A DNA stretch of 64,000 bases from Candidatus Omnitrophota bacterium. GTDB taxonomy: Bacteria > Omnitrophota > Gorgyraeia > 2-01-FULL-45-10. Location of the stretch: contig JBAZKH010000005.1 of assembly GCA_041650935.1 (NCBI GenBank), positions 65,574 to 129,573 on the forward strand, in the 5' to 3' direction. The translations under genes and the position numbers were made by a program. Below the pieces are notes generated by a model. It did not search any database, was not told where the DNA came from, and saw only the letters and a program-made list of their open reading frames with translations. Numbering within the stretch: the first letter of the stretch is position 1; each line of letters begins with the position of its first letter. This document shows positions 1 through 64,000 of this stretch, piece after piece.

Positions 1-1316
1 TCTCTGTAAGAATCGAGCTTTGCTATACCGTCGTCCAGTTTAAAGCTCAAGCCATAGATAGGAGCTTTTTTATTTATGAAGTCTGTGAATCTTTTTACAC
101 TAAAATTAGCTTTATTAGCTACATAGTAATCGAAATCTTCCTTGATTAAGGCTATATTGAACATGCCCTTAATAAGCGACAGGTCTTTGTCTAAAGAATA
201 GATGGTTTTTTGGTCATCCGTTTTGGCAAGATTTTCTACGAGGGTTGTTTCGAGTTTCGCTATTTCCTTATACAGGACGAGCTTGTCTATAGCATCATAT
301 TTTTTTACATATTCGGAGTATTTTACAAGGTTAGGCAGTTTGCTAAAATCTACTCCCGTAAAGCGTGCCTTCTTAAGCAGATAACTGTAAAATTCTTCAT
401 TTGTAATATCGCCCTGCTTGAACTGCACGCTCTTTACGACAAGCTCTTCCAAATCTTTCGTAGAGAGCTTTTGGTTAAGCTTATCGATGAGAATGCTGCG
501 TTCAGTGTCGGCATTTTTGAAATTTATGGATTTTTCATCATTTAGGATAGTAAGGAGGCTGGATAGGTTCGGGTAGGTATTAATGTCGACTTTTTGTAAC
601 TCCGCTTTCTCTTTCAAGAATGCGATATAGGCCTTAAAATCTATCTTGCTGTCTTTATACGCCTTTATCTTTTCGTCAACTTCTTTGAGTTCTGGGGAAT
701 ACGCTTTTAGCTTAAGGTTCGTTATCGCTAGAGATAGTGTATTGAGATATTTATCGACTTCCTCCTTATATATAAGAGAGGATCGATAGGCGTTTAAGTT
801 CTCCCCATAGAGTTTTTCATCTTCTATGCCGAAAAGTTTTACTTTATCCGGGTTATTTATAGCAAAGAATTCAGGTCCGGATATCCGCCCTTCCTTTACG
901 AAATAGTCGGAAACCTTTTTTCTTAATTCGGGGTCTTTAATTTTAGTAAATATGGAAAGATCGTAATTACCCTTACCGCCTTCCAGTGATACTAAACCTA
1001 TATTATAGGTAGATACGAGATGTTTTATAATGGCTTCTGAGGCATGCTGGGCTGAATAATTACAATGGGCGTCCTGAATGTGGATGATAGTCTTGCCGTT
1101 AGAACCTTTGAACGTGTCTTTTATCTCACCGAAACGAAAAGGTATTGAAATGCCATTTATATCTAAAGGAGCGGTGCTTATATTGCCAGCTGATACCGCT
1201 GGATTTGTAGCGTTAGCGCCCCACGCAAGATCGTAAAACACCATGTTAGAGAAAAAAGCACATAGAGTAACAAAAGATATCAGCACACGATATAGTCTTT
1301 TCTCTTTTATATGCAT
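1..1316 (-). CDS. Hypothetical secreted protein. The N-terminus is in the window and the C-terminus runs off the window start. Signal-peptide-like N-terminus MHIKEKRLYRVLISFVTLCAFFSNMVFYDLAWGA.
   Basis: The reverse strand is open from an ATG at 1316-1314 to position 1 with no stop. It is AT-rich with coherent codon usage. The N-terminus is basic then hydrophobic and ends in a DLAWG motif shared with the 1641-aa protein. The ORF is absent from the track only because it lacks an in-window stop. Confidence 0.5.
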   Translation of the reverse strand, partial: MHIKEKRLYRVLISFVTLCAFFSNMVFYDLAWGANATNPAVSAGNISTAPLDINGISIPFRFGEIKDTFKGSNGKTIIHIQDAHCNYSAQHASEAIIKHLVSTYNIGLVSLEGGKGNYDLSIFTKIKDPELRKKVSDYFVKEGRISGPEFFAINNPDKVKLFGIEDEKLYGENLNAYRSSLIYKEEVDKYLNTLSLAITNLKLKAYSPELKEVDEKIKAYKDSKIDFKAYIAFLKEKAELQKVDINTYPNLSSLLTILNDEKSINFKNADTERSILIDKLNQKLSTKDLEELVVKSVQFKQGDITNEEFYSYLLKKARFTGVDFSKLPNLVKYSEYVKKYDAIDKLVLYKEIAKLETTLVENLAKTDDQKTIYSLDKDLSLIKGMFNIALIKEDFDYYVANKANFSVKRFTDFINKKAPIYGLSFKLDDGIAKLDSYR

Positions 1317-1575
1317 TTTTGTTTCCCCTTAAAATTTTTCATTGTCAGATATCGAGTTTGATGTATAAAAAAACCAAGCCGCCTTATCTTCTAGGCAGCT
1401 TGGCTATCTAGCGTAAAATACGTTCTCTAGACCGTCAGCTTTGCGCCCTCGCGTCTCCGCGAGTTTGCCTTTATTCTAGAATATTGTAATTTAAGCATAT
1501 CATACATTTATGTTAAGTCAAGAAAAAGTTACTGCCTTTTTTATCTCTAACATTGATTAGGCCAGTAAAAATAGA

Positions 1576-1669
1576 AAAGGCACTGGCTATATGCTAACCA
1601 ATGCCTCTTTTGACTTCTTACTAACCCTCTTACTTAGGTCTAACACCTCTATTTCGCACAACTCTTTGA
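1576..1669. repeat. Direct-repeat copy 1, about 95 bp, about 90% identical to 9866-9962. It includes a terminator-like hairpin.
   Basis: Manual alignment of atatgctaaccaatgcctcttttgacttcttactaaccctcttacttaggtctaacacctctatttcgcacaactctttga against the copy at 9882-9962. Confidence 0.7.
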
Positions 1670-1696
1670 GAACACTATCCTTAAAATAGTGTGAGT

Positions 1697-1721
1697 TTCG
1701 AATGGTGGTGAGGGTTTATTG
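1697..1721 (-). pseudogene. Degenerate 3'-end fragment of tRNA-Tyr (acceptor, T-arm remnant, CCA).
   Basis: tggtggtgagggtttattgcgaacc resembles the 3' end of the intact tRNA-Tyr at 9995-10020 (tggtggtgagggatggattcgaacc). Confidence 0.5.
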
Positions 1722-1816
1722 CGAACCAAACTCAATAATATTTTACCTTAACTCCATCAGTATAATATCTATTTCATCTATTGTAACATATTCAACTATT
1801 GGATATGTCCGATTTT

Positions 1817-2113
1817 TTAGGGATGCGGCGTAATTGCAAAAACAACGATTTCGCCCCTGGCTTTTCCATAATAAAAGAAGATGCGAAATGCTGCCGGAGT
1901 ATTCTGCTCGGCATACGCTTCAAAGACCTTTTCTCCGTTTAGACCACACAAAGAAGTATATGGATGCGTTTGTAATCCTGGATGCCGCGGATTGTCCGCT
2001 AGGAGTTTTAATGCTTTGGAAGCCGCCTTGAAACGTTTCTCTAAATGGGCGGAGCGTTTCAACTCTTTTAAGTTTTCTCTTGCTTCAGGAGTAAAACTAA
2101 GGAAGAAACTCAT
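1817..2113 (-). CDS. Putative type II toxin, RelE/ParE-like, 98 aa.
   Basis: Small basic protein. It overlaps the upstream AbrB-type antitoxin gene by 4 bp (ATGA), a typical TA operon arrangement. The motifs FTPEARENLKEL and RIFFYYG..GEIVVFAITPH are reminiscent of the ParE/RelE fold. Confidence 0.4.
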   Translation of the reverse strand: MSFFLSFTPEARENLKELKRSAHLEKRFKAASKALKLLADNPRHPGLQTHPYTSLCGLNGEKVFEAYAEQNTPAAFRIFFYYGKARGEIVVFAITPHP

Positions 2114-2451
2114 AAATCGTTTAAGAAACTTTCCAGATCATCGGCCTTTTCTATCTTGCCTTCTGCCGCCTCTTTTAACCCCCGTCGTATCTTGCCGATA
2201 ACTTCCGAGTTACGATATATCCACGCCTCGTTACTGGGAACCGATACGGCGGGCCGGAGTAATATATCCCCTTCTTTGCCGACAAATACCTGGTAAGAAT
2301 CAATCTTCATCTTACTCATTAAGAGTTTTTGCAACCTTCCCCCCAGCGTTATACGGTGCTTGGAATCGAGTGGCCGGGTATCTACGGGTATAAACACCTC
2401 CCGGATCTCAAAGGTTTGCTTTTTCTTTTGCGCGGCTTTTAATGTCTTCAT
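2110..2451 (-). CDS. AbrB/MazE (SpoVT-AbrB) family antitoxin-like protein, 113 aa.
   Basis: Swapped-hairpin AbrB-like motif DSKHRITLGGRLQKL...VFVGKEGDILLRP. It lies first in a two-gene operon with a small toxin-like ORF. Confidence 0.55.
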   Translation of the reverse strand: MKTLKAAQKKKQTFEIREVFIPVDTRPLDSKHRITLGGRLQKLLMSKMKIDSYQVFVGKEGDILLRPAVSVPSNEAWIYRNSEVIGKIRRGLKEAAEGKIEKADDLESFLNDL

Positions 2452-2559
2452 TATAATCCCTCTCTTTCTAGTAAAAGTATATCATACAGTGGGAATATTG
2501 TCAAGTGGGAAAGTGGGATTTTCTGGGCATAAACCACACATAGGCAAACACGAGTGGTT

Positions 2560-2592
2560 TATGGTGGTGAGAGATGGATTCCTCTTCAGCCG
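2560..2592 (-). pseudogene. Decayed tRNA 3'-end remnant.
   Basis: tggtggtgagagatggattcctcttcagccgcc matches the tRNA-Tyr 3' end with indels. Confidence 0.3.
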
Positions 2593-2751
2593 CCAGAGGC
2601 AGATCCAGAACTAGCCGAATCCACTATACAACAATTGCCCTACTTCGCTCTTCACCGCTCAGGTAGTGGTTGAGCTTCGTAGGGGCATTCTGCCTACATG
2701 TACAATTTCTGCGAAGCCCTACCTCAGCCTTACTCTGAAGGGCGCAGCAGA

Positions 2752-2776
2752 ATGGTGGTGAGGGTTCGAACCGAAC
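2752..2776 (-). pseudogene. tRNA 3'-end remnant (T-loop, acceptor, CCA).
   Basis: tggtggtgagggttcgaaccgaac has reverse complement GGTTCGAACCCTCACCACCA. Confidence 0.45.
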
Positions 2777-2863
2777 TTAACTCCTGCATATTTTACCATA
2801 ATTCCGACGATACACTAGCCATAAATTCAATGACTGAAAATGTGCGACAGTAGTAATAGCGAA

Positions 2864-4270
2864 TTAACCGTGGATCTCCCAATGCCCGCCTTTATCGGGA
2901 CCAATACGTTTAATAATGCCTTTTTCCTTTAGTTTTGACAAATGCTTTTCGATAGCTCTACTGGTTACGCCTAATAGCTGGGCAATCTGTTGCGCTGAGA
3001 TAGCGGGGTTTTCTTTAATTGCCGCAATAATCTTCTCCGAACTTTTCTCCGAACTTTTCTCCGAACTTATTTGAATTTGCTTATCCGGTTTGGGATTATG
3101 AAAAACTGTCACAAAACTGCCGCCAGCCTCTTCATAAGTTGGTTCGGGTAATCCCCACTCTTTGCACCACCGAATGATTTTACTTGTTCCTGAACCCACA
3201 TCCTCGGCGAATTTAATCCAGAAAAAGGCTTTGGCAATCAGAGGATTACGTGGAATCGAATCGTGCTTTCCTTTTAATTTTTCTATGGTAAGCGGCGGAG
3301 GTAAAAGTCCGGGATTCCAAACTTCCAGTCGATCGTCAAAAATCCTTACTTGGACTTTACCTGAACTGGCATAGTCTCGATGAGCCAAAGCGTTTGCCAG
3401 AGCTTCTCTTATGGCATCCTGTGGATAAAGCCATTTTTCCTGACGTTGGAGCTTCCCTGATTCTATCCATGCTTTCATTGGGATATGATCGTAGATAAAG
3501 CTTTCCGCTTTCTCAAGAAGCGTAATCGCGTCTCCGCCGATTGTTTTGAAATCAAGCATCGGTTTGGTTTCATCTACACCTTTGAACCGAATAGCTTTTA
3601 ATTCGGCTTGCAAAAAGAAGGATTGCGTGTCTTTTCCAAATAATAGAATGGCCGCATTGGTCAGCTTGCCGTTTTTTATTAACTTTAGCTTTCTCAAAAT
3701 ATCCGGCACCGGCGTCTCACGATCTATATTCAACCCTCTTTGTTCTTTGGCTTTTTTAACAAAGGTCAAAAGCTTTTCGTTACTGATATCTGTAATTTTT
3801 GCTTCCTTACAGATTTGTTCATCGAAATACAACCTGCCCTTATGCTTCTCAAGGATCAAACGCTCGTACTCATCCTTAGACATCTTAACCGTAGAGCGCC
3901 CCACGCGCTTATATGGCCGCCCAAAGGCAAGCACCAAATGATCGTGGGATTCTTTGACCTCGATAACGATCACGTCTTTATTGTCAATTTTCTTTACAAT
4001 TACATTGGGATGAAGCTTAGGGTCAGTATGCTGGGCTATTTGATTGACCAACTTCTCAATCGTACCTTTACCGATCTGAACACTATAAATCGTGCCTTCA
4101 GGGGAAACACCTATAAATAGCTGACCGCCTTCCGTATTCGCAAAAGCGGCTGCCGTCTCGATTATCTCATCGATCTCGGCTAAAGATTGTTTCCACTCAA
4201 TGATGGTGGATTCACCCATACCGATTATCTTTTTAATCTTCATACTCTTCTCCGAAGCAGAATATAGCAT
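2864..4270 (-). CDS. COG2865-type putative transcriptional regulator (Schlafen/AlbA_2 domain, HATPase_c_4 and C-terminal wHTH; RecG C-terminal-like).
   Basis: N-terminal AlbA_2-like stretch ESTIIEWKQSL. The conserved AIREALANALAHRDY motif and a C-terminal HTH (ISAQQIAQLLGVTSRAIEKHLSKLKEKGII) are also present. Confidence 0.8.
   Translation of the reverse strand: MLYSASEKSMKIKKIIGMGESTIIEWKQSLAEIDEIIETAAAFANTEGGQLFIGVSPEGTIYSVQIGKGTIEKLVNQIAQHTDPKLHPNVIVKKIDNKDVIVIEVKESHDHLVLAFGRPYKRVGRSTVKMSKDEYERLILEKHKGRLYFDEQICKEAKITDISNEKLLTFVKKAKEQRGLNIDRETPVPDILRKLKLIKNGKLTNAAILLFGKDTQSFFLQAELKAIRFKGVDETKPMLDFKTIGGDAITLLEKAESFIYDHIPMKAWIESGKLQRQEKWLYPQDAIREALANALAHRDYASSGKVQVRIFDDRLEVWNPGLLPPPLTIEKLKGKHDSIPRNPLIAKAFFWIKFAEDVGSGTSKIIRWCKEWGLPEPTYEEAGGSFVTVFHNPKPDKQIQISSEKSSEKSSEKIIAAIKENPAISAQQIAQLLGVTSRAIEKHLSKLKEKGIIKRIGPDKGGHWEIHG
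3040..3075. repeat. Three tandem copies of a 12-bp unit (cttttctccgaa) encoding SEKSSEKSSEK.
   Basis: Seen directly in the sequence, inside the COG2865 gene just before its HTH domain. Confidence 0.8.
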
Positions 4271-4315
4271 GAGAGCAGGAAAAATGGAAGGTAAAAGTTG
4301 AGGACATACTGAAAA

Positions 4316-7300
4316 TTACGCGGCGGTTTTGATATACTTTCGTATGATATGATTCACTTCCATGACATGGGCATAATCGACCTGTCTAATCGGCGGTAGG
4401 ATAAAGGCTATCGTCATTACGAATTCACCGATATCGGCTATACGCAGTTCTTCATCGGTTAATTTCCTATTCGCCAAGGATTCAAAAGCACTCCGCAAGC
4501 TTGCAATGCTATTTGTATGAAGTGCCCTCATTGCTCGCATTATGCCTTCGACCTGAACGGGTTCTTTGCACCGCTCAAAAGCCATGGCCTTTATGTCTGC
4601 TCCTAACTCTTTTGCCAGGTTGCTACCAAGTATCGCCCTGACTTCATCTGTACTTGGACAGGCAACACCGAATTCGAATTTATAATTTTTAAAATCGTTG
4701 CCATACTCGGCACGATAATAATCTAGCGTCTTCTGCATCTTAATACGTACCTTGTCCACAAAATTGCCCGGGCCATCCCCTGCTAAACGAACTATCTTCT
4801 CGCTATAGTCTCTACGCCTCATGTCAAATTCGACATTTGTCAGGATTGGCCTTTGCGCTTCTGGTATTATAGAATCTGTAATAATATCGCAACGTATCGT
4901 GTTATTAGCAATGACAGGGGTATTTTGAAGATTCTCGGCATGAATCTTGTCCGCATCGGCCTTATCCAAATCGGAATCGGCTTCTTCTTGCGGTGATAAA
5001 GTCCTGGCGGCGAGCTTTTCCCGCAATTTCGCTATGCCTTCGCCTTGTGTGCTTTGACGAACAGGGGCTACATCGGCCTGTCCCGTTTGCTGCCGGGTCG
5101 AAGATGTGGCTTCACTTTTTGCCGGCGTACCGCTACTGGATAAGACTTCGCTTAAACCCAAGGGTTGGTCGGATATGGTTATGGTTTTAGACAGCACACT
5201 ATTCGAGTCACGCAACTTCTGTGCTAATTGCCGTAATGCCCGAGAAGATTCTTCTGGTTGAGGTATGGCTGCGCGTAATTCGAGGCGGTGGGCATAGGCC
5301 TCTCTTCTTTCCACAGAGCATTGTCTTAACTCATCATCTAAATAGCGTAAAAACCATTTATCATCTTTTGGCTGATAGATCGCTATGTCAGACCTGCGAG
5401 ATAATATTTCCAGTGCACGCCAAAATATAATCATATCTTTATTCCATTCGGGAAAATATTGATAGAGGTCCTCACAACCCTTTGTAGGAGAAAGAAAGGA
5501 TTCTCTTAAGTCGCGAACTGGTCTTTTATTTATACTGGTTATATCATGCATATATACATCTGCAAGTCGCAAAACTTCTTCTTCTGGCAAAGCATATACC
5601 TCGTCTATTTCCTCGGTTGATATACAATCTTCGCCGGACAGAAATTTCCTTAACCAAACCAAGTAATCTTGAAGTTCTTGGGGTTCCCATAAAAATCCTT
5701 CATAGTAACATTTCACCCATGACGCATTTAATATAGCTTCTGTTATCTTTTTGCGCTTTGCGGTCTCGTCCCTATTTGCCGCTGCGCCACCGGATGCGGA
5801 CGCAACCGCATTAAACTCTTTTAGTGCCTCGCCGCTCATTGCTTCGGTAACGGCACGGCAGATCTCGGCATGGTACGGCATTGCGGTAAGACTTGCTATA
5901 AATTCTTTAAGAGTATATACGCTGGCTTCTATGCTTCCTCTTGCCAATCCTGCGATACGAACTATTTCTGCCCGTTGTTCATCTTTTTCGAGTTTCGAGG
6001 CTTCCCGAATCAGATTCTGAATAATATCTATTGGATATCCGCCACCTAAATCTTTTGGCAACGGCTTTAGTTCTTTGCCTTCCGCAACTAACAAAACCGG
6101 AGCGGATTCAATCGTCCTTATGATATTATTGACATACATCTCTAGCCCCGTCAAAGATACTCCTTTTACCTGTCCTCTTCTTATCGCATAACCATAATTA
6201 GCCGCTATATGTGGAAACAAATTCATAAATTCGTAATCACATGAACCGACGGAGGTAACTCTTGACAGATTATTTTTTTCTAATGTGCCACTATAAGGCT
6301 TCGCTGTAAAGAAACAATAATAGGCGGGTTGCCCGAAACCAACATTTTGTAGCAATAAATCGATAGCGTATCTTTTAGTACCGGTTCCGATGTAATCGTC
6401 CACAACGATGAATTTCTTCGATTTAATCTCATTGAAAGTTCGATTGTCAAGGCCCATAACCTGCCGTAGTTTTTCATTTTGAGCTGATGCAGTCAAGCCT
6501 CCTCCTAGCAATGCTCTCTTGTCATCGTGATTAACAAGATAGATTAGCGGCATATTTTTGTTGCCATAAAGATGTTTCCATGCTGTTTCCAAAAGCATCG
6601 TTGGAAGCACTGCGCTGTCGCCAAAGAGTAAAATTGTACCGAACCCATTATCGTGAATCATTCTCGCAATTTCAATCGACACCGTAGCTATAGTTTCCGC
6701 CTCCCGCATGTCTTTGGTGATATTTTGCTGGACAAGCGGAGTGCCGGACTTACAGCGATTTATGTTAAAATCCCTGCTTTCCCAGTGGCCTGCTGTCCAG
6801 AAAAATGTGAAAACATTGACATCTTTCGGTAGGACGGCTTCATGGCGACCTGCTGTATTCTCGATTAACGGAATCATTCGACAATTATTCCAATGACCAA
6901 AATCGTCTTTTATACCTGCCCATACAAATCCCGGCGCCCCTTTAGATGGCTCTCCTACGGTCACCCGCACTCTATCTTCGGGGCCTATATCTAATACCTT
7001 CCCGCTTTCGAATGTCCAGACAACATCTTTTCCTTCGAGTTGAGGTTGGCTCTCCAATGGAGTACCTTTAAATTCAGGATGCTCGCGAAGCTTACCGGTT
7101 AAAAAGACTAAGTCGTTCAATAATATCGATGTACCACCATGCTTAGTATTAAAGATACGCTGCTCCTTTGATGGTTTGCTATAAAACCCTTCTGTCATAT
7201 TACCGGACATCATTAGCCCTATCTCACTGTTTGCAAGATCCCGTCCAGCATTTACCGCTATAGGTATGCCAGGCATTCCTATAACATTACCGTCATTAAG

Positions 7301-9241
7301 TCGTTCATCATATCTGTCACCATAGAATGCGACTAAGGAGACCTTTGAATTTAAATGCTCAGCCAACCACACTAACGCACTGCCTTTTGTTCCGTAATTA
7401 TCTTCATGTATCAGTCTGTAACCCCGGGTATCTTCATATTCATAAATGCGTTTCTCTTTGAAGAATTTATCCCGAGCAGCTAATATCAAATAGATATGGC
7501 TCAGCAAATATGATTTATGCAGTTTGTGAAGTTTATTGGCAAGATGATCGAGCGCCCTCCAGTAAAATGTCTCTTTTGTCGCGAGAGTATCGAAAGCAAT
7601 ATAACCGCCTTCTTCAAGATAAGCTATGATAGCGTTTACAATAGGCTCGTTTTCTTTATCACTCATTAAGCTTGTAATAGATATCGTCGTCTCATCCATA
7701 TCGAGTCCTAACAGCGGGGCACGCTTATCACGGCTTAGAATATGGTTGAGTCTCTCTTCAAGTACCTTTATCCTATCATCTTTAGTAGCGCCGCTGGATG
7801 CGGATGAACGAGTCGCTTGCTGCGCATTTAATTCGGCATAGCTTATAGGAGGTTTCGGAATAGGCAATGGATTTTCATCCGATGGCGTATCTTCAGGCTG
7901 GTCAGGCTTATAATTGTGCCGTCCAGACGGTGGCTCAGCACCGGGTAGTTTCGGACCGGGTAAACGTTTTGCGTGGGCTTCACCTCTCGCCATTACGCCT
8001 GGATTTTGCGATGCGACTGGGGCGGAGCTATTAGCTCCGGTAAATAATTCTCCATTCTCTGCTGTAGCGAGAAGTTTTTCATATCGATCTATTATTGGCT
8101 TAAATGTTACACCTTTATATCTATGTTTTATCTGTTCAAAATCCGCGCCTCTTCTGGATGCGATAATATCTTCCAAGCAACCTAAGTCTCTGGCAAATTT
8201 CAATTCTTCTTCGATTATTTCTAGGCACGCATGATGAAAGACATATTCAAATTTCAAATCACATATTTCATTGTCATAACATAACAATTCCAAAAATTCA
8301 TGCAATACACCGCAAATCATTTGCCTATTCCCTGTACGTTCTCTCAATAGAGTAAACGCAAGTGGTGAATATATAATATATACACCGGGTCCCCATATCC
8401 CTAACTTTTTTAAATCGTCTCTCGTTTGGCCATCAGAGATCCATTCATCGTATACTTTGCGCGGGATGTTAATTACTCCGTCTCCGATATTAAAATATTT
8501 ATTTGCGATACCTAATAGCTCATAGTCCGGAATTAAAACCGTGCCTTCCACTTTTAGTTCACTGGCCATATCTTCTAAAAATTCTATCGGGTCGCTAAGA
8601 TATATCGATTTTTTTGCATTCATTAATTTGTGATATGTGTTCCAAACAAGATCGCGGACTTTGGAAAACTTTTCCTTATAATCTTCCTCTGTTTGTGTTT
8701 TGTCAGGATTAACAAACCACACCCCTTCAAGTCCGGGGCACGAGAGATGGGCTATGTCTGCATCCGTTTTGATCTCAAAATTTCTTAGCTCTTCCAGATC
8801 CTGTGGAGTAAAATCAGCATAATCTCTGAGAAGTAACGCTTTTACCTGTTTGCCTTCCTTCTTAAAATTAAATGTGGCGATTGCCCATTTTTTCCCACTA
8901 GTTAAGCTACCTTTTTCAATACTTGCACCTATCTCAACTTCGCCAGCAGGAAAACATGTCTTATTCAATCTTGCAATTTGACCTTCTCTCACGTCTCCAG
9001 CTATGAATAGATTGCGCAATTCAACCGCCGCATAAGACGCAGTAAAGCCTGTACGGAAATCCATGCCCCACTTATCGAAGAATGGCTTGGATCTTAATTG
9101 TGCCGCAAGGGTAGTAGTGTTAGAAGAAGTGTAGCCGGAGGAAGGTTGTGCCCACGCAAGATCATTGACCAGAAATGTACACACTATGGCTATCGTTATA
9201 GCTTTAAATAATATGCTATATCTATTTTTATATACAAACAT
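4316..9241 (-). CDS. Giant (1641 aa) secreted multidomain protein with a HAD-like phosphatase module and a type I phosphoribosyltransferase-like module.
   Basis: N-terminal signal peptide. A Pro-rich linker precedes the HAD motif I LGLDMDETTI and motif IV-like FYGDRYDERLNDGNV. The PRPP-binding-loop-like FIVVDDYIGTGTKRY is present. It is a long uninterrupted ORF in AT-rich DNA. Confidence 0.8.
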   Translation of the reverse strand: MFVYKNRYSILFKAITIAIVCTFLVNDLAWAQPSSGYTSSNTTTLAAQLRSKPFFDKWGMDFRTGFTASYAAVELRNLFIAGDVREGQIARLNKTCFPAGEVEIGASIEKGSLTSGKKWAIATFNFKKEGKQVKALLLRDYADFTPQDLEELRNFEIKTDADIAHLSCPGLEGVWFVNPDKTQTEEDYKEKFSKVRDLVWNTYHKLMNAKKSIYLSDPIEFLEDMASELKVEGTVLIPDYELLGIANKYFNIGDGVINIPRKVYDEWISDGQTRDDLKKLGIWGPGVYIIYSPLAFTLLRERTGNRQMICGVLHEFLELLCYDNEICDLKFEYVFHHACLEIIEEELKFARDLGCLEDIIASRRGADFEQIKHRYKGVTFKPIIDRYEKLLATAENGELFTGANSSAPVASQNPGVMARGEAHAKRLPGPKLPGAEPPSGRHNYKPDQPEDTPSDENPLPIPKPPISYAELNAQQATRSSASSGATKDDRIKVLEERLNHILSRDKRAPLLGLDMDETTISITSLMSDKENEPIVNAIIAYLEEGGYIAFDTLATKETFYWRALDHLANKLHKLHKSYLLSHIYLILAARDKFFKEKRIYEYEDTRGYRLIHEDNYGTKGSALVWLAEHLNSKVSLVAFYGDRYDERLNDGNVIGMPGIPIAVNAGRDLANSEIGLMMSGNMTEGFYSKPSKEQRIFNTKHGGTSILLNDLVFLTGKLREHPEFKGTPLESQPQLEGKDVVWTFESGKVLDIGPEDRVRVTVGEPSKGAPGFVWAGIKDDFGHWNNCRMIPLIENTAGRHEAVLPKDVNVFTFFWTAGHWESRDFNINRCKSGTPLVQQNITKDMREAETIATVSIEIARMIHDNGFGTILLFGDSAVLPTMLLETAWKHLYGNKNMPLIYLVNHDDKRALLGGGLTASAQNEKLRQVMGLDNRTFNEIKSKKFIVVDDYIGTGTKRYAIDLLLQNVGFGQPAYYCFFTAKPYSGTLEKNNLSRVTSVGSCDYEFMNLFPHIAANYGYAIRRGQVKGVSLTGLEMYVNNIIRTIESAPVLLVAEGKELKPLPKDLGGGYPIDIIQNLIREASKLEKDEQRAEIVRIAGLARGSIEASVYTLKEFIASLTAMPYHAEICRAVTEAMSGEALKEFNAVASASGGAAANRDETAKRKKITEAILNASWVKCYYEGFLWEPQELQDYLVWLRKFLSGEDCISTEEIDEVYALPEEEVLRLADVYMHDITSINKRPVRDLRESFLSPTKGCEDLYQYFPEWNKDMIIFWRALEILSRRSDIAIYQPKDDKWFLRYLDDELRQCSVERREAYAHRLELRAAIPQPEESSRALRQLAQKLRDSNSVLSKTITISDQPLGLSEVLSSSGTPAKSEATSSTRQQTGQADVAPVRQSTQGEGIAKLREKLAARTLSPQEEADSDLDKADADKIHAENLQNTPVIANNTIRCDIITDSIIPEAQRPILTNVEFDMRRRDYSEKIVRLAGDGPGNFVDKVRIKMQKTLDYYRAEYGNDFKNYKFEFGVACPSTDEVRAILGSNLAKELGADIKAMAFERCKEPVQVEGIMRAMRALHTNSIASLRSAFESLANRKLTDEELRIADIGEFVMTIAFILPPIRQVDYAHVMEVNHIIRKYIKTAA

Positions 9242-9337
9242 GGTAGAAAATTATACCATGAAATATGTTAAGTCAATAGAAAGATATCTACATTTTTGAA
9301 TTCCTAATGCTTTTGAATTATTCACTTCATCAGTGCA

Positions 9338-9775
9338 CTATTTATATAGCGCTTCATAGATAAGCGCGTCATTTTCGTGGGCGGCTTCCACTTGATCAAG
9401 GCTTTGCTCTTGTCTTTCCCTGGCAAGTTCCTTCTTTAGATAATCAATAATGAATCCGTCTATTCTTTTCCATACATAAGAGCTAAAACGGACGGGCTTG
9501 GGGTTACCATGCTTGTCTTTATATCGGAGGTTATAGGTTTGAATCTTATCGTACAAGATAAATACCATCTGAGAGAGAATGTCTTCGCTGAAACGATCAC
9601 GATAAATCGGGAATATTATCTTGTGAATTCGAAAAAGGACAAATCCTATATGCCGCAGGATAAGCTCATTGGCCTTGCCTTTATCACCCTTTTTTGCCTG
9701 GGCAATGAGGCGTCTTTCTTCCTCAAGAGAAAGCTTTTGATATTTAGGGATAGCCGTACGATAGGTTTCGAACAT
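9338..9775 (-). CDS. Sigma-70 region-2-only protein (sigma-factor-like, lacking regions 3 and 4).
   Basis: LSLEEERRLIAQAKKGDKGKANELILRHIGFVLFRIHK matches sigma-70 regions 1.2/2.1-2.2. FSSYVWKRIDGFIIDYLKK matches region 2.4. The protein is only 145 aa. It lies immediately upstream of the giant gene on the same strand. Confidence 0.55.
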   Translation of the reverse strand: MFETYRTAIPKYQKLSLEEERRLIAQAKKGDKGKANELILRHIGFVLFRIHKIIFPIYRDRFSEDILSQMVFILYDKIQTYNLRYKDKHGNPKPVRFSSYVWKRIDGFIIDYLKKELARERQEQSLDQVEAAHENDALIYEALYK

Positions 9776-9857
9776 GGCGGTATATTATACAGGCCAAATA
9801 CTCGAAACCAAATTAAAAATAATGAGATTCTTTGCTTGAAGACGGGCAATAAATTTT

Positions 9858-9903
9858 GGCGGCAAAAAAGAGGCATCGGTTATATGCTAACCAATGCCTC
9901 TTT
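9858..9903 (-). terminator. Rho-independent terminator-like hairpin plus T-run, downstream of tRNA-Tyr.
   Basis: On the minus strand, aaaagaggcattggttagcatataaccgatgcctctttt is followed by ttttttgcc. The stem is about 14 bp with one mismatch. Confidence 0.5.
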
Positions 9904-9962
9904 TGACTTCTTAGCAACCCTCTTACTTAGGTCTAAAACCACTATTTCGCACAAGTCTTTGA
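9866..9962. repeat. Direct-repeat copy 2 (partner of 1576-1669).
   Basis: Manual alignment. It lies immediately 3' of tRNA-Tyr. Confidence 0.7.
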
Positions 9963-9994
9963 TGTCACAATAATTAAAAATACTTGAGTAAAGT

Positions 9995-10080
9995 TGGTGG
10001 TGAGGGATGGATTCGAACCATCGAAGGCTTGCGCCGCCAGATTTACAGTCTGGTCCATTTGGCCGCTATGGTACCTCACC
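9995..10080 (-). tRNA. tRNA-Tyr (anticodon GTA), type II with a long variable arm.
   Basis: Reverse complement is GGTGAGGTACCATAGCGGCCAAATGGACCAGACTGTAAATCTGGCGGCGCAAGCCTTCGATGGTTCGAATCCATCCCTCACCACCA. Acceptor stem is GGTGAGG/CCTCACC. The anticodon loop is CTGTAAA. The T-loop is GGTTCGAATCC and CCA is encoded. Confidence 0.9.
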
Positions 10081-10202
10081 ATATTGTTGACTAAAACGGA
10101 GTTAGAATTTCAAATAACAAATTCCAAATGTCAAAAATTCAAACATGGAACTTATCCTACGAAGCCCTACAGTTATCTAAGCGCCTTAAGGGCAAAGTAG
10201 GA

Positions 10203-10252
10203 TGGAGCTAGCAGAGGGGATCGAACCCCCGACCTATGGTTTACAAAACCCC
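10203..10252 (-). pseudogene. 3' half of a split tRNA-Thr(TGT): anticodon loop and 3' stem, variable loop, T-arm, acceptor 3' strand and CCA.
   Basis: Reverse complement is GGGGTTTTGTAAACCATAGGTCGGGGGTTCGATCCCCTCTGCTAGCTCCA. No matching 5' acceptor or D-arm is adjacent. The matching 5' half lies at 11758-11795. Confidence 0.55.
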
Positions 10253-10360
10253 TGCTCCGCTAACCGTATTTGCAATTTTCTCGTCGGAAGACTGAAAACT
10301 ACCTACAACCCACCTCCGTTTGTGGCGCTAATCTGAAAAATATCATTACTTTAAGTAACC

Positions 10361-10705
10361 CTATGCAAATTGAACGCGCCTTTTGGGATGAATCAAGCGC
10401 TCAAGCCTGTGCCTAATAGTACTGTTAAGAGGAATGGCTTGCATTTTAACCGTATAGCCGATAAAAAGCAATACCTTTTCGAGGGTAGAAATACTGCTGA
10501 ATTCACCGTTTTCAATCTTCGAAATATGCTGCTGGGTTACCCCCACCTTATCGGCTAACTGTTTCTGGCTGAGTTTATTTTTAACCCGATATTCGATAAT
10601 CCGTTTTACGATCTTGAGTTTTTGTTCCTCAAGCTCATAAAGCTCCTTAAAATAAGGGTCTTTCAACTTTTCTTTTAAGTGCTCATCTACTTTTTGTAGT
10701 TTCAT
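10361..10705 (-). CDS. higA: XRE-family HTH antitoxin (HigA-like).
   Basis: HTH motif LSQKQLADKVGVTQQHISKIENGE. It lies directly downstream of a HigB/Gp49-like toxin gene. Confidence 0.7.
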   Translation of the reverse strand: MKLQKVDEHLKEKLKDPYFKELYELEEQKLKIVKRIIEYRVKNKLSQKQLADKVGVTQQHISKIENGEFSSISTLEKVLLFIGYTVKMQAIPLNSTIRHRLERLIHPKRRVQFA

Positions 10706-10719
10706 ATTAATCGTCTCCC

Positions 10720-11085
10720 TTATTGTCTACTTAAAAAATCGTTCCTTCTTTCGATGGCTATAATTATCTCATTTTTAGGAGTTTTCCGCGCCTTTTTTAT
10801 AAAGCCATTGGTAAATACTGCTTTATCTTCATGATAAAAGAAATACAAAACCCTGACCGCTCCTTCATGTCCTTTGAATCTCAACTCAAAGATGCTATCC
10901 CCAATATATTTGGCATGAGGAAATGGCAATCTATGACCAAATTCCTCCAATAATTCCTTAACAAAGAAAAACTTTCTTTGTGATTTAAAATCCAATGAAT
11001 CAACAAATTCTTTTACAGGCGATTTGCCTGATTCTGTAAGGTAATAATAAGTCGCTATTTTAGCCACTAACTCCGTACCCCTCAA
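10720..11085 (-). CDS. higB: RelE/ParE-superfamily toxin, HigB/Gp49-like (PF05973-type).
   Basis: IFELRFKGHEGAVRVLYFFYHEDKAVFTNGFIKKARKTPKNEIIIAIERR is typical of Gp49-like HigB toxins. Toxin-first order with an XRE antitoxin following. Confidence 0.7.
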   Translation of the reverse strand: MRGTELVAKIATYYYLTESGKSPVKEFVDSLDFKSQRKFFFVKELLEEFGHRLPFPHAKYIGDSIFELRFKGHEGAVRVLYFFYHEDKAVFTNGFIKKARKTPKNEIIIAIERRNDFLSRQ

Positions 11086-11146
11086 TATAAAGTATACAAC
11101 TAAATAGTTGTATTGTCAAGACTTATTAGCTTCAAGTACTAGCTGG

Positions 11147-11431
11147 TTAAAGTTGAAGCGTTTTTAAACTTTGTTCGATTAGATCTAAGTTTTTCATATA
11201 ATTGACATCATGTGCAATAAAATATGAAACTTCATAATATGTTGTATCAATTTTTAACAGAATGCACCTACTTTGATATTCCTGCTTTTCCCCTTTATGG
11301 ATAAAACTCATTTCATAAGCAGGATTTCCATTAAATGTAATTTTTCTTTCATGTAAAAGCTGTCCTTTTATGCCGCCGCCTTTTGTAGGTCCAAAATGAA
11401 AAATGCTGACGCAAAAAAATTGTAAATACAA
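11147..11431 (-). CDS. Hypothetical small protein (94 aa).
   Basis: ORF only. AT-rich and lies within the insert. Confidence 0.25.
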   Translation of the reverse strand: MYLQFFCVSIFHFGPTKGGGIKGQLLHERKITFNGNPAYEMSFIHKGEKQEYQSRCILLKIDTTYYEVSYFIAHDVNYMKNLDLIEQSLKTLQL

Positions 11432-11490
11432 TCATGCCTTTCCTTTTCATAATTCTTCTTTTCAGGCGCTCCTCTATATTCAGATTAACT

Positions 11491-11507
11491 AGAGCTGGGG
11501 AGAGGAC
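11491..11507 (-). repeat. 17-nt partial duplicate of the tRNA-Thr 3' end (gagctggggagaggact).
   Basis: Identical to 11529-11545 inside the intact tRNA-Thr and lies 21 nt away from it. Confidence 0.5.
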
Positions 11508-11525
11508 TCGGCCGACTTAAATAAT

Positions 11526-11601
11526 TGGAGCTGGGGAGAGGACTTGAACCTCCAACAGCGTGCTTACAAAGCACGAACTCTACCAGTTGAGTTACCCCAG
11601 C
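11526..11601 (-). tRNA. tRNA-Thr (anticodon TGT), intact.
   Basis: Reverse complement is GCTGGGGTAACTCAACTGGTAGAGTTCGTGCTTTGTAAGCACGCTGTTGGAGGTTCAAGTCCTCTCCCCAGCTCCA. Acceptor stem is GCTGGGG/CCCCAGC. Anticodon stem is CGTGC/GCACG with loop TTTGTAA. Confidence 0.85.
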
Positions 11602-11757
11602 CTAAATTTGTAGCGCTATTTGCTAACAAATAACCCTAAACGCTACCAAATCCGCTAAAAATCAAATTAAAAAAAATTGTCTTAACTTATTGCTACTATT
11701 CGTATTACGTTGACTTTAAATGGGTTACGAAACTACTCAAAAACTACCATAGCATTC

Positions 11758-11795
11758 TTACAAAACCATTGCTCTACCAGCTGAGCTATGCTAGC
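11758..11795 (-). pseudogene. 5' half of the split tRNA-Thr(TGT): acceptor 5' strand, D-arm, anticodon 5' stem and loop.
   Basis: Reverse complement is GCTAGCATAGCTCAGCTGGTAGAGCAATGGTTTTGTAA. GCTAGCA pairs 7/7 with TGCTAGC at 10206-10212. ATGGT pairs 5/5 with ACCAT at 10236-10240. Confidence 0.55.
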
Positions 11796-11858
11796 GCCAA
11801 CATTGTTGCGCATGTCTGGTGTCCCGAGACGCTATCTTCCAACTCCCGCGCCAAGAGA

Positions 11859-12722
11859 CTACCCTAATCTCTTTAACACTTCCGGCAGCTTATCTAAAAG
11901 ATCCGTTGCGATAAGACCCAGCGACCCCTTATCTCTTACTGCCAGGTCCCCCGCCAGGCCGTGAAAGTATGTACCGAGCGCCGCCGCGTCAAAAGGCTCC
12001 ACGCCCTGCGCGACAAATGCGGCTATAATACCTGTGAGCAGATCGCCGACGCCGCCGGACGCCATCCCGGGATTACCGGTCCTGTTTATATAAAATTCAC
12101 CGCGCGGCCCGGCAACAACGGTATTATGTCCTTTCAAAACCAGGACGATATTATACTCACGCGCCGTTTCAAGCGCAACATCTTTTCGGAACCTCTCTAT
12201 CTTCGCTATGCTCTCCCCCGTCAGTCTTGCCAATTCTCCCGGATGAGGAGTGAGCACAAGCGGTCCCCTGGCTTTTTTAAGTTCTCCGGCATAGCCGTCG
12301 AAAGCATTTATCCCGTCGGCGTCGAGGACTATAGGCCTATCCAATTTTGCAACAAGTTTCCTGACTAGCCGCGCCGTTTGGTTATTCCGCGAAAGCCCCG
12401 GGCCGATCGCAAAAGAATTACACCTGCCGGCAAAACGCAAAAGGCCGCCTTCGGCATCTATCCCCAGCGAACGCTCTTTCGTCTCAGGGCAGGACTTCAC
12501 CATGACCTCGGTAAGTTTTGCCGCCATTATGCAATGGAGGCTCTCGGGCACCGCCAGCGTCACGAGTCCGCCGCCTGACCTCACTGCCGCCTGACTCGAT
12601 AAGTACGCCGCGCCCGTATAACCGGCGGACCCGGCAACAACCAGGACGTGCCCAAAATCCGCTTTACTGGAATCAAGCGGCCTAATCGGAAATTTCTTTA
12701 TAAGCTTACCTATCGATATCAT
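11859..12722 (-). CDS. nnrD: ADP-dependent (S)-NAD(P)H-hydrate dehydratase (YjeF C-terminal domain).
   Basis: Carbohydrate-kinase-like YjeF_C fold. Motifs include GPGLS, VLDADGIN and GNPGMASGGVGDLLTG. Confidence 0.8.
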   Translation of the reverse strand: MISIGKLIKKFPIRPLDSSKADFGHVLVVAGSAGYTGAAYLSSQAAVRSGGGLVTLAVPESLHCIMAAKLTEVMVKSCPETKERSLGIDAEGGLLRFAGRCNSFAIGPGLSRNNQTARLVRKLVAKLDRPIVLDADGINAFDGYAGELKKARGPLVLTPHPGELARLTGESIAKIERFRKDVALETAREYNIVLVLKGHNTVVAGPRGEFYINRTGNPGMASGGVGDLLTGIIAAFVAQGVEPFDAAALGTYFHGLAGDLAVRDKGSLGLIATDLLDKLPEVLKRLG

Positions 12723-13105
12723 GCGGCATCTTTTAAAAGTATGACGTTTGCGATTGCGTAATTCCTGGAATGGGAGATGCTAAGCATCACATTGCCGATT
12801 CTCTTCTTATTCTTGAGTTTAAGCGCATCTTTATAAAATCTTATCGTCGGCTTACCCTCGCCGTCATTCATTACCTCTATCTCGGTCCACTTGATGGGAA
12901 ATTTCCGCGGCTCGCCGAACGCCTTGACGATAGCCTCTTTCGCCGCAAACCGCGCCGCAAAATGCTGACACGAAAATCTCTTAGAGTTCGAATATTTTAT
13001 CTCCCTGCAGGTGAATATCTTCTTTAAGAATGAGTCGCCCCATTTGTCTATCGCGTCCTTCATCCTGTAGACTTCTACTATGTCCACGCCGCTTCCAAAG
13101 ATCAT
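12719..13105 (-). CDS. acpS: Holo-[acyl-carrier-protein] synthase.
   Basis: MIFGSGVDIVEV N-terminus and 128 aa length are typical of AcpS. Confidence 0.8.
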   Translation of the reverse strand: MIFGSGVDIVEVYRMKDAIDKWGDSFLKKIFTCREIKYSNSKRFSCQHFAARFAAKEAIVKAFGEPRKFPIKWTEIEVMNDGEGKPTIRFYKDALKLKNKKRIGNVMLSISHSRNYAIANVILLKDAA

Positions 13106-13815
13106 GCAACCAGCTCCAGCATCTCATCCACCGCCGCAGAAAGTCCCACGAAGACAGCGCTGGAAATTATAGCGTGCCCTATATTGAGTTCGTTCATGCC
13201 GCTTATCCGCGCGATATCATACACATTTTCGTAATTTAGCCCGTGGCCGGCATTCACCTCAAGCCCCAGCGACAGGGCATGTTCCACGGCCCTCTCCAAC
13301 ACGGCAAGTTCCCTTCTTCTGGCAGCCGCGGTCCCGGCATTCGCGTACTCTCCGGTATGGAGCTCTATTATCCCTGCGCCGCACCTGTGAGAAGCATCTA
13401 TCTGTGCGATAGATGGATTTATGAAGAAACTCGCGGCTATCCCGGCCGCTTTTAACTTTGCCGTTACGGAACTTATCCTCTTCAAATTGGCCTTAACGTC
13501 CAGGCCGCCCTCCGTAGTGACCTCCTGCCTCCTCTCCGGCACAAGCGTAGCCTGGTCAGGCTTTATCCTGCATGCGATCTTTACTATTTCGGGCGATATG
13601 GACATCTCAAGGTTCAGGCGCGTCGTCACGACCTTACGCAGGCGCATCACGTCGTCATCTTTTATATGGCGCCTGTCTTCGCGCAAGTGGCAGACTATCG
13701 AATCGCATCCTGCCTTTTCGCACACAAGCGCGGCCTCTACGGGATCCGGTATACAGGTCTTTCGCGCTTCCCGTAAAGTGGCAACGTGGTCTATATTAAC
13801 GCCTAACTTTGGCAT
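13102..13815 (-). CDS. pdxJ: Pyridoxine 5'-phosphate synthase.
   Basis: LGVNIDHVATLR... and HAIISSAVFVGL are PdxJ signatures. Confidence 0.85.
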   Translation of the reverse strand: MPKLGVNIDHVATLREARKTCIPDPVEAALVCEKAGCDSIVCHLREDRRHIKDDDVMRLRKVVTTRLNLEMSISPEIVKIACRIKPDQATLVPERRQEVTTEGGLDVKANLKRISSVTAKLKAAGIAASFFINPSIAQIDASHRCGAGIIELHTGEYANAGTAAARRRELAVLERAVEHALSLGLEVNAGHGLNYENVYDIARISGMNELNIGHAIISSAVFVGLSAAVDEMLELVA

Positions 13816-13819
13816 ATCT

Positions 13820-14263
13820 TTAAGGGTTTAATTTTTCTACGGGTGCGGTGACCTGCACAAGGGTCTCTTCCATATAGACACCCGGCATTATAGGGGTCAG
13901 GGCTACGGATTTCGTAAAAGGTTTGGCGGCCCCGGACACATCTACCGGCATCGTATAAACATACCTGGCCTTACTCAACAATTCTTTAGTCCCTACCACT
14001 ATGCAGTATTCGGGGACCACTACGGCCTTCCTGGGATCGACGCTAAATCCGGACCACGGCCTGCCGATGAATATCGGCCTTATTGCAAGTTTCTTTGCGA
14101 CGAGGCCTTCCTGCGGAAGCATCCTGCTCAGGAACTGCCGTTCTTCTTCGTTACCCTTATTCAATTCGTTCACGATGTAGAACCATAACGCCAGCGCCAG
14201 GACAAGCGCCGTAATCTTCAGGCCTATATGTTTTGTAAAAACTTTCCTTATAAACTCCATCAT
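13820..14263 (-). CDS. cdaR: YbbR-domain protein, putative CdaA regulator.
   Basis: N-terminal TM plus YbbR-like domain. It lies directly downstream of cdaA. Confidence 0.55.
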   Translation of the reverse strand: MMEFIRKVFTKHIGLKITALVLALALWFYIVNELNKGNEEERQFLSRMLPQEGLVAKKLAIRPIFIGRPWSGFSVDPRKAVVVPEYCIVVGTKELLSKARYVYTMPVDVSGAAKPFTKSVALTPIMPGVYMEETLVQVTAPVEKLNP

Positions 14264-14265
14264 GA

Positions 14266-15051
14266 TCAGTCTCTCTTAGAGTCGATATCCACGATCTGAA
14301 TGCGCGAATGTTTTTTTGATGGCCTGTGGAAAATATTCTTCAGCATCTTATTCAGGCTCTCTTCGTCCAACTCACATTTCAGTTTGCCGTCGCTCGCGAC
14401 GGATATGTAACCCGTCTCTTCACTTACGACAACGCAGACGGCATCCGTCTCCTCGCTGATGCCGACGGCCGCCCTGTGGCGCATACCCATGTATTTTGGC
14501 AGATCCTTCTCTTCCTGGGGCAGAGGCAGAACACAGGCCGCCGCGGTAAGCCTTCCGCGTCCTATTATAACGGCTCCATCGTGAAGAGGCGACTGCGGCA
14601 GGAAAATGGAATTGAGGAGAAAAGCGCTTAAGTCGGCGTCGACAATGGTTCCTGTTTCTATATAGCTCTTGAGCCCCGTCTCCCTCTCGATAACTATTAA
14701 TGCGCCTATGCGTTTCTTTGCCAGATTCACCGCCGCGCGCGTTATCTCATCGATTGCCTCGATATTTTCGCCATGCTTGCCGAACCGCCCCAGCTGCGCG
14801 AGACCACGCCGTAATTCCGGCTGGAATATTATGAGCAGGGCGATAACCGATATTGGAAACAGCCTCGTAATCGCCCAATTTATAGCATCGAGGCCAAGCT
14901 GCTGGGTGCCGATAAAGATGATCGCGATAATGACCAACCCTTTCAACAGCTGTTCAGAACGGGTTCCTTTGACAAACAGGAGCATCATGTATATGACGTA
15001 CCAGAATATCAGTATCTCAAGCGCTATCTTCCAGTAATGGACTGCAGCCAT
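14266..15051 (-). CDS. cdaA: Diadenylate cyclase CdaA (DisA_N domain, N-terminal TM helices).
   Basis: DAC-domain motifs LHDGAVII and RHRAAVGISEETDAVCVVVSEETG. Confidence 0.85.
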   Translation of the reverse strand: MAAVHYWKIALEILIFWYVIYMMLLFVKGTRSEQLLKGLVIIAIIFIGTQQLGLDAINWAITRLFPISVIALLIIFQPELRRGLAQLGRFGKHGENIEAIDEITRAAVNLAKKRIGALIVIERETGLKSYIETGTIVDADLSAFLLNSIFLPQSPLHDGAVIIGRGRLTAAACVLPLPQEEKDLPKYMGMRHRAAVGISEETDAVCVVVSEETGYISVASDGKLKCELDEESLNKMLKNIFHRPSKKHSRIQIVDIDSKRD

Positions 15052-15888
15052 CTATCCCGCCTTAAGTATTCTGTTGGTTATTGCAGCGGCCTGCACGGCC
15101 GCCCTGACATCGTGAACCCTTAGGATGCCGGCTCCGTTTACGACAGCCACGACACATGCGGCGGTCGTTCCCGCAAGCCTTTCGGCCGTATCGGGGAGAT
15201 TCAATATCCTGCCGATAAATGTTTTGCGCGAAACCCCAACACAGATCGGCCTTCCAAAACCCTTAAACTCTTCCAGTCTTTTCAATATCTCAAGATTATG
15301 TTCTACCGTCTTGCCAAACCCTATCCCCGGGTCGATAATTATATCCGCCTCTTTGACCCCGGCGGCCCGCGCGCGCTTTATCGACTCTTTAAGCGATGTT
15401 TTGATCTCCGGAATAAGATTGCGATAACGCGGCGACTTCTGCATTCCGGCAGGCGTACCTTTTATATGCATAACGATCACCATGGCGCCGTAGCGGGCCG
15501 CAACTTCCGCCATGGCCGGATCATATTTCAATCCGGATATATCGTTAATGATTCTTGCGCCCGCCCTGATCGCGGCCTCGGCAACTTTTGCCTTCCGCGT
15601 ATCGATCGATACCGGTATCCTTTGCCGTGCCGTTATGGCCGCGACGACCGGTATAACGCGGCCCAATTCCTCTTCCTCGCTGACGGGACTCGCCCCCGGC
15701 CGCGTGGATTCGCCGCCTACATCGATGATATCGGCTCCTGCGGAGGCCATCTCGGCGGCGCGCGCAAGCGCGGCGCGCTTATCGCAATACTTCCCACCGT
15801 CGGAAAACGAATCCGGGGTCACATTCAGGACCCCCATGATACAGGTCCTGCCGGTATTAAGCTTCCTTCTTATCGGCATCGAATCCAA
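15052..15888 (-). CDS. folP: Dihydropteroate synthase.
   Basis: Motifs GVLNVTPDSFSDGG and DIIDVGGESTRPG. Confidence 0.9.
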   Translation of the reverse strand: MDSMPIRRKLNTGRTCIMGVLNVTPDSFSDGGKYCDKRAALARAAEMASAGADIIDVGGESTRPGASPVSEEEELGRVIPVVAAITARQRIPVSIDTRKAKVAEAAIRAGARIINDISGLKYDPAMAEVAARYGAMVIVMHIKGTPAGMQKSPRYRNLIPEIKTSLKESIKRARAAGVKEADIIIDPGIGFGKTVEHNLEILKRLEEFKGFGRPICVGVSRKTFIGRILNLPDTAERLAGTTAACVVAVVNGAGILRVHDVRAAVQAAAITNRILKAG

Positions 15889-17731
15889 GGAGCGCCTTTA
15901 TCTCTTCGACTTCCATGATCTCTTTTTCCAAAAGCCGTTCCGATAACACTTTTAATCTATCCTGGTGCTTTGCGAGTTCGCTTCTGGCACGTTCATAACA
16001 ATCGTCGACTATCTTGCGCACTTCCTGGTCAATGAGGAGTGCCGTCTGGTCGCTGTAGTTGCGTTCTTCGATTATGTCCCTGCCCAGGAATATCTGCTCT
16101 TCTTTATGGCCGAACGTGAGGTGGCCCAGTTTTTCGCTCATACCGAACCTTGTGACCATCTTCCGCGCCAGGCCCGTCGCGACTTCGAGATCATTCTGCG
16201 CGCCGGTCGAAACCTCGTGGAAGACCAGTTCCTCGCTTGCCCTGCCTCCGAGAAGGCCGGCGATCCTGCCCATAAGGTCCGTCTTGGAAACTATATATCT
16301 ATCCTCGATAGGAAGACGGATAGTATACCCGAGCGCCATACCGCGCGGCAGTATCGAGACTTTGTGTAGCGGATCCGCCCCGGGGATAAGAAGCGCCAGG
16401 AGCGCGTGCCCCGACTCGTGGTACGAGATTATCTCTTTCTCTTTTTTCGATATGACCTTCGACCTTCGTTCCGGCCCGGCCATTACCCTCTCCATAGCTT
16501 CCTGCATCTCTCCCATCGTCACGGTCTCTTTATTGCGCCTCGCGGCAAGAAGAGCCGCTTCATTAACCAGATTTGCCAGGTCCGCGCCGGAGAAACCGGG
16601 CGTCTGCCTGGCTATAGTCTTTAAATTTGCCGCGGGGTCGAGTTTCACATTCTTAGCGTGAACTTTTATAATCGCCTCACGGCCCATAATGTCCGGCATA
16701 TCGATAACTATCTGCCGGTCAAACCTGCCCGGCCGCAGGAGCGCCGGATCGAGCACGTCGGGACGGTTCGTCGCCGCTATGAGTATGACCCCTTCCTGCG
16801 TATTGAACCCGTCCATCTCCACCAGGAGCGCATTCAGCGTCTGTTCGCGCTCATCGTGCCCCCCGCCGATACCCGCGAACCGCTGGCGGCCGACCGCGTC
16901 TATTTCATCGATGAATATAATGGCGCCGCGGCCGCTCGTCTTGGCCGAGCGCTTGGCCTGGTCGAAAAGGTCGCGCACCCGCGACGCACCGACGCCGACA
17001 AACATCTCGACGAAGTCAGAGCCGGATATCGAAAGGAACGGCACGTTCGCCTCGCCGGCAACGGCCTTCGCAAGAAGCGTCTTGCCCGTGCCCGGGTGGC
17101 CCATGAGAAGCACGCCTTTAGGGATCTTTCCCCCGAGGCGCTGGAACCTGCGCGGGTCCTTTAAAAATTCTATGACTTCTTTAAGCTCCTCCTTGGCTTC
17201 GTCCACGCCGGCAACATCAGAAAATGTCACTTTGAGGTTCTGGTCGGAGGCAAGCGTTGCGCGCGACTTCCCGAAAGACCATATTTTGCCGCCGCCGGCT
17301 CCCCCGGGAGCCCTGTAGGCAAATAACCACAGGAAGAGAATAAAGAGCACCATAGGGCCGAGCGAATAAAACAGGTTAACCCATAATGTCTTGGGGGGCC
17401 TTATGTCGAAGGGTTTGACGTTCTCTCTCAAGAGCCTTATAAGGTCCTGGTCGCCCTCCGGTATGTTGACCGTAAATTTTTCGCCGCCGGCCAATTCGCC
17501 TTTAATGATATTATCGGTCTTAGCGGCCGATTTTATCTTATGCGTCGAGAGGTTCTCTTTTGCTATCTCGAAGAATTGTGAGTAGGCCATCTCCTGGGCG
17601 GGCTTCTCGATACCCTGGTTGAGCGTATTGAATAGATAGAGCATACCTAGTATGACAAAAAGCCATATGAAGAAGTTGCCTGTTCCCTTCTGCGGCTTCA
17701 TTACTTTTTTCCTGCCGGTTTTCTTTTCCAT
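15857..17731 (-). CDS. ftsH: ATP-dependent zinc metalloprotease FtsH.
   Basis: Walker A GHPGTGKT, an AAA domain and the zinc motif HESGHAL. Confidence 0.9.
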
Positions 17732-17781
17732 TACCGCTTACACTCCTTTGTCGTTAGAGGGATATCTTATCAAAATATAAT

Positions 17782-18828
17782 TTAGATGGCAAGGGTATTC
17801 CCGGTCCGGCGGCAAAAGACCAGGCAGGATGCCGTCCGGCTGACTCTGATATCTCCCGGGAGGTCGACGGCATTACCCTTCCTGCCGTATCTTATCAACG
17901 ACTCCACTTCTTTCCAATGCCTGAAAGAAAGCTTCTTCACCTCGCCGCCGCACCGGCCGAGGGAATCCCGTAATATCTCCTTCTGCAAAGCCTTCGGCTG
18001 AACCACGACGTCTTTTAGCTTTACCTCTACACCCGTTTCTTTCCGCCGCGCTATACCGCGAACACGCCGCTTCTCCTCCGATATGAATTCGAAGTCTTCT
18101 CTTAAATGCTCCGCGAGATTAAAAAGCCCTCTTTTAAGTTTCGGATTATACCTTTCCAGGAACGGCAGGATGCGGTTACGCACTATGTTGCGGAAATATA
18201 TAGGTTCACTGTTTGTGCTATCTATCCTGTAGCGAATGCCGTACCCGTCGAGATACCGGACGATCTCGCTCTTTTCGATCTCGATAAGCGGCCTTATGAT
18301 CCTGAAAGGTCCCTCCGCCCTGACGGGCGCGATACCGACGATACCTTTCAGGGACGCTCCTTTAATGAACCGCATCAGCACGGTCTCGGCCTGATCGTCG
18401 AGAGTGTGCCCGGTAGCGATAACGCCGGCACGCGCTTTTTTGGCCGAATCGGCAAAAAAACGATACCTCACCTGCCTGGCAAGCTCTTCCGTAGAGAGGC
18501 CCTTTACTTTTTTGGATGAAAGAAGAACCTTGCGCTGAATCAACTTAAGTCCCAACTTCGACGCATACTCTTTTACAAAACGCGAATCGGCCCGGGATTC
18601 TTTCCCGCGCAGGCCATGGTCTAGATTACCGACCACGATATCCTTCATGCCCAGCTTCCGCTTCAAACCTGCCAGGAGATGCAGAAGAAATACGGAGTCC
18701 GGCCCGCCGGAAACCGCGGCCAGGATAACGTCACCGGACTTAATCATTTCATAGTTACGGATGGTCTTCAGGGTCTTCTCGAATAAATCCTGCGGCGCTT
18801 TTTTTGGGCGGGGATCCTTAATAGCCAA
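17782..18828 (-). CDS. tilS: tRNA(Ile)-lysidine synthase.
   Basis: PP-loop motif SGGPDS near the N-terminus in a TilS-like context. Confidence 0.75.
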   Translation of the reverse strand: MAIKDPRPKKAPQDLFEKTLKTIRNYEMIKSGDVILAAVSGGPDSVFLLHLLAGLKRKLGMKDIVVGNLDHGLRGKESRADSRFVKEYASKLGLKLIQRKVLLSSKKVKGLSTEELARQVRYRFFADSAKKARAGVIATGHTLDDQAETVLMRFIKGASLKGIVGIAPVRAEGPFRIIRPLIEIEKSEIVRYLDGYGIRYRIDSTNSEPIYFRNIVRNRILPFLERYNPKLKRGLFNLAEHLREDFEFISEEKRRVRGIARRKETGVEVKLKDVVVQPKALQKEILRDSLGRCGGEVKKLSFRHWKEVESLIRYGRKGNAVDLPGDIRVSRTASCLVFCRRTGNTLAI

Positions 18829-19264
18829 GCAGTCCTCGTGCTTTAATTTTCTCCTCGTCTCCTTTTGTGGGAGTCCAGCGCTGGGCGCCTCCCATAGCGA
18901 CCGTTTTGGGCTTCGGCGGTTTGCCTATCTCCGCCCTGGCTTCTTCTTCGGCACGTTTTGCTGCGGCCCTTGTCTCTTCTCTTGCAGAAGCCCTGTTGGC
19001 GCGCGCCGCCGTAATAGCCTTATCGGTCTCTTTACGCTTTTCCTGCTCTTTCTTGGCGCGCTCCTCTATCCGGCCGATGTCAGGAATCGCATTCTCTGGT
19101 ATGGCAGGCGCGCTCGAGGGCGCCTCCACGATAGGCTCCGCAGGCACCGGCTGGACGGGGACAGGCACACTCTCTTTCATCAGCTCATTAAAGAAGAGAA
19201 AGGCCACCGTCAGGACTATAAGAATAATAACCACCGAACTAATAATAATGTTCTTACCTTTCAT
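18818..19264 (-). CDS. Hypothetical membrane-anchored Lys/Ala/Glu-rich protein.
   Basis: N-terminal TM followed by a low-complexity charged region. Co-oriented with its neighbours. Confidence 0.4.
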   Translation of the reverse strand: MKGKNIIISSVVIILIVLTVAFLFFNELMKESVPVPVQPVPAEPIVEAPSSAPAIPENAIPDIGRIEERAKKEQEKRKETDKAITAARANRASAREETRAAAKRAEEEARAEIGKPPKPKTVAMGGAQRWTPTKGDEEKIKARGLLGY

Positions 19265-19281
19265 CGCTTAAACATCCCCTA

Positions 19282-20586
19282 TCATAACTCCGACCATGTA
19301 ACTTTCCGGTAGAGTGTTCGGCCGTTCGCATCTTTAGCGACAGGAAAACAGACCGGCGCGGCGCTATACAACCTCTCATCGAATTCATAGTCCTTTGTAT
19401 ACCCGGTCTCCCTGTCGCCTGAACTGGAATTGAATGTCCCCACCGCGCCTCTATTGGACTGCGTTATCCCGCCGTACAGCGTCAATGTGCCTTTGAGCAG
19501 GTTATAATAAGTGAAATCGTCTATCTTGAAGGAATTATCTATCGCTACGATATACGCGTCGATCTCCAGGTTTTGCGTAGGCACAGTCGAGCTTATATAA
19601 ACATTGCTCTTAGCCACCAGCCCCAGCATGTCGGTCGACGAAGTATCCGTCCGCGGATCCGAGTTGTAGATAATATTACCTACGATATTGATATCGCTAT
19701 TGCACCCAAGCGTCACGGAACCTTTCAACGTACCGGAGACATCTACGCTCCCGCTGGAAACATAGATAAGGCCGTTTGCCGGTAAAGGAATATTCGGTAT
19801 AATAGCGCCATATTTGGCATAATTATAGACATTCATGGTGCCGTCCGACAGGAAAGTAACCTTGGTATAGCCGGAATAGGAATACGCCGATTGCACCGTA
19901 GTGGATATAGGGGTCAACATATTTGCGCTTGAAGGCATCTGTATACCGAGAGCACCGAGGGTAAGCGAATCCCTGAACTCGGGATTGTCGTCCGGCGCGC
20001 CGCCATGGTAATAGTTAATAGACGAATTGACGCTGGATACAGGGCCTTCGAATATCGGATCGCCGAAAATATTGAGCTGGTCATTCGTATGAAGCGGGCC
20101 TGTCAGAGTATCGCCCGTCACAAACCAGACAGGCTTTTTCCACCACCAGAACATAGAACTCTCGTTATTGGTCAAGTAGGCGAAGCTCGAGTACGACCTT
20201 TGCATAATGGTAATAGCGACCGTTCTCGAGATATTCTTATACTTCCCGGTAGTTTCTATGCGATAGGTTTCGAGAGTTCCTCCCGCAACCGGGGTCGTCG
20301 TGGTGATATAAGTACCCGAGTCGGTTCCGGATAATGTAAAACCGGCCTCCGGGAGTGTCCCGGTAATAACCGGATTCTCCGCGCGAAGGTCCATAAATCT
20401 TTTGGCGAGCCCGGCTTCGGCTATGTAATAGGCACGCATACCTCTTGTAATGGTATTGGCCGCCGCAAGATCATTATATGAGATAAGAAATAGCGCGGCC
20501 AGGCTCAATATCACAAGGGCGATGATGACCAGCGCAAATACGAGTATAAAGCCTTTCTGTTTACGCATAACCCCTATCGCTTTCAC
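19282..20586 (-). CDS. Large minor pseudopilin-like protein (GspK/PilX-like).
   Basis: Pseudopilin-like N-terminus RKQKGFILVFALVIIALV lacking Glu+5. The 434-aa size follows two prepilin-type genes. Confidence 0.45.
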   Translation of the reverse strand: MKAIGVMRKQKGFILVFALVIIALVILSLAALFLISYNDLAAANTITRGMRAYYIAEAGLAKRFMDLRAENPVITGTLPEAGFTLSGTDSGTYITTTTPVAGGTLETYRIETTGKYKNISRTVAITIMQRSYSSFAYLTNNESSMFWWWKKPVWFVTGDTLTGPLHTNDQLNIFGDPIFEGPVSSVNSSINYYHGGAPDDNPEFRDSLTLGALGIQMPSSANMLTPISTTVQSAYSYSGYTKVTFLSDGTMNVYNYAKYGAIIPNIPLPANGLIYVSSGSVDVSGTLKGSVTLGCNSDINIVGNIIYNSDPRTDTSSTDMLGLVAKSNVYISSTVPTQNLEIDAYIVAIDNSFKIDDFTYYNLLKGTLTLYGGITQSNRGAVGTFNSSSGDRETGYTKDYEFDERLYSAAPVCFPVAKDANGRTLYRKVTWSEL

Positions 20587-21128
20587 AGATTCCTTAAATT
20601 TATATACGTTGCAAGGGACCCTACAGAAGTCTTCCCGGAGACGTTTTTGGTAACGGCAAGATATATGGCTACCGTCTGGTTATCCAGGTATCCTGCCGGC
20701 TGCCAGAAACATAATGTTATGGCAGAGTTTGCCGGCGTGGTATATATTGTCTGCACATTGGGATTCTGCGTCGGGCTCTCATAAACTATACCTCCCGATG
20801 CAAGATAATATCTGCGCGTCTGACCGTCTGTGCCTACAAACTCCAGCCGCGTAATAGTCGCTATCGGCGCGGTAAAAGATACTGCCGATCGCTCACCATA
20901 ACGCACACCGCCCTCCTTCATCCCCTTTATCATCTTATCCATGACAAGGTTGACATCTCTCTGCAGCTGCTGTCCGTCCATACATGAAGCATAAAAAGTC
21001 TTCGCCATGACAAATACGCCGATAGCCGACATGAAGAATATGACTATTATCATCGACGAAACCAGTATCTCTGTAAGGGTATGCGCTCTTTTATCCAGCA
21101 TAATCATCCTAATTAGCCTGCGAGTCAC
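20583..21128 (-). CDS. Type IV pilin-like / pseudopilin (GspJ-like).
   Basis: N-terminal AHTLTEILVSSMIIVIFF prepilin-type methylation motif. Confidence 0.5.
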   Translation of the reverse strand: MTRRLIRMIMLDKRAHTLTEILVSSMIIVIFFMSAIGVFVMAKTFYASCMDGQQLQRDVNLVMDKMIKGMKEGGVRYGERSAVSFTAPIATITRLEFVGTDGQTRRYYLASGGIVYESPTQNPNVQTIYTTPANSAITLCFWQPAGYLDNQTVAIYLAVTKNVSGKTSVGSLATYINLRNL

Positions 21129-21576
21129 GCGCTATATAAGTAGCCGCATATTCACCAACCGTCTTCGACCTGCCGAAGAAAGACTCTCTCCATGTCACCT
21201 GGGCCAGCACCTTCTTATAATAAGTATCTGGCGTCGTTACCGTTACGATCAGCCTGGCGCCAAGCCGCGGATCGTCGGTAAAGTAGAGCGGCGTACCGTG
21301 TTCGTCGAGGCTCCATGCCTCGGACCGTCCCGGAGCTACGCCCGCGCCTTCCGGTTTCAGGGTTATATTGTAACTGCTAATACTACTAAAACTTTTTTTA
21401 CGGATATCTTCGATCGCCTTTTGGATCAGGTATTGCGCCTGCACTTTATGCTTTGCCAGTGAGCCGCTCGCGGCGCTTATGACCATTATATTGACCGCGG
21501 CAAGCCAGACTACCGCCAATAGACAGATCGATATAACGACTTCAGTTATGGTAAAGCCTCTTTTAGATGTTGGCAT
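21109..21576 (-). CDS. Prepilin-type N-terminal cleavage/methylation domain protein (GspI/H-like).
   Basis: KRGFTITEVVISICLL is a canonical GFTxxE prepilin motif. Confidence 0.6.
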   Translation of the reverse strand: MPTSKRGFTITEVVISICLLAVVWLAAVNIMVISAASGSLAKHKVQAQYLIQKAIEDIRKKSFSSISSYNITLKPEGAGVAPGRSEAWSLDEHGTPLYFTDDPRLGARLIVTVTTPDTYYKKVLAQVTWRESFFGRSKTVGEYAATYIARDSQAN

Positions 21577-23248
21577 GGCTCCTCGATCCGCCTATCTCTA
21601 TCTCTTCGTCAATTTCGAAGTTCTTCTGAAAATCAGGATCTCCCGTAAGCTCCGGCGCCTTGAACTGGCCGTCATGCGCGCCCTGCTCTATCCTCTTCTT
21701 GCGGTAACGCTCGAAAGAACCTTCCTTGACGACCTTTAAAGCCGGGGCGGACAGAATCCCCTCATTCCTGAGATCATTATACTCCCGGTTCTCGAGACGC
21801 AGGCCTTCTTCTATGGCCGCGAGCAGTGATCTCCTCTGTTCAAATGTCGTCTTCGTATCGAATTCTACCAGAAAAACATACCTGCCGGGCGTAGCCGGCT
21901 CTATCGTGGCTGAAAAAAACTTTAACAGGAGACTGCCCTTCTCTACCGCCCGCAGGACAGCCGCGTTCACCTGGGCCTCATAAACCTTTTCCCCGGTAAG
22001 CGATACCGCATTTTTGCCCTTCTGGACAAACTCTATTACCGGTGTCTTGTTGAAAAAACCATCCACCGTAATTATATCATCGATATTATAGCGATACAAG
22101 CCTCCCGGCGTTGTCACTATCAGAAAATAGTCTTTGCCGGTCTCAAGCTCATCGCAAAGCAGGAAGCGCGGATCCTCCCGCCCTATATCCTCTTTCGGGA
22201 TAAATTCATAGAAATTAGTATCTATCGCCAGGACACCCTCTGCGCCTTTGTCGCTTAACGGGATTGAACTGCGCGCCTCGGTCGAGAGACACCCGAAGTC
22301 CCTTACCGGGACATCCCCGAAATACTGCGGAAGTTCCTTAAGATACAACTTCACCGTTCCACCCTTCCAGCATTCGATTAGGGCCAGGCCCGGCCAAAAG
22401 TCCTTCGGTAACAAGGCTTTCTTCTCCCCGAGTATGCGCCTTAACGCTTTTGCCCGGGCCGCGTTCGGCTTGAGATGCCTCACCAGAAGACCCCGGACGG
22501 AATCCGGTATATTAAAACCCGCGTTTAGCGTTCCTTTTTCTATATCGTCGATTATAAGATCCTGCCACTGAGCTATCTTCTGGCACAACAGGACTATCGC
22601 GCTGGGATTGAGCGCGGCCAGAGTAGATATATTCGCCTCCATGCCCAGGCGTAATATGCAGTAGTATCGCGCGGCATAATCCGGGATAGTAAATACTTCG
22701 TAAGGGATAGCATACATCTGCCTCACGAAAAAAGGCAGGTTCTTATAAGCGTGCCCGCTCTCTGCTCCGTAGGAGACGCCTGATTCCGTAACGCCCTCAG
22801 TATCCGGGCTTATCATCGCAAGCACTTTTCCCCGCAAAATTTCCGGGTGGTCTGTCAGGATGTAGTATGACCAGAGTGCCAGCAGATCGGCTTTCTTCTG
22901 ACGGGAATAAGCGGTAACGGGGATATATTTAGGTTTGTCGGTAGTACCGCTGGTAACGCCGAAAAATGCGGTCTTGTCGACGGTAAGGATATTCTCTTCG
23001 CCTCTCATCATTCTATCGACATACGGGCGTATCCGTTCGCAGTCGATCAGCGGGACCTGCCGCTGATAATCCGCAACCGTGGTTATGCCGGCAAAATTAT
23101 GTTCTTTGCCGTATGCGGTATCCTTATTGCGCCGCAGATATTCCAGCAGAACTCTCCGCTGGATTGCGATGGGATCCTTTGTAGCATCTTCGAACGCCCG
23201 CGCTCTCGGTTCCAGCAATTTTACGGCAATCCGCGCTATCAGTGACAT
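21563..23248 (-). CDS. GH3 family (auxin-responsive-promoter-like) acyl-adenylate-forming protein.
   Basis: FFGVTSGTTDKPKYIP adenylation motif. The length and overall pattern match the bacterial GH3 family. Confidence 0.6.
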   Translation of the reverse strand: MSLIARIAVKLLEPRARAFEDATKDPIAIQRRVLLEYLRRNKDTAYGKEHNFAGITTVADYQRQVPLIDCERIRPYVDRMMRGEENILTVDKTAFFGVTSGTTDKPKYIPVTAYSRQKKADLLALWSYYILTDHPEILRGKVLAMISPDTEGVTESGVSYGAESGHAYKNLPFFVRQMYAIPYEVFTIPDYAARYYCILRLGMEANISTLAALNPSAIVLLCQKIAQWQDLIIDDIEKGTLNAGFNIPDSVRGLLVRHLKPNAARAKALRRILGEKKALLPKDFWPGLALIECWKGGTVKLYLKELPQYFGDVPVRDFGCLSTEARSSIPLSDKGAEGVLAIDTNFYEFIPKEDIGREDPRFLLCDELETGKDYFLIVTTPGGLYRYNIDDIITVDGFFNKTPVIEFVQKGKNAVSLTGEKVYEAQVNAAVLRAVEKGSLLLKFFSATIEPATPGRYVFLVEFDTKTTFEQRRSLLAAIEEGLRLENREYNDLRNEGILSAPALKVVKEGSFERYRKKRIEQGAHDGQFKAPELTGDPDFQKNFEIDEEIEIGGSRSHANI

Positions 23249-23271
23249 AGTATACCTTTAAAAAAGCAGAA

Positions 23272-23348
23272 TGGTAGCGGGGATAGGATTTGAACCTATG
23301 ACACGCCGGGTATGAGCCGACTGCTCTGCCAGACTGAGCTACCCCGCC
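23272..23348 (-). tRNA. tRNA-Met (anticodon CAT); elongator, initiator or Ile2 identity unresolved.
   Basis: Reverse complement is GGCGGGGTAGCTCAGTCTGGCAGAGCAGTCGGCTCATACCCGGCGTGTCATAGGTTCAAATCCTATCCCCGCTACCA. Confidence 0.85.
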
Positions 23349-23450
23349 GAATAACATCTATGAATTACATCAACTTTTGCGTATTATATCACAGCTGTTT
23401 CTTTTGTAAAAGTTAAAATAGAGAGTTTGCACCTGGCGCGATCTTCACTT

Positions 23451-24248
23451 TCATTTTGCGACACCCTCGTGCATACTACCGGTCCTGTATCCTGCCAGAT
23501 CCAGCGTAATATATACAAAGCCGAGTTTGCGCAATTTTTTGGCTATCATCCACCTCGCCTTAACTGCTTTAAGTATATCTTTCCCGGAAAGTTCCAGCCG
23601 CGCGATGTTGCCGTGAACCCTCACCCTTACCTGCTTGAAGCCGAGCTTACGCAAGCACCCTTCCGCGCTATCGATTCGCCGCAGATCCTCCCGCGATATG
23701 GCGCTGTTAAACGGGATCCGTGAGGCAAGACATGCGAAACTCGGTTTATCCCACGTCGGAAGACCTAGACGTTTCGAAAACCTTCTTATATCCGGCTTTG
23801 TCATCTTTGCTTCGAGGAGCGGGCTCTTTACGCCGAGCTCGCGCGCAGCCTTGCGGCCGTAGCGTATATCCTTTAAATCATCGTAATTCGTCCCGTCTAG
23901 CAGATACCTGAACCCAGCTTTGCGTCTTATACCGTCCAGCTTCTTAAAGAGCTCTTTCTTGCAGTAATAGCACCTATTGACGGGATTCGTCCTGAAATTC
24001 TCCAGTTCAAACTCATCCGTATGTATAATCTCCTGCCTGGCGCCTATCTTCTTTGCGGTCTTAACGGCTTCCTTGTATTCCGCTTCCGGATATGTCTCGG
24101 ACCGGGCGGTTACGGCAATGACATTACCGCGCCCCAGCACATCAAGCGCCGCTTTCAGGAGGAACGTGCTGTCAAGCCCGCCGGAGTACGCCACCACTAC
24201 GCTCTCAAGTTCTTTCAAAACAGCCCTTAATCTCTCAATCTTACCCAT
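23451..24248 (-). CDS. PP-loop superfamily ATP pyrophosphatase (TIGR00268 / LarE-like).
   Basis: The motifs VVVAYSGGLDST and CYYCKKELF are typical of this family. Confidence 0.65.
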   Translation of the reverse strand: MGKIERLRAVLKELESVVVAYSGGLDSTFLLKAALDVLGRGNVIAVTARSETYPEAEYKEAVKTAKKIGARQEIIHTDEFELENFRTNPVNRCYYCKKELFKKLDGIRRKAGFRYLLDGTNYDDLKDIRYGRKAARELGVKSPLLEAKMTKPDIRRFSKRLGLPTWDKPSFACLASRIPFNSAISREDLRRIDSAEGCLRKLGFKQVRVRVHGNIARLELSGKDILKAVKARWMIAKKLRKLGFVYITLDLAGYRTGSMHEGVAK

Positions 24249-24294
24249 CCCATCTCCCCAGCAAAATTTTTCGATTCCTTAGCGGAACGAAAAA

Positions 24295-25389
24295 TTATTG
24301 TGCCCCGCTGATCCATCCCCCGCCCACAACCGTATCGCGATCGTAAAATACGACCGCCTGTCCCGGCGTCGGAGCGGCCTGAGGCTTCTCGAAATCAACC
24401 CTTACGGAATCTTTCCCTGCCGGCGTAACCACGGAGCGCGCCTTCCTGTGATTATACCGTATGCGCGCCGTAACCTTCATCGGCCGCACTATCCCGTCAA
24501 CGGCTATCCAGTTCATCCTTTCGGCGACAAGGCTTTTTTTGAGCGTCTCCGCCCTGGGCCCAGCGACAATACGATTTTCCTTAACGTCTATCGCGGTAAC
24601 ATAAAGCGGCTCCTTATACGCGATCCCCAAGCCGCGGCGCTGTCCGATGGTATAGAAAGGTATCCCTTTGTGCCGTCCCAAAACCCTTCCGCTGCTATCG
24701 ACTATATCACCCGGGACTATCTCGAGGCCGGTCCGCTTCCTTATATATTCGGCGTAATCGAGGTCCTGGATAAAGCATATATCCTGGCTGGAAACGGTGT
24801 CAAACGTCCTCAATTTCATCCTCCGCGCCAACCGCCTCGCCTTATCCTTGGTAATATCGCCTAAAGGAAACAGGGCGCTCTTCAGCTGTTCCTGCGACAG
24901 GTTGAACAAAAAATACGACTGATCCTTATTCCTGTCACGCCCCTCCTTCAACAGGTATCTGCCCCTCCGCTTATCATAAACGCATTTGGCATAATGGCCG
25001 GTCGCGACGGCTGAGGCGCCCAGGGACCTCGCCTTTTCAAGGAGCATTCCGAATTTTATCCGTGCGTTGCATACAATGCACGGGTTCGGCGTAAGGCCTT
25101 TCAGATATTCCGCGCAGAAATAATCTATAACCTCTCTCTTAAACTCCGCGCTGTAATCGACGACATAATATGGTATGCCCAATTCTCCGGCAACCGCCCT
25201 CGCGCGCGTCACGGCCTCGAGACTGCAGCACGACTTCTCGCGGCTCGAGCCGCACTCTTCCTTCGGCCACATCCTGAATGTAACACCGACGACGTCGAAA
25301 CCCGCCTTTTTTAGAAGCGCCGCGGCAACGGACGAATCTACGCCCCCGCTCATCGCGGCAACGACACGCTCACTTTTTCGCTTTGCCAT
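24295..25389 (-). CDS. mnmA: tRNA-specific 2-thiouridylase.
   Basis: Motif AAMSGGVDSSVAAALL and overall MnmA architecture. Confidence 0.85.
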   Translation of the reverse strand: MAKRKSERVVAAMSGGVDSSVAAALLKKAGFDVVGVTFRMWPKEECGSSREKSCCSLEAVTRARAVAGELGIPYYVVDYSAEFKREVIDYFCAEYLKGLTPNPCIVCNARIKFGMLLEKARSLGASAVATGHYAKCVYDKRRGRYLLKEGRDRNKDQSYFLFNLSQEQLKSALFPLGDITKDKARRLARRMKLRTFDTVSSQDICFIQDLDYAEYIRKRTGLEIVPGDIVDSSGRVLGRHKGIPFYTIGQRRGLGIAYKEPLYVTAIDVKENRIVAGPRAETLKKSLVAERMNWIAVDGIVRPMKVTARIRYNHRKARSVVTPAGKDSVRVDFEKPQAAPTPGQAVVFYDRDTVVGGGWISGAQ

Positions 25390-26410
25390 ACTGTTCCTTG
25401 AACCCGCCGGACATGCCGACTTTCAGCGAACCGTTCTCCTGCCTTATGACAAGCGTATCCAGCGCAAGCGAATCTGCAACCGTAAGCGCATCCGCCCCAG
25501 ACACACAGAGCGCCGTCGCGAATGCGTCCGCCGCTACCGGATCATCCGAAACTACCGTAACGCTGACGACGCCGTTATCGACGGGCCACCCGGTCCTCGG
25601 ATCGATTATATGAGAATATTTCTTGCCGCCCAGCATGAAAAATTTCTCGTAATCTCCGGAGGTATCTATTGCCTGATTCTTTAACCGGAGCGCGGCAAAG
25701 AGTTTCTTGTCATCCCGCGGATGCTGAATGCCTACCTTCCACATTTCGTTCTCCGACCTCATACCCAGACAATAGATGTCCCCGCCCGACCCTGCGAGCG
25801 CGGCTTTTATGCCGTTTGCCTTCAGCACCGCCACCGCCCTTCCGGTCGCATATCCCTTCGCGATACCGCCAAGGTCGAGGGCCATACCGTCTACTTCAAA
25901 TGTAATGGTGCTGTTATCTTTATCCAGCAGAAGGTGCCGGAAGCCTACCTTTTTCAGGGCAAGTTCTATACTCGCCCGGGACGGCAGTTTCTCCATTTTA
26001 CCGGCCTCGCCCCAGAGATCGACAAGCGGCTTAACCGTTATATCGAATGCGCCGTTAGTCTTCATGGAGCAGTCGATCGAACGCTCAATGAGACCGAATA
26101 CCTCACCGGAGACCTTTACCGCCTCACCGGCCTTACGGGCGTTTATCCGCGACACTTCGCTCTCTTTACTGTAAACGCTCAAAAGCGCTTCCAGCCGGGA
26201 GATCTCTTCAAACGCCTTATCCATCGCTTGACGGGCGGAGAGCTCATCCTGGGCTCCGGAAACAGGAATCTGTATACGCACTTCCGTTCCCATCATAAGA
26301 CGCGTATCTTCGATGAGGCGCGCGGCGCCGCCGGCGAACAGGGCCGAATCCCCGCTTATTACAAGAAGGACCGCGGCCAGAAAAAACACGGTTATAGTTT
26401 TTGGGGTCAT
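25370..26410 (-). CDS. apbE: FAD:protein FMN transferase (ApbE family), with signal peptide.
   Basis: ApbE motifs DLGGIAKGYA and GDYEKFF. Confidence 0.8.
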   Translation of the reverse strand: MTPKTITVFFLAAVLLVISGDSALFAGGAARLIEDTRLMMGTEVRIQIPVSGAQDELSARQAMDKAFEEISRLEALLSVYSKESEVSRINARKAGEAVKVSGEVFGLIERSIDCSMKTNGAFDITVKPLVDLWGEAGKMEKLPSRASIELALKKVGFRHLLLDKDNSTITFEVDGMALDLGGIAKGYATGRAVAVLKANGIKAALAGSGGDIYCLGMRSENEMWKVGIQHPRDDKKLFAALRLKNQAIDTSGDYEKFFMLGGKKYSHIIDPRTGWPVDNGVVSVTVVSDDPVAADAFATALCVSGADALTVADSLALDTLVIRQENGSLKVGMSGGFKEQYGKAKK

Positions 26411-27501
26411 TTCAGGTTGGCGAGGACCTTATCGATATCTACATATTTTTCGACCATATCCACTATGATCTTGATCTTATCCGTATCCTGCGGCTTCAGT
26501 TTCACTACCATCGAATTTACGCGGGCGGCTATTTTATACGTGTCCTCTTTAGTTATCAATACCGCTATTCCCGACTTTTCCAGGGATTCCATACTCTTTT
26601 TTTCGGGCATGATACCGCCGCTCAAGATCACACCCGAGACCTTACAGCCTTTCTTTACCTTGCCAGAATTTACCTTGCAAATTACCTCGATCATATCATC
26701 CCTATCGCCGGGTATTATCATAAGGAGATTATTCTGTAAGAATTCCAGGGCATCCTTCACGTTCATCGCCCCGATCAGGACATTCTCCACCGGCGCGTCC
26801 ATGCTCTCGCCCTTAAAGAGCATATTTACCTTCAGCTCTTCCTGTATTTCGCGCATCGTAGGTATGTCCAGGATCTTCCGGTACGGGAGAACGCCGAATA
26901 CGTCCAGCGACTTTTGGGTCAGCCCGGCCCTGACTATACGGGAAATTTTATCGTACTTCTCAGGCAGGACCTTGTTGACTATAACCCCCGCGAGATGGAC
27001 CCCCTCCCTGTCGAGCAGAGCTTTGTTCAGCATTACCTCATCTATCGGTTTGCCCACACCGCCCGATGATATGAGTATCACGTTAGCGTCCAGGATCATC
27101 GCGACCGTCGCGTTAGAAAGATTAAAGACGCTCCCCACGCCCGCATGCCCCGTCCCTTCGATTATGACAAGGTCGTTCTCCTGCGCGATTTTATCGTAGG
27201 CATCCTTGATTATCCCGGCATAATCTTCATCGGCGCCCTTTTCTATAAAACGCTCGGTGAACCCTTTCTCGATCGCAACCGGCGACATATCTTTAATGTT
27301 ACATTTTATTCCGAAAACTTCTTCTATGAGGACCGAGTCCTCATCGACTTTATAGCCCTGCTCCATAAGATAACGCTGACCTATCGGCTTGATAAAGCCT
27401 ATGCGTTCAAAATGTTTCTTGAACGCAGCTATAAGCCCGAGCGAAACGGTCGTCTTGCCGTCATTCTGCTGTGTCGCAGCTATAAAAATTTTCTTTGCCA
27501 T
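26407..27501 (-). CDS. Stand-alone phosphotransacetylase N-terminal-like protein (BioD/CobQ-like P-loop plus DRTGG domain).
   Basis: IFIAATQQNDGKTTVSLGL P-loop and DRTGG-like central region. Confidence 0.6.
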   Translation of the reverse strand: MAKKIFIAATQQNDGKTTVSLGLIAAFKKHFERIGFIKPIGQRYLMEQGYKVDEDSVLIEEVFGIKCNIKDMSPVAIEKGFTERFIEKGADEDYAGIIKDAYDKIAQENDLVIIEGTGHAGVGSVFNLSNATVAMILDANVILISSGGVGKPIDEVMLNKALLDREGVHLAGVIVNKVLPEKYDKISRIVRAGLTQKSLDVFGVLPYRKILDIPTMREIQEELKVNMLFKGESMDAPVENVLIGAMNVKDALEFLQNNLLMIIPGDRDDMIEVICKVNSGKVKKGCKVSGVILSGGIMPEKKSMESLEKSGIAVLITKEDTYKIAARVNSMVVKLKPQDTDKIKIIVDMVEKYVDIDKVLANLK

Positions 27502-27503
27502 AT

Positions 27504-28319
27504 TTATATTAGTTTGCCTTCGCGGAAAGCGCGGATGTACCCGGCACAGTACTCGTCCTTATTGAGAAGCGCTCCGGAGGAGCACAGGGCCGAAATTATA
27601 TGCTTATCGAGCGGGTCGAGGATCGCCGCATCCAGTCCGGCTTGCATTGCCATTACGAGGAATACCGCGTTAATGAGCCTGCGGTTTGGCAGGCCATAAG
27701 ATACATTCGACAACCCGCAGACAGTCTTTGCTCCTCCTAAATCCTTTATGAGCGGGATCGATCTCAGGAACTCCAGCGCCTGGTCCGGTTCCGTCGCGAT
27801 CGGTCTTATCAGCGGATCGAAGTAGAGATTGGAGACATCGAAGCCCGCGGATTTTACGCGCTCATATATCCGCCTGGCCGCCTCGAACCTGCCGCCTGCG
27901 GTATTGGGCATACCTTTTTCATCCATGGTAAGTGCTATCAATTTCGCATTATGCTTAATTGCCAGGGGAAGTATCGATCCTATCCTGGCCTCATCGCCGC
28001 TTATAGAATTTATCATCAGGCCGCCTTTCGAGCGATATGCCTTCAGGGCCGCCTCGATCGCAAGGTAGTTCGGGCTGTCTATGCAGATATTCGCATCGCT
28101 CACCTCGCTCTGTATTACACTTAAGACCCAATCCATATCCTGCAGTTCGCTGCCGGAAGTAACCGCGCAGTTTACATCGATATACTCCGCTCCGGAGGCG
28201 GCCTGGGAACGCGCCATCTCCGCCACCATTGAAGCGTTCCTCGCCCCGATGGCCTCTTTCACTTTTTGCCTTGTCGAATTTATCCTCTCGCCCACTATAA
28301 GCATAAATTTACTCCGCAT
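27504..28319 (-). CDS. Pterin-binding methyltransferase, AcsE-like paralog (methyl-THF:corrinoid protein).
   Basis: MLIVGERINSTRQKV matches the AcsE/MtrH N-terminus. Confidence 0.65.
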   Translation of the reverse strand: MRSKFMLIVGERINSTRQKVKEAIGARNASMVAEMARSQAASGAEYIDVNCAVTSGSELQDMDWVLSVIQSEVSDANICIDSPNYLAIEAALKAYRSKGGLMINSISGDEARIGSILPLAIKHNAKLIALTMDEKGMPNTAGGRFEAARRIYERVKSAGFDVSNLYFDPLIRPIATEPDQALEFLRSIPLIKDLGGAKTVCGLSNVSYGLPNRRLINAVFLVMAMQAGLDAAILDPLDKHIISALCSSGALLNKDEYCAGYIRAFREGKLI

Positions 28320-28383
28320 TCACCTGATCGCCTAATCGCCAGCGTCAGCCTCACTCAAAATCGCCTAACCGCCAAACTCCACC

Positions 28384-29313
28384 TCACTCATTTTCCCCGT
28401 AGCTTGCCTCTATCGTCTTGACTAGATTCGTCAAAACCTCGTTCACCGGCGTCTGTATCCCGAGCGCCTTACCCTGCCTGACGATGGCGCCGTTAATAAA
28501 ATCTATCTCGGTCCGCCGCTTATTTTTCACATCCTGCAGCATACTGCAAATATTGGCTGATGTGGCCTTGCATACGGACTCTACTTTCTGTATCGGGTCA
28601 TCGTAGGCGAGTTTGATCCGTTTGCGCTTAACGATCCGTGCCGCCTCCTGGACCGCGGCGCGTAAAAGAGCTCGCGCCTCCTCATGCCCTATCAATTCTC
28701 CGTTATTCAGACGCGTGATCGCCGCCAGCGCATTCATCCCCACGTTTATGATGAGTTTGCCCCATATCACGGAATCGATATCCTTCGAAACCTTCGTCTC
28801 GAAACCGGCCTTTGTAAGAATATTCTGCAAGTCCCTCAGCGCCGCGGATAACCTGCCGTCCGACTTACCTATGATCGTCTCACCCTTACCGGCGTGCCTG
28901 ACATGACCGGCGCCGAGCAGTGTCGAACCGTGATTCGTGATCCCGGCTATGACTTTTTCGGGACCGAAATAGTCATTGAGGACCTGGACGTTGCCGATAC
29001 CGTTCTGGATAGTCGCGACGAAAGTATTTTCACCGACAATATCTTTTATATCCTTGCAGGCGTCTTCCGTCGAATAGCTTTTGACGCATATTATCGCGAA
29101 GTCGCAGACACCTATCTCTTTAGTATCCGTCGAGATATTTACCTTTACCTGATGAGCGACGCTTAAACCCTCTATCTTTATGCCTGCCTGCCTTATGCGC
29201 GCCGCGCGCTCCGGAGTATTATCGAATATCCAGATATCTTCCTTCGTCCGCGCCTTCAATAGCCCTGCCATTAGACAACCCACCGCTCCCGGTCCGACTA
29301 TGGCTATTTTCAT
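28384..29313 (-). CDS. panE: 2-dehydropantoate 2-reductase.
   Basis: MKIAIVGPGAVGCLMAGLL Rossmann N-terminus of ApbA/PanE type. Confidence 0.75.
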   Translation of the reverse strand: MKIAIVGPGAVGCLMAGLLKARTKEDIWIFDNTPERAARIRQAGIKIEGLSVAHQVKVNISTDTKEIGVCDFAIICVKSYSTEDACKDIKDIVGENTFVATIQNGIGNVQVLNDYFGPEKVIAGITNHGSTLLGAGHVRHAGKGETIIGKSDGRLSAALRDLQNILTKAGFETKVSKDIDSVIWGKLIINVGMNALAAITRLNNGELIGHEEARALLRAAVQEAARIVKRKRIKLAYDDPIQKVESVCKATSANICSMLQDVKNKRRTEIDFINGAIVRQGKALGIQTPVNEVLTNLVKTIEASYGENE

Positions 29314-29393
29314 AGCAACTCCCTCTATTTATACTCCGCGATCAGGTCTTTTCATCACATTCACCTAATCGCCTAATCGCTCATGTATATCTT

Positions 29394-30236
29394 TTACTTG
29401 AGTTTTATCTTCTTGATCTCTTCTTCTTTGATCGAGAACGCATGCTCGGGCGCAGGAAAGATACCTTTTTCGACCTCATCCTTATACTTCTTCAAACCCT
29501 CCAGTATCGGCTGAGAAAGCCTGACATATTGCTTGACGAATTTCGGAGTGAACCTGTCGAAGAGCCCCACCATGTCATTAAGGACGAGCACCTGGCCGTC
29601 GCAATATTTACCGGCGCCGATCCCTATGACAGGGATCTTGAGTTTTTCGGCAATGATCTGCGCCACAAGGTCGGGCACGCATTCCAGAACCAGGCCGAAA
29701 CAACCTGCCCGCTCAAGCTTCAGCGCCTGTTCTATAAGGCTTTTTGCGGTTTCGGCAGTCCGTGCCTGTATCTTGAAACCGCCCAGTTTGGAGACCGTCT
29801 GCGGCGTAAGGCCCAGATGACCTAGAACGGGGATACCCGCGTTGACGATGGCGATCGCGGCGTCTATAACTTCATCGCCGCCCTCGAGCTTTACCGCGTC
29901 GCAACCCGCTTCTTTCATAAATCTCATCGCGTTCCTGACCGCTTCCTCTTTCGTGACCTGATACGACCCGAACGGCATATCGCCGATCAGGAAAGCGTAC
30001 CGCGTACCGCGGCGCGCGGCGCGCGAATGGTGTATCATTTCGTCCATCGTCACGGGCACGGTCGAATCGTAGCCCAGGACGACCATTCCCAGCGAATCGC
30101 CGACGAGAATTATATCGATACCCGCCTCATCGACCAGATGCGCCATGGGATAGTCGTACGCGGTAAGCATCGTTATCTTTTTTCCCTGACGCTTCCGCTC
30201 CTGCAGGTCGGTAATCGTTACTTTCTTTCGGTCCAT
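29394..30236 (-). CDS. panB: 3-methyl-2-oxobutanoate hydroxymethyltransferase.
   Basis: ITMLTAYDYPMAHLVDEAGIDIILVGDSLGMVVLGYDST is a strong PanB signature. Confidence 0.9.
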   Translation of the reverse strand: MDRKKVTITDLQERKRQGKKITMLTAYDYPMAHLVDEAGIDIILVGDSLGMVVLGYDSTVPVTMDEMIHHSRAARRGTRYAFLIGDMPFGSYQVTKEEAVRNAMRFMKEAGCDAVKLEGGDEVIDAAIAIVNAGIPVLGHLGLTPQTVSKLGGFKIQARTAETAKSLIEQALKLERAGCFGLVLECVPDLVAQIIAEKLKIPVIGIGAGKYCDGQVLVLNDMVGLFDRFTPKFVKQYVRLSQPILEGLKKYKDEVEKGIFPAPEHAFSIKEEEIKKIKLK

Positions 30237-30830
30237 TTATCTACTCTCCTTCTTACGCGTATTGGTTCTTGTAGAAATTATTTTGCCGGATTTTATATCA
30301 AAAATTTTGGTCTGGCCCGTAACAAGCGCAACTTCGAGGGTTTGTGACGCGTCATCGAATGCTATGCGTTTATACCACTCGAAGAGACCGCCCGATTTCG
30401 TAAGCTTGGCCGGATTGGATGCAAGATCTTTTATGACATATTTTCTAACGGGGATGCCTTTCTCGTAAAACGCAAGGGCAAGCTGCCCCATATCGGGCTT
30501 GGCGTTCATCGCCGAGACACGGCTGCGGCCGATCCTGACCAGGTGGATCCCGTCCGACGCGATATGGACATCCCGGGAATACCAGTTGACCGTCCATAAA
30601 GATTTCCGCAAATTGCTCGTCTGGTACAGGCCGGAATTTTTATATCTTGTCTTAAGCATATCCACTTTGCCGCCCTTGTCCGGTGACTTCGTCAGCATCA
30701 CGAAGACATATTTACCGTTGGGAGAAAGCTGCTCGTAAGAGCGGGCATCATCCGCAAAGACCGCCGCGGCGCCGGCTGTGAATAAAATCAATATCAAAAC
30801 CCCTGTCATCGAAACGATTTTGCTCCGCAT
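30237..30830 (-). CDS. Hypothetical secreted protein (197 aa).
   Basis: Signal peptide MRSKIVSMTGVLILILFTAGAAAVFA. Located inside the Wood-Ljungdahl cluster. Confidence 0.4.
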   Translation of the reverse strand: MRSKIVSMTGVLILILFTAGAAAVFADDARSYEQLSPNGKYVFVMLTKSPDKGGKVDMLKTRYKNSGLYQTSNLRKSLWTVNWYSRDVHIASDGIHLVRIGRSRVSAMNAKPDMGQLALAFYEKGIPVRKYVIKDLASNPAKLTKSGGLFEWYKRIAFDDASQTLEVALVTGQTKIFDIKSGKIISTRTNTRKKESR

Positions 30831-30837
30831 CTCTCAT

Positions 30838-31626
30838 CTACCTCTTTCTATATGCTTCCAGGAATGAATCGCAATATATGTTCTTATTCGATATAAGATC
30901 GGCGGTTATCATGGCATCCATCAATTCTTTATCGAGCGGATCGAGGATCGCCGAGGTAAGGCCGCTTGCTATCGCCATCGCAAGGAACGTCCTGTTAATA
31001 AGCGGGCGGAACTTTGCCCCCTGGGAGATATTCGATAAGCCTATTGTCGTACCGGGAGCCGGGTGACAGAGAAGCCTGAAATCCCTTATCGATTCAAGGA
31101 CTTCGAGGCCTTGTGCCTGAGCGACGTTCACCGGCAGGACCACCGGGTCGAGAAAGAGATCCTCAGTATTTATACCAAACTCTATCGCCCTGGCCACTAT
31201 GGCCGCGGCAAGCTCGAGCCGTCTCTCTTTGCCGTTCGGAACGCCCGTCTTGTCCATTGCGAGACCTATCACCTGCGTATTGTATTTTTTGGCCAGCCCG
31301 AAGATTACCGCCATCCGCTCCTCATCCGCGCTGGTAGAATTTATTACGGCGCGTTTGGCCGCAAGCCGTAATCCTTCCTCGATAACATCAGCCCTGGTCG
31401 AATCGAGCACCAGCGGCACCCGGGCGACGCCCTGGATCGTTTCGACGAGCCATTTGATATCGTCTACAGGATCCTTCGAATACGGTCCCGTGCTGATATC
31501 GAGCATCGTCGCCCCGGCCCTTACCTGATCCTCCGCAAGATGCTGGATCACATCGGCTTCCCTGTTAGCTATGGCCTTTCCCACATCCTTATACATACCG
31601 TTTATGAGTTCGCCTATCACGATCAT
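30838..31626 (-). CDS. acsE: Methyltetrahydrofolate:corrinoid/iron-sulfur protein methyltransferase.
   Basis: MIVIGELINGMYKDVGKAI canonical AcsE N-terminus and 262 aa length. Confidence 0.8.
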   Translation of the reverse strand: MIVIGELINGMYKDVGKAIANREADVIQHLAEDQVRAGATMLDISTGPYSKDPVDDIKWLVETIQGVARVPLVLDSTRADVIEEGLRLAAKRAVINSTSADEERMAVIFGLAKKYNTQVIGLAMDKTGVPNGKERRLELAAAIVARAIEFGINTEDLFLDPVVLPVNVAQAQGLEVLESIRDFRLLCHPAPGTTIGLSNISQGAKFRPLINRTFLAMAIASGLTSAILDPLDKELMDAMITADLISNKNIYCDSFLEAYRKR

Positions 31627-32555
31627 TTCTTAGGTCCCCCGTTCATAGCCAATCCGATATATCTGCTGACCGCTTTTGCCGCCGCGGGATGACGCATCAC
31701 GAGGAGGTCGGCTCCCGCCAATAGCATCGAGACCGCCGTCGCTATCTCCCAGTTAATACCCTGGGTCCTGCCGGCATCTCTTGCCTCCTTCACGTTCCAT
31801 ACCTCGCTTCCAACAAATAGGACAAACGGCATCGCAAGCATCTTGTCCCCGATAAACGCAGCTAACCTGCCGCGCTCCATTATCGAATATACATACTCCA
31901 TGCCGTAACCGAGCGACGTCGTCGTAGGATGCATAACTATTCGCTGCGGGTTAAAGCCCATGTCGCTTATCAATATGTTCGTTTGTTTGGCGATATTTAT
32001 ATCGATAGGCGATTCCGCTATTATAGAATGGCCGTCCGCGAGTGCCGTGGCCGTAAGCGTCTTGTAATTATTCTGCGTCGCCGTACCGAGAAGGCAATTT
32101 TCACCCTTCAGCGCCTGGCTCACCTTCGGCAGGATGTCATTATCCCTATCATCATCCCCGCCGCCGACAATTATAAGAGGTAAGCCTGTTTCTTCGATGA
32201 TCGACTTCAGCATCGGGATGACCCGGTCCGCGCTCCGCGAACCCCAATCGGGGTGCGTCCCCTGCAGTCTCACGCACAAAATTTCAGCGCCGAAATCCTT
32301 CACGCACTTCACTGCCCATCTGACCGGGTCTTTAAGGGCGCTGCCGAACGGCACTTTAAGCGCTTCCGGCCATTCCACCGGCTCGCAATCCAATATTTCA
32401 AGCGCAACCACAGGAGCATTCGGCATAAGCCCCTCGTCTAACAGAAACGGCATGGCCGACTCTCCGCCTATCCTGACAACCCGCTTATTCGCGCGCCCTA
32501 TCTCTACCGTGTTTATCGGTCCTGCGCATTTCTCTTTGATTAATTCTATCGGCAT
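31623..32555 (-). CDS. acsD: Corrinoid iron-sulfur protein small subunit (CFeSP delta / CdhD-like).
   Basis: About 310 aa, a TIM-barrel-like protein in a syntenic position between cooC and acsE. Confidence 0.75.
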   Translation of the reverse strand: MPIELIKEKCAGPINTVEIGRANKRVVRIGGESAMPFLLDEGLMPNAPVVALEILDCEPVEWPEALKVPFGSALKDPVRWAVKCVKDFGAEILCVRLQGTHPDWGSRSADRVIPMLKSIIEETGLPLIIVGGGDDDRDNDILPKVSQALKGENCLLGTATQNNYKTLTATALADGHSIIAESPIDINIAKQTNILISDMGFNPQRIVMHPTTTSLGYGMEYVYSIMERGRLAAFIGDKMLAMPFVLFVGSEVWNVKEARDAGRTQGINWEIATAVSMLLAGADLLVMRHPAAAKAVSRYIGLAMNGGPKK

Positions 32556-32559
32556 CTTT

Positions 32560-33321
32560 CTATCCCATGATATTGTTATAGATCTCCGCTACCGCATCTT
32601 TTACAACAGCGCTCTTAAACTCGAATATGGGCCTATTCGAAACGCTCCACTCCACTATCTCCTCATCATAAGGGACGGTGCCGGCTACCGCAAGCCCGGA
32701 CTTCTCGATCTCTTTTGCAAGCGGCCGCAGTTCGCCCGAAACCTTGTTCACCACAAGATAGGCGCCGCCCATCTTAATGGCAAGCGACCTGGCAAGTTCA
32801 TATATGCGCCCGGCCGCGCGCACGCCGGAGACGGAATAATCGCTCACGATAACGAGTTTGCTCAGCTCGCCCGTCATCCTCCGCGATATATGCTCCATAC
32901 CGGCCGCATTATCTATGATGACAAAATCGTAGCCCCTCGCAATCTCACCTATGATACCGCGCAAAAGGTTATTTATATAGCAATAACATCCCGGCCCTTC
33001 GGGCCGGCCCATCACGAGAAGGTCGAAACCCTGCGCCTCGTTCACGGCCTCCTGGACGCGCATCTCTATAAACCTGTCTTTGGTGACGCCTGCCGGTATC
33101 CCAGCCAGGTTCCGCGATACCTCGTCGCAAATACCGACTATCGTCTCCGGCTCTTTTACGCCTAGATAGTCCGCGAAACACGAATTCGGATCGGCATCTA
33201 TCGCCAGTATCGAACCGAGCTTATTATCTATTATATACGCGACAAGCAGCGCCGCCAGCGACGTCTTGCCTGTGCCGCCCTTGCCGTTCACCGCTATCGT
33301 ATTACCGATGGAAACCTCCAT
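32560..33321 (-). CDS. cooC: CODH nickel-insertion accessory ATPase (MinD/ParA-like).
   Basis: Deviant Walker A NGKGGTGKTSLAA. Confidence 0.8.
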   Translation of the reverse strand: MEVSIGNTIAVNGKGGTGKTSLAALLVAYIIDNKLGSILAIDADPNSCFADYLGVKEPETIVGICDEVSRNLAGIPAGVTKDRFIEMRVQEAVNEAQGFDLLVMGRPEGPGCYCYINNLLRGIIGEIARGYDFVIIDNAAGMEHISRRMTGELSKLVIVSDYSVSGVRAAGRIYELARSLAIKMGGAYLVVNKVSGELRPLAKEIEKSGLAVAGTVPYDEEIVEWSVSNRPIFEFKSAVVKDAVAEIYNNIMG

Positions 33322-35162
33322 AGATCCGTATGCGGGAAAAAGAGAGATGCCACGTATTCATTCATATATGCCGGCTCCGCGCTTAAATCGATATAAGTAA
33401 TATTTTTGGCTATCGCCTCCGTCCGCTGAAATGCCTCTTTCGACAGAAGCGCCATCCTGGCGCCAGCTAAAGACGAGTTGCCGATGAATTCATAAATACT
33501 TCTATCGATATCCGGCAGCAGGCCTATAGCAATGGAATTTTCGATATTCAGATAATTACCGAACCCGCCGGCTACATATATCCGTTTAAGTTCCGTTATG
33601 TCTTTCCCAACCTTCGCCAGAAGCGATATTATAGCGCTGTATATAGCGCCTTTCGAGCGCTTGAGATTTTCGATATCGTCCTCATTTATAACTATATCTT
33701 TGGATGCGGCGGAGCCGGACCCGAAAGCGATAACGAATTCGGTCACTGCCTCACCGCGCCTTACTCTCCGCGATTTAATATTGTCGTTAATTTTCCCGGA
33801 TTTGTCTATTATGCCGCGTTCCAGCATCCGACAGAGCAGGTCTATATATCCCGACCCGCATATCCCGAGAGGTTTAGCACCGCCTATCACATCGCAGCTG
33901 ACATCAAATTTTCCGTCTATATCGACCTTCTGTATCGCACCCTTCACCGCCTTCATCCCGCAGCTCAAGCCGCTGCCTTCGAAGGCGGGTCCGGCGCTGG
34001 CGGCCGCGCCTATCATCCATTCTTTATTACCGAGGACAAGTTCGCCGTTGGTACCTATATCGACGAGCATCGATAGCCCGTCATTATCGGAGATACCGCA
34101 GGCAAGTATCCCGGAGACTATATCACCGCCTACATAGGTGCTTACACCTGGCAGGAACCAGACAAGCCCTCTGGGGTTCAGGTCTATGCCGATCTCCGAG
34201 GAATGGATGGCCGAAAAAACCGATGTCGTCGGTATGTGCGGCGGCCGCCTGATAGACGATGGGTCTATTTTAAGCAAAAGATGCATCATCGTCATGTTGC
34301 CGGCGCACATTATAGCGTATATATCGCCAAGGCTCACCTTGCACGACGCGGTCAGATCCCCGATTATTTCGTTAATATTCGCAACGACCGCCTTATGCGA
34401 TTTGTCAAGACCCTCCGGGACCGAGGCAAATATTATCCGCGCGATAATGTCACTGCCGTATACGGCCTGTTTATTGAAGGCGATCCTCGTACCCAGTATC
34501 TCACGGGTATTAAGATCGACCAACTGTCCGACTACAGTCGTCGTGCCGATATCGAACGCAAATCCGTAATTCTGCGCAGTCGTATCCCCCGGCTCAAAGG
34601 CTATTACCTCATAACCGCCCTCTTTGTAGCCGAACGTAACCGTAACCTCAAAATCACTCTCCCGCAGCGTTTCGCTCAAGAATTTGACGCTTGCCAGCCT
34701 TGTAGAGACATGGAGAATATCGATCGTCCGGGCCAGTTCCCTGTAAACGCGGTCAAGGTCGTTTGCGTTGTCATAGGCTGTAGGCTGCGGCAGTTTAAGA
34801 TACTTCTTGCCTACGACAGGAAAATGCGGATACGCAGCCTCCCTCTTCAGGAGAACACCCTTCGTAAACTCTTCGGCCGCCGGGGAACCCTTCTCATGTA
34901 TCTCCAGCGACTCTGCAGGGATCGCAACTTCCACGTCTTGTTCTACTATAGTATCGCAAGCGAGGACTTTTTTACCATTGATCACTACGCCGCACTTGCC
35001 GCATAAACCTTCCCCGCCGCATGAAGCGTTGAGAACGATCCCCGCTTTAATGGCGGCTGTCAAAAGATCCGTACCTTTAACGACGGCTATCTCCTTGACA
35101 TCCGGTTTTTTAAAAACCGAGATACTGCTCTCTATCTTAAATTTGACGTTTAATTCTTTCAC
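33294..35162 (-). CDS. Reductive activator of corrinoid protein, RACo (N-terminal 2Fe-2S ferredoxin plus ASKHA domain).
   Basis: Cys cluster CGGEGLCGKCGV...C. About 620 aa in acsC/cooC context. Confidence 0.75.
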   Translation of the reverse strand: MKELNVKFKIESSISVFKKPDVKEIAVVKGTDLLTAAIKAGIVLNASCGGEGLCGKCGVVINGKKVLACDTIVEQDVEVAIPAESLEIHEKGSPAAEEFTKGVLLKREAAYPHFPVVGKKYLKLPQPTAYDNANDLDRVYRELARTIDILHVSTRLASVKFLSETLRESDFEVTVTFGYKEGGYEVIAFEPGDTTAQNYGFAFDIGTTTVVGQLVDLNTREILGTRIAFNKQAVYGSDIIARIIFASVPEGLDKSHKAVVANINEIIGDLTASCKVSLGDIYAIMCAGNMTMMHLLLKIDPSSIRRPPHIPTTSVFSAIHSSEIGIDLNPRGLVWFLPGVSTYVGGDIVSGILACGISDNDGLSMLVDIGTNGELVLGNKEWMIGAAASAGPAFEGSGLSCGMKAVKGAIQKVDIDGKFDVSCDVIGGAKPLGICGSGYIDLLCRMLERGIIDKSGKINDNIKSRRVRRGEAVTEFVIAFGSGSAASKDIVINEDDIENLKRSKGAIYSAIISLLAKVGKDITELKRIYVAGGFGNYLNIENSIAIGLLPDIDRSIYEFIGNSSLAGARMALLSKEAFQRTEAIAKNITYIDLSAEPAYMNEYVASLFFPHTDLWRFPSVIR

Positions 35163-36497
35163 TTATTTCCAGTTCCTCAAGTAAGCCGGTATGCCCGATG
35201 CTTCCCTTGGGCCCACCGAAACCCGCCACCCGGAGACCTCCTCGAGCTTACCGCTCAAAATCGAAACATACCCGGGGATAATCACTTTCTTATGGAAGAC
35301 TATATCCTCAACGCCAAGCTTCTTAAGTGTACCGGCGATAGTCTCGGCGGTAAATTTTTCCGCGGCCCATGCGGTAAGGACCGACATGCCCTCTGAATCA
35401 CAGGCTATTATATAGCTCGGGACCTTGCTCGACTCTACCTCACCGGCTACCGTAAAATATGTTATCGAGAAATTTGTGGTAACGATAACGGGTGACTCTT
35501 TAGTAACTTTACCTATTTCGTAAATCCGCGGCTCGACCTGTACGGGTTTCTGCGGGTCCTGATATACATCCTGCCTCGCCACAAGAAGCGGAAAGAGAAA
35601 CTCCTTATTCCTATTATTCATTATTACCAGGCCCGCATATTTCATGACATATGATACCGCCTCCGCAAGCTCGAGAACGGGTTCGGTTTGAGTCGCAAAA
35701 ACAAGAAACGGGTAGCCTAACGCCCTGAGATCCTTCTTCAATGCCAGGCGTCTGGCGTACGCAAAGCCCTGCATCCTCTCCGGCAGGCTTTTGTCTTTTA
35801 AGTTCAAAACTATCTCTTCGACACCCAGTTTCTTTATTTTATCCGTTATGCCGGCGGCTTCTTCAAGGCTCGATACGGTAACAGCGATGGGTATATTACT
35901 TTCTTTGGCTATCCGCGCGAATTCCGCCGCCTCGGCCGCCGCATCGCATACCAGGAGCGGCCGCCTATCTTTGACAACCTTAGCCGCCTCGGCCGCCGCA
36001 CAGGCATCCCGGCTCTCGATAGCCACGCATAGATCGGTACCGGCGGCTACCTTTTTTACAACGTCGATAAACCTATCCTTGCTGCCGGAGGAATTTCTCA
36101 CGCAGACAAGGTTCGCCGAAAGCATCTGGCCGACCCTTTCGAACCGAACGGCATTTATTTCGGAGACCGCCTTCTCGATTTCGACGGCGGCAGATGTGTC
36201 CTCTATAAGAAAACCTATTGCAGCCGGATGGTGGAACTTCTGCTCGTGACGATACATAACCATCTCGTTGCCTATCTCTATTTTTTTATCGCCCGTGCCT
36301 ATCGTAACCAGTTTGATGGGCGGCTGCGAGGCGCTCTCGAGCGCTGAGCGCGCCTGTGCCGTTATCTTCGGGCATTTATCCAGAGAAATCTTCTTCTGGG
36401 CAAGCGCCATAGCAAATGCCAGGCATGTCGCAAAACCACATTCCCTGCAGTTTGTCTTCGGTAGAAGTTTATAAATATCCAACCCTGTCAAAGCCAT
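35163..36497 (-). CDS. acsC: Corrinoid iron-sulfur protein large subunit (CFeSP gamma / CdhE-like).
   Basis: N-terminal 4Fe-4S motif TNCRECGFATCLAFAMALA and 444 aa length. Confidence 0.85.
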   Translation of the reverse strand: MALTGLDIYKLLPKTNCRECGFATCLAFAMALAQKKISLDKCPKITAQARSALESASQPPIKLVTIGTGDKKIEIGNEMVMYRHEQKFHHPAAIGFLIEDTSAAVEIEKAVSEINAVRFERVGQMLSANLVCVRNSSGSKDRFIDVVKKVAAGTDLCVAIESRDACAAAEAAKVVKDRRPLLVCDAAAEAAEFARIAKESNIPIAVTVSSLEEAAGITDKIKKLGVEEIVLNLKDKSLPERMQGFAYARRLALKKDLRALGYPFLVFATQTEPVLELAEAVSYVMKYAGLVIMNNRNKEFLFPLLVARQDVYQDPQKPVQVEPRIYEIGKVTKESPVIVTTNFSITYFTVAGEVESSKVPSYIIACDSEGMSVLTAWAAEKFTAETIAGTLKKLGVEDIVFHKKVIIPGYVSILSGKLEEVSGWRVSVGPREASGIPAYLRNWK

Positions 36498-36507
36498 ATC
36501 TTCCTTA

Positions 36508-37518
36508 TTAGCGCACCTTGCTCATCACAGCCCGGTATTTACGATCTTTGCCGTCATCAAGCGGCGAGGCCGAAAACGCCTCATAACCAATTTCAGCGCT
36601 ACACCTTGTTATTCCGGGGGTGACTTTTTCGATGTTCGCGGTTATGGCATCCGCCTCTGACTGGATGGCGAGACCGCTGTTTAAATTATACTTTGTGACG
36701 TAAATAATTACGGGCATAAGCTTATCGCTCTTATCAAGCTTGGTATCAAAGCCATATATCATCGGCGTATTCTTCACCCACACCGCCTTCATCGGAAACT
36801 TATATTTTTTTGCAGCCTCCGCCGCGCTCCGCTTGAAAAAATCAAGCATCTCGGCTTCCCGCTCATATTGGACAAAGGGGACCGGGCGGATAAATGCATT
36901 TGCGAATTGTATCCAAAGCATTGCCGGCACCTCCCATCCGTTCTTATACATCTTCTGCGCCTCGTCATACCACTGGACTACGGTCTTCCCGCCTACCCGA
37001 TATAAACCGTAGTTAAAACCATATAACTGCCATTCGTCATTCAGTTTGATATATATAAACGCTATCATAATATCCCTCGATCTCCCGTTCGAAGTCAAGA
37101 GAGATACGAATAACGGCCCGTTTCCACCTTCCACGTTTATCAGGAATTTATTCGTCATGTCTCCGGGTACCGGCAGAGCAACCGCGCCACGCTCTTTTAC
37201 GTCTATGAAATATTCATGCAGAGTGGTAAAGACAGCGCCCCTGGCAAGCTCACCCAGCTTCTTATAGGAACTGTTGACATCTGCTTCGATGCTCCCGCCG
37301 GCCCTGCCTTCCGCAACAAACATATTGATCATTACATCAGGCTTATTATCCATTATGCTCATGAAGAGCCGGTTGTTCACAGCGTGTATAGTGTGACGTG
37401 TCGCCTCGGGGATCTCGTCGTCAATCTGTGTAGTAATATTGGCGGCGCAGGCATTATGCGCAAGCGCAATCATTGCGGCTGCCAGGACTACTATCTTCAG
37501 CTTTTGCATATCGCACAC
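36508..37518 (-). CDS. Hypothetical secreted protein (336 aa) embedded between acsC and acsB.
   Basis: Signal peptide MQKLKIVVLAAAMIALAHNACA. No recognisable catalytic motif. Confidence 0.45.
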   Translation of the reverse strand: MCDMQKLKIVVLAAAMIALAHNACAANITTQIDDEIPEATRHTIHAVNNRLFMSIMDNKPDVMINMFVAEGRAGGSIEADVNSSYKKLGELARGAVFTTLHEYFIDVKERGAVALPVPGDMTNKFLINVEGGNGPLFVSLLTSNGRSRDIMIAFIYIKLNDEWQLYGFNYGLYRVGGKTVVQWYDEAQKMYKNGWEVPAMLWIQFANAFIRPVPFVQYEREAEMLDFFKRSAAEAAKKYKFPMKAVWVKNTPMIYGFDTKLDKSDKLMPVIIYVTKYNLNSGLAIQSEADAITANIEKVTPGITRCSAEIGYEAFSASPLDDGKDRKYRAVMSKVR

Positions 37519-37519
37519 C

Positions 37520-39724
37520 CTACATTAAAGGCGGAAGTGAAAACACCGGATGTCCGGCTTTCTGCAGATACTCAACCAGCGCCGCAGCGTCCGTCGCCAC
37601 CGTTTCATCCGCTATCTTTTCGAAGAGTTCCGGCATGCCCAGCTCTTTAGACCGCGCCTTAAGCTTGTCCGCCAGCGCCTCTTTAAGTTCCCGCGGCATC
37701 CAGACCACTCTCTTCAATCCATCTTCCGCCGAAATGAATTTTTTACTCACTATATAGAGCCTGCCCACCCCCAGAAAACCCGGCGTCTGGTTACCGCCGC
37801 CGACAGAGCTCGCCAGGGTCGTGAACTTCATGCCTGCCGGCGTCTCGCCCGAATATTCCCGGTTCACTACCATAACACCATTCGCCTCGGGGACTATTGC
37901 CACTATGCATTCAAAACATCCGCACGAAGTCATAGGCGACTCCATAAGCGAATACGCGCTCATCCGCTCGATCTTGTGGTGCGAATTGTTATAGACAAAT
38001 TCATTTACACCCGCCCACAGCCCTTTGTTCTGGTCGATGACAGCGCCTTTCTTTATCGGCTGGTTGCCGCCTGTCGGCGTAATCTCATGCGCCGCCCTGG
38101 CATCCAGCCATGAATAGGCGCCGCAGAGGCCTAGCCTTTCGGGGCTCACGACACAGACGTGGTCGGGCGCAAAACTCTGACAAAGCGTACAACTGTAGAA
38201 CGTATCGACACTTTCGTCGGTCATGCCGGCCAGGCGCTCGTCCCTCGAGATAAAGACTTTCCTAACCTCGGGCAGCAGGACCTTTATCTCCTTCTCGTTA
38301 GTATAGATAGTCACCTGAACCTTGTCGACTATCGCGCCGTATTCATCTTTTAATTTTGCGGTCAATATTTCGCCAAAATGCCGTATCTTGAACCCGGCCT
38401 TTTTAGCGTCCTTCGATATGCGGATCCAGTTCATATCGCGCTGGCCCATATGGAATATGCCCATCGCATAATTCAGGTATTTATGTATCTGCCGCTCAAG
38501 TATCGGCTCGAAGTCGACCGCCATCCGTCTGCCGGCAACGTCGACTACTATCGCCAAAGGCTGGCCGGAACCTTCCGCCATCGCGTCCACCTCCGGCCCG
38601 ATAACTATAATCTTGCCGTCCGCGATCTCCGCCATCTTCTTCATGCGTAAGTATTCGAAAGCTGTCGAATATTTGCCGCCGAATTGAACGGCCATATTCT
38701 CTTTCCTTACACGTTCGCCCTCGAACGCGGCCGAGAACGGCACAGGGACCGGGATCTGGGCAACTTTTATCTTTATACCGCGCGTCTCGATCGCCCGCTC
38801 GGCTATCTTCGTATGGTCGGGTTCTCTGACAAGACACTCTTCATGGGCGCAAACGCCGAGTACGCGGATCTCCGGCAGGTCCAGGTCGGTGATGATCGGA
38901 ACGCCGGCGGCAAGCGCACCCGCGCCGGTAGCGGCCTTTACCTCATCGACTCCGCCCAGAAGCAGAACGAACGCCGGCACTCTCTGCCTGATATAATCGA
39001 CACATGCTTTCGCATTGCCCGCTTTTATGCCTCCGAAGGTAAGCGCGGCCCGTATCGCGAAATTTAGAACATAGACAGCCGATATCGTATCGCGGCCGAA
39101 CGGCACCACATAACTATCGAGCCCCATAGCAAGCCCGCCTGCTTTCAATTGTTCAACAATGCTGACGTTGTCCACGTTTCCGCCCAAAAGCGTCAGAATG
39201 TTCCTCTTCTGCAGGTCCCTTACAATATTTACAGCCGTCTTGGCATCCGGGGCCCTGCCCAGGATCACGGCAATCCCGGAAATCCTGCCGTCAACAAGCT
39301 GGACACCAAGCGACCTTAAGATGGTGTCGGATAAAAATCCCGGGCAATCTGCCTGCGGTTCCTCTCCGTAAATATATTTAAGCGCGCATATAAGTTCTTC
39401 CGAAAGTATCGTTGCTACCCCGGCATTGAGCGAATCCCTCAGGAAAACGTCCCACTTATCTTCTACCGGCACATCCTTTATTACCAGCGTCTTAGCCGTG
39501 GCAAGCAGCTTCTCGGCATCGGCGACCGTCCTTACCTCGGAACCGAGTAAGCCGTTCGCTAAAGGAAGATAGAACGCCGTCTCCGGGAACGCGACTTTCC
39601 AGCCCGAGCCCTTTTCTTTCTTAGCCTTAGCCAATAAGAGATCGGCCTCTGCAAGCACCTTTTTGGCGCCCGTAATCATAAGACCCGCAACCATCTTTAT
39701 CGTAATATCCGCTGTCTTAGCCAT
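37520..39724 (-). CDS. acsB: Acetyl-CoA synthase (ACS, A-cluster subunit of CODH/ACS).
   Basis: A-cluster motif region CGCFECIV. The N-terminal homology (VAFPETAFYLPL) supports the ATG at 39724. The track ORF extends to a TTG at 39778. Confidence 0.85.
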   Translation of the reverse strand: MAKTADITIKMVAGLMITGAKKVLAEADLLLAKAKKEKGSGWKVAFPETAFYLPLANGLLGSEVRTVADAEKLLATAKTLVIKDVPVEDKWDVFLRDSLNAGVATILSEELICALKYIYGEEPQADCPGFLSDTILRSLGVQLVDGRISGIAVILGRAPDAKTAVNIVRDLQKRNILTLLGGNVDNVSIVEQLKAGGLAMGLDSYVVPFGRDTISAVYVLNFAIRAALTFGGIKAGNAKACVDYIRQRVPAFVLLLGGVDEVKAATGAGALAAGVPIITDLDLPEIRVLGVCAHEECLVREPDHTKIAERAIETRGIKIKVAQIPVPVPFSAAFEGERVRKENMAVQFGGKYSTAFEYLRMKKMAEIADGKIIVIGPEVDAMAEGSGQPLAIVVDVAGRRMAVDFEPILERQIHKYLNYAMGIFHMGQRDMNWIRISKDAKKAGFKIRHFGEILTAKLKDEYGAIVDKVQVTIYTNEKEIKVLLPEVRKVFISRDERLAGMTDESVDTFYSCTLCQSFAPDHVCVVSPERLGLCGAYSWLDARAAHEITPTGGNQPIKKGAVIDQNKGLWAGVNEFVYNNSHHKIERMSAYSLMESPMTSCGCFECIVAIVPEANGVMVVNREYSGETPAGMKFTTLASSVGGGNQTPGFLGVGRLYIVSKKFISAEDGLKRVVWMPRELKEALADKLKARSKELGMPELFEKIADETVATDAAALVEYLQKAGHPVFSLPPLM

Positions 39725-39767
39725 CAATTTTCCCCTTCTCGCTCTACCTACTCTTCCCCGCTTGCTC

Positions 39768-39812
39768 TTTCCCAGCAAGATTCCTGAGATAGCACATGAT
39801 CTTGCCGGGAAA
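39768..39812. repeat. 45-bp palindromic element, copy A (13-bp arms tttcccagcaaga / tcttgccgggaaa, 19-nt spacer).
   Basis: Seen in the sequence. It matches the reverse complement of the element at 41606-41650. Confidence 0.75.
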
Positions 39813-39840
39813 GATTCCTGCGCTCTCCACTATCCACTAT

Positions 39841-40707
39841 TCATAGCCCCGCCGCATCCAGCACTAAAGGCACTTTCTTATCCCAGCCTATCGGCATTAT
39901 ATGTATGCCCTGGCAAAGCGGCTTCAACTCTTTGATTAGCCGCGCCGCTATCTCTATCGATTTCTCCGTTTTATCTCCGGCCGCATCCATCTCCCGCATG
40001 AGATCGTCCGGCACCAGGACTCCGGCAACATTCTTATTCATATACTTTGCCATACCGGCAGATTTCAATAGAACGATCCCGGCCAGCACCGGCGCTTTTA
40101 TATGTTTGATACCGGCGAGAAACTTCTTAAACAACCCGACATCGTAGACCGCCTGCGTCTGGAAGAACTGCGCGCCAGACGCTACCTTCTTCTCCATCTT
40201 TATTATCTCCGGCTCCAGCGGATCCGCGCCGGGATTTACCACGGCTCCGATGCAAAATTTCGGCGCTCCTTTCAGCGCATTGCCCTTCATATCTTTACCG
40301 CCGGCGAGTAATTTAGCGACTCGTATCAGCTGGACGCTATCCAGGTCGAATACGGGTTTTGCTTCAGGGTGATCGCCCAACGAAGGATAATCTCCCGTAA
40401 GGAGCAGGACGTTCTCGATACCGAGAAGGCTCGCCGAAAGAAGATCCGATTGCAGGGCAAGCCGGTTCCTGTCGCGGCAGGTCATCTGGAATATCGGCTC
40501 GATCCCCCCGGCCTTAAGAAGACTCGAAACCGCAAGCGAACCGGCCCGCAGGACCGAGCTCTGCAGGTCCGTAACGTTTATCGCGTCGACACGCGAACGT
40601 ATCAGCTCCGCATCGAGCAGGGTCTCTTTCAGGTCGACCCCTTTCGGTGGGCCTATTTCGCTCGTTACCACGAACTTGCCCTGTTTTAACTTCTCGCAAA
40701 AAGTCAT
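39841..40707 (-). CDS. metF: Methylenetetrahydrofolate reductase.
   Basis: MetF-like TIM barrel. Syntenic with folD and acsB. Confidence 0.8.
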   Translation of the reverse strand: MTFCEKLKQGKFVVTSEIGPPKGVDLKETLLDAELIRSRVDAINVTDLQSSVLRAGSLAVSSLLKAGGIEPIFQMTCRDRNRLALQSDLLSASLLGIENVLLLTGDYPSLGDHPEAKPVFDLDSVQLIRVAKLLAGGKDMKGNALKGAPKFCIGAVVNPGADPLEPEIIKMEKKVASGAQFFQTQAVYDVGLFKKFLAGIKHIKAPVLAGIVLLKSAGMAKYMNKNVAGVLVPDDLMREMDAAGDKTEKSIEIAARLIKELKPLCQGIHIMPIGWDKKVPLVLDAAGL

Positions 40708-41564
40708 CCCATCTGCTCCTTAAATAACTCTACGGTATTCCTCATGAGCAACGTCGTCGTAATCGGCCCAACGCCGCCCGGCACAGGCGTAAGGTAAGCT
40801 GCCTTCCGGGACGCGCCATCGTATTCGACATCGCCGAGAATTTTATCCCCAGCACGGTTTATTCCGACATCTATTACTATCGCGCCCGGTTTTATCCAAT
40901 CGCCTTTGATCAATCCGGCTTTGCCGACAGCGACAATCAGGATCTCCGCCCGCCTTACATGCTCCGGCAGGGCGCCGCGCTCACCCGTAGCAATATGACA
41001 AACTGTGGTCGTCGCGAACTTATTCAATAGCATGAGAGAAAGCGGCCGCCCGACTATCTCCGAATGCCCTACTATGACCGCCTCTTTCCCGTACAGATCG
41101 GCCTTGACCGATCCCAGGAGTTCCATTACCGCCATGGCGGTGCATGGCCCGATCCTGCATTGCCCCAGCAATATATTTCCAAGGTTCCGGGGATGCATAC
41201 CTTCGGCGTCTTTTTCGGGCGCGATCGTCGCTACCAGTCTCCTGGCAGTTATCCCTTCCGGAACGGGCAGCTGCAGGATAATCGCCGTAACACTCTTATC
41301 GGCGTTTAAACCTCTTACGAGACCCTCAGCCTCTATCTGTGTTATCGAATCAGGAGCGGTCTTAAGCTCGTATTCTATGCCGAGCGATTCCGCAGCCTTC
41401 CGCTGCGCTTTCACATACACCGCGGACGATGCGTTTTCGCCGATCTGGAGCGCCAATAGTTTGGGCGCGCGGCCGTATCTGGCCTTCATTTTTTCAACCT
41501 CGGCCCTGATCTTAGACTTTATCTCTTCCGCTATCGGTTTACCCTCTAATAACGTCGCGGCCAT
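40704..41564 (-). CDS. folD: Bifunctional methylene-THF dehydrogenase / methenyl-THF cyclohydrolase.
   Basis: Standard FolD motifs including GRSxxxGxP-like and PGGVGP. Confidence 0.9.
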   Translation of the reverse strand: MAATLLEGKPIAEEIKSKIRAEVEKMKARYGRAPKLLALQIGENASSAVYVKAQRKAAESLGIEYELKTAPDSITQIEAEGLVRGLNADKSVTAIILQLPVPEGITARRLVATIAPEKDAEGMHPRNLGNILLGQCRIGPCTAMAVMELLGSVKADLYGKEAVIVGHSEIVGRPLSLMLLNKFATTTVCHIATGERGALPEHVRRAEILIVAVGKAGLIKGDWIKPGAIVIDVGINRAGDKILGDVEYDGASRKAAYLTPVPGGVGPITTTLLMRNTVELFKEQMG

Positions 41565-41605
41565 CTCGCGCTCCTTTTCACTCGCTGCACACTGCTAGTG
41601 AGTTC

Positions 41606-41650
41606 TTTCCCGGCAAGATCATGTGACGCATTAGGAATCTTGCCGGGAAA
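41606..41650. repeat. 45-bp palindromic element, copy B (arms tttcccggcaaga / tcttgccgggaaa).
   Basis: Perfect 13-bp inverted arms. The spacer ends are conserved with copy A. Confidence 0.75.
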
Positions 41651-41658
41651 AATTTCGG

Positions 41659-42267
41659 TCACCGCTCTATAACTTCCTCGCAGATCTCCAATATCTCTTC
41701 CTTTAGCCCGGGCATCGATTCTTCGATCGGCAATATAATCTTATGAACCTCACCCACAAAATCGATATCACTTATATATTTCAGATTTACGTAAACATTG
41801 AACTTGGCTGAAAAGAAAGCACCCTCCAGCAAAATTGCCGCTATGGCCGTATCGGTGATGAGGTTCTTATTGCCAATCACGGCCAGCTCCTTGCACAGCG
41901 CCAGGGCCGCGCCCGTTATTCTGCATACTTCGAACGGCGGCTCCATCGCCGCCTTAAAGAGGCGGTCCAGTTTCGCCGGATCTTTGCCGAAATTCTTCAG
42001 ACCTGCCGATAATTTCTCATAAGCCTCGGCGTCTTTATCGACAAGCCCCTGAAGCTGAAGGCGATATTCTTCCGATTTTTTTAAAATATTTTTGACTTTA
42101 TCTTCCGCCGCCTTATATTTTGGATTACCGATAGTGTAATTCGCGACCATCGACACCAATCCGGCGCCTATCGCCGCGGATAGGGCCGCGGCGCTGCCTC
42201 CGCCCGGCGCGCACTTCTTTGCGGCAAGGTCGTTTAAATAATCATGCATCGGCCTGTCGTTATACAT
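41659..42267 (-). CDS. fchA: Methenyltetrahydrofolate cyclohydrolase (cyclodeaminase/cyclohydrolase family).
   Basis: CAPGGGSAAALSAAIGAGLVSMV is the family signature. Confidence 0.8.
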   Translation of the reverse strand: MYNDRPMHDYLNDLAAKKCAPGGGSAAALSAAIGAGLVSMVANYTIGNPKYKAAEDKVKNILKKSEEYRLQLQGLVDKDAEAYEKLSAGLKNFGKDPAKLDRLFKAAMEPPFEVCRITGAALALCKELAVIGNKNLITDTAIAAILLEGAFFSAKFNVYVNLKYISDIDFVGEVHKIILPIEESMPGLKEEILEICEEVIER

Positions 42268-43951
42268 ACTTCACCCTCCCCTTTGCATCGATATCGATAT
42301 GCTCGCCCACAGGATGAGAAGGCAAACTCGGCATCGTAAGTATCCGTCCGCAAAGCGCGTATAAGAACCCGGCCCCTATCGACGGTCTTACATCTCTGAC
42401 CGGAAGTACAAAATCTCTTGGACTGCCTTTAATCTTAGGATCGTGCGAAAGCGAAAGATGCGTCTTAGCCATACAGACCGGGAGGTTCGAAAAACCCATC
42501 TTCTTATAGATCTTTATATTTTCCTCCGCGCGCTTTTCGAAATGAACGCCCTTCGCGCCATAAACTTTTACGGCAATCGTCTCTATCTTCCTCTCGATCG
42601 GCATATCCAGCGGATACAGGTAATTGAACCTGCCGCCCGCTTCACATGCGTCCGCGGCGGCACGGGCCAGCTCCAGGCCGCCCCGGGAGCCGTACCGGTA
42701 GACGTCGCTTGTAACACAGCTAAACGCGCCGACCTCAAGAGCTTTGCGTCTGACCAGGTCTATCTCCCTGGCGGTATCCGTTGCGAACCTGTTTATTGCA
42801 ACGATGCACGGGATACCATACAACCGCACATTTTCGATCTGCTTCTCCAGGTTCACACACCCCGCATCCAACAGGTCGAGATTCTCCAGGGAAAGTTCCC
42901 TGCCAAGAGGCTTTCCCACAACCATCTTGAGAACCCCCGAGTGAATCTTAAGCGCTCTTACCGACGCGACGAGAACCGCGGCGGCGGGCTTAAGAGAACC
43001 GGCCCTGCATTTTATGTTAACGAACTTCTCAAGACCGCAATCGGCGCCGAAGCCGGCTTCCGTAACAACATAATCGGCCAGCCCCAGCGCGATCCTGTCG
43101 GCCAGTATCGAACTGTTACCGTGGGTTATGTTCGCGAATGGGCCCGTGTGAATAAAGGCCGGGGTATTTTCGATCGTCTGGACCAGGTTAGGATTTACCG
43201 CATCCGTCAGGATAGCGGCCATAGAACCCGCAACCTTTATGTCGTCGCAGGTAACCGGTTTTGCGCTCCGCGTCAAAGCAAGCACTATCCTGCCGAGCCG
43301 TTTGCGCATATCGGGTATCGATTCCGAAAGAGCAAGTATGGCCATAACCTCGCTGGCCGCGGTAATATCAAAACCCGTGCTGCGCTCAACGCCGGACTCT
43401 CCGCCGCCAAGCCCGATCTTTACGGACCGCAGGGCCCGGTCATTTACATCCATCACACGGCGCCAGTATATCCGCTCCGGATCTATGCCGAGCGCGTTCC
43501 CCCTATAGAGATGGTTGTCGAGAAAAGACGCGGCGAGGTTATGCGCCTGCGTAACCGCATGAATGTCGCCTGTGAGATGGAGGTTTATATCGTCTTCTGG
43601 CGCGACCCGGGAATACCCTCCGCCCACTCCGCCGCCTTTCACACCGAAGAAAGGCCCCATCGACGGCTGCCTGAGACACGCACAGGAGCGCCGCCCCATC
43701 CTGTTGAGAGCCATCGACAGCCCAACGGTAGTAACGGTCTTGCCCTCGCCAAGATGCGTCGGGGTGATCCCGGTAACGACGATATATTTAGATCTCTTCC
43801 TTTGGCGCAGGTTCTTTAAGATATCTATGGCGATCTTTGCTTTATGTTCACCATAGAATTCGATATATTTATTTGGTATGCCTAATGTTGCGGCAATCGC
43901 TGAAATAGGCTTTAGTTTTGCTTCCGCGGCTATCTGGACGTCGCTCTTCAT
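42260..43951 (-). CDS. fhs: Formate--tetrahydrofolate ligase.
   Basis: 563 aa. The N-terminus MKSDVQIAAEAKLKPI and the P-loop region match Fhs. Confidence 0.9.
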   Translation of the reverse strand: MKSDVQIAAEAKLKPISAIAATLGIPNKYIEFYGEHKAKIAIDILKNLRQRKRSKYIVVTGITPTHLGEGKTVTTVGLSMALNRMGRRSCACLRQPSMGPFFGVKGGGVGGGYSRVAPEDDINLHLTGDIHAVTQAHNLAASFLDNHLYRGNALGIDPERIYWRRVMDVNDRALRSVKIGLGGGESGVERSTGFDITAASEVMAILALSESIPDMRKRLGRIVLALTRSAKPVTCDDIKVAGSMAAILTDAVNPNLVQTIENTPAFIHTGPFANITHGNSSILADRIALGLADYVVTEAGFGADCGLEKFVNIKCRAGSLKPAAAVLVASVRALKIHSGVLKMVVGKPLGRELSLENLDLLDAGCVNLEKQIENVRLYGIPCIVAINRFATDTAREIDLVRRKALEVGAFSCVTSDVYRYGSRGGLELARAAADACEAGGRFNYLYPLDMPIERKIETIAVKVYGAKGVHFEKRAEENIKIYKKMGFSNLPVCMAKTHLSLSHDPKIKGSPRDFVLPVRDVRPSIGAGFLYALCGRILTMPSLPSHPVGEHIDIDAKGRVKYV

Positions 43952-44036
43952 TATCGATATTATATCCAGTAATATTATAAGAAGTAATTAAGGATAATAT
44001 CTTAGTATAAAAGGCGTGGAAATGGAAGGGAAAAGT

Positions 44037-44414
44037 TCAGTCCGAGAGCTTCTTCATCTGGATATCGACCTTGGTCGGGATGAGCTTGAACTGCGAGCCG
44101 GTAAGGTTGTCGACAGCCAGCCCGGCAAGCCCAAAAAGTACGGCGTTGCCGGCTATGGCCCCGCTCACGACATGCAGCAGCTTAACGGTCTCGTCCTTAT
44201 ATCCTTCTTTCGTAAAACAAAGGGTATAATCACGGTTTCGTTTCAAGTGCAATTTTACCGGCGTAATATATTTTTCGCCGCCGTCGACAGTAACCGTCGC
44301 GCCGCCGGGATCGGACGATACCGGCACCTTCTGGTACCATCCCGTTATGAGAGTAGCGCATCCCGAGACCGGCACGCACAAAACGACTATTAAGAAGAAG
44401 AGCACAAACCGCAT
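44037..44414 (-). CDS. PEGA-domain lipoprotein.
   Basis: Lipobox-like VSGC followed by the PEGA-like stretch SSDPGGATVTVDGGEKYITP. Confidence 0.5.
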   Translation of the reverse strand: MRFVLFFLIVVLCVPVSGCATLITGWYQKVPVSSDPGGATVTVDGGEKYITPVKLHLKRNRDYTLCFTKEGYKDETVKLLHVVSGAIAGNAVLFGLAGLAVDNLTGSQFKLIPTKVDIQMKKLSD

Positions 44415-44419
44415 ACAGA

Positions 44420-44965
44420 CTATCTCTTTCTGCTATACCGGCCCATAATCTGGCCATCGGCCAAAATGTGGCCGGCCATGGCCCCTTCCAGGTCCTTCTT
44501 CGTCGCTCCCGGGGCAAGTGAAATCATCGTATCCAGCGCATAGACCTTGAAATAGTATCTGTGCACACCGCTCGGCGGGCACGGGCCGCCGTATCCGATC
44601 TGCCGGGAATCGTTTACCCCCTGGACCGAACCGTCTGCCAATACCTCTTCGCCAGGCACATTTTCGACCAGCCCCTTCGACTGAGGAGGCATGTTAAAGA
44701 TGACCCAGTGCACCCATGTTCCGCGCGGCGCATCCGGGTCGTCGCATATAAGCGCCACGCTCCGCGTCCCGGGCGGAATGTCCGACCACGCAAGAGGCGG
44801 CGATACGTCTTTACCGTCACAGGTATACTTACCCGGTATCGCCTCCTCATCCTTGAAAGCGCTGCTAGTAACAGATAGCTTCACAGGTCCTTCTCCTTTC
44901 GAATACACGGCACCATGGACAAAGAATACAGTTACCGCTATAATAACAAGGCCGGCGATCCTCAT
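44420..44965 (-). CDS. YbhB/YbcL-family PEBP (Raf-kinase-inhibitor-like) protein, secreted.
   Basis: The motifs DPDAP and HRYYFKVYALD are PEBP signatures. Confidence 0.8.
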   Translation of the reverse strand: MRIAGLVIIAVTVFFVHGAVYSKGEGPVKLSVTSSAFKDEEAIPGKYTCDGKDVSPPLAWSDIPPGTRSVALICDDPDAPRGTWVHWVIFNMPPQSKGLVENVPGEEVLADGSVQGVNDSRQIGYGGPCPPSGVHRYYFKVYALDTMISLAPGATKKDLEGAMAGHILADGQIMGRYSRKR

Positions 44966-45735
44966 TTTGCGATCTCCAGTTTATATAGATCGCTGTACGT
45001 ACCCGTCAGCCATAAATATTTACCGTCCCAAACTATACCCGTAGTCTTCGACACGGGCGAGCGGAACGCTCCGACGATCTCCCATCTCTTCACGTCCACT
45101 TTATATACAAGCTGTTCATACCAGCTCGTTATCCATAGGTTCGCGCCGTCCCATGCTATATGCGCCGGCTCCTGGATATCCTGTATCGATATCCTGTTAG
45201 AGTAGTTCAAGTTGCCGTCGAACTCCAGCAGTTCGAACCTGGTCCCCAGCCCCCTCTTCCATATGATCACAAATAGACGCTCGCCGTCCCATAAGATACC
45301 CGCCGGATGAGATCCGGGAAAAGATACCCATAGTTCCTTTTCAAGTTTATTATCCTCAAGCCGCGCAAGATAGAGTTTCTGCTGGTCCCAATCCGTGGTA
45401 AAAAAAAGGTCACCGGTTTTTTTTACGACGGCCTCGGTGAAATCCGCCACGGGCTCTATGTCGGAAACGAGACGGCCGGAATCCATATCGATCACCCAGA
45501 TATTACCGCTCTTTCCGTTACTGATCCATATACAGCCGCCGTTCAAAGAAAGCCCCTCGTGCCACCCCTTAGGCAGTGTTATCGTCCCGACAACTTTTAC
45601 CGGGATGGTTTCATATCTTTGAGATTTTTTCAGGTTTATGGGGCGGTCCTGGAACGAAATAGCCTGCCCTGCGTTTAGAAGAAGCAGGCCAAGCAAGACA
45701 ATGATAAAGCTATTCTTCGGCAATTTTTTGGACAT
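44962..45735 (-). CDS. Secreted beta-propeller protein, glutamine cyclotransferase-like.
   Basis: Repeated WDGxxLW(V/I) blades. About 257 aa with a signal peptide. Confidence 0.4.
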   Translation of the reverse strand: MSKKLPKNSFIIVLLGLLLLNAGQAISFQDRPINLKKSQRYETIPVKVVGTITLPKGWHEGLSLNGGCIWISNGKSGNIWVIDMDSGRLVSDIEPVADFTEAVVKKTGDLFFTTDWDQQKLYLARLEDNKLEKELWVSFPGSHPAGILWDGERLFVIIWKRGLGTRFELLEFDGNLNYSNRISIQDIQEPAHIAWDGANLWITSWYEQLVYKVDVKRWEIVGAFRSPVSKTTGIVWDGKYLWLTGTYSDLYKLEIAK

Positions 45736-46084
45736 CTTTGTCGGGGCTTTTTTCCGGGAGGATTAATTTCGATTTCAGATACCGAATTTGTTCGGCAAGT
45801 TCCTTATTCTCATTTTCAAGCTTCTTCAGCCGGCCATATACATCCTCGAATTTCCGCGCGGCGTATTCCTCGGGACCCTCCGCGACGTATGTCGTTTCGT
45901 TACGGCGGTGCATCCTCCCGCCCTCCGGAATCAGCAGGGTAACGTCATTATTTATCTTCCTGGTCTCCATGCCGGGCTGGTTCATTTCGTCATCGCCCTG
46001 CGGAAAATTATTACTTTGCGCGATAAGCGGCGCCGAACTAAATATGGCGAGGACCGTAATATAGAGAATGCAATTCTTTTCCAT
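45710..46084 (-). CDS. Hypothetical small secreted coiled-coil protein. The start was moved to the internal Met of the 139-aa track ORF.
   Basis: MEKNCILYITVLAIFSSAPLIAQS signal peptide. The C-terminus reads LENENKELAEQIRYLKSKL. Confidence 0.35.
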   Translation of the reverse strand: MEKNCILYITVLAIFSSAPLIAQSNNFPQGDDEMNQPGMETRKINNDVTLLIPEGGRMHRRNETTYVAEGPEEYAARKFEDVYGRLKKLENENKELAEQIRYLKSKLILPEKSPDKDVQKIAEE

Positions 46085-47009
46085 ATCTCTCCAGGATATA
46101 ATGACAGAAGAAACAATTATCGCTCGCACGCCCGGGAAATTTCACGCCATCCCTGACGAGCCTCTTACGAAGACCGCTTAATCCTGAGTTAAATATAGCA
46201 CAAACGATCCTGTTTTGGCGAATATTTTTCCTGATGCGCGAAAGAGAATCCTTATTTATGTTGCCTACGCTAAGTAGAGGCGACTCGGACGCATAACCGC
46301 AGCATGGTTTTACCTCTCCCGACGGTTCTACGAAGAAGACGTTACCGGGTCCCTCGCAGTAATCTTCCTTAAACCACTTCCCATCCCACGGCGCCTTAAG
46401 CCCCCCGGCTCTACCGGCTGCCGAAAGGCCGATCTTCGCTATCTTTATGAAGAGCGCGTCCGATCCGATATGCTGACGGTAAGTCCCGAAATCCTCAAGC
46501 CGCGCGCCAAGAAGACGCGCCAATCTCGATAACTTCCTCCGTGTCGGCACCTCTTTGCCCGTCACATAAATTATCGATATAAGATCGGGCCTTCTCCATA
46601 CCTCCTGGGCCGTCTTTATAAAGCGGGCCAGTTTATCAACATGCTGTTTATGATAAGCATCTACGCTTATAGATATGGCACCGTCGTATCCGGCCTTGAA
46701 TAGCCTATGCAGTGTATCTTCCAGGTCGCGGTCGTTCTTGTACCACACTCCATTTGTGACTATCCGCGTAAAGAAGAAACCCTCCTTAACGGCAAATTTA
46801 ACTACCGAATACAAAAAATTCCGAGCTAAGAACGGCTCACCACCCGTGAACCCGACCCTATCTATGCCGCCCTTCCTGCATCCTGAAAGGAAGGCTTTTG
46901 CGGAGGCCGCAGACAGGATCGCATGCGTCTTTCTGATACTGCAATGGGGGCAGGACAGATTACAATCCGTAGTGGGAGAAAACAGTATTTCTTCGGGATA
47001 AAATGGCAT
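46038..47009 (-). CDS. Radical SAM protein with a SPASM/twitch-like C-terminal Cys-rich domain.
   Basis: CNLSCPHC (CxxxCxxC) is at the N-terminus. The C-terminal cysteines lie at CEGPGNVFFVEPSGEVKPCCGY and CFFCHY. Confidence 0.7.
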   Translation of the reverse strand: MPFYPEEILFSPTTDCNLSCPHCSIRKTHAILSAASAKAFLSGCRKGGIDRVGFTGGEPFLARNFLYSVVKFAVKEGFFFTRIVTNGVWYKNDRDLEDTLHRLFKAGYDGAISISVDAYHKQHVDKLARFIKTAQEVWRRPDLISIIYVTGKEVPTRRKLSRLARLLGARLEDFGTYRQHIGSDALFIKIAKIGLSAAGRAGGLKAPWDGKWFKEDYCEGPGNVFFVEPSGEVKPCCGYASESPLLSVGNINKDSLSRIRKNIRQNRIVCAIFNSGLSGLRKRLVRDGVKFPGRASDNCFFCHYILERYGKELHSLYYGPRHI

Positions 47010-47012
47010 GCT

Positions 47013-49097
47013 TTATTTTAACATATCATTAATCTTGGCGGTATAATTTTGGAGCATATTCTTCATATCCGCTTCCAGCTTCTTTCTGCTGGGCTCGAGA
47101 TAAACTTTGCGGTATTTGGCTTCCTGCTGAAGGATGTAGTCTTCCCCGAAGGCCCTGTCTTTCTGCCTCTTTATCTTCTCAAGTATCTTATCGAGCTCCG
47201 AAGGAGAAAGTTTTTCCAGTTCGTCCTTCGATATATTACCGCTCAATATATTTTTAAGCTGCAATGCCGCCATATTCTTCGACAGGTCTTTAATCACATT
47301 TTCATAGTACGGCTGGGAAGCTTTCTCGTATTCCAGGAGTATTTTCCTGTTCGCGAAGTCAAGCTCGGAGAAGATAGCTTTTATATTGGCCGTGTCGCCT
47401 TTCTGCAGAAGGTCCGGCAGGGCCTGGGCTAACAGTATATTCGCTACAGCGTTTAAAAAATCATCTTCTATCTTCGTTAGTTCCGGGTTTATATTGCCGC
47501 CCTCCTGTATCTTGGCCGTATTGTTGAGGAGAGCTCTAACGGCATCAAGTACCATCTTTTGATCCTCTGTGGGATTTTTCAGGATAACGGCAAAGCGCAT
47601 GGCTATCTGCATGTCGGCAGCGCTCATGCCCTTGACAGGAACGGCGAAGGCCGATTCTTTGAGCCGGTCCCCGGCCATAACCAGTTGAGGGGTTGCCATA
47701 CCCGCCAGGTCCCGGGCAAGAGAAGTTTTGCCGTTAAGCATATCCTTAAGGATCGAACCGCTATTTGCGGCATCAAAACGGCCGTCGGTGTTATTGGAAG
47801 TCAACATATTCGAATAATCAAACTTGCGTTCGCCAAGGTTATTATAGAATAGCGGGCTTGTAACGGGAGACAGGCCGACAATGGGAGAATACGTATTCAG
47901 CGCCTTCGCGTTAGGCGCCCATACGGAGTCGTCCATGGAAGCATATGCGCCGCGAGCAACGTCTGTGGGAGCCAACAGCATCTGGCCGCCATCATAATAA
48001 TCTATGGTCTTAGTTGAAACGTCGGCAACATATATGCCGACGCCGGCTTTAAACCAGCGCAGCGGACCACTCTCACCGCTTGGTTGATCTGTCGCATAAT
48101 CGCTCGAAGATGTGACAATCACGTTACCGGAAGTATCGAATAGCCGTATGCTCTCATAATAAAAGTTATTGTTTATGGATGATGTCACATATGTTGTAAG
48201 GTCCGATGGCTGTACTCCCACAGCTGTCTCACCCACAACATTTATCCCATACGTAGTATGAAAGTTGTTATTCATGGCGGTAATGGATGAATACTCCGCC
48301 CATATGCCCGAAGCGCCTTCATCACCGTTAAAGGTGCAATTTAATACGGTAATACCGGAACTATGTTCTGCCATGAAACCATTAGCGCTGCCTGAGTTTA
48401 TCATGAATCCGCTGACATATGTCGATCCATTAACTCCGGCAGCGGTAAAACTGCCGTTAATTACGGTAGGCGTACCGGCAAAATCCCTCTCCCCTGTTTC
48501 GCCATATCCGCCGTACAGGCTTATCCCGCCCCTGACGGTTATATTCTCGGTATATGTTCCTGCCCTTACTATGATCCTATTCCCCGAACCGGCTTTGTCC
48601 ATAGCCTGCGCTATGGTCAGGCCGCCTTCGAATCCGGCATAAACATATCGTATGCCGTTTATAATTTCGGCTATTAAATGCCCCGCGGAATTTTTTTCCT
48701 GGTTGGTACCGCTGCCTATCTTAATGTTACCTATATCCGCACCGATCGATACGCGGTTTGCGGCTATTCGAGTATTCTTGGCACTGCCCTGTTTCTTCTG
48801 TAACGTAACCGTGGTCCGATCCTTCTGCTCCCCCGCGGCCGTAATTGTGTTGTGTACCTTGCCCTGGATATACGCCACGACGTTATCTAAGAGCGACTTC
48901 TTGGCAGACTGCTGGGCCTTGATAGCCTCAGCTTGATATTTCGCGGCATTGATATAACCGGGAGAAAACATGCTGGATGTGTTACTTCTATAGCGGCTAT
49001 TGTCATCCGCGGCAGTAGAGATACCGATCCACACAAACGACACGATTATCGCTATCGGCAACATCACCAGCATCATCCTCAATATTTTTGCATTCAT
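47013..49097 (-). CDS. Secreted right-handed beta-helix (pectin-lyase-fold-like) protein, paralog 1.
   Basis: Signal peptide. The central region has Asn/Gly/Ser-rich beta-helix repeats. The C-terminal ~230 aa are conserved with the neighbour. Confidence 0.6.
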   Translation of the reverse strand: MNAKILRMMLVMLPIAIIVSFVWIGISTAADDNSRYRSNTSSMFSPGYINAAKYQAEAIKAQQSAKKSLLDNVVAYIQGKVHNTITAAGEQKDRTTVTLQKKQGSAKNTRIAANRVSIGADIGNIKIGSGTNQEKNSAGHLIAEIINGIRYVYAGFEGGLTIAQAMDKAGSGNRIIVRAGTYTENITVRGGISLYGGYGETGERDFAGTPTVINGSFTAAGVNGSTYVSGFMINSGSANGFMAEHSSGITVLNCTFNGDEGASGIWAEYSSITAMNNNFHTTYGINVVGETAVGVQPSDLTTYVTSSINNNFYYESIRLFDTSGNVIVTSSSDYATDQPSGESGPLRWFKAGVGIYVADVSTKTIDYYDGGQMLLAPTDVARGAYASMDDSVWAPNAKALNTYSPIVGLSPVTSPLFYNNLGERKFDYSNMLTSNNTDGRFDAANSGSILKDMLNGKTSLARDLAGMATPQLVMAGDRLKESAFAVPVKGMSAADMQIAMRFAVILKNPTEDQKMVLDAVRALLNNTAKIQEGGNINPELTKIEDDFLNAVANILLAQALPDLLQKGDTANIKAIFSELDFANRKILLEYEKASQPYYENVIKDLSKNMAALQLKNILSGNISKDELEKLSPSELDKILEKIKRQKDRAFGEDYILQQEAKYRKVYLEPSRKKLEADMKNMLQNYTAKINDMLK

Positions 49098-49108
49098 GGC
49101 TGCGCCTG

Positions 49109-51190
49109 TTATTTTTCGGTAGTTTTTAACGCATTATTAATCTTCCCCGTAAAGTCTTTCAACATGTTTTTCATATCCGCTTCCAGTTTCTTCCTGCTGG
49201 GTTCGAGATAGGCATTACGGTATTTGGCTTCCTGCTGCAGTATATACTCCTCCTCAAAAGCTTTATCTTTTTGCATCTTTATCTTCTCCAATATCTTATC
49301 CAGCTCCGAAGGAGGCAGTCTCTCGAGTTGTTCCCTTGACATTTCGCCGCTCAATATATTTTTAAGCTGGAGTAACGCCATATTCTTGGATAGATCTTTT
49401 ATGACGTTGTCATAATACGGCTTTGCCGCCGTATTGTACTCCAGGAGTACCTTCTTATTTACCGATTCAAGCTCGGAAAATATGCTCTTTATGTTGGCAA
49501 TGTCGCCCCGCTTAAGAAGGTCGGGCATGGCCTGGGTCAGGAGGGCAAGCGCGACCGCCTGCAGTAACTCATCCGAAGCTTTCTTTATCTCGGCCGATTT
49601 CGCGTCTTCGCTCAGTTTGTCCGCCTCTTTCATAATAAGCTCTATCGCGTTCAATATGGCCCTCTGGTCTTCACTGGGATTTTTTATTATATTCGCCAGT
49701 ATCGAGGCTATATTCATATCCATGAGATCTATGCCGTTTAACTGGATTGCCAGGGCATCCCGGTTTTGGGCATTACTCATTATCCTGGCCAAAAGCGCAG
49801 GATCTACCGGCATAGACCCTCCGTCGAAAAGAGCATCCTTATTACCGAGCAGGCCTTTAAAAATATCTCCCAGCTTACCGGTCTTGTATTCATCCGCAAG
49901 ATACGGACCTATACCGGAGAGATTTTTATTGAAGTCGGTCGCATACAACCAATCATCCATCATAAAGGGTTTATTATCGATATTAAGTATGTTAACGGTC
50001 TGCGTCGAACGGGCCTTCGCATATGAGGCGCTTGAGTTATCATCGAGAAGAATATTTTGACCTGCGCCGGATATGATATTATTATTCAGTAAAAAGGTTG
50101 AATCATCACCCGATATTCCTTTGCCCTTAGCCCCGCCGGGAATAACTATAAACCCCGGCCCAGCCGTACCTACTCCACCCGATAAACCTTTGATCTCGTT
50201 ACTATCGGCGGTTACGCTGGAATTTATTGCCCTTATACCGTAAAACAGGCCGTTTAATTGGGTCCTTGATATGGAAACGGTAGAATTAGATACGTATAAC
50301 CCCTGCTGTATAAGAGAAGTGGAGCAATTGTCGATAGTTACGGAGTTGGAATTCCTCACGGCGATCCCTGCCACATACCCGCCGCCCCACGTCTTCAACT
50401 CGCTTAAGAACTTCTCGAAAATCAGCATCCCGCCAGGCGGCTGTATGACGTTGAACCCGCCTATTTCCACCGTATGCGAGGCGTCGTTCACGCCGTCTAC
50501 CACTATAGTCCCCACTACGTTCGACCGGCCGGACCTGTCGCCGTTATCATCGTAGCCGCCATATACGCTTATCGCTTTCGTTATGACAAAATTTTTGTAA
50601 CCGCCGGCGCTGTTCGACGCCGCGCCGCTCCTTGCTATAACGACATCTCCTGCCATCGCCCTGTCTACCGCCGCCTGTATAGTGTCAACGGTATCACCGG
50701 TAAATCCCGCATAGTGATAGCGAACTCCGTTAATTATTTCGGACATCATCGCCTTTCCGCTGTCCGATACCAAAGCACCATTTGCGTCACGCTGATCGGT
50801 GCCCGTCCCCCTAGCCACATGGGACGGCGAATGGCCAATGATGCTAGCCGCCCTTGCCGAAGCCGTCTTGTTGGAACTGCTCTGTTTCTGCTGCAATTTA
50901 GGGGCGTTTGCGGCCTTCTCCTGCGCCGCCTGGTCTACCTTATTAGATGTTTTACCCAATACGAATTCGGCAACATCGTCGAGGAATGACCTCTTGGGCG
51001 TCTGCTGTCTTATGATGGCCTCCGCCTGGTACTTGGCAGCGTTTAGATACCCGGGAGCAAATACAGAAGAAGAGTTGCTGTGATAACGATTATTGTCGTC
51101 CGCATATGCGAAAGGCACACAGACAAGCAGAGCACTACTGCTTATCAACATTATCAAAATATAATATTTAATATTTTTAAACGTGCACAT
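49109..51190 (-). CDS. Secreted right-handed beta-helix protein, paralog 2.
   Basis: Central beta-helix repeats include VRNSNSVTIDNCS..VSNSTVSISRT.. The N-terminal ~60 aa and C-terminal ~230 aa are highly similar to paralog 1. Confidence 0.6.
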   Translation of the reverse strand: MCTFKNIKYYILIMLISSSALLVCVPFAYADDNNRYHSNSSSVFAPGYLNAAKYQAEAIIRQQTPKRSFLDDVAEFVLGKTSNKVDQAAQEKAANAPKLQQKQSSSNKTASARAASIIGHSPSHVARGTGTDQRDANGALVSDSGKAMMSEIINGVRYHYAGFTGDTVDTIQAAVDRAMAGDVVIARSGAASNSAGGYKNFVITKAISVYGGYDDNGDRSGRSNVVGTIVVDGVNDASHTVEIGGFNVIQPPGGMLIFEKFLSELKTWGGGYVAGIAVRNSNSVTIDNCSTSLIQQGLYVSNSTVSISRTQLNGLFYGIRAINSSVTADSNEIKGLSGGVGTAGPGFIVIPGGAKGKGISGDDSTFLLNNNIISGAGQNILLDDNSSASYAKARSTQTVNILNIDNKPFMMDDWLYATDFNKNLSGIGPYLADEYKTGKLGDIFKGLLGNKDALFDGGSMPVDPALLARIMSNAQNRDALAIQLNGIDLMDMNIASILANIIKNPSEDQRAILNAIELIMKEADKLSEDAKSAEIKKASDELLQAVALALLTQAMPDLLKRGDIANIKSIFSELESVNKKVLLEYNTAAKPYYDNVIKDLSKNMALLQLKNILSGEMSREQLERLPPSELDKILEKIKMQKDKAFEEEYILQQEAKYRNAYLEPSRKKLEADMKNMLKDFTGKINNALKTTEK

Positions 51191-51355
51191 AACTCCTCCA
51201 TGATTTACATAAGTTAAGCATAAATGTCATAAATAACCACCACAAATCAGCCTTACGCCGCTTTGCTATCTATATTATATCTTTCTATTCTCCTAATAAG
51301 AAGTATACACTATTTTCAGGTCATTGGGATGGAAAATGCAATAACTTTTTGATTT

Positions 51356-52309
51356 CTAACCTTGCGGGGTAAGCGGTGCGGCAGGCTGAATTGTCAAGGC
51401 CTGTATATCTGTATGGGTACCGATGTTTTTAACTTCCAGCTTCGGGTCGATCTTCTTCAATAGCCCCTTTAAAACCTGGCCGGGTCCTATCTCTATAAAT
51501 GATTTTATTCCGCTTGCGGCAACAAGTCTTATCGACTCTTCCCATAGCGTCTTTGTATTCACCTGGGAAACCAGGTTCTCTTTTATAATTTGTGCGTCGC
51601 TCTGTATTTTGGCATCTACGTTGCTGACGAATGAAATGGCTGGGGCGGATATCTGTATCTTATCTATATACTCTTTCAGCTTATCTCTGGCCGGCGTCAT
51701 AAGCGAGGAATGAAACGGTCCGCTGACATCGAGTGTCAGGATCCTCTTCGCGCCCTTTTCTTTCGCCAGGCTGGCGAAGAGCTCGATATTCGTGGTCTTG
51801 CCGGAAACCACTACCTGCCCCGGACAATTAAGATTAGCAACCTCACATCCTATCCCCTTGCATAAAACTTCTATCGAACTCAGGTCCATGCCGATAACGC
51901 ATGCCATCTTTCCCGGATTTTTATTCGACGCCTCCTCCATAAGCTCTCCGCGCCGCTTGACAAGGATGAGCGCGTCATCAAATGATATACTGCCCGCCGC
52001 CGTCAGGGCTGAATACTCGCCTAGGCTCAAGCCAAGGCTGAATTTTGGGACGATCTGCCCGTAAAAAGAAGATGATTGAAATGCTTTCAGCGCGGCAATG
52101 CTGGTAGTAAGTATTGCTGGTTGGCTATAGCGGGTGGTTGAAAGTTCTTCCTTCGGCCCTTCGAAACATAATTTCTTTACGTCAAACTTCAAAATATCGT
52201 TGGCTTTGTCAAAGATTTCTTTGGCGGTGGGGTAATTTTCATACAGATCTTTACCCATCCCTACAAATTGCGCTCCCTGCCCAGGAAATATTAGCGCTGC
52301 GTCTGTCAT
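51356..52309 (-). CDS. fabD: Malonyl CoA-ACP transacylase.
   Basis: Motifs GQGAQ and GLSLGEYSAL. Confidence 0.9.
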   Translation of the reverse strand: MTDAALIFPGQGAQFVGMGKDLYENYPTAKEIFDKANDILKFDVKKLCFEGPKEELSTTRYSQPAILTTSIAALKAFQSSSFYGQIVPKFSLGLSLGEYSALTAAGSISFDDALILVKRRGELMEEASNKNPGKMACVIGMDLSSIEVLCKGIGCEVANLNCPGQVVVSGKTTNIELFASLAKEKGAKRILTLDVSGPFHSSLMTPARDKLKEYIDKIQISAPAISFVSNVDAKIQSDAQIIKENLVSQVNTKTLWEESIRLVAASGIKSFIEIGPGQVLKGLLKKIDPKLEVKNIGTHTDIQALTIQPAAPLTPQG

Positions 52310-52394
52310 ATTATTTTGGATTCTTTAAAATTTGACATTGGGCTTTTGGATTTATTTTGTCATTCGGATTTTGACATTTGGATTTGATCATCAA

Positions 52395-53381
52395 CTACCA
52401 CTCGATAACAATAGCTCCCCACGTAAGGCCGCCGCCAAATGCATCGAGAAGCATCTTCTCACCTTTTTTGATCCTTCCCGCTTTCACCGCTTCTACCAAA
52501 GCTACGGCACTCGATGCAGCGGACATATTCCCATATTTTTCGATGTTCAAATATATCTTTTCTTTTGTAAGCCCCATCCTCTTGGCCACCGCATTTAAGA
52601 TACGTATATTGGCCTGATGCGGAATGACAAGGCTTATGTCATCGGCTGTCAGCCCCAGTGGTTTTGTTGCCTCAAGCGCCGCATCCGCCATAATCTTGAC
52701 GGCATGTTTGAATAGTTCTGCACCGTTCATCTTGATAAAATGAAGGTTCCCTTCGATACTCTTCTTCGTTGGAGGTATGCGGGAACCGCCTGCAGGAAGC
52801 TTTATAAGGTCTCCCTGTTTACCGTTTGCGCCGAGATAAACGGATAGTATCCCGCCTTTTTCCACAGGCCCGAGGACAGCCGCACCTGCGCCGTCGCCGA
52901 ACAGGACGCACGTGTTCCTGTCAGTCCAATCGGTTATAGCGGAAAGTTTTTCGGCGGCTATGACAAGGGCGTGTTTATACGCCCCTGACGCGATAAATTC
53001 TTTCGCGATCGCCAGGCCATAAATAAAACCGGAACAGGCAACACTTACATCGAACGCCGGCACCGTCCTGGCGCCTATCTTCTCCTGGACAAGACACGCG
53101 GTAGCGGGAAAGAACATGTCAGGCGTGATTGTCGCCACTATTATCAGGTCTATGTCCGCCGCGGTTAATTTCGCGTCGGCGAGCGCGCGCCTGGCCGCTT
53201 CAGCCGCCATGTCGCTCGTAGCCTCATCCTGGCGGGCGATCCGGCGCTCTTTTATGCCGGTGCGCGTGGTGATCCACTCATCCGTAGTGTCGACCATCTT
53301 TTCCAGGTCTTTATTTGTCAGGATCTTTTCCGGAAGGTATGCCCCCAAGCCTATGATACCAACCTTTTTCTCCGTGCACAT
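52395..53381 (-). CDS. fabH: 3-oxoacyl-ACP synthase III.
   Basis: Standard FabH motifs including ACSGF and HQAN. Confidence 0.9.
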   Translation of the reverse strand: MCTEKKVGIIGLGAYLPEKILTNKDLEKMVDTTDEWITTRTGIKERRIARQDEATSDMAAEAARRALADAKLTAADIDLIIVATITPDMFFPATACLVQEKIGARTVPAFDVSVACSGFIYGLAIAKEFIASGAYKHALVIAAEKLSAITDWTDRNTCVLFGDGAGAAVLGPVEKGGILSVYLGANGKQGDLIKLPAGGSRIPPTKKSIEGNLHFIKMNGAELFKHAVKIMADAALEATKPLGLTADDISLVIPHQANIRILNAVAKRMGLTKEKIYLNIEKYGNMSAASSAVALVEAVKAGRIKKGEKMLLDAFGGGLTWGAIVIEW

Positions 53382-53382
53382 T

Positions 53383-54372
53383 TTAGTAGCTCTCCAACTC
53401 TTCGACTATATGCTTATTGACATCCTGCGTTATGAATTCACCCGCAACTCTTATAGCGTTCTTTATCGCCTTTGGCGTAGAAGACCCGTGGCTTATTATG
53501 CACCGGCCATCGACACCCAGAAGCGGCGCGCCACCGTATTCGTCATAGTCCATCTTCTTCTTCAACCCTTTGAATGCGGAGCTCGCCAGGGCCGCGCCCA
53601 GAGTAGCTATGATGCTCGCCTTTATCTCCTGTTTCAGGGCCTTGAAGATCGTATCGACGATACTCTCCGAAACCTTCAGGATCACATTTCCGACGAACCC
53701 GTCGCATAAGATAATATCCACCGTACCGGCATAGACATCGCGGCCTTCTATATTCCCTATAAAGTTGAGCTTCGACTCGCTTAAGAGCGCATGCGTCTCT
53801 TTCACAAACTCCGTTCCCTTCGTCTCTTCTTCGCCAACATTGAGCAGGCCTACTGACGGATTGGATTTGTGCAGTATATATCGCGAATACGCATCCGCCA
53901 TGATAGCATACTGAAATAAATGAATAGGTTTAGGGTCTATGTTCGCTCCCACATCTATAATGACAGAGACGCCTCCGAGGGTCGGTAACGCTATAGCAAT
54001 GCCGGGCCTTTCGACGCCCGGGAGAAGTCTAAGGGAAAGCGTTGATGCGCAGACCACGGCACCTGTATTGCCGGCGCTGACGAAAGCATCCGCTTCATTC
54101 CTCTTTAGAAGCTCTAACCCAAGGACTATCGATGAATGGCGTTTGCGCCTTACGGAAAGCGCCGCAGGCTCGTGCATCTCTATCCTCTCGGGCGCATGCA
54201 TCACTTTTATCTTATCGGAATATCCGGAGTATTTTTTTAGCTCTGAGCCCACAAGCGTTTCGTCGCCTACGAGTATCAGATCATAGTCATGCTCTTTTAC
54301 AGCCTGTACAGCGCCTTCTACTTCTATCGCCGGCGCGCCGTCACTGCCCATTGCGTCGATCACTATCTTCAT
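53383..54372 (-). CDS. plsX: Phosphate acyltransferase.
   Basis: PlsX motifs. Conserved context plsX-fabH-fabD following rpmF. Confidence 0.9.
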   Translation of the reverse strand: MKIVIDAMGSDGAPAIEVEGAVQAVKEHDYDLILVGDETLVGSELKKYSGYSDKIKVMHAPERIEMHEPAALSVRRKRHSSIVLGLELLKRNEADAFVSAGNTGAVVCASTLSLRLLPGVERPGIAIALPTLGGVSVIIDVGANIDPKPIHLFQYAIMADAYSRYILHKSNPSVGLLNVGEEETKGTEFVKETHALLSESKLNFIGNIEGRDVYAGTVDIILCDGFVGNVILKVSESIVDTIFKALKQEIKASIIATLGAALASSAFKGLKKKMDYDEYGGAPLLGVDGRCIISHGSSTPKAIKNAIRVAGEFITQDVNKHIVEELESY

Positions 54373-54450
54373 TCAGTATTGTCTCCCGATTCATGAATCG
54401 TTATTCGTGAAGCGCTTCACGCTTCACGAGATACGCTTCACAAGCATATT

Positions 54451-54651
54451 TCACTTTTTCTTCTCTTCTTTTGTTTCGATCACAATCACGGGCTTGCCGT
54501 TGTAGTAACCGCAGAACGGGCAGACCCTGTGCGGCAATCTCATAGACTTACACTGCGGACAGACCGAAAGATTGGCGCCATAGAGCTTGCTATTGGCGCC
54601 GCGCCTCTTATCTCGTCGTGCCTTCGAATGTTTACGTTTTGGTAGTGCCAT
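54451..54651 (-). CDS. rpmF: 50S ribosomal protein L32.
   Basis: MALPKRKHSKARRDKRR plus the CPQC...CPFCG zinc ribbon. Confidence 0.9.
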   Translation of the reverse strand: MALPKRKHSKARRDKRRGANSKLYGANLSVCPQCKSMRLPHRVCPFCGYYNGKPVIVIETKEEKKK

Positions 54652-54727
54652 TATGCCTCCGATTTGTTATTATCTAAGTCTGACAAATCGTCCCGAGCTG
54701 CCACTGTCTAACTCCGGCAGCGAGGGA

Positions 54728-55924
54728 CTACCTCTTCTTAATTATATTATATGTATCACGCGCTATCAACAACTCTTCGTTCGTCGGAATGGTAAGAAAT
54801 TTTGTTTTTCTCGAAACAACTCCCTTAAGTTCTGCGGCGACGCGCCGCACAATCCAGGGATTATTCTCCCCTATGCCGGCGGTAAATATTACGGCATCGA
54901 GCCCGCCCATGGCTGCCTGATACGCACCGATATACTTCTTGATCCTGTAAACATATATCTCTATCGCGGCGCGGCACCTTCCCGCCTTTTTCCCATTACC
55001 TTTTGCGCCTTTCAATATATCCCGCATGTCGTTACTGATACCGGAGATACCGAAAAGTCCGCTTTGCTTGTTCAAAACATCATTTACTTCGGCGATCGTA
55101 AGTCCTTCCTTCTCCAGAATATAGAGGACCGCGGCAGGATCCAGGTCGCCGGAACGCGTCCCCATCAAAAGCCCTTCAAGGGGTGTAAAACCCATTGACG
55201 TATCCACGGACCTGCCTCCGGAAACCGCTGTTATACTGCAACCGTTACCGAGATGGCAGGTTACCAGCTTAAGGCTTGCCGGCGGACGCCGCAACACCCT
55301 GGCGGCCTCTTCCGAAACGAACCTGTGGCTAGTCCCGTGGAAACCGTATCGCCTGATGCCGTATCGGATATAGTATCCAAACGGCAGTCCGTATAGGAAC
55401 GCCTCCTGCGGCATCGTTTGATGAAACGACGTATCAAAGACCGCTACCTGCGGGATACCCGCCAAAATTTTCGAGCAGGCTCTTATTCCCGAAAGTGACG
55501 GCGGATTGTGGAGAGGCGCAAGTTCGCTATATTTCTCTATCGACCTTATGACCTTTTTCGTTATGAGGGTCGATTCCTTAAACTCTTCGCCGCCATGCAC
55601 CACCCTGTGACCGATACCGTCGATCTCACTTTTGGAAGCAATAGCACCGTGCCGGCTGTCGGTAAGTATGTCAACGATAATTTCGATTGCGGTGTGATGA
55701 TCTTTACAACGGACCTTCTTCAGGCCGGCATCTTTACCGTCGAGTTGGTAATGCAGTGTTGAACCCGGCTGCCCTATACGTTCAACCACGCCCTTTGCCA
55801 ATGGTTCGGCATCACTCACCATTGGCGCTGAACGCAGCCGAAACGCCGAAGACCGGTCTTTCCTTACATCAAACAACTGATACTTGGCGGACGAACTACC
55901 GCAATTTATAACTAAAATCAGCAT
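54728..55924 (-). CDS. ackA: Acetate kinase.
   Basis: ILVINCGSSSAKYQLF N-terminus and 398 aa length. Confidence 0.9.
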   Translation of the reverse strand: MLILVINCGSSSAKYQLFDVRKDRSSAFRLRSAPMVSDAEPLAKGVVERIGQPGSTLHYQLDGKDAGLKKVRCKDHHTAIEIIVDILTDSRHGAIASKSEIDGIGHRVVHGGEEFKESTLITKKVIRSIEKYSELAPLHNPPSLSGIRACSKILAGIPQVAVFDTSFHQTMPQEAFLYGLPFGYYIRYGIRRYGFHGTSHRFVSEEAARVLRRPPASLKLVTCHLGNGCSITAVSGGRSVDTSMGFTPLEGLLMGTRSGDLDPAAVLYILEKEGLTIAEVNDVLNKQSGLFGISGISNDMRDILKGAKGNGKKAGRCRAAIEIYVYRIKKYIGAYQAAMGGLDAVIFTAGIGENNPWIVRRVAAELKGVVSRKTKFLTIPTNEELLIARDTYNIIKKR

Positions 55925-55937
55925 TATACCTTTATTT

Positions 55938-56921
55938 TCAGGCCCGCAGCGCTGTTATTGCGGCGGCGTCGACTATATCTTCGGCATCGCAACCGCGAGA
56001 CAGATCGCTTGCGGGTTTGGTAAATCCCAAAAGAAGCGGACCAACGGCCCGCGCATTGGACAATCGCTGGGTTATCTTGTATGAGATATTGCCCGAGTTC
56101 AGGTCCGGGAATATCAGCACATTGGCCTTCCCTGCCACCTCGCTGCCGGGGCACTTTATTGCGGCAACTTCCGGGACGATCGCGCTGTCGACCTGGAATT
56201 CGCCGTCGATCAATAAACCCGGAGACGCCTCCCTGGCGCGCTCCACAGCCTCTCTCATCTTGTCAACGAGCGGCCCTGCGGCGCTTCCCTTGCTGGAATA
56301 ACTTAAGAAAGCCACGACGGGAGTCTTGCCGGTCAATTTCTTAAATAGATCCGCCGACGATCTGGCGATCCCGGAGAGCTGTCTTGCGTTAGGTTCGGGA
56401 TTCACGCCGCAATCCGCAAATAGAAACGCTCCTTTTTCACCATACGGAGAATTCGGCACAACCATAAGAAACGCGCCGGAGACCACCCCTATATTCCTGT
56501 CGATCTTCAGGCAGCGCAGCGCCACTCTTACCGTATCCGCCGTAGTATGATTAGCGCCGGCAACGAACCCTGCTGCCGCGCCGGAGCGGACGAGCATTGC
56601 GCCGAAAGTAAGATAATCTTTTTTAACCGTTTCCAGGGCCTCTTCCGGCGTTGTTCCCTTAAGCTTTCTCAATTCGTAGTATTCTGCGCCCAGGCGCTCC
56701 GTATCTTTGTAAGTTTCGGGATCTATCAACCGAAGGTCCTTTAAGTTCTTAGCCTTTATGCTCTTTCTTACTTCTTCTTTTCCGACGAGAATTATCTTCG
56801 CAATACCGTTATCGAGTATATAATCCAGCGCATCCAGCGTTCTCTTATCATCACTCTCGGGAAGGACCACCGTCTGCCCCGAAGAGCCCGCCTTACTTCT
56901 TATGTCTTCTATAAGCCCCAT
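55938..56921 (-). CDS. pta: Phosphate acetyltransferase (catalytic domain only, short form).
   Basis: PTA_PTB fold of about 327 aa. Adjacent to ackA. Confidence 0.85.
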   Translation of the reverse strand: MGLIEDIRSKAGSSGQTVVLPESDDKRTLDALDYILDNGIAKIILVGKEEVRKSIKAKNLKDLRLIDPETYKDTERLGAEYYELRKLKGTTPEEALETVKKDYLTFGAMLVRSGAAAGFVAGANHTTADTVRVALRCLKIDRNIGVVSGAFLMVVPNSPYGEKGAFLFADCGVNPEPNARQLSGIARSSADLFKKLTGKTPVVAFLSYSSKGSAAGPLVDKMREAVERAREASPGLLIDGEFQVDSAIVPEVAAIKCPGSEVAGKANVLIFPDLNSGNISYKITQRLSNARAVGPLLLGFTKPASDLSRGCDAEDIVDAAAITALRA

Positions 56922-56923
56922 CG

Positions 56924-57415
56924 TTATCTCCGCCTTAGTTTTTTTCTTAATGCGATCACCGTCTTAGCCGGTATAAAGTTACTTACATCAGCTCCAAGCG
57001 CGGCAGCCTCTTTTATAAGCTTGCTGGAGACATATGAATAATCCTCATGCGGCATCATGAATATCGTCTCTATATCGCTGGACAGCTTCCTGTTTGTCAA
57101 CGCCATCTGAAACTCGTATTCGAAATCCGACAGCATCCTCAGGCCCCGGATCATCACCCGCGAGCCCTTATCCCTAACGTAATCTACGACGAGCCCGCTG
57201 AAGCTATCGACCTCGACATTCTTCATGCCGGCTACGGCATCCTCCAGCATCGATACGCGTTCGGCAACGCTAAAGAGGACCCCTTTAGGCTTATTATGCG
57301 CCACAGAGACTATCACCTTATCGAAAATATTCGAAGCTCTCTCTATAAGGTCTATGTGGCCGTAGGTAACCGGATCGAATGTGCCGGGGTATATCGCTAT
57401 TTTCGGAGAGTTCAT
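56924..57415 (-). CDS. coaD: Phosphopantetheine adenylyltransferase.
   Basis: Motif IAIYPGTFDPVTYGHIDLI. Confidence 0.9.
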   Translation of the reverse strand: MNSPKIAIYPGTFDPVTYGHIDLIERASNIFDKVIVSVAHNKPKGVLFSVAERVSMLEDAVAGMKNVEVDSFSGLVVDYVRDKGSRVMIRGLRMLSDFEYEFQMALTNRKLSSDIETIFMMPHEDYSYVSSKLIKEAAALGADVSNFIPAKTVIALRKKLRRR

Positions 57416-57477
57416 GCGCCCTTAAATTCAAAACTCAAAGCCTCAGGTAACCTTCTCGACTTTGAGCTCAGGTTGTG

Positions 57478-58050
57478 CTAACCGTATTTTTTAAATATCG
57501 TTATTATAGTATCCCCATACTTACGTTCCTTATCGGGGAATAGGCCGTTTAACTCCACTTCAAGGCTATCTGCCCTGGAATGCTCCACAACGACCAAAGC
57601 TATGGGCGACAATATATCATAATAATCCAAATATTGCAAGCATTTTTTCGCCATATCCTTATGATAGGGCGGATCGATAAATATAAGATCGAATTTTTCG
57701 CCATTCTGGTCGAGCCGGTCAAATACCATATAAGCGCTCGACCGCATGACCGCATATTTTGATTCCGGGATACTTAACGACCCCAGGTTCTTATCGATGG
57801 TGGCAAGACAGCGCGAGTTATTCTCAACAAAAGTTACGTGACTGGCACCCCTGGATACAGCCTCCAACCCATAAGCGCCGCTCCCGGCAAATAGGTCCAA
57901 CACCCTTTTACCGTTAACATCCGCAAGGATATTAAAGACGGCTTCCCGCACCCTGTCCTGGGTAGGCCGTATTTCGGTGCCTTTAGGCATCTCTATCAAC
58001 CGTGACCTATATTCCCCGCCTATTATTCTCATACCATCTCCATTACCCAC
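57478..58050 (-). CDS. rsmD: 16S rRNA (guanine966-N2)-methyltransferase.
   Basis: Motifs RIIGGEYRSRLIE and DPPY. Confidence 0.85.
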   Translation of the reverse strand: MGNGDGMRIIGGEYRSRLIEMPKGTEIRPTQDRVREAVFNILADVNGKRVLDLFAGSGAYGLEAVSRGASHVTFVENNSRCLATIDKNLGSLSIPESKYAVMRSSAYMVFDRLDQNGEKFDLIFIDPPYHKDMAKKCLQYLDYYDILSPIALVVVEHSRADSLEVELNGLFPDKERKYGDTIITIFKKYG

Positions 58051-58065
58051 AGGAAAGCTTCCGAT

Positions 58066-60192
58066 TCATGCCACACCGTCCAATCCCATATTGCGGCTGA
58101 ATCTGTCCGCAAGCGTCTCTTTAAGCAGTCTATGATGTTCTTCCGAAAGCCCCGGATCCCTCGCAACAAGATTAAACGCCTCGAGCCTAGCGCGCTCCAT
58201 TATATCAAAATCTTTCAATATATTGCCGAATTTTATCTCGGGAAGCCCGTGCTGTTTCGTACCGAAAAATTCTCCGGGACCGCGGATATCCAGGTCCGCT
58301 TCCGCAATCCGGAAACCATCCAGGGTACTCTCTATCGCGGCTATCCTCTTCACCGCTTCCGGCGTCCCGGGATCCGCCAATAGTATACAGAAAGATTCAT
58401 GCTCGCCGCGGCCCACACGCCCTCTCAGCTGGTGAAGCTGCGACAGGCCGAACCTCTCGGCATTCTCGACCACCATAACGGTGGCGTTGGAGACATCTAT
58501 ACCCACTTCGATAACCACCGTCGATACAAGTATATCTATCTTTCTATTTTTGAAATCTTCCATCACCCGCTCTTTTTCCGCTGAAGGCATCCTTCCATGC
58601 AGCATCCCGATCTTGTAATCCGTAAAAATCCCGGATTTCAAGTCGTTAAATATTTCTTCGGCAGCGCCGGTTTTTGATTTTGGATTTGTGAATTGGCCCT
58701 TGTTTCGTATTTCGGATTTAGTATTTCGAATTTGACCGTCGATTAAAGGGCATACTACATACGCCTGATAGCCTTTTTGGAGTTCTTCTTTGACAAAATC
58801 ATAAGCCTCGCCACGCTTGCTTTGCTCGACCCAGTATGTTTCGATCGGCTTGCGGCCCTTCGGCAATTCCCTGATCACCGACATATCGAGATCGCCATAA
58901 ACCGTAAGCGCAAGTGTCCTGGGTATGGGCGTGGCCGTCATCACAAGGATGTGCGGATTATACCCTTTATCTTTCAAAACAGCTCTCTGCGTCACTCCGA
59001 ATTTGTGCTGTTCGTCTATTACAGCCAGGCCCATCTTTTTGAACTGGACCGACTCCTGGATAACAGAGTGCGTCCCGACGACGATATCGACATTGCCGAG
59101 CCTTATCTCGTCGGCCACCCGGGCCTTAGCATCCACCTTCATGCCGCCGATCAAAAGCGATATATTAACGCCCAGCGGCATCAGAAGCTCGCTCAAACCT
59201 ATAAAGTGCTGCCTTGCGAGAACTTCGGTCGGCGCCATAATTACGCCCTGGAAGCCGTTTTGCACAGTCAGGATGAGGGCATAAGCCGCAACTATCGTCT
59301 TTCCGCTGCCCACATCCCCTTCGAGGAGCCGGTTCATCGGCCTTGTTAGCGACATGTCGCGCGCTATGTCGGCCATCGCCTTCTTTTGGCCCTGCGTAAG
59401 TTCGAACGGCATACTCTTCAAGAACGAATCGACGAGCGCGCCGGAAACCCTGTGCCCAAGGCCGCGCTCATCCGTCTTCCGTTCGCGCTTTTTAACCGCC
59501 AGAGCAAGCTGCAGCATGAAGAACTCTTCGAATACGATCCGCCTGTATGCCTTCTCGAGGTTCTCAAATGTTACCGGGAAATGGATATTGCGCACCGCGA
59601 ATTTAACATCGACCAATTTTTCTCTGGCCAGTATATAAGTAGGCAGCCGCTCGGCCAAAAATTTGCCGTATTTTGCAACGGCCGTATCCGCGAGGGCGCG
59701 CAAATATCTCTGGGTCAGGCCGCCAGAGGCAGGATATATAGGGACGATCCTGCCTATGTGGAGCGAGTCGATGTCTTCCGCCTCCACTATCTCGTATTCC
59801 GGCTGGATCACCTGAAGATGATCGCGCACCTCGATTTTGCCGTACAGGATCACCCTTTGCCCTTTTTTGAAATAATCCTTAAGGTACGGTTGGTTAAACC
59901 ATGTTGCCCGGACAGATCCGGTCCCGTCCGTTACGGTAATCTGGAAAAAGGGCATACCCGATTTCGCGATACGGCTGGTGCAGTTAACAATCTCGCCTTC
60001 GACGGTCCGGTGTTCTCCCGGCTTTAAATCTTTTATAGCGGTAAGGTTCGACCTATCCTCATACCGCATAGGCAGATAGTATAGAAGATCTTCCGCCGTC
60101 TCGATACCGATCTTTGCGAGCAGCGCCCCTTTCTTCGGCCCCACCCCTTTGAAATATCTCACCGGTGTTTTTAACATATTACTGTCTCTCAT
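58066..60192 (-). CDS. recG: ATP-dependent DNA helicase RecG.
   Basis: Wedge domain plus SF2 helicase motifs (GDVGSGKT, DEQHKFG). 708 aa. Confidence 0.9.
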   Translation of the reverse strand: MRDSNMLKTPVRYFKGVGPKKGALLAKIGIETAEDLLYYLPMRYEDRSNLTAIKDLKPGEHRTVEGEIVNCTSRIAKSGMPFFQITVTDGTGSVRATWFNQPYLKDYFKKGQRVILYGKIEVRDHLQVIQPEYEIVEAEDIDSLHIGRIVPIYPASGGLTQRYLRALADTAVAKYGKFLAERLPTYILAREKLVDVKFAVRNIHFPVTFENLEKAYRRIVFEEFFMLQLALAVKKRERKTDERGLGHRVSGALVDSFLKSMPFELTQGQKKAMADIARDMSLTRPMNRLLEGDVGSGKTIVAAYALILTVQNGFQGVIMAPTEVLARQHFIGLSELLMPLGVNISLLIGGMKVDAKARVADEIRLGNVDIVVGTHSVIQESVQFKKMGLAVIDEQHKFGVTQRAVLKDKGYNPHILVMTATPIPRTLALTVYGDLDMSVIRELPKGRKPIETYWVEQSKRGEAYDFVKEELQKGYQAYVVCPLIDGQIRNTKSEIRNKGQFTNPKSKTGAAEEIFNDLKSGIFTDYKIGMLHGRMPSAEKERVMEDFKNRKIDILVSTVVIEVGIDVSNATVMVVENAERFGLSQLHQLRGRVGRGEHESFCILLADPGTPEAVKRIAAIESTLDGFRIAEADLDIRGPGEFFGTKQHGLPEIKFGNILKDFDIMERARLEAFNLVARDPGLSEEHHRLLKETLADRFSRNMGLDGVA

Positions 60193-60206
60193 AGCTATCC
60201 TTTCAA

Positions 60207-60461
60207 AACCTAAAACTCGTTATGTTCGCGCAACCACCTAAAAAGGCGGCAAGAAAAATGTTTCCCTGGTCTTCTCTAACTATAGCCAGGGCCGGTTTTT
60301 TGTTCGTCGAAAAACGGGAGCCTGCGGAACTCGGCCGCATGGAAGCGGCCTCAAACATCCTCGGCTCTTTTGATATGAAAAAAATTCTTATATATAAACC
60401 GTTTTTCTTCTCACAAAAAACCTAACATTTTTATTGCGCGAACATAACTAGAGTTTTAGGT
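60207..60461. repeat. About 255-bp element bounded by 27-28-bp terminal inverted repeats (candidate MITE or operator pair).
   Basis: aacctaaaactcgttatgttcgcgcaa at 60207-60233 matches the reverse complement of 60434-60461 with one 2-nt indel. Confidence 0.55.
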
Positions 60462-60601
60462 CTTAACCTGATAAATCTAACCAGGTCAGAAAAATTCTCT
60501 CACTCTATCCGGGAGAGATCGTGCTTCTCTCCCCGCTTCCCCCGGTAATTTTTTTCGACAAGTCAGGTAATGTGATGCGGCACCGTGGTGAGCAGGGCGT
60601 T

Positions 60602-60666
60602 AAAAGTTCGAGGCAGCGTATGAGAACTTTTACGGAGCGCAATTTTCACATAGCTGAAAATTGCGC
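60602..60666 (+). promoter_or_regulatory. Two consecutive perfect hairpins (8-bp and 10-bp stems) in the region upstream of rpmB.
   Basis: aaaagttc...gaactttt at 60602-60631 and gcgcaatttt...aaaattgcgc at 60637-60666. Confidence 0.35.
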
Positions 60667-60826
60667 GGCCTGAACGAACCACGTTGGCACAGCACATTTG
60701 ACTGTTACAGCGAAAAATTTTGCTTGCATCACTTCGCGACCTATGTTACTATAACACACTCAATGCTTCGGCTCTGCCCAGGTTTGATACTGAACAAACC
60801 GAAGCATCAAAATGGAGCAAGCAAAT

Positions 60827-61057
60827 ATGTCTAAAATATGCGTCATCTGCGGTAAAAAACCGGTCGCCGGCAGAACTATCGTCCGCCGCGGTCTTGCCAA
60901 GAAAAAAGGCGGCGTCGGCCAGAAGATAACCGGCATCAACCCGCGCAGATTTTTACCTAACCTGAAGACCGTCAGAGCAATCGTAGACGGCACCCCCAAG
61001 AGGATACGCGTCTGCGTAAAATGCCTCAAGGCCGGAAAGGTCGTAAAGGCGCTTTAA
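60827..61057 (+). CDS. rpmB: 50S ribosomal protein L28.
   Basis: MSKICVICGKKPVAG...RRFLPNL is the L28 signature. The start is chosen at MSKIC rather than the upstream MEQAN. Confidence 0.85.
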   Translation: MSKICVICGKKPVAGRTIVRRGLAKKKGGVGQKITGINPRRFLPNLKTVRAIVDGTPKRIRVCVKCLKAGKVVKAL

Positions 61058-61077
61058 CCCGTCCGCATGTACCGGCA

Positions 61078-61446
61078 TCACGGCACGATAAATTTCTTCA
61101 AGGTCGCCTCGAGATCCGCTATCTTCACCGGTTTCGATAAATAAGCATCGGCACCAAGATTTTCCGCATCCCGCGCGTACTCCCTGTCTGTTTTAGCGGT
61201 AATTATGATAACGGGGATCGCCGCCGTGTATGGATCCTTCTTCAGTTCCGCGAGTACTGTAAATCCGTTCATCTCAGCCATAACGAGGTCGAGCAATACA
61301 ACGTCCGGGCTGTCCTTCTTTGCCGCCTCGAGCCCTGCTTTACCCTCGTATGCGCAAATGATACGATACCCGCCCGCCTCAAGTCTCATCCTTAAAGTAG
61401 CCGCAAAATCGACTTCGTCGTCAATAATCAGTATTGTCTTTGCCAT
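61078..61446 (-). CDS. Single-domain response regulator (CheY-like receiver).
   Basis: ILIIDDEVD... with the phospho-acceptor D in VVLLDLVM and a K in LSKP. Confidence 0.8.
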   Translation of the reverse strand: MAKTILIIDDEVDFAATLRMRLEAGGYRIICAYEGKAGLEAAKKDSPDVVLLDLVMAEMNGFTVLAELKKDPYTAAIPVIIITAKTDREYARDAENLGADAYLSKPVKIADLEATLKKFIVP

Positions 61447-61483
61447 AATCCCGCCATGCGTCCTAATATATCACATTATCGTC

Positions 61484-63727
61484 TTAAGCACGCGTAAAAT
61501 AGAGCGCCGCAAGAAGAATAAAATTTAAGGCCGCCGCGGCCCAGCACGATTCGGGTATGCCAAGAACGGGAATCAGAAAAACTCCGGTAACGAGAGCGCC
61601 CAGGCACGAGCCGATCAAATCGACCCCGTACGTCATTCCCGCAACGGCACCTATATCCCGCCCGCCCGCGGCGCATATCTTATTCGCGAGCGGAAATTGG
61701 AACCCGCCTATAAACCCCGCCAATAAAGGCAGAAGGTTAAATACCACATTCTGACCAAACCATGAAACCGCGCCCAAACCTGAAGCGCCAAGCGGTCCAA
61801 ATATTACCGGAAGCGCCAGAGGATAAACGACGAAGAGAAGCTGTGTCCTTAAGAAGGCGCTGCGACAATCCCCGAGCCGCGGGATAAGTTTTACGGCAGA
61901 CCAGCCGCCCGCGACAAGTCCAAGCATAAATAGAGCCAGGATCATGCTCAACTTGTAAAACAGGTAACCATAAAGTATCTGAAACGTGAGGAGCAATATC
62001 ATCTGGACGGCCATACTGCCGAAACCTGCCCCGGCCAAAGATATCATAGCCATCTTTTTAAAAGCATCCTTACGAGAATATAAAAAGACTAAGACCAGAG
62101 TCATAATGCCGTAAAGCGCGAATAGTATCTTGCGGAGCGCGCCTCTACTCACAGCGGCGAAAATTTTTGTGCATAGCGACTCTCTGAACCTCGATGTCCA
62201 AAAAGCTATATTGTAAAAATAAGATACCGGGTAAAGGTCGCGGTTGACCTGCGTTCCGGGCACAGGCGTCACTACCCTATTGATCTCCGCTATATTCTGC
62301 GCGGATAGACGCGCCGAAAGATAGTATTCCCTTACATATTCGAGCCCGACACCCCGCACGCGCGCCCTATCCATCAGTACGGCATAATCGTATGTCAGCA
62401 AGCCCGCTTCATCCGTTGCCAGAAAATGCGCCGTCTCGCCGGGGATGACAAGAACATCCCTGAAGCTGCATTTTAAGGTGGCATATATGGAACGTAAAAA
62501 AGCCGCCAGTTCCTTATTTATGAAATTTTCGGAAGAGGTAACCCCGAAAGATATCAGGCCGCCGGGCCGCAAGACTCTCTTTGCCTCCTCAAAAAATTCA
62601 CGGGTATAGAACCTGTTCAGTTGCGCGGTGTACGGATCACCGACATTTATTATAATGCAATCGTATTTTCCGGCAGTGGTCTTTACGAAGAATCTGCCGT
62701 CTGTATTTTTGACGGCGGTACGCCTGTCATGAAGCGGTAAAGAGTACTCCCCGGGAAGATGTTTCTCGACCATTAGCACGATCAGTGGATCGAGCTCGAC
62801 ATAATCGACCCTGGCGCCCGGGTGCTTAAGGGCCTCCGCGACCAGCCCGCCGGCGCCGCCGCCGATCAAAAGAATCTCTCTTGGGTCAGGGTGCTCGAGA
62901 AGCGCAAAGTGGACCGACTCTTCGGCCCTTTGCCTGTCCGGCAGGGCGTATAAGAAGAGCCCGTTATCGAAAAACGCGAACTGGCCCGGGCGCTTAGTCA
63001 GGACGATATTACCGTAAATGGAATTCTTCGATGCGGTAAGCTCATAAGGCGCCCACTCTTTGGCTAGAGAATACACCTCGAGCCTCTCCCATCCGTTAAA
63101 CGCAAAGATCGCAAGGGATACGGCAAGCAGGACGACTGCCAGCGCCGATGAAATCTTTTTAAGTCCGCCCGCTCCGGAAAAATGCAGCAGGATTGCGGCG
63201 GCGGCAAAATTCATAACGGCCAGGACAGCCATTATATGTATAGAGTTGAATAGTTTTATCAGGATACACCCGGCTATACCCCCGCCGATCGCCGCTCCTA
63301 TCCCTTCAAGGACATAGACCTTGCCGGCGGACTTGTAGATACGCGAGCCTAGCGAAAAAAGAAAACCCAGGACAGCGCAAAACGGGACCAGGACCGCCAG
63401 AGTGGCTACAATCATGGGAAATACCGGTATTATCTCGCCCGGAGCGATATGGAGAGAACCCCTTAAGGCGCGGATAATGCATATAATAACCGGCAGCGCC
63501 GCGCCAACCGCTAACTGCAGCAAACCGAAGACTGCGACCCTTTCCTTTATCGTGTCGGCAAACCTTCCGAGGAAGAGGCTTCCTGCGGCGCCGCCGAAGA
63601 GCCAGGATGCCAGGATAAAGCTTATAGAAAGCTCACTGCCGTAAAAGATGATAAGCAGTTCACGCATGAATATTATCTGCGCGGCCATCGCGGTAACGCC
63701 GATACAGATTATCGAAATGACTGCCAT
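61484..63727 (-). CDS. Membrane-embedded spermidine-synthase-like protein (multi-TM N-terminal domain fused to an aminopropyltransferase/SAM-MTase fold).
   Basis: More than 8 predicted TM helices precede the SpeE-like motif ILLIGGGAGGLVAEALKHP. Confidence 0.6.
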   Translation of the reverse strand: MAVISIICIGVTAMAAQIIFMRELLIIFYGSELSISFILASWLFGGAAGSLFLGRFADTIKERVAVFGLLQLAVGAALPVIICIIRALRGSLHIAPGEIIPVFPMIVATLAVLVPFCAVLGFLFSLGSRIYKSAGKVYVLEGIGAAIGGGIAGCILIKLFNSIHIMAVLAVMNFAAAAILLHFSGAGGLKKISSALAVVLLAVSLAIFAFNGWERLEVYSLAKEWAPYELTASKNSIYGNIVLTKRPGQFAFFDNGLFLYALPDRQRAEESVHFALLEHPDPREILLIGGGAGGLVAEALKHPGARVDYVELDPLIVLMVEKHLPGEYSLPLHDRRTAVKNTDGRFFVKTTAGKYDCIIINVGDPYTAQLNRFYTREFFEEAKRVLRPGGLISFGVTSSENFINKELAAFLRSIYATLKCSFRDVLVIPGETAHFLATDEAGLLTYDYAVLMDRARVRGVGLEYVREYYLSARLSAQNIAEINRVVTPVPGTQVNRDLYPVSYFYNIAFWTSRFRESLCTKIFAAVSRGALRKILFALYGIMTLVLVFLYSRKDAFKKMAMISLAGAGFGSMAVQMILLLTFQILYGYLFYKLSMILALFMLGLVAGGWSAVKLIPRLGDCRSAFLRTQLLFVVYPLALPVIFGPLGASGLGAVSWFGQNVVFNLLPLLAGFIGGFQFPLANKICAAGGRDIGAVAGMTYGVDLIGSCLGALVTGVFLIPVLGIPESCWAAAALNFILLAALYFTRA

Positions 63728-63984
63728 GCTACCACCGATCCAAATAAGATAAGGAAGAGTGCGCAGGATACCCTGAAAACAAACCTGGCTTTTTCGGATT
63801 TAAGGAACCGGGCGGGCACAAGCCCTATTATGCCTGCCATTGCACCGGCTGTTATAAATCCCGAAAGAAAAGTACCCGCCCCAAATGAAACGGCATATAG
63901 CGCGCCCTGGAACGCGCCGCGCGATATAAGCGCTATCTCCGCCAACAGGGCCATAAGCGGCGCACACGGCGCGCCGCCTATCAA
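63709..63984 (-). CDS. Hypothetical membrane protein (start uncertain, near the window edge).
   Basis: Hydrophobic ORF co-oriented with the downstream gene. Confidence 0.25.
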   Translation of the reverse strand: MIGGAPCAPLMALLAEIALISRGAFQGALYAVSFGAGTFLSGFITAGAMAGIIGLVPARFLKSEKARFVFRVSCALFLILFGSVVAWQSFR

Positions 63985-64000
63985 AAAACCGAATACGATT

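Follow-up and report, generated by a model that had tools for sequence, protein, structure and literature searches.

The window, by which we mean the whole 64-kb stretch of an Omnitrophota contig analysed here (metagenome assembly ENA ERZ27247363, k141 contig), carries an accessory block next to tRNA genes, and its remainder encodes core metabolism. The region was also followed on an extending contig, L081, to position 20342, 7.9 kb beyond the window start. An intact tRNA-Tyr(GTA) anchors the block; ARAGORN and Rfam both place the gene on the minus strand, at the position given in the preliminary description, and its sequence is identical to tRNA-Tyr in the relatives L008 and L011. The cargo is also as described there: a TA-like pair, a COG2865/Schlafen-like protein, a weak sigma-like protein and a secreted-like protein of 1641 aa. 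The gene nnrD, which keeps its place next to tRNA-Thr in about 40 relatives, sets the right-hand limit (Table 1).

Table 1 Features of the tRNA-Tyr locus, in window coordinates unless L081 is named.
Feature	Position	Strand	Basis and remarks
2434-aa secreted-protein gene, 5' part	1..1316	-	gene call L081 11136-18440; GC 0.37; within low-GC array
U_A, second U copy	1575..1686	-	self-comparison; terminator hairpin 1575-1611
F1, element-type tRNA-Tyr 3'-end copy (..GGTTCGCAATAAACCCTCACCACCA)	1701..1744	-	model R1 38.5 bits
TA-like cassette with promoter	1814..2522	-	113-aa AbrB-like antitoxin candidate 2110-2451; 98-aa toxin candidate 1817-2113
F2, host-type tRNA-Tyr 3'-end copy	2562..2602	-	sequence comparison; 19/20 nt
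F3, element-type tRNA-Tyr 3'-end copy (..GTTCGGTTCGAACCCTCACCACCA)	2751..2794	-	model R1 39.6 bits; 85 nt past stop of 468-aa gene
468-aa SLFN_AlbA_2 + HATPase_c_4 + winged-HTH protein (COG2865-like)	2864..4270	-	Pfam E 2.5e-21, 1.7e-22; phrog_12156 E 2e-81
1641-aa protein, signal-peptide-like N-terminus	4316..9241	-	without known domains
145-aa sigma-70-region-2-like protein (orf145)	9338..9775	-	weak NCBIfam sigma matches E 3.5e-6; phrog_351 sigma factor E 1e-8
U_B, unit 3' of tRNA-Tyr, coding-like motif (..DLCEIVVLDLSK..)	9868..9979	-	repeat D1; terminator hairpin 9866-9902
Intact tRNA-Tyr(GTA), array anchor	9995..10080	-	ARAGORN; Rfam tRNA 59.9 bits
Displaced 3' half of ancestral tRNA-Thr(TGT)	10203..10250	-	Rfam tRNA partial, 25.5 bits; includes 10-bp junction repeat GGTTTTGTAA (10241-10250)
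HigBA toxin-antitoxin module	10361..11085	-	HigB Gp49 10720-11085, PF05973 E 3.8e-22; HigA HTH_3 10361-10705, PF01381 E 2.1e-13
Substitute tRNA-Thr(TGT), different sequence type (GCTGGGG..)	11526..11601	-	ARAGORN; Rfam 63.5 bits; inside insert
Orphan 5' half of ancestral tRNA-Thr(TGT)	11758..11795	-	stops in anticodon loop
nnrD (NAD(P)H-hydrate dehydratase)	11859..12722	-	Pfam Carb_kinase E 5e-58; first core gene
F0, fifth fragment with degenerate U	L081 19617-19700 (fragment itself 19617-19659)		sequence model; beyond window

The 1641-aa protein matches no Pfam family, and the promoter/5' end and the 3' end of its gene share 77-85% DNA identity with the ends of a 1213-aa gene in an array of another genome, L165. 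A segmental duplication with paralogous giant genes was rejected, the 1641-aa and 2434-aa proteins being not detectably related (best E 0.067). The 468-aa protein has a split homologue in a defence island of L171. The antitoxin and toxin candidate ORFs of the TA-like cassette overlap by 4 nt, and the cassette span shows DNA identities of 90% to L165, 84% to L166 and 73% to L168, in three different contexts, and the homology breaks off abruptly at its promoter and at its stop codon. Its antitoxin is found in more than 120 protein clusters at 74-96% identity, mostly from Omnitrophota and mostly on short contigs, against a best identity of 72% for nnrD elsewhere; the cassette also occurs in non-tRNA contexts without any att-like fragment. 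The sigma-like gene orf145 shares 70.7% aa identity with an ORF placed directly after tRNA-Thr' in L097, the closest relative. This syntenic homologue has diverged to the same extent as core genes, and orf145 may be vertically inherited.

The accessory region is compositionally foreign. Positions 1-11850 have a GC content of 0.409, whereas core windows of the same size do not fall below 0.492, and a tetranucleotide distance to the core of 0.364, the largest value among core windows being 0.106, so that the compositional check suggested earlier came out positive. Both measures shift at nnrD; left of this gene composition is foreign throughout, and low GC persists 7.9 kb further beyond the window start. 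The block is the tRNA-proximal half of an array of about 17 kb, which continues beyond the window start for about 7.2 kb, as far as a fifth tail fragment, F0, directly before a PAS histidine kinase gene with a 949-aa product. The earlier view that repeats of about 95 bp bound the accessory block was therefore abandoned. A homologue search with the kinase returned short PAS proteins only, and the 949-aa gene was not among the matches.

Copies of the tRNA-Tyr 3' end recur in the array. With at most one mismatch, the 12-mer CCCTCACCACCA occurs at four sites in 64 kb (1703, 2562, 2753 and 9995), all on the minus strand; the chance expectation from shuffles is 0.06, and four sites were reached in 0/100 shuffles. 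The degenerate, co-oriented copies previously noted are thus genuine, at the coordinates given here. They are spaced 0.2-8.3 kb apart, with genes in between. F1, F3 and F0 have GAACCCTCACCACCA in common with four fragments of L165 and one of L177 and lack the T-stem strand TCCAT, a form never seen in intact tRNA-Tyr genes. F1 is 90% identical over 31 nt to the module-ending fragment in L177, the upstream 45 nt of F3 resemble those of F1 (71%) and of fragment f3 of L165 (79.5%), and F0 matches 9/12 core bases only. The host-type copy F2 reaches the anticodon-stem TCTGGCGGC, with an internal deletion, as read by eye directly from the sequence. Element-type fragments stand at module ends in three genomes, each shortly past the last stop codon of the module, and tail fragments lie 10-90 nt 3' of the last stop of modules of one to three genes. 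A covariance (sequence-only) fragment model applied to 45 loci revealed one additional site (L165 4550-4573) and otherwise true tRNA-Tyr genes only. A fragment hairpin as a selected structure was rejected: the T-loop palindrome GGTTC/GAACC with TCCAT deleted explains it trivially, and the palindrome was therefore not used as evidence.

A unit downstream of tRNA-Tyr, termed U, is present in a second copy beside F1. A 155-column alignment pairs 9868-10020 (tRNA tail, U and terminator) with 1575-1728 at 82% identity (E 2e-34), and its ungapped 112-nt part, 9868-9979 versus 1575-1686, is 87% identical. The repeat with terminator hairpin reported earlier is real, as a mosaic of 112-155 nt rather than a uniform match of about 90% over about 95 nt. 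The central 69 nt are 94% identical between the copies, with exact runs of 21 and 33 nt, against only 61% for the first 45 nt. Folding revealed that both copies end in a strong hairpin and a T run, and the differences in the hairpin arms preserve pairing via G-U on the tRNA-sense strand. In relatives, U is native to the region 3' of tRNA-Tyr and conserved there: homologues found by translated motif occupy this position in eight relatives, and the first 45 nt of U_B are of the native type, 89% identical to the tRNA-Tyr flank of L092. U looks like coding sequence; its peptides gave no Pfam match, and DNA patterns of 21 to 29 nt gave 0 matches in IMG/VR and 0 in JGI metagenomes. Because the near-identical tract lies inside U and not in the tRNA, the last joint was probably made within U, via homologous recombination or a site there.

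The gene order in relatives is nnrD-tRNA-Thr-tRNA-Tyr-(variable)-tRNA-Gly. Compact relatives (L017 and L088) hold Thr, Tyr and Gly inside 0.9 kb, and in others tRNA-Tyr and tRNA-Gly are separated by 0.4-7 kb of unrelated sequence, which frequently encodes a histidine kinase or response regulators; in L092, tRNA-Tyr and U are followed by mpsC, pckG and purC. Comparison with relatives without the block, as proposed earlier, thus gave intervals that are compact or differently filled. The 1641-aa, 468-aa and 2434-aa genes are absent from all of the approximately 170 loci compared, among which the closest relative is merely 72% identical in NnrD. Genome and metagenome scans found no closer relative above 72% NnrD identity, and exact-protein look-ups for strain variants returned the same contig and two short Logan contigs only. 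Short tRNA 3'-end copies also lie 100-260 nt downstream of tRNA-Thr, tRNA-Tyr or tRNA-Gly in L086, L088, L089, L096 and L014. A similar array, terminating at tRNA-Gly, is present in L165 and contains the same TA-like and nucleotidyltransferase-pair cassettes as the window contig, in a different order.

Searches for an integrase or excisionase were negative in the window, in the adjoining 7.9 kb and, for about 15 relatives, downstream of tRNA-Thr/Tyr, and no ORF of window positions 1-12000 or of L081 to 20342 contains a recombinase domain. The expectation that integrases were lost or lay outside the window is borne out for the window itself, but the 7.9 kb beyond its start have none either. In L165, a contig-truncated ORF whose stop codon abuts a tail fragment matches the large-serine-recombinase family phrog_95 (E 2e-10), a family matched by Bxb1 integrase at 457 bits. 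Phrog_95 was the sole match of this ORF; searches for full-length relatives and for Pfam or PDB matches were negative. A tblastn search with the L165 fragment detected no integrase remnant, and an integrase pseudogene between the fragments was rejected after tblastn and six-frame reading of 2540-2860. A large serine recombinase is the only lead to the identity of the recombinase, suggested by one truncated ORF in another genome.

The neighbouring tRNA-Thr is split, a feature missed in the earlier reading. Joined together, its two halves match the tRNA of L004, L005 and L009 at 100% identity. They are separated by an insert of 1.5 kb containing one tRNA and three ORFs; the insert does not regenerate the split gene, and a separate complete tRNA-Thr takes its place, with a 23-nt copy of its 3' end at 11486-11508. 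HigBA is a predicted type II system, in which the gene for a Gp49/HigB-fold toxin directly precedes that for an XRE-HTH antitoxin on the same strand. It shows 85% DNA and 86-92% aa identity to HigBA of L101, whose nnrD is only 58% identical; in L101, the module is flanked on one side by an intact tRNA-Thr and on the other by a 3' half-copy that begins in the anticodon loop. L097 shows the same orphan 5' half, spacer and substitute tRNA-Thr. A group I intron in the split gene was ruled out, Rfam detecting no intron in 10251-11757; group I introns do occur in tRNA-Tyr of L089 and L096. Across genomes, the TA-like cassette and HigBA show much stronger conservation than nnrD, which supports a foreign origin, and from these identities both are clearly horizontally distributed.

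We consider it reasonably probable that the block is part of a decayed accretion array, in which foreign modules were serially inserted at the 3' end of the tRNA-Tyr transcription unit. The foreign composition, the comparative absence of the modules and the horizontal spread of the two cassettes count as support for repeated insertion of foreign modules. With respect to restoration by an island, tRNA-Tyr is intact, and its 3' end and the first 45 nt of its flank are of the native type. The ancestral order would have been nnrD, tRNA-Thr, tRNA-Tyr, U (a small conserved unit with terminator) and a downstream gene. Incoming modules would have borne an attachment sequence mimicking the tRNA-Tyr tail, and some would also have borne U. 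Each integration, which we infer to have been site-specific and to have occurred in this order, would have kept a working tRNA-Tyr and displaced older modules away from it, leaving an att-like tail copy at the distal module end (F3, F2 and F1 in the window, and F0 about 7.2 kb beyond). The recombinase genes would later have been lost from the genome, and the array is presumably immobile today; the survivors would be mostly addictive or defence-type cargo (the TA-like pair, the Schlafen/AlbA regulator and a nucleotidyltransferase pair) and two giant secreted proteins. The last rearrangement would have joined the two U copies through the tract of about 70 nt within U, by homologous recombination or a site there. 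In a parallel event at tRNA-Thr, a 1.5-kb anticodon-loop insert would have brought in a complete substitute tRNA-Thr and HigBA, the original tRNA not being rebuilt. The core idea of the preliminary description, serial insertion of foreign modules at tRNA-Tyr, is retained on the strength of foreign composition, variable relatives, the two widely conserved cassettes, recurring fragments and the recombinase remnant of L165; it is qualified in that U is native, the last joint was probably made in U and orf145 is perhaps vertical.

The U tract also bears on a history without a recombinase, which we regard as unlikely. Unequal or homologous recombination would have produced a local duplicate of the tRNA-Tyr tail and U with its terminator, comparable to the repeats distal to E. 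coli tyrT. Genes would later have been added between the copies through ordinary illegitimate or homologous exchange with DNA of related strains, and the tail copies would be by-products that never served as attachment sites. The position of the identity tract outside the tRNA tail and the native start of U_B fit homologous recombination at least as well as a crossover in the tRNA core, and the exact runs within the tract are sufficient for RecA-type exchange. Against this history stand F1, F3 and F0, members of a family distinct from the resident tRNA and common to module ends in L165 and L177, and the serine recombinase remnant that adjoins one such fragment. The native conservation of U, the missing integrase, the apparently vertical orf145 and the five relatives in which tRNA 3'-end copies leave no room for an island all favour local duplication, whereas the reordered modules in common with L165 and the clearly horizontal distribution of the TA-like pair and HigBA argue against it.

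A living cassette system appears rather doubtful. The tail sequences would then be functional sites, and single-operon cassettes would be captured, shuffled and excised singly beside tRNA-Tyr by a recombinase acting in trans, with an integron-like logic, tRNA-derived sites and possibly a large serine recombinase. The regular placement of fragments past the last stop codons, the reordering of the TA-like and nucleotidyltransferase cassettes relative to L165, the sharp homology limits of the cassette, the TA-rich cargo, resembling that of chromosomal integrons, and the many MAG contigs that break at the locus are consistent with such activity. The fragments, however, have decayed to varying degrees (F0 in its core bases, F2 being of another type), no recombinase is at hand, the TA-like cassette is found elsewhere without such a site, the pattern is seen in three genomes only, and the fragment palindrome is a trivial consequence of the TCCAT deletion. 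Quite improbably, the locus could represent an Omnitrophota cassette-capture platform, in which single-operon cassettes (TA pairs, defence genes and giant secreted proteins) carry a site of about 45 nt derived from the T-arm and acceptor strand of tRNA-Tyr, a large serine recombinase with such a site at the end of its own gene inserts, reshuffles and excises them in trans, and the conserved U mini-ORF is part of the machinery, e.g. a recombinase tail restored on excision.

A chimeric assembly, with the repeats joining unrelated low-GC contigs to the tRNA cluster, is extremely improbable: the source is a metagenome assembly, contigs of relatives often terminate at the locus and Logan contig L084 ends exactly at the split tRNA-Thr junction, but the same gene neighbourhood is recorded in more than one long contig, the independent Logan contig L082 spans TA-F1-U_A, including the F1-U_A junction, with identical sequence, L097 independently has the orphan 5' half, spacer and substitute tRNA-Thr, and repeats 82-94% identical are unlikely to collapse a k=141 graph.

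In the literature consulted, we found no description of accessory-gene acquisition in the uncultured Omnitrophota. The locus identifies the conserved Thr-Tyr-Gly tRNA cluster as a recurrent landing pad in this phylum and shows that TA-type cassettes circulate widely among its members and that assemblies of the phylum systematically break there. It also offers testable leads on the evolution of tRNA-targeting elements and tRNA gene exchange, namely the replacement of a tRNA in place of its repair, the association of a coding-like unit with tRNA-Tyr, sites from the tRNA tail at the ends of single-operon modules, and a sole recombinase lead that is of the serine and not the tyrosine type. Were the capture platform real, it would follow an integron-like plan, with sites derived from a tRNA and a recombinase of another class; an array that is just a fossil would be the usual kind of remnant left by a genomic island.

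Several known systems share elements of this anatomy. At phage HP1-type sites, long attP/attB identity restores the 3' part of a tRNA operon. As in these sites, the duplicated segment here passes the tRNA end into downstream operon sequence and terminator, and the transcription unit stays complete; the identity here is mosaic, however, and phage genes are absent. In the distal region of E. coli tyrT, repeats of 178 bp, which all include the final 19 nt of the tRNA, are arranged head-to-tail with no genes between. Both loci have tRNA-Tyr followed by a repeated unit with tRNA 3'-end copies and a tiny ORF/sRNA region, but the copies here are separated by 0.2-8 kb of foreign genes and there is no sequence similarity. 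The tyrT operon comprises tyrT-tyrV, rtT RNA and tpr (10.1101/2024.07.17.603846); RtT RNA gave no Rfam match here at E up to 10.

In chromosomal integrons, short cassettes that are promoter-poor or consist of a single operon form arrays; many are TA pairs, a short recombination-site-like sequence follows each, and the order varies between genomes. Single-operon cassettes with a short site-like sequence and variable order (window contig versus L165) are found here too, whereas IntI, attI and Pc are absent, no tyrosine recombinase is present in the window or L081, the site-like sequences come from the tRNA-Tyr tail and are not attC hairpins, and the cassettes have their own promoters. CIMEs are stacked at one chromosomal site and can in principle be mobilised by the recombinase of a related element. 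The modules here are likewise integrase-less, bounded by att-type repeats and stacked at a single site, but they belong to a different phylum and their sites are decayed; element-type fragments are shared with L165, where one abuts the truncated phrog_95 ORF, and a complete autonomous element was not found. The CIME concept of cis-mobilizable, att-flanked, integrase-less elements, with accretion in streptococcal ICEs, is reviewed in PMC5704250 and PMC7563491.

In tRNA-gene islands, new elements push older ones inward, leaving partial tRNAs and broken integrases (bioRxiv 10.1101/2020.12.28.424599; Islander PMC4383910). Like Islander-type and Prochlorococcus tycheposon arrays, the present array begins at an intact target tRNA and has displaced fragments of it on the same strand deeper inside, a presumed displacement of older elements by newer ones, degenerate remnants, atypical composition, and a site that is empty or differently filled in relatives. 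Both crossover classes occur here, the T-stem/acceptor type at tRNA-Tyr and the anticodon-loop type at tRNA-Thr (PMC4383910; 10.1101/2020.12.28.424599). Islander-type islands each contain an integrase, whereas none, whole or fragmentary, lies in about 20 kb here, and the sole recombinase lead is serine, not tyrosine. The pattern is exactly that described for tRNA islands in the literature, while the local twists are unusual: compared with Islander-type arrays, the modules are tiny, with one to three genes, the long repeat includes the native downstream unit and has its identity tract outside the tRNA, and the tRNA-Thr target was replaced by a whole second tRNA gene rather than rebuilt.

The DNA left of the core gene nnrD (window 1-11850) is foreign by composition, as comparison with the rest of the window confirmed: its GC content is 0.409, against at least 0.492 in equal-sized core windows, and in tetranucleotide profile it lies 0.364 from the core, where core windows reach at most 0.106. 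All sub-blocks deviate, among them the stretch to the left of the distal repeat. The window's own contig, L081 (ENA assembly ERZ27247363, contig k141_1980946, 112 kb), shares 12,451 identical bases with the window in reversed orientation (L081 position p = window 12452 - p) and reaches 7.9 kb beyond the window start, with low GC throughout. The foreign region is thus not bounded by two large repeats, as the preliminary description had proposed. The remainder of the window (12-64 kb) encodes core metabolism (Wood-Ljungdahl genes, fatty-acid synthesis, RecG, ribosomal proteins) and contains no recombinase genes; the best relatives of the nnrD product (60-72% amino acid identity) are found in Candidatus Omnitrophota MAGs and metagenome contigs.

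An intact tRNA-Tyr(GTA) and degenerate copies of its 3' end in the same orientation were recovered as previously described. The tail CCCTCACCACCA occurs with at most one mismatch at four sites, all on the minus strand, compared with 0.06 expected from shuffles. Fragments F1 and F3 read GAACCCTCACCACCA or AAACCCTCACCACCA and lack the T-stem strand TCCAT, which is present in every intact tRNA-Tyr. This element-type form, a separate sequence family, recurs in L165 (a similar array in another genome), in L177 and, decayed, in a fifth fragment, F0, beyond the window start. The 45 nt upstream of F1, F3 and the L165 fragment f3 are related to one another, and each element-type fragment follows closely on the final stop codon of a short module. 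F2 is of the other type and copies the resident tRNA tail at 19/20 nt. We take F0, ~17.2 kb from tRNA-Tyr, as the far end of the array, because in L081 a degenerate copy of the tRNA-flanking unit U comes after it, then a gene for a PAS histidine kinase, and because histidine kinase genes recur in the interval that separates tRNA-Tyr from tRNA-Gly in relatives (L095, L006). No homologue of this PAS kinase was detectable in that interval of relatives.

Coordinates of features in the window and in comparison loci
Feature	Locus	Position	Strand
tRNA-Tyr(GTA), intact	window	9995-10080	-
Tail matches in F1, F2, F3 and tRNA-Tyr	window	1703, 2562, 2753, 9995	-
Large repeat, aligned copies	window	9868-10020; 1575-1728	
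Element-type fragments	L165	664, 1627, 3536, 4550	
Element-type fragment	L177	3226	
F0	L081	19617-19659	
tRNA-Tyr(GTA) with intron	L089	11543-11806	
tRNA-Tyr(GTA) with intron	L096	8850-9100	
Short tRNA 3'-end copies	L086	5182-5355	
Short tRNA 3'-end copies	L088	11045-11073, 11818-11837	
Short tRNA 3'-end copies	L096	9305-9328	
Short tRNA 3'-end copies	L014	12343-12366	
Short tRNA 3'-end copies	L024	9080-9100	
Split tRNA-Thr(TGT) with insert	window	10203-11795	-
Halves of split tRNA-Thr	window	11758-11795; 10203-10240	
Substitute tRNA-Thr, 23-nt repeat	window	11486-11508 vs 11522-11544	
TA-like cassette	window	1814-2522	
TA-like cassette in defence island	L171	4111-5332	
468-aa gene	window	2864-4270	
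12-nt tandem repeat	window	3026-3065	
c-di-GMP-I-GGC-like aptamer	window	1390-1478	-
34-nt promoter-region stretch	window	1509-1542; 9264-9297	

A repeat with a terminator hairpin is indeed present 3' of the tRNA, but its reported size and identity (~95 bp, ~90%) require revision: the copies align over 155 columns at 82% identity (E 2e-34), with an ungapped part of 112 nt, 87% identical. Both copies of U, U_B beside tRNA-Tyr and U_A beside F1, have at their end a strong hairpin and, after it, a T run, and pairing of the arms on the tRNA-sense strand is kept, via G-U, despite their differences. A translated motif search detected U-like sequence directly 3' of tRNA-Tyr or a tRNA-Tyr fragment in L002, L004, L006, L008, L092, L094, L096 and L165, with the conserved core ..ELC(E/D)(I/V)EVLD(L/F)... 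Pairwise differences at codon positions 1/2/3 number 149/165/394, a pattern by which U looks coding; it has no match in Pfam. The open frame extends backwards into the tRNA, in three different registers, and no ATG is conserved, an ATG/ATT codon being aligned in five sequences. The 3' part is variable, yet in the three cases inspected, both window copies and L006, it folds into a terminator hairpin. U is a native unit of the tRNA-Tyr flank, and certainly not a random terminator.

The large repeat is a mosaic, with a recent tract inside U common to both copies. Over the first 45 nt after the tRNA, the next 69 nt and the last 26 nt, U_B is 89%, 75% and 65% identical to L092, and 61%, 94% and 46% identical to U_A, indicating that the tRNA-Tyr/U_B junction is native while U_A and F1 are of other origin. 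Such a mosaic is the trace expected from a crossover or gene-conversion tract inside U, not from a crossover at the tRNA tail. In the order of events that we infer, the last joint would lie within U, where the near-identical tract sits. The exact runs of 21 and 33 nt shared by U_A and U_B would allow homologous exchange; an origin of the array by duplication and such exchange, independent of any recombinase, is unlikely in our estimation.

Comparison with relatives bore out the accessory status of the block. The order nnrD - tRNA-Thr(TGT) - tRNA-Tyr - tRNA-Gly(TCC) - tRNA-Thr(GGT), with tRNA-Thr directly after nnrD, is found in ~40 Omnitrophota loci. In L017 and L088 this cluster is tightly packed; in other relatives a Tyr-Gly gap of 0.4-7 kb is occupied by unrelated genes, namely those for a radical SAM enzyme, for hydrolases, for a histidine kinase and response regulators, or for PEP carboxykinase together with purC. 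The 1641-aa, 468-aa and 2434-aa genes are absent from all ~170 loci compared, and none of the relatives examined has an integrase downstream of these tRNAs. Many MAG contigs break off a few hundred bases or less from these tRNAs. In L089 and L096, a group I intron (Rfam RF00028; 75 and 86 bits; 5' exon ending in U, intron in G) interrupts the anticodon loop of tRNA-Tyr, which ARAGORN therefore missed. Relatives also carry 20-29-nt 3'-end copies of tRNA-Thr, tRNA-Tyr or tRNA-Gly ~55-270 nt downstream of the parent tRNA, separated from it by just short GC-rich filler; these are mini-insertions or lost-island scars.

A further insertion lies in tRNA-Thr(TGT), whose halves together restore a gene with 100% identity to the one in L004, L005 and L009. 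The gene is broken in the anticodon loop, with the 10-bp repeat GGTTTTGTAA at both junctions, and the 1.5-kb insert holds a 94-aa ORF, HigB, HigA and a complete tRNA-Thr(TGT), with an Rfam score of 63.5 bits, that belongs to a different sequence type; the split target is replaced, not repaired. A 23-nt copy (91%) of the substitute's 3' end, 17 nt past the tRNA, may have arisen as an att scar or by a small tandem duplication; L101 likewise has a 21-nt tail copy 129 nt downstream of tRNA-Thr. The orphan half, spacer and substitute tRNA-Thr also occur in L097, so the event is old or recurrent. In L101, HigBA (85% DNA identity) belongs to a 1.8-kb island flanked by an intact tRNA-Thr and by a 3' half-copy starting in the anticodon loop, which is the classical arrangement. 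Since each tRNA-Thr type directly follows nnrD in some relatives, insertions of this kind appear able to exchange the tRNA gene itself. An independent short assembly with the same nnrD (L084, Logan SRR8542065) ends at window 11768, 1 nt short of the junction repeat, i.e. at a graph branch, which may reflect an intact tRNA of another species or cells without the insert.

The cargo is composed as previously listed (TA pair, COG2865/Schlafen-like regulator, sigma-like protein, 1641-aa secreted protein), and two cassettes are spread beyond this array. The TA-like cassette is conserved as a single block from promoter to stop codon. Its DNA is 90% identical in L165; in L166, where recO and cobalamin genes flank it, identity is 84%, and in L168, with a PIF1 helicase on one side and a DinB-like polymerase on the other, 73%. 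Its antitoxin has >120 clusters, which show 74-96% identity and lie for the most part on contigs <2 kb, whereas core-gene relatives reach at most 72%. The nucleotidyltransferase pair and its fragment are common to L081 and L165 (71% identical), and the 44-nt hairpin at its start is 98% identical in L165. Both ends of the 1641-aa gene match those of a 1213-aa gene in L165, and module order differs between the two arrays. A cassette system that still functions is rather improbable, and the array is presumably immobile at present. The 145-aa sigma-like protein orf145 has a 70.7% identical homologue in L097, directly after tRNA-Thr; this divergence equals that of core genes and counts against simple mobility. 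Exact orf145 occurs in fewer assemblies (two long blocks, no Logan contig) than exact NnrD and antitoxin (three long blocks plus Logan), which may hint that the tRNA-proximal module is lacking or variable in some populations.

Further features were observed in individual modules. Another Omnitrophota MAG (L171) carries the TA-like cassette within a defence island (type I R-M, SIR2, GmrSD, GIY-YIG) that includes a split (326 + 73 aa) counterpart of the 468-aa Schlafen/AlbA-HATPase-HTH protein. The 3' end of the 468-aa gene contains three copies of TCTCCGAACTTT, giving a repeated peptide near the HTH domain. An aptamer resembling the c-di-GMP-I-GGC riboswitch lies between U_A and the start of the 2434-aa gene; at 51.9 bits (E 5e-10) it falls short of the gathering score, 59. 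If it is real, this secreted protein would be under c-di-GMP control. The two giant secreted-protein genes have in their promoter regions a common 34-nt stretch (76%) that contains TTGACTTAACATA, although their products are unrelated; by eye, the N-terminal signal regions are alike as well.

As to the enzyme, L165 begins at its contig end within an ORF whose final codons overlap fragment f1. This ORF matches phrog_95 (E 2e-10, profile positions 395-580), as does the Bxb1 serine integrase (457 bits), which identifies the ORF as the C-terminal portion of a large serine recombinase. Searches with it detected neither relatives in the protein collection nor a remnant in the window; as a single instance, the ORF is only a lead. 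An assembly artefact is very improbable. The proposal of serial integration at tRNA-Tyr was broadly right, but misjudged where the region ends, what the large repeat is and where the last joint lies. We consider the region to be, with fair probability, a decayed accretion array at tRNA-Tyr that would have lost its recombinases. Arrays of this kind have been described for tRNA-gene islands (PMC4383910) and tycheposon islands (10.1101/2020.12.28.424599).

Follow-up and report, generated by a model that had tools for sequence, protein, structure and literature searches.

A 1641-residue signal-bearing Omnitrophota protein carrying putative HAD-like and phosphoribosyltransferase-fold modules between constant family ends

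The 64,000-nucleotide stretch of Candidatus Omnitrophota DNA analysed here (the window) encodes a 1641-aa protein of a family in which a constant head and a constant tail surround an interchangeable enzyme or regulatory middle, and which is restricted to Omnitrophota as far as sampled. In this member the middle appears to hold a HAD-superfamily phosphatase-like module and a divergent phosphoribosyltransferase (PRT)-fold domain, placed behind a predicted Sec-type signal peptide. Omnitrophota are ultra-small, uncultured and probably host-dependent bacteria, and the family presents in compact form the combination of an export signal with cytoplasm-type enzymes.

The protein is read from a single ORF on the minus strand, as the preliminary description had proposed, with an ATG start, 4,923 nt of uninterrupted frame and zero internal stops. 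An NCBI MAG protein from Candidatus Omnitrophota (P0001) is 100% identical to it apart from the start, which is annotated there at a GTG 19 codons downstream of the ATG; since the N-terminal motif MFxYKxRYSxLxK is kept across the family, we favour the ATG at 9241. The gene sits within a low-GC insertion of ~8.3 kb at tRNA-Tyr, in agreement with its earlier placement in AT-rich, tRNA-associated DNA, and the same insertion holds toxin-antitoxin and defence-like genes as well as degenerate elements. No linked secretion-system or immunity gene was found in the neighbourhood of the gene within the window, no second copy of either constant end was found elsewhere in the window, and a plasmid tblastn search gave no match. 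It is very improbable that the ORF is a mis-assembly, a decayed gene or two genes joined because a stop or frameshift was overlooked, or that its motifs are chance occurrences. Such a reading could point to the two enzyme-like modules, both below curated family thresholds, and to the degenerate elements in the same island, but it is contradicted by the unbroken frame, the identical protein in an independent public record, the dozens of independent contigs carrying head and tail in single ORFs, the conservation of the catalytic motifs among 60 homologues of the central modules, and profile matches that are specific to HAD and PRT structures. The ORF is a genuine single gene of an Omnitrophota bacterium.

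Features of the 1641-aa gene and its promoter (window positions; residue numbers refer to the protein)
Feature	Position	Strand	Basis
Conserved promoter cassette	9250..9297	-	direct sequence reading; same cassette at 11 other family loci
Complete ORF, 1641 aa, stop codon included	4316..9241	-	direct reading; match to P0001
Predicted Sec-type signal peptide, aa 1-31	9149..9241	-	sole hydrophobic segment; n/h/c regions conserved in family alignment
N frame domain, aa 32-180, TLAAQLRSKPFF ... GVWFVNP	8702..9148	-	family sequence comparison
Region without assigned function, aa 181-432	7946..8701	-	identity to P0005 only
Pro-rich linker PGAEPPSGRHNYKPDQPEDTPSDENPLPIPKPPISYAELNAQ, aa 433-474	7820..7945	-	comparison with P0005 and P0004
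Putative HAD-superfamily phosphatase-like core, aa 485-700	7142..7789	-	homologue motifs; profile matches to HAD hydrolases
Eight-stranded beta-sandwich, aa 735-835 (WTF..GFVWAG..W..PL..EA.LP..FTFFWT..GHWE)	6737..7039	-	
Putative divergent type-I-PRT-fold domain, aa 840-1010	6212..6724	-	profile matches to PRTs; loop conservation
Region without assigned function, aa 1011-1340	5222..6211	-	P0041 comparison
Ser/Thr/Gln-rich linker, aa 1341-1416	4994..5221	-	direct reading
C frame domain, aa 1417-1641, ending ...YIKTAA-COOH	4319..4993	-	

The constant ends are referred to here as the N and C frames. The 1641-aa ORF has both, as does each complete relative with a length of at least ~650 aa, and complete ORFs bearing the pair measure 656-3178 aa and are spread over ~35 contigs. 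Every contig that could be attributed derives from an Omnitrophota MAG, including each of the 16 species-representative loci (16/16), some of which are labelled 'uncultured Planctomycetia'. The head consists of the signal and an N domain of ~150 aa with the consensus TLAPxxRLKPFF...GVWFxNP, while the tail, a Rossmann/flavodoxin-like alpha/beta domain of ~215 aa, is the most conserved part across the family and closes with the consensus LNxLIxxNIKxAA-COOH. Between them lie mutually unrelated middles, including methyltransferases, MutS, PLP decarboxylases, radical SAM enzymes, a J domain (DnaJ cargo, locus L018), sigma-70 regions r2-r4 (locus L038) and histidine-kinase (HK) ATPases. A survey of the fusion's distribution yielded a recurring frame, in which the HAD and PRT modules of our protein are swapped for other enzymes in relatives. 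Framed genes form a tandem pair at one locus (L011), and two MAGs carry two copies each; a stand-alone form of the tail domain, lacking a signal peptide, was found as well. No recurrent neighbour gene, whether for secretion, chaperone, immunity or any other function, was found in the flanks of 37 family loci, and the DNA downstream of the family genes is not conserved. For the C-termini of other Omnitrophota giants (...FIRSA, ...ALISA and the like), hhalign gave no support for their being versions of the same tail, with probabilities mostly <1%, and the N-termini of these giants match only over the signal-peptide stretch.

The only hydrophobic segment of the 1641-aa protein spans aa 10-28 and belongs to a predicted signal peptide with an n-region carrying K5, R7 and K13, the h-region AITIAIVCTFLV and the c-region NDLAWA ahead of QP. 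At -3 and -1 of the predicted cleavage site the family keeps small residues, and these conserved features uphold the N-terminal signal peptide of the preliminary description; signal peptidase I is predicted to cut between AWA and QP, after Ala31. The N frame shares 38-69% identity with the N-terminal parts of P0002-4, P0006 and P0082-83 and of ORFs in L008-L043, and no relative of it was found in Pfam or among PDB sequences. The region behind the N frame is 37-40% identical to aa 585-723 of P0005, with no other relative and no match in Pfam; a HEFLE...HH motif within aa 282-400 is also present in P0005, and a metagenome scan with aa 282-478 plus the linker found no relatives. The Pro-rich linker, likewise noticed earlier, is near-identical in P0005 and recognisable in P0004, and its motif is limited to these two proteins and the 1641-aa protein among all sequences fetched.

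For the HAD module, an exhaustive search retrieved 60 homologues, and the catalytic positions could be assigned to D514, D516 and T518 (motif I), T552 (motif II), K619 (motif III) and G641-D642...N647-D648 (motif IV). Among 19 homologues, 16-19 retain each motif residue: in motif I (D514-M-D516-E-T518) the first Asp is kept in 18/19, the second in 17/19 and the Thr in 16/19, T552 is Thr or Ser in 19/19, K619 is Lys or Arg in 18/19, and the Asp of motif IV (G641-D642, N647-D648) is present in 17/18. All four motifs are thus conserved, in support of the originally noted motif I (LGLDMDETTIS) and motif IV-like match. When the whole protein and seven of its segments were scanned directly as single sequences against Pfam, NCBIfam and PDB, no HAD match appeared and the only hit, below threshold, was to the PRT loop; when 19 homologues were scanned singly against Pfam only one touched PF08282, weakly (E=0.05). 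In contrast, the homologue profile matched the IMP-specific 5'-nucleotidase ISN1 among PDB sequences at E=1.2e-3 (core alone E=5e-3; score ~20 bits), with the order of motifs I and III/IV preserved, and 13 of the 16 top matches were HAD enzymes. ISN1 (6rmd, 6rme, 6rmo) and the Cof-type HAD hydrolases (3niw, 4qjb) share with our protein DxDxT, the motif III Lys and GD-x4-6-ND in the same order, motif IV reading GDQFLHSGND in ISN1 and GDRYDERLND here; unlike ISN1, the 1641-aa protein lacks the other ISN1 domains and adds the beta-sandwich, the signal peptide and its long context. The module thus appears to be real though very divergent, with a relationship at superfamily level. A ~67-aa insert separates motifs II and III, and a cap type is judged from this insert. 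The beta-sandwich, for which the structure model is confident, is always attached to a HAD module of the same type, and in other proteins the fusion partners of the HAD module are GH77 4-alpha-glucanotransferase, CBM48 and GDE-type proteins.

The PRT-fold domain carries the PRPP-loop-like segment FIVVDDYIGTGTK (aa 944-956), with DD-x3-TG-x-K at aa 948-956. Of 19 homologues, 18-19 keep D948-D949, G954 and K956. The loop reads FIVV-DD-YIG-T-G-T-K, so that the classical final Thr is replaced by a family-invariant Lys. Single-sequence matches to PF00156, PRTase-CE, NCBIfam APRT/OPRT and PADLOC ShosT/retron PRTase are weak and loop-only (PF00156 15.6 bits, with the cut-off at 26.3; NCBIfam APRT 18.8, with the cut-off at 143), and homologues scanned singly against Pfam gave an equally weak PRT signal. 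A profile of 20 homologues, however, matched 1vdm among PDB sequences at E=3.6e-4 and aligned near full-length with HPRT 6bo7 (profile positions 8-140), and 19 of the 26 matches listed were PRTs. The earlier suspicion of a PRPP-loop-like segment gains support, and for both modules the worry that DxDxT and DD-x-GTG are chance matches is countered by homologue profiles that hit HAD and PRT structures specifically. With type I PRTs (1vdm, HPRT 6bo7, PyrR, APRT, PurF) the module has in common the hydrophobic strand, acidic pair and [ST]-G-x-[TK] loop, as well as an N-terminal helix, strand and small-residue loop, whereas it has SGxS and W motifs of its own and the hood/base-binding region is not recognisable. 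We consider the domain probably genuine though remote, with acidic pair and phosphate-binding loop kept. Since F873 occupies a position that is Ser in 19 of 20 homologues, the domain may only bind its ligand or be inactive. Cluster look-ups returned the homologues as 'hypothetical proteins' of ~200 aa from metagenomes only. Structure modelling covered two single domains, the beta-sandwich among them, because MAFFT mis-placed the PRT rows in most settings when HAD, sandwich and PRT (or aa 1-1015) were aligned jointly for one model. A ShosT/retron PRTase defence effector was ruled out as an identity for the module: the matches to ShosT (E=1e-4) and retron PRTase_III-A (0.0098) are partial and lie entirely within aa 922-967, no stretch passes alone, and the neighbours are not ShosA or reverse transcriptase.

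Downstream of the PRT-fold domain, the region up to the second linker gave no match in Pfam, and aa 1055-1156 is the only part of it with a relative (P0041, 51% identity); the Ser/Thr/Gln-rich linker itself looks disordered from its composition. The flanks of the enzyme-like modules were at first taken to be roughly 300 and 450 aa long and to lack obvious motifs. In fact ~480 aa precede the HAD module and ~630 aa follow the PRT module, and both flanks hold conserved family modules.

Not only the ends of the proteins but also the promoter is shared. A cassette with 15 invariant columns is kept upstream of the family genes at 12 loci, including the present one, where it comprises a -35 box TTGACT (9271-9276), an extended -10 element TGgTATAAT (hexamer at 9250-9255) and, upstream of these boxes, a palindrome given as AGATATCT and also as AGATAGCTATCT. 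The distance from -10 to ATG is 8 nt here and 8-10 nt in the family, and no Shine-Dalgarno motif was found ahead of the ORF, while among 42 other genes of the window ~27 are preceded by a motif of this kind. The mRNA is therefore probably leaderless or nearly so, and the conserved family promoter would be strong and near-leaderless. A generic promoter and terminator scan returned counts equal to those of shuffled controls, and it missed the cassette because the spacer is 15 nt.

Enzyme domains on long signal-bearing proteins are already known in this phylum. HAD, methyltransferase, radical-SAM and sugar-metabolism domains have been reported together with a signal peptide or TM helices on long Omnitrophota proteins, their function and topology being left unresolved (bioRxiv 10.64898/2026.06.07.730766), and 'multi-enzyme' proteins of this kind are also treated elsewhere (bioRxiv 10.1101/2023.11.21.568195). 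Phylum, signal peptide and tiled HAD, methyltransferase, HK ATPase or radical SAM domains are common to these and the framed family, and the 1641-aa protein, with its signal and two enzyme modules, fits the pattern except in length: the catalogued proteins measure at least 10 kaa, whereas the framed family spans 0.66-3.2 kaa and our protein 1.6 kaa. No description of the N domain, the C domain ending in xAA or the shared promoter was found in these studies. With polymorphic toxins and effectors (Rhs, CDI, MARTX-type) the family has in common constant trafficking parts, swappable enzymes and several, sometimes tandem, paralogues per genome, but its variable part is internal, both ends are constant, there is no immunity gene and the cargos are not known toxin domains. 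We ruled out a polymorphic toxin because the C-terminal 215 aa are constant and neither an immunity or secretion gene nor any conserved neighbour recurs in the 37 loci. Type IX secretion cargo likewise combines a Sec-type signal with a conserved extreme C-terminal domain; as PMC11285876 describes them, however, the T9SS domains are Ig-like 3+4 beta-sandwiches, and on that description the ~215-aa Rossmann-like tail is not of this type.

The reading that we put forward, and hold at about even confidence, is that of a Sec-exported framed HAD and PRT-fold protein active outside the producer's cytoplasm, where it scavenges or processes host-derived material. After translation from a probably leaderless mRNA the protein would be translocated by Sec and probably lose its signal after Ala31, and the mature protein may then act in the periplasm, at the surface or in released form. 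The HAD module would hydrolyse phosphomonoesters, with nucleotides as candidate substrates because the nearest solved relative is an IMP 5'-nucleotidase, and sugar or glucan phosphates as a second candidate because the frequent fusion partners are alpha-glucan enzymes. For the PRT-fold domain the ligand may be a phosphoribosyl compound or a nucleotide; the beta-sandwich could tether the HAD unit to a polymer or surface, and the role of the frame domains would be to handle the cargo or set its position. Periplasmic HAD acid phosphatases of the class B AphA type are Sec-exported phosphomonoesterases that dephosphorylate nucleotides and organic phosphates before uptake, and they are small single-domain proteins. 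They serve here as a 'works like' model of export combined with a HAD fold, not as sequence kin, and the role could be nutrient scavenging or host-material processing in a bacterium that is small and depends on a host. It counts against the preferred reading that the evidence for the HAD and PRT assignments consists of motifs and of profile E-values of ~1e-3, both modules scoring below the curated Pfam and NCBIfam cut-offs.

Periplasmic activity is difficult to reconcile with other cargos of the family, as sigma-70, J domain, MutS, HK ATPase, radical SAM, SAM methyltransferase and PRT (PRPP) need cytoplasmic partners or cofactors. These needs favour a membrane-tethered protein, in which an uncleaved N-terminal helix acts as an anchor or assembly helix and the enzymes work as a scaffolded multi-enzyme or regulatory complex on the producer's cytoplasmic face, and so do the stand-alone tail without a signal peptide, the strongly positive J-domain loop of L018, as expected in the cytoplasm, and the fact that 46% of long Omnitrophota proteins are read as membrane-anchored with cytoplasmic domains (bioRxiv 10.64898/2026.06.07.730766). 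Nevertheless, the +3 charge before the helix, the Asp after it, the 12-residue h-region and the AxA-type site point to an N-in, C-out cleaved signal, and a second hydrophobic segment to return the chain is absent from the 1641-aa protein and most relatives, so that this arrangement is rather unlikely. The preliminary description preferred a host-targeting effector or toxin; its observation of a large exported-type protein with cytoplasm-type enzymes stands, while the effector or toxin part is not supported by our results. As a host- or prey-directed effector, the protein would use the frame as a delivery signal and its enzymes would work in a recipient cell that they reach through vesicles, a pilus or secretion apparatus, or cell-cell contact. 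A textbook export signal beside cargos sensible only in the cytoplasm, a likeness to effector repertoires in the paralogue arrays and in the constant ends around variable cargo, and the low-GC tRNA-Tyr insertion with its toxin-antitoxin and defence-like genes would suit this view, as would the toxin ShosT being the best, though weak, PADLOC match of the PRT loop, and the proposal that Omnitrophota are predatory or parasitic and bear giant surface proteins (PMC10066038; bioRxiv 10.1101/2023.11.21.568195). We nonetheless judge it unlikely: no secretion, chaperone or immunity gene recurs beside the family genes or was found here, the cargos are metabolic or regulatory in type and match no recognised toxin domain, the variable part lies inside the protein and the C-terminus is constant, the tail also occurs without a signal, and no route for moving folded proteins of 0.7-3 kaa between cells is in evidence. 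More speculatively, and with distinctly low probability, signal peptide, N domain and tail could together form a sorting or delivery system peculiar to the phylum, one that takes arbitrary cytoplasm-type cargo to a site other than the producer's cytoplasm, from a sigma factor, a J domain and radical-SAM or ATP-dependent enzymes to the phosphatase and PRT-fold unit of our protein. The leaderless promoter and palindrome would place the genes under one regulator, and the cargo might end up in prey or host cells, in vesicles, or in an internal membrane-bounded compartment supplied with ATP, SAM or PRPP.

Cytoplasm-type enzymes behind export signals were noted before in very long Omnitrophota proteins and left unexplained, and the framed family shows the same paradox compactly, in 0.7-3 kaa, with head, tail and promoter constant and the middle swappable, a format that gives tractable constructs for export, frame function and enzyme activity. 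If the 1641-aa protein is merely an exported scavenging phosphatase, an ordinary function comes in an unusual package. The analysis also defines three uncharacterised, metagenome-only domain families, namely the HAD plus beta-sandwich unit, often fused to alpha-glucan enzymes, the Rossmann-like tail, and the PRT-fold family of ~200 aa with the loop DD-x3-[ST]G-x-K.

The gene encoding the 1641-aa protein was read directly as one frame with an ATG start and zero internal stops (read on the plus strand, this interval is packed with stops), and a 100% identical public protein (P0001) was found on a 157-kb contig of a Candidatus Omnitrophota MAG, confirming the single ORF of the preliminary description. 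P0001 is annotated from a GTG at 9184, 19 codons downstream of the ATG at 9241, and this start would cost the signal peptide its n-region and half of its h-region. Since all relatives keep the motif MFxYKxRYSxLxK upstream of this GTG, and the promoter position agrees, the ATG appears to be the better start. The N-terminus thus defined carries three basic residues, a 12-residue h-region and the sequence N-D-L-A-W-A followed by Q-P, and small residues occupy positions -3 and -1 across the family alignment, predicting Sec export and signal cleavage. This segment is the sole hydrophobic one in the ORF and in most relatives; the family members in loci L018 and L030 each have three extra hydrophobic segments, leaving their topology ambiguous.

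The best-supported description of the ORF is a member of an Omnitrophota-specific family in which a constant head (signal peptide and N domain, aa 1-180) and tail (Rossmann-like domain, aa 1417-1641) frame an interchangeable cargo. Six word-index matches to the whole ORF resembled it only at its ends, with 43-67% identity over aa 1-180 and 30-47% over aa ~1428-1641. The cargos of these related proteins comprise methyltransferases (P0002), MutS domain V (P0003), a PLP decarboxylase (P0004), GDE_C/GH-type domains (P0005, which is without the N frame) and radical SAM plus aldo-keto reductase (P0006). Scanning genomes with the tail profile yielded 16 loci, every one in an Omnitrophota MAG (some records carry the label 'uncultured Planctomycetia'), and 21 more came from metagenomes searched with the head profile; cargos in these loci include an NAD-dependent epimerase, a CheR-type methyltransferase, a DnaJ domain, ARMT1 phosphatase, four HK-type ATPase domains with a methyltransferase, a WD40 propeller and sigma-70 regions 2-4. 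Head (signal peptide, TLAPxxRLKPFFEKHG ... GVWFxNP) and tail (...LNxLIxxNIKxAA, then stop) occurred together in every complete ORF of at least about 650 aa (range 656-3178 aa). Two MAGs supplied two family loci each, and locus L011 carries two family genes with differing middles in tandem (1594-5490 and 5611-9615, 120 nt apart). No neighboring gene recurred in the flanks of family genes, and the DNA 3' of their stop codons was not conserved.

The N domain had no detectable relatives in Pfam and PDB searches. Conserved polar residues of the tail domain include two Cys, Q-x-E and an Arg, which by the usual logic of the fold would line a ligand site. The tail domain also stands alone in P0017 (L001 7666-8487), a mid-contig protein of 273 aa without signal peptide and with a stop nine codons upstream; its gene is flanked by those for a histidine kinase and a response regulator. 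Every family member ends in x-Ala-Ala-COOH (KTAA, EAAA, KQAA, KNAA etc.; window 4319-4330, L007-L043), resembling ssrA degradation tags, which end in LAA-COOH; it could serve as a recognition element for a protease or for sorting.

Searches of Pfam, NCBIfam and the PDB with the ORF as a single sequence gave no HAD-like match in Pfam or NCBIfam and zero PDB matches. Searched exhaustively, aa 476-1430 had 60 relatives, none with a Pfam family or a name, and their pattern divides this region into recurring modules (see table). In a 19-sequence alignment of module A, motif I (D514 in 18/19, D516 in 17/19, T518 in 16/19), motif II (T or S at position 552 in all 19) and motif III (K or R at position 619 in 18/19) were conserved, as were D642 and D648 of motif IV (each 17/18). 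The profile of this alignment, run against all PDB sequences, placed the HAD enzyme ISN1 (IMP-specific 5'-nucleotidase) at the top (E=1.2e-3), followed by Cof-type HAD hydrolases; the alignment kept motif I and the region of motifs III/IV in order, with GDQFLHSGND of ISN1 opposite the consensus GDRFDDPLND in the motif IV region. A core-only profile left the ranking unchanged (E=5e-3). Elsewhere, module A is fused to GH77 4-alpha-glucanotransferase (P0024 and P0025 by Pfam; P0039, of similar sequence, by eye), to CBM48 (P0038) and, judged by eye only, to a GDE-like N-terminus (P0049), making a carbohydrate-binding role plausible for its beta-rich part. Other fusion partners are RNA 3'-phosphate cyclase and a metallophosphatase.

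For module B, the sole Pfam match of the ORF was a PRT loop at 12-15.6 bits (cut-off 26.3), and the NCBIfam APRT model scored 18.8 bits (cut-off 143). The 20-sequence profile matched almost nothing but PRTs, among them the purine PRT 1vdm (E=3.6e-4), HPRT 6bo7, aligned across nearly the entire domain, and PyrR, APRT, HGPRT and PurF. The acidic pair D948, D949 and the [ST]-G954-x-K956 loop are conserved in the module B family, which has SGxS and Trp motifs of its own; the ORF, uniquely among the 20 sequences, has Phe873 at the first Ser of SGxS. Neither module reached a curated family threshold; the conservation among homologues and the profile matches to HAD and PRT structures argue that both motifs noticed in the preliminary description reflect real, remote superfamily relationships and not chance. 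The HAD phosphatase with its beta-sandwich is probably active, and module B is best described as a putative PRT-fold ligand-binding or catalytic domain.

The preliminary description had seen in the protein a closer resemblance to a host-targeting effector or toxin than to a metabolic enzyme. Its picture of a predicted-export protein with HAD-like and PRT-like modules holds, whereas an effector or toxin role is undemonstrated, and delivery as an effector seems improbable to us. Judged by their domains, the family cargos would need cytoplasmic partners or cofactors, at odds with the export signal, a contradiction also discussed for far longer Omnitrophota proteins (bioRxiv 10.64898/2026.06.07.730766). 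A tethered protein acting in the producer's own cytoplasm would suit such cargos and sits poorly with the predicted signal cleavage; we consider it rather unlikely. We favor, with evenly balanced confidence, an extracytoplasmic phosphatase or nucleotide-handling role. Long multi-enzyme proteins of Omnitrophota are already known as a kind; as far as our searches reach, the frame, its promoter and three domain families are undescribed.

Upstream of the ATG lie TTGACT, 15 nt, TGgTATAAT and 8 nt, and direct reading of the sequence found no Shine-Dalgarno (SD) motif. As the ATG is 8 nt from the -10 element without an SD motif, while 27 of 42 other window genes have an SD-like motif, the mRNA is likely leaderless or near-leaderless. 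In that case, constraint on the RNA as well as on the protein may act on the first codons, which are AT-rich and highly conserved. The ~55-nt promoter cassette recurs before the family genes of 11 more loci from different genomes (L009, L011, L014, L016, L023, L026, L028, L029, L031, L034 and L036). It contains an upstream palindrome AGATAGCTATCT, TTGACTTAAC and TGnTATAAT; the ATG follows after only 8-10 nt, and an SD motif is lacking. Its non-coding identity is at least that of the coding head, and leaderless mRNA and a common regulator are suggested for these genes. A second, distinct upstream type (..CCTGTGACA..) precedes the members in L008, L015, L018 and L042.

Positions of features in the window (nt), in the 1641-aa protein (aa) and in named loci
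Feature	Position	Strand	Remarks
1641-aa ORF	4316..9241	minus	1641 codons
Module A	aa ~485-845		in many 1.2-3.8 kaa proteins and short ones of 270-420 aa
Sub-part of module A	aa ~730-835		also on its own in small proteins
Module B	aa ~840-1010		relatives are a set of ~200-aa proteins
Further segment	aa 1055-1156		one relative, P0041
Family gene with sigma-70 regions 2-4	L038 733-4707		behind signal-like N-terminus
Family gene with DnaJ domain	L018 6925-9552		behind signal-like N-terminus; DnaJ flanked by three extra hydrophobic segments
Promoter cassette	9242-9301	minus
TTGACTTAAC promoter copy	1509-1542		by second long-protein gene
Second long-protein gene	1-1316	minus	starts at 1316; at least 438 aa in window; runs off left edge
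Two-ORF pair	1817-2451		in insertion; ORF 1817-2113 matches ParE_toxin only weakly, below threshold (E=0.022, 15.8 vs 23 bits), other ORF no match
AlbA_2/Schlafen + HATPase_c_4 + winged-HTH, 468 aa	2864-4270	minus	downstream neighbor, in insertion
145-aa ORF	9338-9775	minus	upstream neighbor, in insertion, no family match; TATAAT 8 nt before ATG
tRNA-Tyr	9995-10080
tRNA-Tyr 3'-end repeats	2753-2778, 1703-1728		three copies in all
112-nt stretch adjoining tRNA-Tyr	9868-9979		recurs at 1575-1686, 87% identity
HigB/Gp49-like toxin + HTH_3 antitoxin	10361-11085	minus	between tRNA-Tyr and tRNA-Thr
tRNA-Thr	11526-11601

The AT-rich, tRNA-associated setting proposed earlier was also found: the GC content of the gene is 39-44% against 50-55% for the remaining window, and the tRNA-Tyr 3'-end copies and the 112-nt flanking repeat delimit a low-GC segment, which we interpret from these repeats as a ~8.3-kb insertion at tRNA-Tyr, possibly two nested or tandem insertions. 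No integrase was seen within it. The AlbA_2/Schlafen neighbor matches a pAgo-associated PADLOC model (E=9e-18) and is therefore of defense-island type, and the 145-aa ORF may be another leaderless gene. Genes past 11.8 kb are housekeeping (NAD(P)HX dehydratase, AcpS, PdxJ, DAC-domain protein, FolP, FtsH, TilS). A 23-nt direct repeat (11486-11508/11522-11544, 91% identity) overlaps the tRNA-Thr end and may be a remnant of another integration site.

The N-terminus of the second long-protein gene (MHIKEKRLYRVLISFVTLCAFF...IIHIQDAHCNY) has 38% identity (E=9e-102) to that of P0081 and is related to P0043, P0042 and P0071, all giants that share the HAD-sandwich or PRT-like modules. This shared N-terminus suggests a second 'head' family. 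A HEFLE...HH motif at aa 314-337 (nt ~8231-8302) of the 1641-aa protein is also present in P0005, and by eye only, short HExxH/HExxE motifs were seen in poorly conserved regions of P0003, P0026, P0027, P0030, P0035, P0039, P0068 and P0071. Jackhmmer gave no link among the segments bearing them; the motifs may represent a metalloprotease-like self-processing element.

Follow-up and report, generated by a model that had tools for sequence, protein, structure and literature searches.

The ORF on the minus strand at positions 9338..9775, hereafter SIG, is a genuine gene of a conserved, multi-copy and undescribed family of stand-alone sigma domain-2 proteins. It codes for 145 amino acids from ATG to stop and was assigned by combining the ORF list of the window (the whole 64-kb stretch of DNA analysed), sigma factor profiles, and an AlphaFold model with its fold matches. 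No description of the family was found in the literature. To our knowledge, natural proteins consisting of sigma-2 only are very rare, the known cases being gp55 of phage T4 with its phage relatives and the tiny RsoA of Bacillus.

Sigma-2 fold and conserved parts of SIG

The database protein identical to SIG is a hypothetical protein of Omnitrophota (P0001). The original prediction, made by eye, had aligned four peptides of SIG to sigma-70 regions 1.2 to 2.4 and proposed a search with the Sigma70_r2 profile. This search gave no significant result: PF04542 of Pfam aligned to residues 92-116 only and scored 13.0 bits (E=0.091), below the cut-off of 24. Other profiles do detect the relationship. 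PHROG 351, annotated as 'RNA polymerase sigma factor', matches residues 7-114 with E=1e-8, and the NCBIfam models of SigI (3.5e-6) and FliA/WhiG (3.5e-5) also match SIG, these hits covering just the N-terminal half of each model and scoring far under the family cut-offs. Group-3 sigma factors (FliA/WhiG, SigF/G and the N-terminal half of SigI) are the best sequence-profile matches overall, from which SIG differs by the lack of regions 3/4 and of a QEGNIGL-type motif, together with these low scores. hhalign aligns SIG to RpoH 16-63 (regions 1.2-2.1, E=1.5e-4) and to FliA 42-84 (regions 2.2-2.4), and the sole match in a PDB sequence-profile search was RpoH 17-63 with E=0.16. The AlphaFold2 model of SIG has a pLDDT of 83.7, rising above 90 across residues 21-120. 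Foldseek finds region 2 of sigma-E as its best match in the PDB (probability 1.00, TM on target 0.76-0.80), with sigma-32, sigma-S and sigma-A among the further best fold matches, while the best matches in the viral structures of BFVD are phage sigma factors. The four peptides quoted originally (EEERRLIAQAKKGD, ANELILRHIGFVLFRIHK, DILSQMVFILYDKIQ and FSSYVWKRIDGFIIDYLKK) are all present in SIG, and PHROG 351, NCBIfam, hhalign and the predicted structure bear out the alignment that they had suggested. Profiles and model confirm a resemblance to sigma-70 beyond chance and assign residues 2-127 to sigma regions 1.2-2.4.

The model has helices at residues 2-11, 17-28, 32-53, 56-80, 97-127 and 136-144. 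The first three form regions 1.2 and 2.1 (residues 2-53, minus strand 9617..9772), delimited by the alignment and by the hhalign and PDB-profile matches to RpoH. The region 2.2-like helix follows (residues 56-82, minus strand 9530..9610), its limits coming from the alignment and from column conservation in 126 family members. These conserve acidic residues at E64, D65, Q/E69 and D76 on the helix, D65 aligning to D403 of sigma-70; the canonical core-binding motif QEGNIGL becomes SQ(A/M)(I/V)FIL in the SIG alignment. We infer that this is the helix expected to dock on the clamp helices of β′ in the core enzyme, a role of region 2.2-type helices known from sigma-70 and gp55 (PMC7892883).

Between regions 2.2 and 2.3 SIG carries an insertion, LRYKDKxGNxKPV (residues 83-95, minus strand 9491..9529), modelled as a β-hairpin with strands 84-86 and 92-94. 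It is nearly invariant in the family and falls in an alignment gap of RpoD, RpoH, FliA and RpoE. According to alignment and model, the hairpin occupies the place where sigma-E has its specificity loop. Regions 2.3-2.4 are predicted as a single long helix (residues 96-127, RFSSYVWKRIDGFIIDYLKKE..., minus strand 9395..9490), supported by the alignment, by the hhalign match to FliA 42-84 and by the modelled helix 97-127. Its motif FSSYxWKRIDGFIIDYLKKE parallels FTTYAVQRIRGAMLDELR of FliA. In sigma-70, residues F419, F427, Y430, W433/W434 and Q437 of region 2.3/2.4 melt and read the -10 element. The near-invariant SIG residues Y81, F97, S99, Y100, W102, K103, R104, D106 and G107 align to sigma-70 F419, F427, T429, Y430, T432, W433, W434, R436 and Q437. 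The pattern resembles that of FliA, the W433/W434 positions being held by K103/R104 with the invariant W102 adjoining. The putative core-binding face (E64, D65, D76) and the predicted DNA-melting face of SIG are thus both near-invariant.

Beyond residue 127 the pLDDT of the model drops below 60 and conservation also falls off. A short motif stands out by its conservation at the start of this low-confidence tail (residues 125-132, minus strand 9380..9403), with the family consensus S-[LP]-D-W-[EG]-R-[YF]-D; SIG of the window reads SLDQVEAA. The motif is essentially specific to SIG among the ORFs of the loci, its looser core DW[EG]R[YF] occurring also in one unrelated 355-aa ORF, and we regard it as a candidate partner-binding motif.

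A family of sigma-2-only proteins

SIG has at least 526 homologues, all about 130-160 amino acids long, and the dN/dS of 0.09-0.16 indicates purifying selection. So far the family comes mostly from MAGs labelled Omnitrophota. Several assemblies have two or three copies, and the paralogues within a genome have diverged from each other. An exhaustive profile search matched 159 of 1.84 billion cluster representatives, almost all of them of 200 amino acids or less, and no close relative of full length (with regions 3-4) was found among these representatives. The full-length sigma factors matched by the profile are all distant (E about 1e-7). The nearest, P0249, P0251 and P0261, are RpoS/RpoD/FliA-like sigmas, two of which also have an insertion before region 2.3.

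The original prediction was right in stating that SIG lacks regions 3 and 4. Behind the helix of region 2.4 the protein has just an 18-residue tail, and only 96 nt separate its stop codon from the next gene, leaving no space for remnants of these regions. A sigma-4 HMM, home-made from 7 sequences and of limited sensitivity, gave no match in all six frames of the 64-kb window. The same HMM matched 4 proteins over 88 SIG loci (one of RpoD size, two sigmas of ECF size and one marginal hit), none adjoining SIG. The separately encoded region-4 partner for which a search had been proposed was therefore found neither beside SIG in these loci nor in the window.

Promoters, neighbouring genes and genomic setting

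Comparison of upstream sequences and a pattern search delimit a promoter block in front of SIG (minus strand 9776..9820) composed of TTTGGTTTC (9804-9812), TGTATAAT with the -10 hexamer at 9784-9789, 8 nt, and the ATG. The block is conserved in the closest subclade; alignment of 10 loci places the beginning of homology about 50 nt 5' of the ATG. The SIG start looks leaderless because no Shine-Dalgarno sequence was found upstream of it. The next downstream gene, on the same strand (4316..9241), codes for a giant protein of 1641 amino acids with a signal-peptide-like N terminus, which gives nothing above cut-off in Pfam and has homologues or orthologous pieces only in L005 among the loci. A pattern search and flank comparison reveal its own promoter-like region (minus strand 9242..9286): TTGACT (9271-9276), 15 nt ending in TGG, TATAAT (9250-9255), 8 nt, and ATG. 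This start pattern, TTGACT...TGGTATAAT-N8-ATG, lies in a region conserved in L005 and L014, and the promoter common to these two loci and the window reads TTGACTTAA...TGGTAnnAT. A TATAAT-N8-ATG start of leaderless type is thus present separately for SIG and for the giant gene. Judged by their sequences, both promoters look like ordinary housekeeping-type -10 elements, that of the giant gene being of the standard extended -10 type.

Directly upstream of SIG, ARAGORN identifies a tRNA-Tyr(GTA) gene (minus strand 9995..10080). Copies of its 3' end, located at 1703-1728, 2561-2578 and 2752-2778, are att-like remnants. The inverted repeat I4 (minus strand 9866..9904), a hairpin followed by a T-run, comes after the tRNA gene and separates it from SIG; it is probably the terminator of tRNA-Tyr. 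Direct repeats D1, D3 and D5 together with pairwise alignment define a 'SIG cassette' of about 570 bp (minus strand 9297..9867), which is flanked on one side by this hairpin and on the other by the -35 box belonging to the promoter of the giant gene. A duplicate of the tRNA-Tyr flank and the -35 box (TTGACTTAACATA), located at 1509-1728, precedes a second giant gene and has no SIG. There the common -35 box is located about 190 nt before the gene start; the second giant protein is unrelated to the 1641-aa protein by blastp. The cassette is not bordered by terminal repeats, which would indicate autonomous mobility, and homology fades after codon 127.

SIG and the giant gene had been proposed to form an apparent operon. 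Their order on the same strand holds locally, but each has its own promoter, the duplicate flank has no SIG, and the order SIG then giant is found in 3 of about 70 independent loci (the window, L005 and L014). The giant gene is a local neighbour of SIG and not a conserved target of the family.

SIG loci belong to the flexible genome, in the vicinity of tRNA-linked islands, recombinases, Xis, toxin-antitoxin, defence and Fic genes; the window itself shows a low-GC island with the att-like tRNA repeats. Large serine recombinases are among the mobile-element genes beside several SIG copies, and a terminase is found near SIG in one locus (L006). Searches of the family in IMG/VR, in INPHARED phages and in PLSDB plasmids gave no match, which led us to discard a phage or plasmid origin and leaves a phage-style takeover role without direct support. 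PADLOC also gave no match for SIG, and its assignment to a known defence component was rejected. Sigma-family proteins inside defence loci do exist, such as MzaA of the MZA system and the RpoE-like sigma associated with type III-E CRISPR, both represented by NCBIfam models. SIG matches the type III-E model weakly (E=0.019). Those proteins are full-length sigmas with region 4 in defined multi-gene systems, whereas SIG is sigma-2 only and has no fixed system. A census of the SIG neighbourhoods, in which about 1,200 ORFs were clustered and 115 downstream genes searched with Pfam, yielded 143 families of which Fic alone recurs, with no recurrent HTH or co-activator candidate. SIG is a practical marker of flexible regions in Omnitrophota genomes.

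Possible roles of SIG

We privilege, tentatively and at somewhat less than an even chance, the hypothesis that SIG is a functional stand-alone sigma-2 protein, acting as a gp55-like specificity or competitor subunit of RNA polymerase independent of the -35 element. On the core enzyme, the region 2.2 helix of SIG would dock at the clamp helices of β′, to which all sigma-2 domains and T4 gp55 bind. The conserved 2.3/2.4 helix and the hairpin would in turn recognise a -10-like element of the non-template strand, so that SIG could act without a -35 contact. In this way it may confer specificity for accessory or island promoters in the manner of gp55, its C-terminal motif probably holding a helper partner. 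Its minimum role would be that of a competitor for the sigma-binding site of the core enzyme. No candidate for a target promoter motif of SIG was identified.

The parallel to gp55 is based on several features. In gp55, a sigma region-2-like protein, acidic residues of one helix bind the β′ clamp helices, a -10-like element is read without -35 contact, and the over-long last helix leads into a further helix and a flexible motif at the C terminus that binds a partner (PMC7892883). SIG is likewise sigma-2 only and has conserved acidic residues on the region 2.2 helix, a short helix behind the long helix 97-127, and a disordered but conserved C-terminal motif. Its occurrence as a conserved, multi-copy, sigma-2-only family in mobile and defence regions suggests that it may be a cellular counterpart of gp55. 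There are also differences. SIG is found in cellular genomes (Omnitrophota MAGs), has a clear region 1.2 and the β-hairpin insertion, and is accompanied by no recurrent gp33- or gp45-like candidate in the neighbour census; a gp55 homologue comes no higher than 20th among the BFVD matches of the SIG model (Foldseek probability 0.44), and no match to the gp55 family was obtained in Pfam and PHROGs. The tail motif is presumably unlike clamp-binding motifs.

A more far-reaching version of this hypothesis, which we consider unlikely, sees in SIG a cellular multi-copy family of gp55-like half-sigmas with the hairpin as specificity loop, a co-factor tethered by the C-terminal motif and a private -35-independent channel for island transcription. 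The islands concerned in such a reading are those with SoFic defence genes, giant surface-protein genes and integrative elements. If true, -35-independent transcription control by a half-sigma would be no phage curiosity but a cellular, multi-copy and strongly conserved feature; the family has an insertion of its own where the -10 specificity loop lies and a candidate tether motif that is private to it. Omnitrophota are an uncultivated phylum with giant genes and host-dependent lifestyles, and through SIG one could approach the question of how the host RNA polymerase is connected to SoFic-type defence genes and to the islands of the flexible genome.

The other explanations of SIG deny it initiation, give it a partner, or deny it a function. 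In the last case SIG would be a pseudogene formed by truncation or, as in sigK/skin, the 5' half that remains where an element has inserted into a sigma gene. The mobile-element genes beside several copies and the fall of conservation after about residue 127 would fit, but the fixed length of at least 526 homologues, the exhaustive search with no close full-length version and the dN/dS all but rule this out, and neither the window nor the surroundings of other copies hold a coding remnant of regions 3/4. SIG is hence not the 3'-truncated pseudogene considered in the original prediction, and an interrupted gene is hardly credible. A decoy or anti-sigma-like protein, also suggested originally, would fill the sigma-2 site or soak up a sigma-binding protein without initiation and so damp transcription of the host or of an invader. 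This is doubtful. Its favourable points are the location of SIG in defence and mobile-element regions, its own strong and probably constitutive promoter, and the lack of regions 3.2 and 4, which are used in normal initiation. A pure blocker of the core would need the core-binding face alone, and the equal invariance of the DNA-melting face (Y81, F97, Y100, W102, R104, G107) disfavours it; several diverged paralogues per genome also suit specificity better than bulk competition. PhyR provides the precedent of a sigma-like domain that acts as a protein decoy with no role in initiation (PMC8103513). Its sigma-2- and sigma-4-like parts are fused to a receiver and have degenerate DNA and core contacts, in contrast to the sigma-2-only SIG with its highly conserved DNA-face residues. 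A two-subunit sigma factor of SigO-RsoA type, in which a separate region-4 protein would give SIG recognition of the -35 element, is quite unlikely. RsoA has about 79 amino acids and shares an operon with SigO, its partner. This B. subtilis pair, which divides the sigma-2 and sigma-4 functions (PMC8103513), is the precedent, RsoA (9 kDa; PMC10141391) being like SIG a stand-alone sigma-2-type polypeptide of a cellular genome. The conserved C-terminal motif of SIG could hold such a partner. A DUF134 gene (98 aa), which we take to code for a sigma-4-like HTH protein, lies in an operon directly upstream of SIG in L047, L065 and L073. SIG is much larger than RsoA (145 aa with complete regions 1.2-2.4) and, unlike the co-operonic pair, has no constant neighbour. 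The proposal of a split sigma is weakened by this and by the absence, in the 88 loci, of any sigma-4-bearing gene consistently near a SIG copy and of a recurrent HTH partner in the census.

A role of SIG as dedicated regulator of initiation or elongation at the downstream giant gene is very improbable. The order of SIG, promoter and giant gene is kept with a common promoter in the window, L005 and L014, and sigma-2 domains can re-bind elongating RNA polymerase at -10-like sequences, as is established for sigma-70, which speaks for it. Against it stand the restriction of this order to those three loci, the standard extended -10 promoter of the giant gene, and the second giant gene of the window, which keeps the -35 box yet has no SIG. 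Also improbable, though less so, is that SIG is the partner of a SoFic-type Fic toxin, which it would regulate or neutralise like an antitoxin, or for which it would sense infection; the sigma-2 fold would then be a module that binds protein or nucleic acid and not a subunit of RNA polymerase. Fic genes occupy 13 of 136 slots adjoining SIG versus 4 of 725 elsewhere (odds ratio 19, p=3e-8), and this association is scattered across the SIG tree. The two genes often overlap or are 4-20 nt apart, in both orders and also convergently. Such a tight and order-independent link hints at a different, protein-level role for SIG, but the variable orientation speaks against an obligate two-gene operon, and about 80% of SIG genes, including that of the window, have no Fic gene nearby. 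SoFic of E. coli has a small adjoining antitoxin, AS1, of 47 amino acids (PMC12249575), to which SIG shows no similarity, and the SIG-adjacent Fic proteins have their own inhibitory motif [ST]xxxE[GN]. The more modest readings, an RNA polymerase competitor or a Fic partner, would still extend the sigma-2 fold to a new use. The SIG-adjacent Fic proteins match SoFic of PADLOC end to end, with E down to 1e-120.

Sequence and fold of the stand-alone sigma protein

The gene of SIG, the 145-aa stand-alone sigma domain-2 protein, starts with ATG and occupies positions 9338..9775 (-) between a tRNA-Tyr gene (9995-10080, -) and the giant gene, a 1641-aa ORF (4316..9241, -). The four sigma-like peptides quoted in the original prediction are all present in its translation. 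Formally, the Pfam Sigma70_r2 check is negative (E=0.091, 13 bits versus a gathering score of 24, residues 92-116 only) and, taken alone, would speak against a sigma protein. The assignment is nevertheless borne out by several independent lines. PHROG 351, a phage-protein profile annotated as 'RNA polymerase sigma factor', matches residues 7-114 (E=1e-8). Fifteen NCBIfam sigma models, including SigI (3.5e-6) and FliA/WhiG (3.5e-5), match SIG through their N-terminal halves, each far under its family cut-off. The profile of the SIG family covers regions 1.2-2.1 in its alignment to RpoH (16-63) and regions 2.2-2.4 in that to FliA (42-84). The AlphaFold2 model, computed with 24 homologues as input, has a mean pLDDT of 83.7, rising above 90 over residues 21-120; its top PDB fold matches are E. 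coli sigma-E region 2 (probability 1.00, TM 0.76-0.80 target-normalised), sigma-32, sigma-S and sigma-A, and its top viral matches are phage sigma factors. Profiles, model and fold matches together confirm the sigma-2 assignment, and SIG is very probably a functional stand-alone sigma-2 protein. On the opposite strand lies a longer ORF of 154 aa (9509-9973, +), which greedy ORF callers would choose instead but which is almost certainly a shadow ORF.

The layout of SIG was deduced from the model and from a multiple alignment with three distant full-length relatives and the E. coli sigmas RpoD, RpoH, FliA and RpoE. Regions 1.2 and 2.1 (residues 2-53) precede the region 2.2 helix (residues 56-82), in which D65 aligns to sigma-70 D403 and the SIG family has SQ(A/M)(I/V)FIL instead of the canonical QEGNIGL motif. 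A beta-hairpin insertion (residues 83-95) is missing in E. coli sigmas; two of the three distant relatives also have an insertion at this position. Regions 2.3-2.4 form one long helix, RFSSYVWKRIDGFIIDYLKKE (residues 96-127). F97, Y100 and Y81 are found at the positions of sigma-70 F427, Y430 and F419, the overall pattern being FliA-like. Confidence is low for the final 18 residues, which the model shows as a loop and a short helix. A comparison of 126 family members reveals dozens of near-invariant positions from residue 12 to residue 127, including L83, Y85, D87, G90, P94 and V95 of the hairpin and F97, S99, Y100, W102, K103, R104, D106 and G107 of the melting helix. The disordered tail carries a conserved motif, S-[LP]-D-W-[EG]-R-[YF]-D (residues 125-132), exclusive to the SIG family among the ORFs of the loci fetched; its looser core DW[EG]R[YF] occurs also in one unrelated 355-aa ORF. 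Regions 3 and 4 are absent, as predicted originally: the next gene begins just 96 nt after the stop codon, and a sigma-4 HMM has no match in any frame of the window.

A word-indexed search retrieved 526 proteins, of which the best 120 are 119-169 aa long, 62-100% identical to SIG and originate from metagenomes and MAGs mostly labelled Omnitrophota. Some homologues are named 'DNA-directed RNA polymerase specialized sigma subunit' by the JGI pipeline; at NCBI they are hypothetical. Of 1.84 billion cluster representatives searched exhaustively with the profile, only 159 matched, nearly all <=200 aa and many of them contig-end fragments. The sole full-length sigmas among them are three distant proteins (P0249, P0251 and P0261; E ~1e-7 to 4e-6), RpoS/RpoD/FliA-like according to NCBIfam. 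Since no close relative among these representatives has regions 3-4, a recurrent truncation or a sigK/skin-type interrupted gene is ruled out. Pairwise dN/dS of SIG versus the closest loci is 0.09-0.16, and a pseudogene is essentially excluded. Several assemblies have two or three copies, each in different clades of the family tree. One locus (L018) has, 2.2 kb downstream of an intact copy, a broken one (P0148, 12600-13274) whose first 75 SIG residues continue in frame into AlbA_2/HATPase_c_4-like sequence.

Island, repeats and promoters around SIG

The G+C content is 37-45% from position 1 to ~11,500 and above 50% in the remaining window. The low-GC block (1-11500) resembles a composite genomic island; neither the window nor the 8 kb beyond its start, covered by locus L088, contains an integrase. 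It lies downstream of tRNA-Thr (11526-11601) and tRNA-Tyr. Between these two tRNAs is a toxin-antitoxin-like pair, Gp49 (HigB-like) and an HTH_3 antitoxin (10361-10705 and 10720-11085, -). The weak Sigma70_r4 match of the HTH_3 protein (E=1.8e-4) is an HTH cross-match, and it was rejected as a sigma-4 partner. A 468-aa protein with AlbA_2/Schlafen, HATPase_c_4 and winged-helix domains (2864-4270, -) matches the PADLOC 'pAgo' model (9e-18), probably due to a shared Schlafen-type domain, and is possibly a defence-island regulator or sensor. Two small overlapping TA-like genes of 113 and 98 aa (1817-2113 and 2110-2451, -) have no Pfam match. The second giant gene (2434 aa, ~1-1316, -) runs past the window edge and continues in L088 (11136-18440). 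Each giant protein begins with a signal-peptide-like segment that ends in DLAW(A/G). Blastp shows no relationship between the two, and no Pfam domain reaches its cut-off in either; the 1641-aa protein has a weak PRTase/ShosT-like stretch (residues 921-968).

Further copies of the 3' end of tRNA-Tyr (9995-10020) lie at 1703-1728, 2561-2578 and 2752-2778. The 127 nt that follow this tRNA, including a terminator-like hairpin, have a second copy of 81-87% identity (81% over a 154-nt alignment with the tRNA 3' end, 87% over the 112-nt repeat 1575-1686 versus 9868-9979), and the -35 box of the giant-gene promoter, TTGACTTAACATA (9264-9297), recurs at 1509-1542. These degenerate copies resemble att remnants left by tandem islets, one of which, 858 bp long, contains a two-gene TA-like pair alone. 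The distance from hairpin to promoter box is 33 nt in the second copy and 570 nt in the first, whose extra interval (9297-9867) is exactly SIG with its own promoter. SIG is thus a discrete insertion/deletion within a repeated island end and, judging from the sequence, no integral part of a giant-gene operon.

Homology among the ten closest loci sets in abruptly ~50 nt before the SIG ATG, with the layout ...TTTGGTTTC-N14-TGTATAAT-N8-ATG. No Shine-Dalgarno sequence precedes SIG, so its start appears leaderless. The giant gene starts similarly (TTGACT-N15(..TGG)-TATAAT-N8-ATG), and its promoter is kept downstream of SIG in L005 and L014. Both promoters look, by their sequence, like ordinary housekeeping-type promoters. 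No obvious terminator separates the two genes and there may be read-through from SIG into the giant gene, though each has its own start signals. The apparent operon of the original prediction is unsupported, or holds only locally, in view of these separate start signals, of the duplicated flank without SIG and of a gene order found in 3 of ~70 loci. Starts of the type TATAAT-N7/8-ATG without Shine-Dalgarno are found at 9241, 9775 and 43951 (minus strand), which suggests leaderless mRNAs; ~58% of the window's other genes have an SD-like sequence.

Neighbourhoods of SIG in other genomes

ORFs were called in 87 fetched loci and ~1,200 neighbour ORFs within 8 kb were clustered. There is no constant SIG neighbour, a Pfam census of 115 downstream genes giving 143 families, and giant-protein homologues are found in L005 only. 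Recurrent neighbours are tyrosine integrases, large serine recombinases, rve-type IS transposases, HTH_17 excisionase-like genes, Replic_Relax, HEPN/nucleotidyltransferase, AbiE and RelE, together with metal-resistance and regulator genes, an assortment typical of the flexible genome. A tRNA lies just upstream of SIG in several loci (tRNA-His in L010, L037, L044 and L063, tRNA-Thr in L005, tRNA-Ala in L060). A divergent rve-type IS transposase is just upstream in L037 (8836-9936), L044 (4640-5710), L073 (8841-9911) and L064 (1-478), in the first two between tRNA-His and SIG; ~100 nt of upstream sequence are common to six loci. The SIG family was not found in IMG/VR, INPHARED phages or PLSDB plasmids and has no PADLOC match. 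The sigma-4 HMM detects just four sigma-4-bearing proteins in all loci, none adjoining SIG.

One neighbour stands out, Fic proteins of ~350-400 aa, which occupy 13 of the 136 slots adjoining SIG versus 4 of 725 other slots (odds ratio 19, p=3e-8). They lie beside the SIG homologue around position 10000 of L001, L027, L037, L045, L048, L051, L054, L058, L060, L070, L073 and L077. The HPFxDGNGR motif is intact in nearly all and the internal inhibitory motif is present in all; five representatives match the PADLOC SoFic model end to end (E down to 1e-120). Fic precedes SIG with gaps of 6-20 nt, follows it with an 8-nt overlap or 4-nt gaps, or is convergent with 3' ends touching. The Fic-linked SIG genes are dispersed over the SIG tree.

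Possible mode of action

SIG combines a sigma-2 fold and a fixed short architecture with strong selection over the whole domain, its own promoter and residence in flexible regions. In sigma-70, acidic residues anchor a region 2.2-type helix to the beta-prime clamp helices, and the 2.3/2.4 helix captures flipped -10-element bases of the non-template strand. SIG helix 56-80, with its conserved acidic residues, would dock likewise, and the invariant aromatic and basic residues of the melting helix would capture the flipped bases. The hairpin is positioned like a loop of sigma-E, whose structures are the top fold hits of the model, that forms the pocket for the flipped -10 base. The nearest known protein by function-like architecture is T4 gp55, whose sigma-R2-like domain alone docks on the clamp helices and captures -10 bases, and which has a long last helix in a helix-loop-helix and a flexible C-terminal motif acting as sliding-clamp tether (PMC7892883). 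SIG is not a member of the gp55 family but shares with it acidic helix residues, an over-long last helix plus a short helix, and a conserved motif in a disordered tail. Given these gp55-like parts, we favour the hypothesis that SIG acts as an RNA-polymerase-binding, -35-independent specificity subunit for accessory genes, its tail motif holding a partner that is probably needed, or at least as a competitor for the sigma site. To the gp55-like mechanism as described here we give somewhat less than an even chance.

A pure decoy is plausible, but it accounts neither for the invariant DNA face nor for the diverged SIG paralogues. It is possible that SIG is half of a split sigma with its partner encoded elsewhere, for which SigO-RsoA is the precedent (PMC8103513), although the expected adjacent partner is missing. 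The strong SIG-Fic adjacency suggests joint action with SoFic-type Fic toxins, and the small SoFic antitoxin AS1 offers a precedent (PMC12249575); yet ~80% of SIG copies, the window's included, have no Fic gene nearby. A dedicated regulator of the giant gene fits only 3 of ~70 loci.

By sequence SIG is nearest to the N-terminal half of the group-3 sigmas FliA/WhiG/SigI, from whose family it is set apart by a Sigma70_r2 score below cut-off and the absence of region 4. By concept its nearest counterpart in cellular genomes is RsoA, but in contrast to RsoA/SigO it has no co-encoded sigma-4 partner. To our knowledge cellular sigma-2-only factors are very rare, and the interest of the SIG family also lies in its abundance, its strong conservation and its ties to mobile and defence regions. 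No description of it was found in the searchable literature, and an Omnitrophota survey that treats giant ORFs does not discuss a SIG-type protein (PMC10066038).

In L047, L065 and L073 an operon of a DUF134 gene, a methyltransferase, a NifB/NifX-like gene and a 4Fe-4S ferredoxin lies upstream of SIG, its end being 30-36 nt from SIG in L047 and L065 but ~220 nt away in L073. DUF134 is a putative sigma-4-like HTH, and a sigma-2-only gene thus stands there beside a possibly sigma-4-like-only gene.
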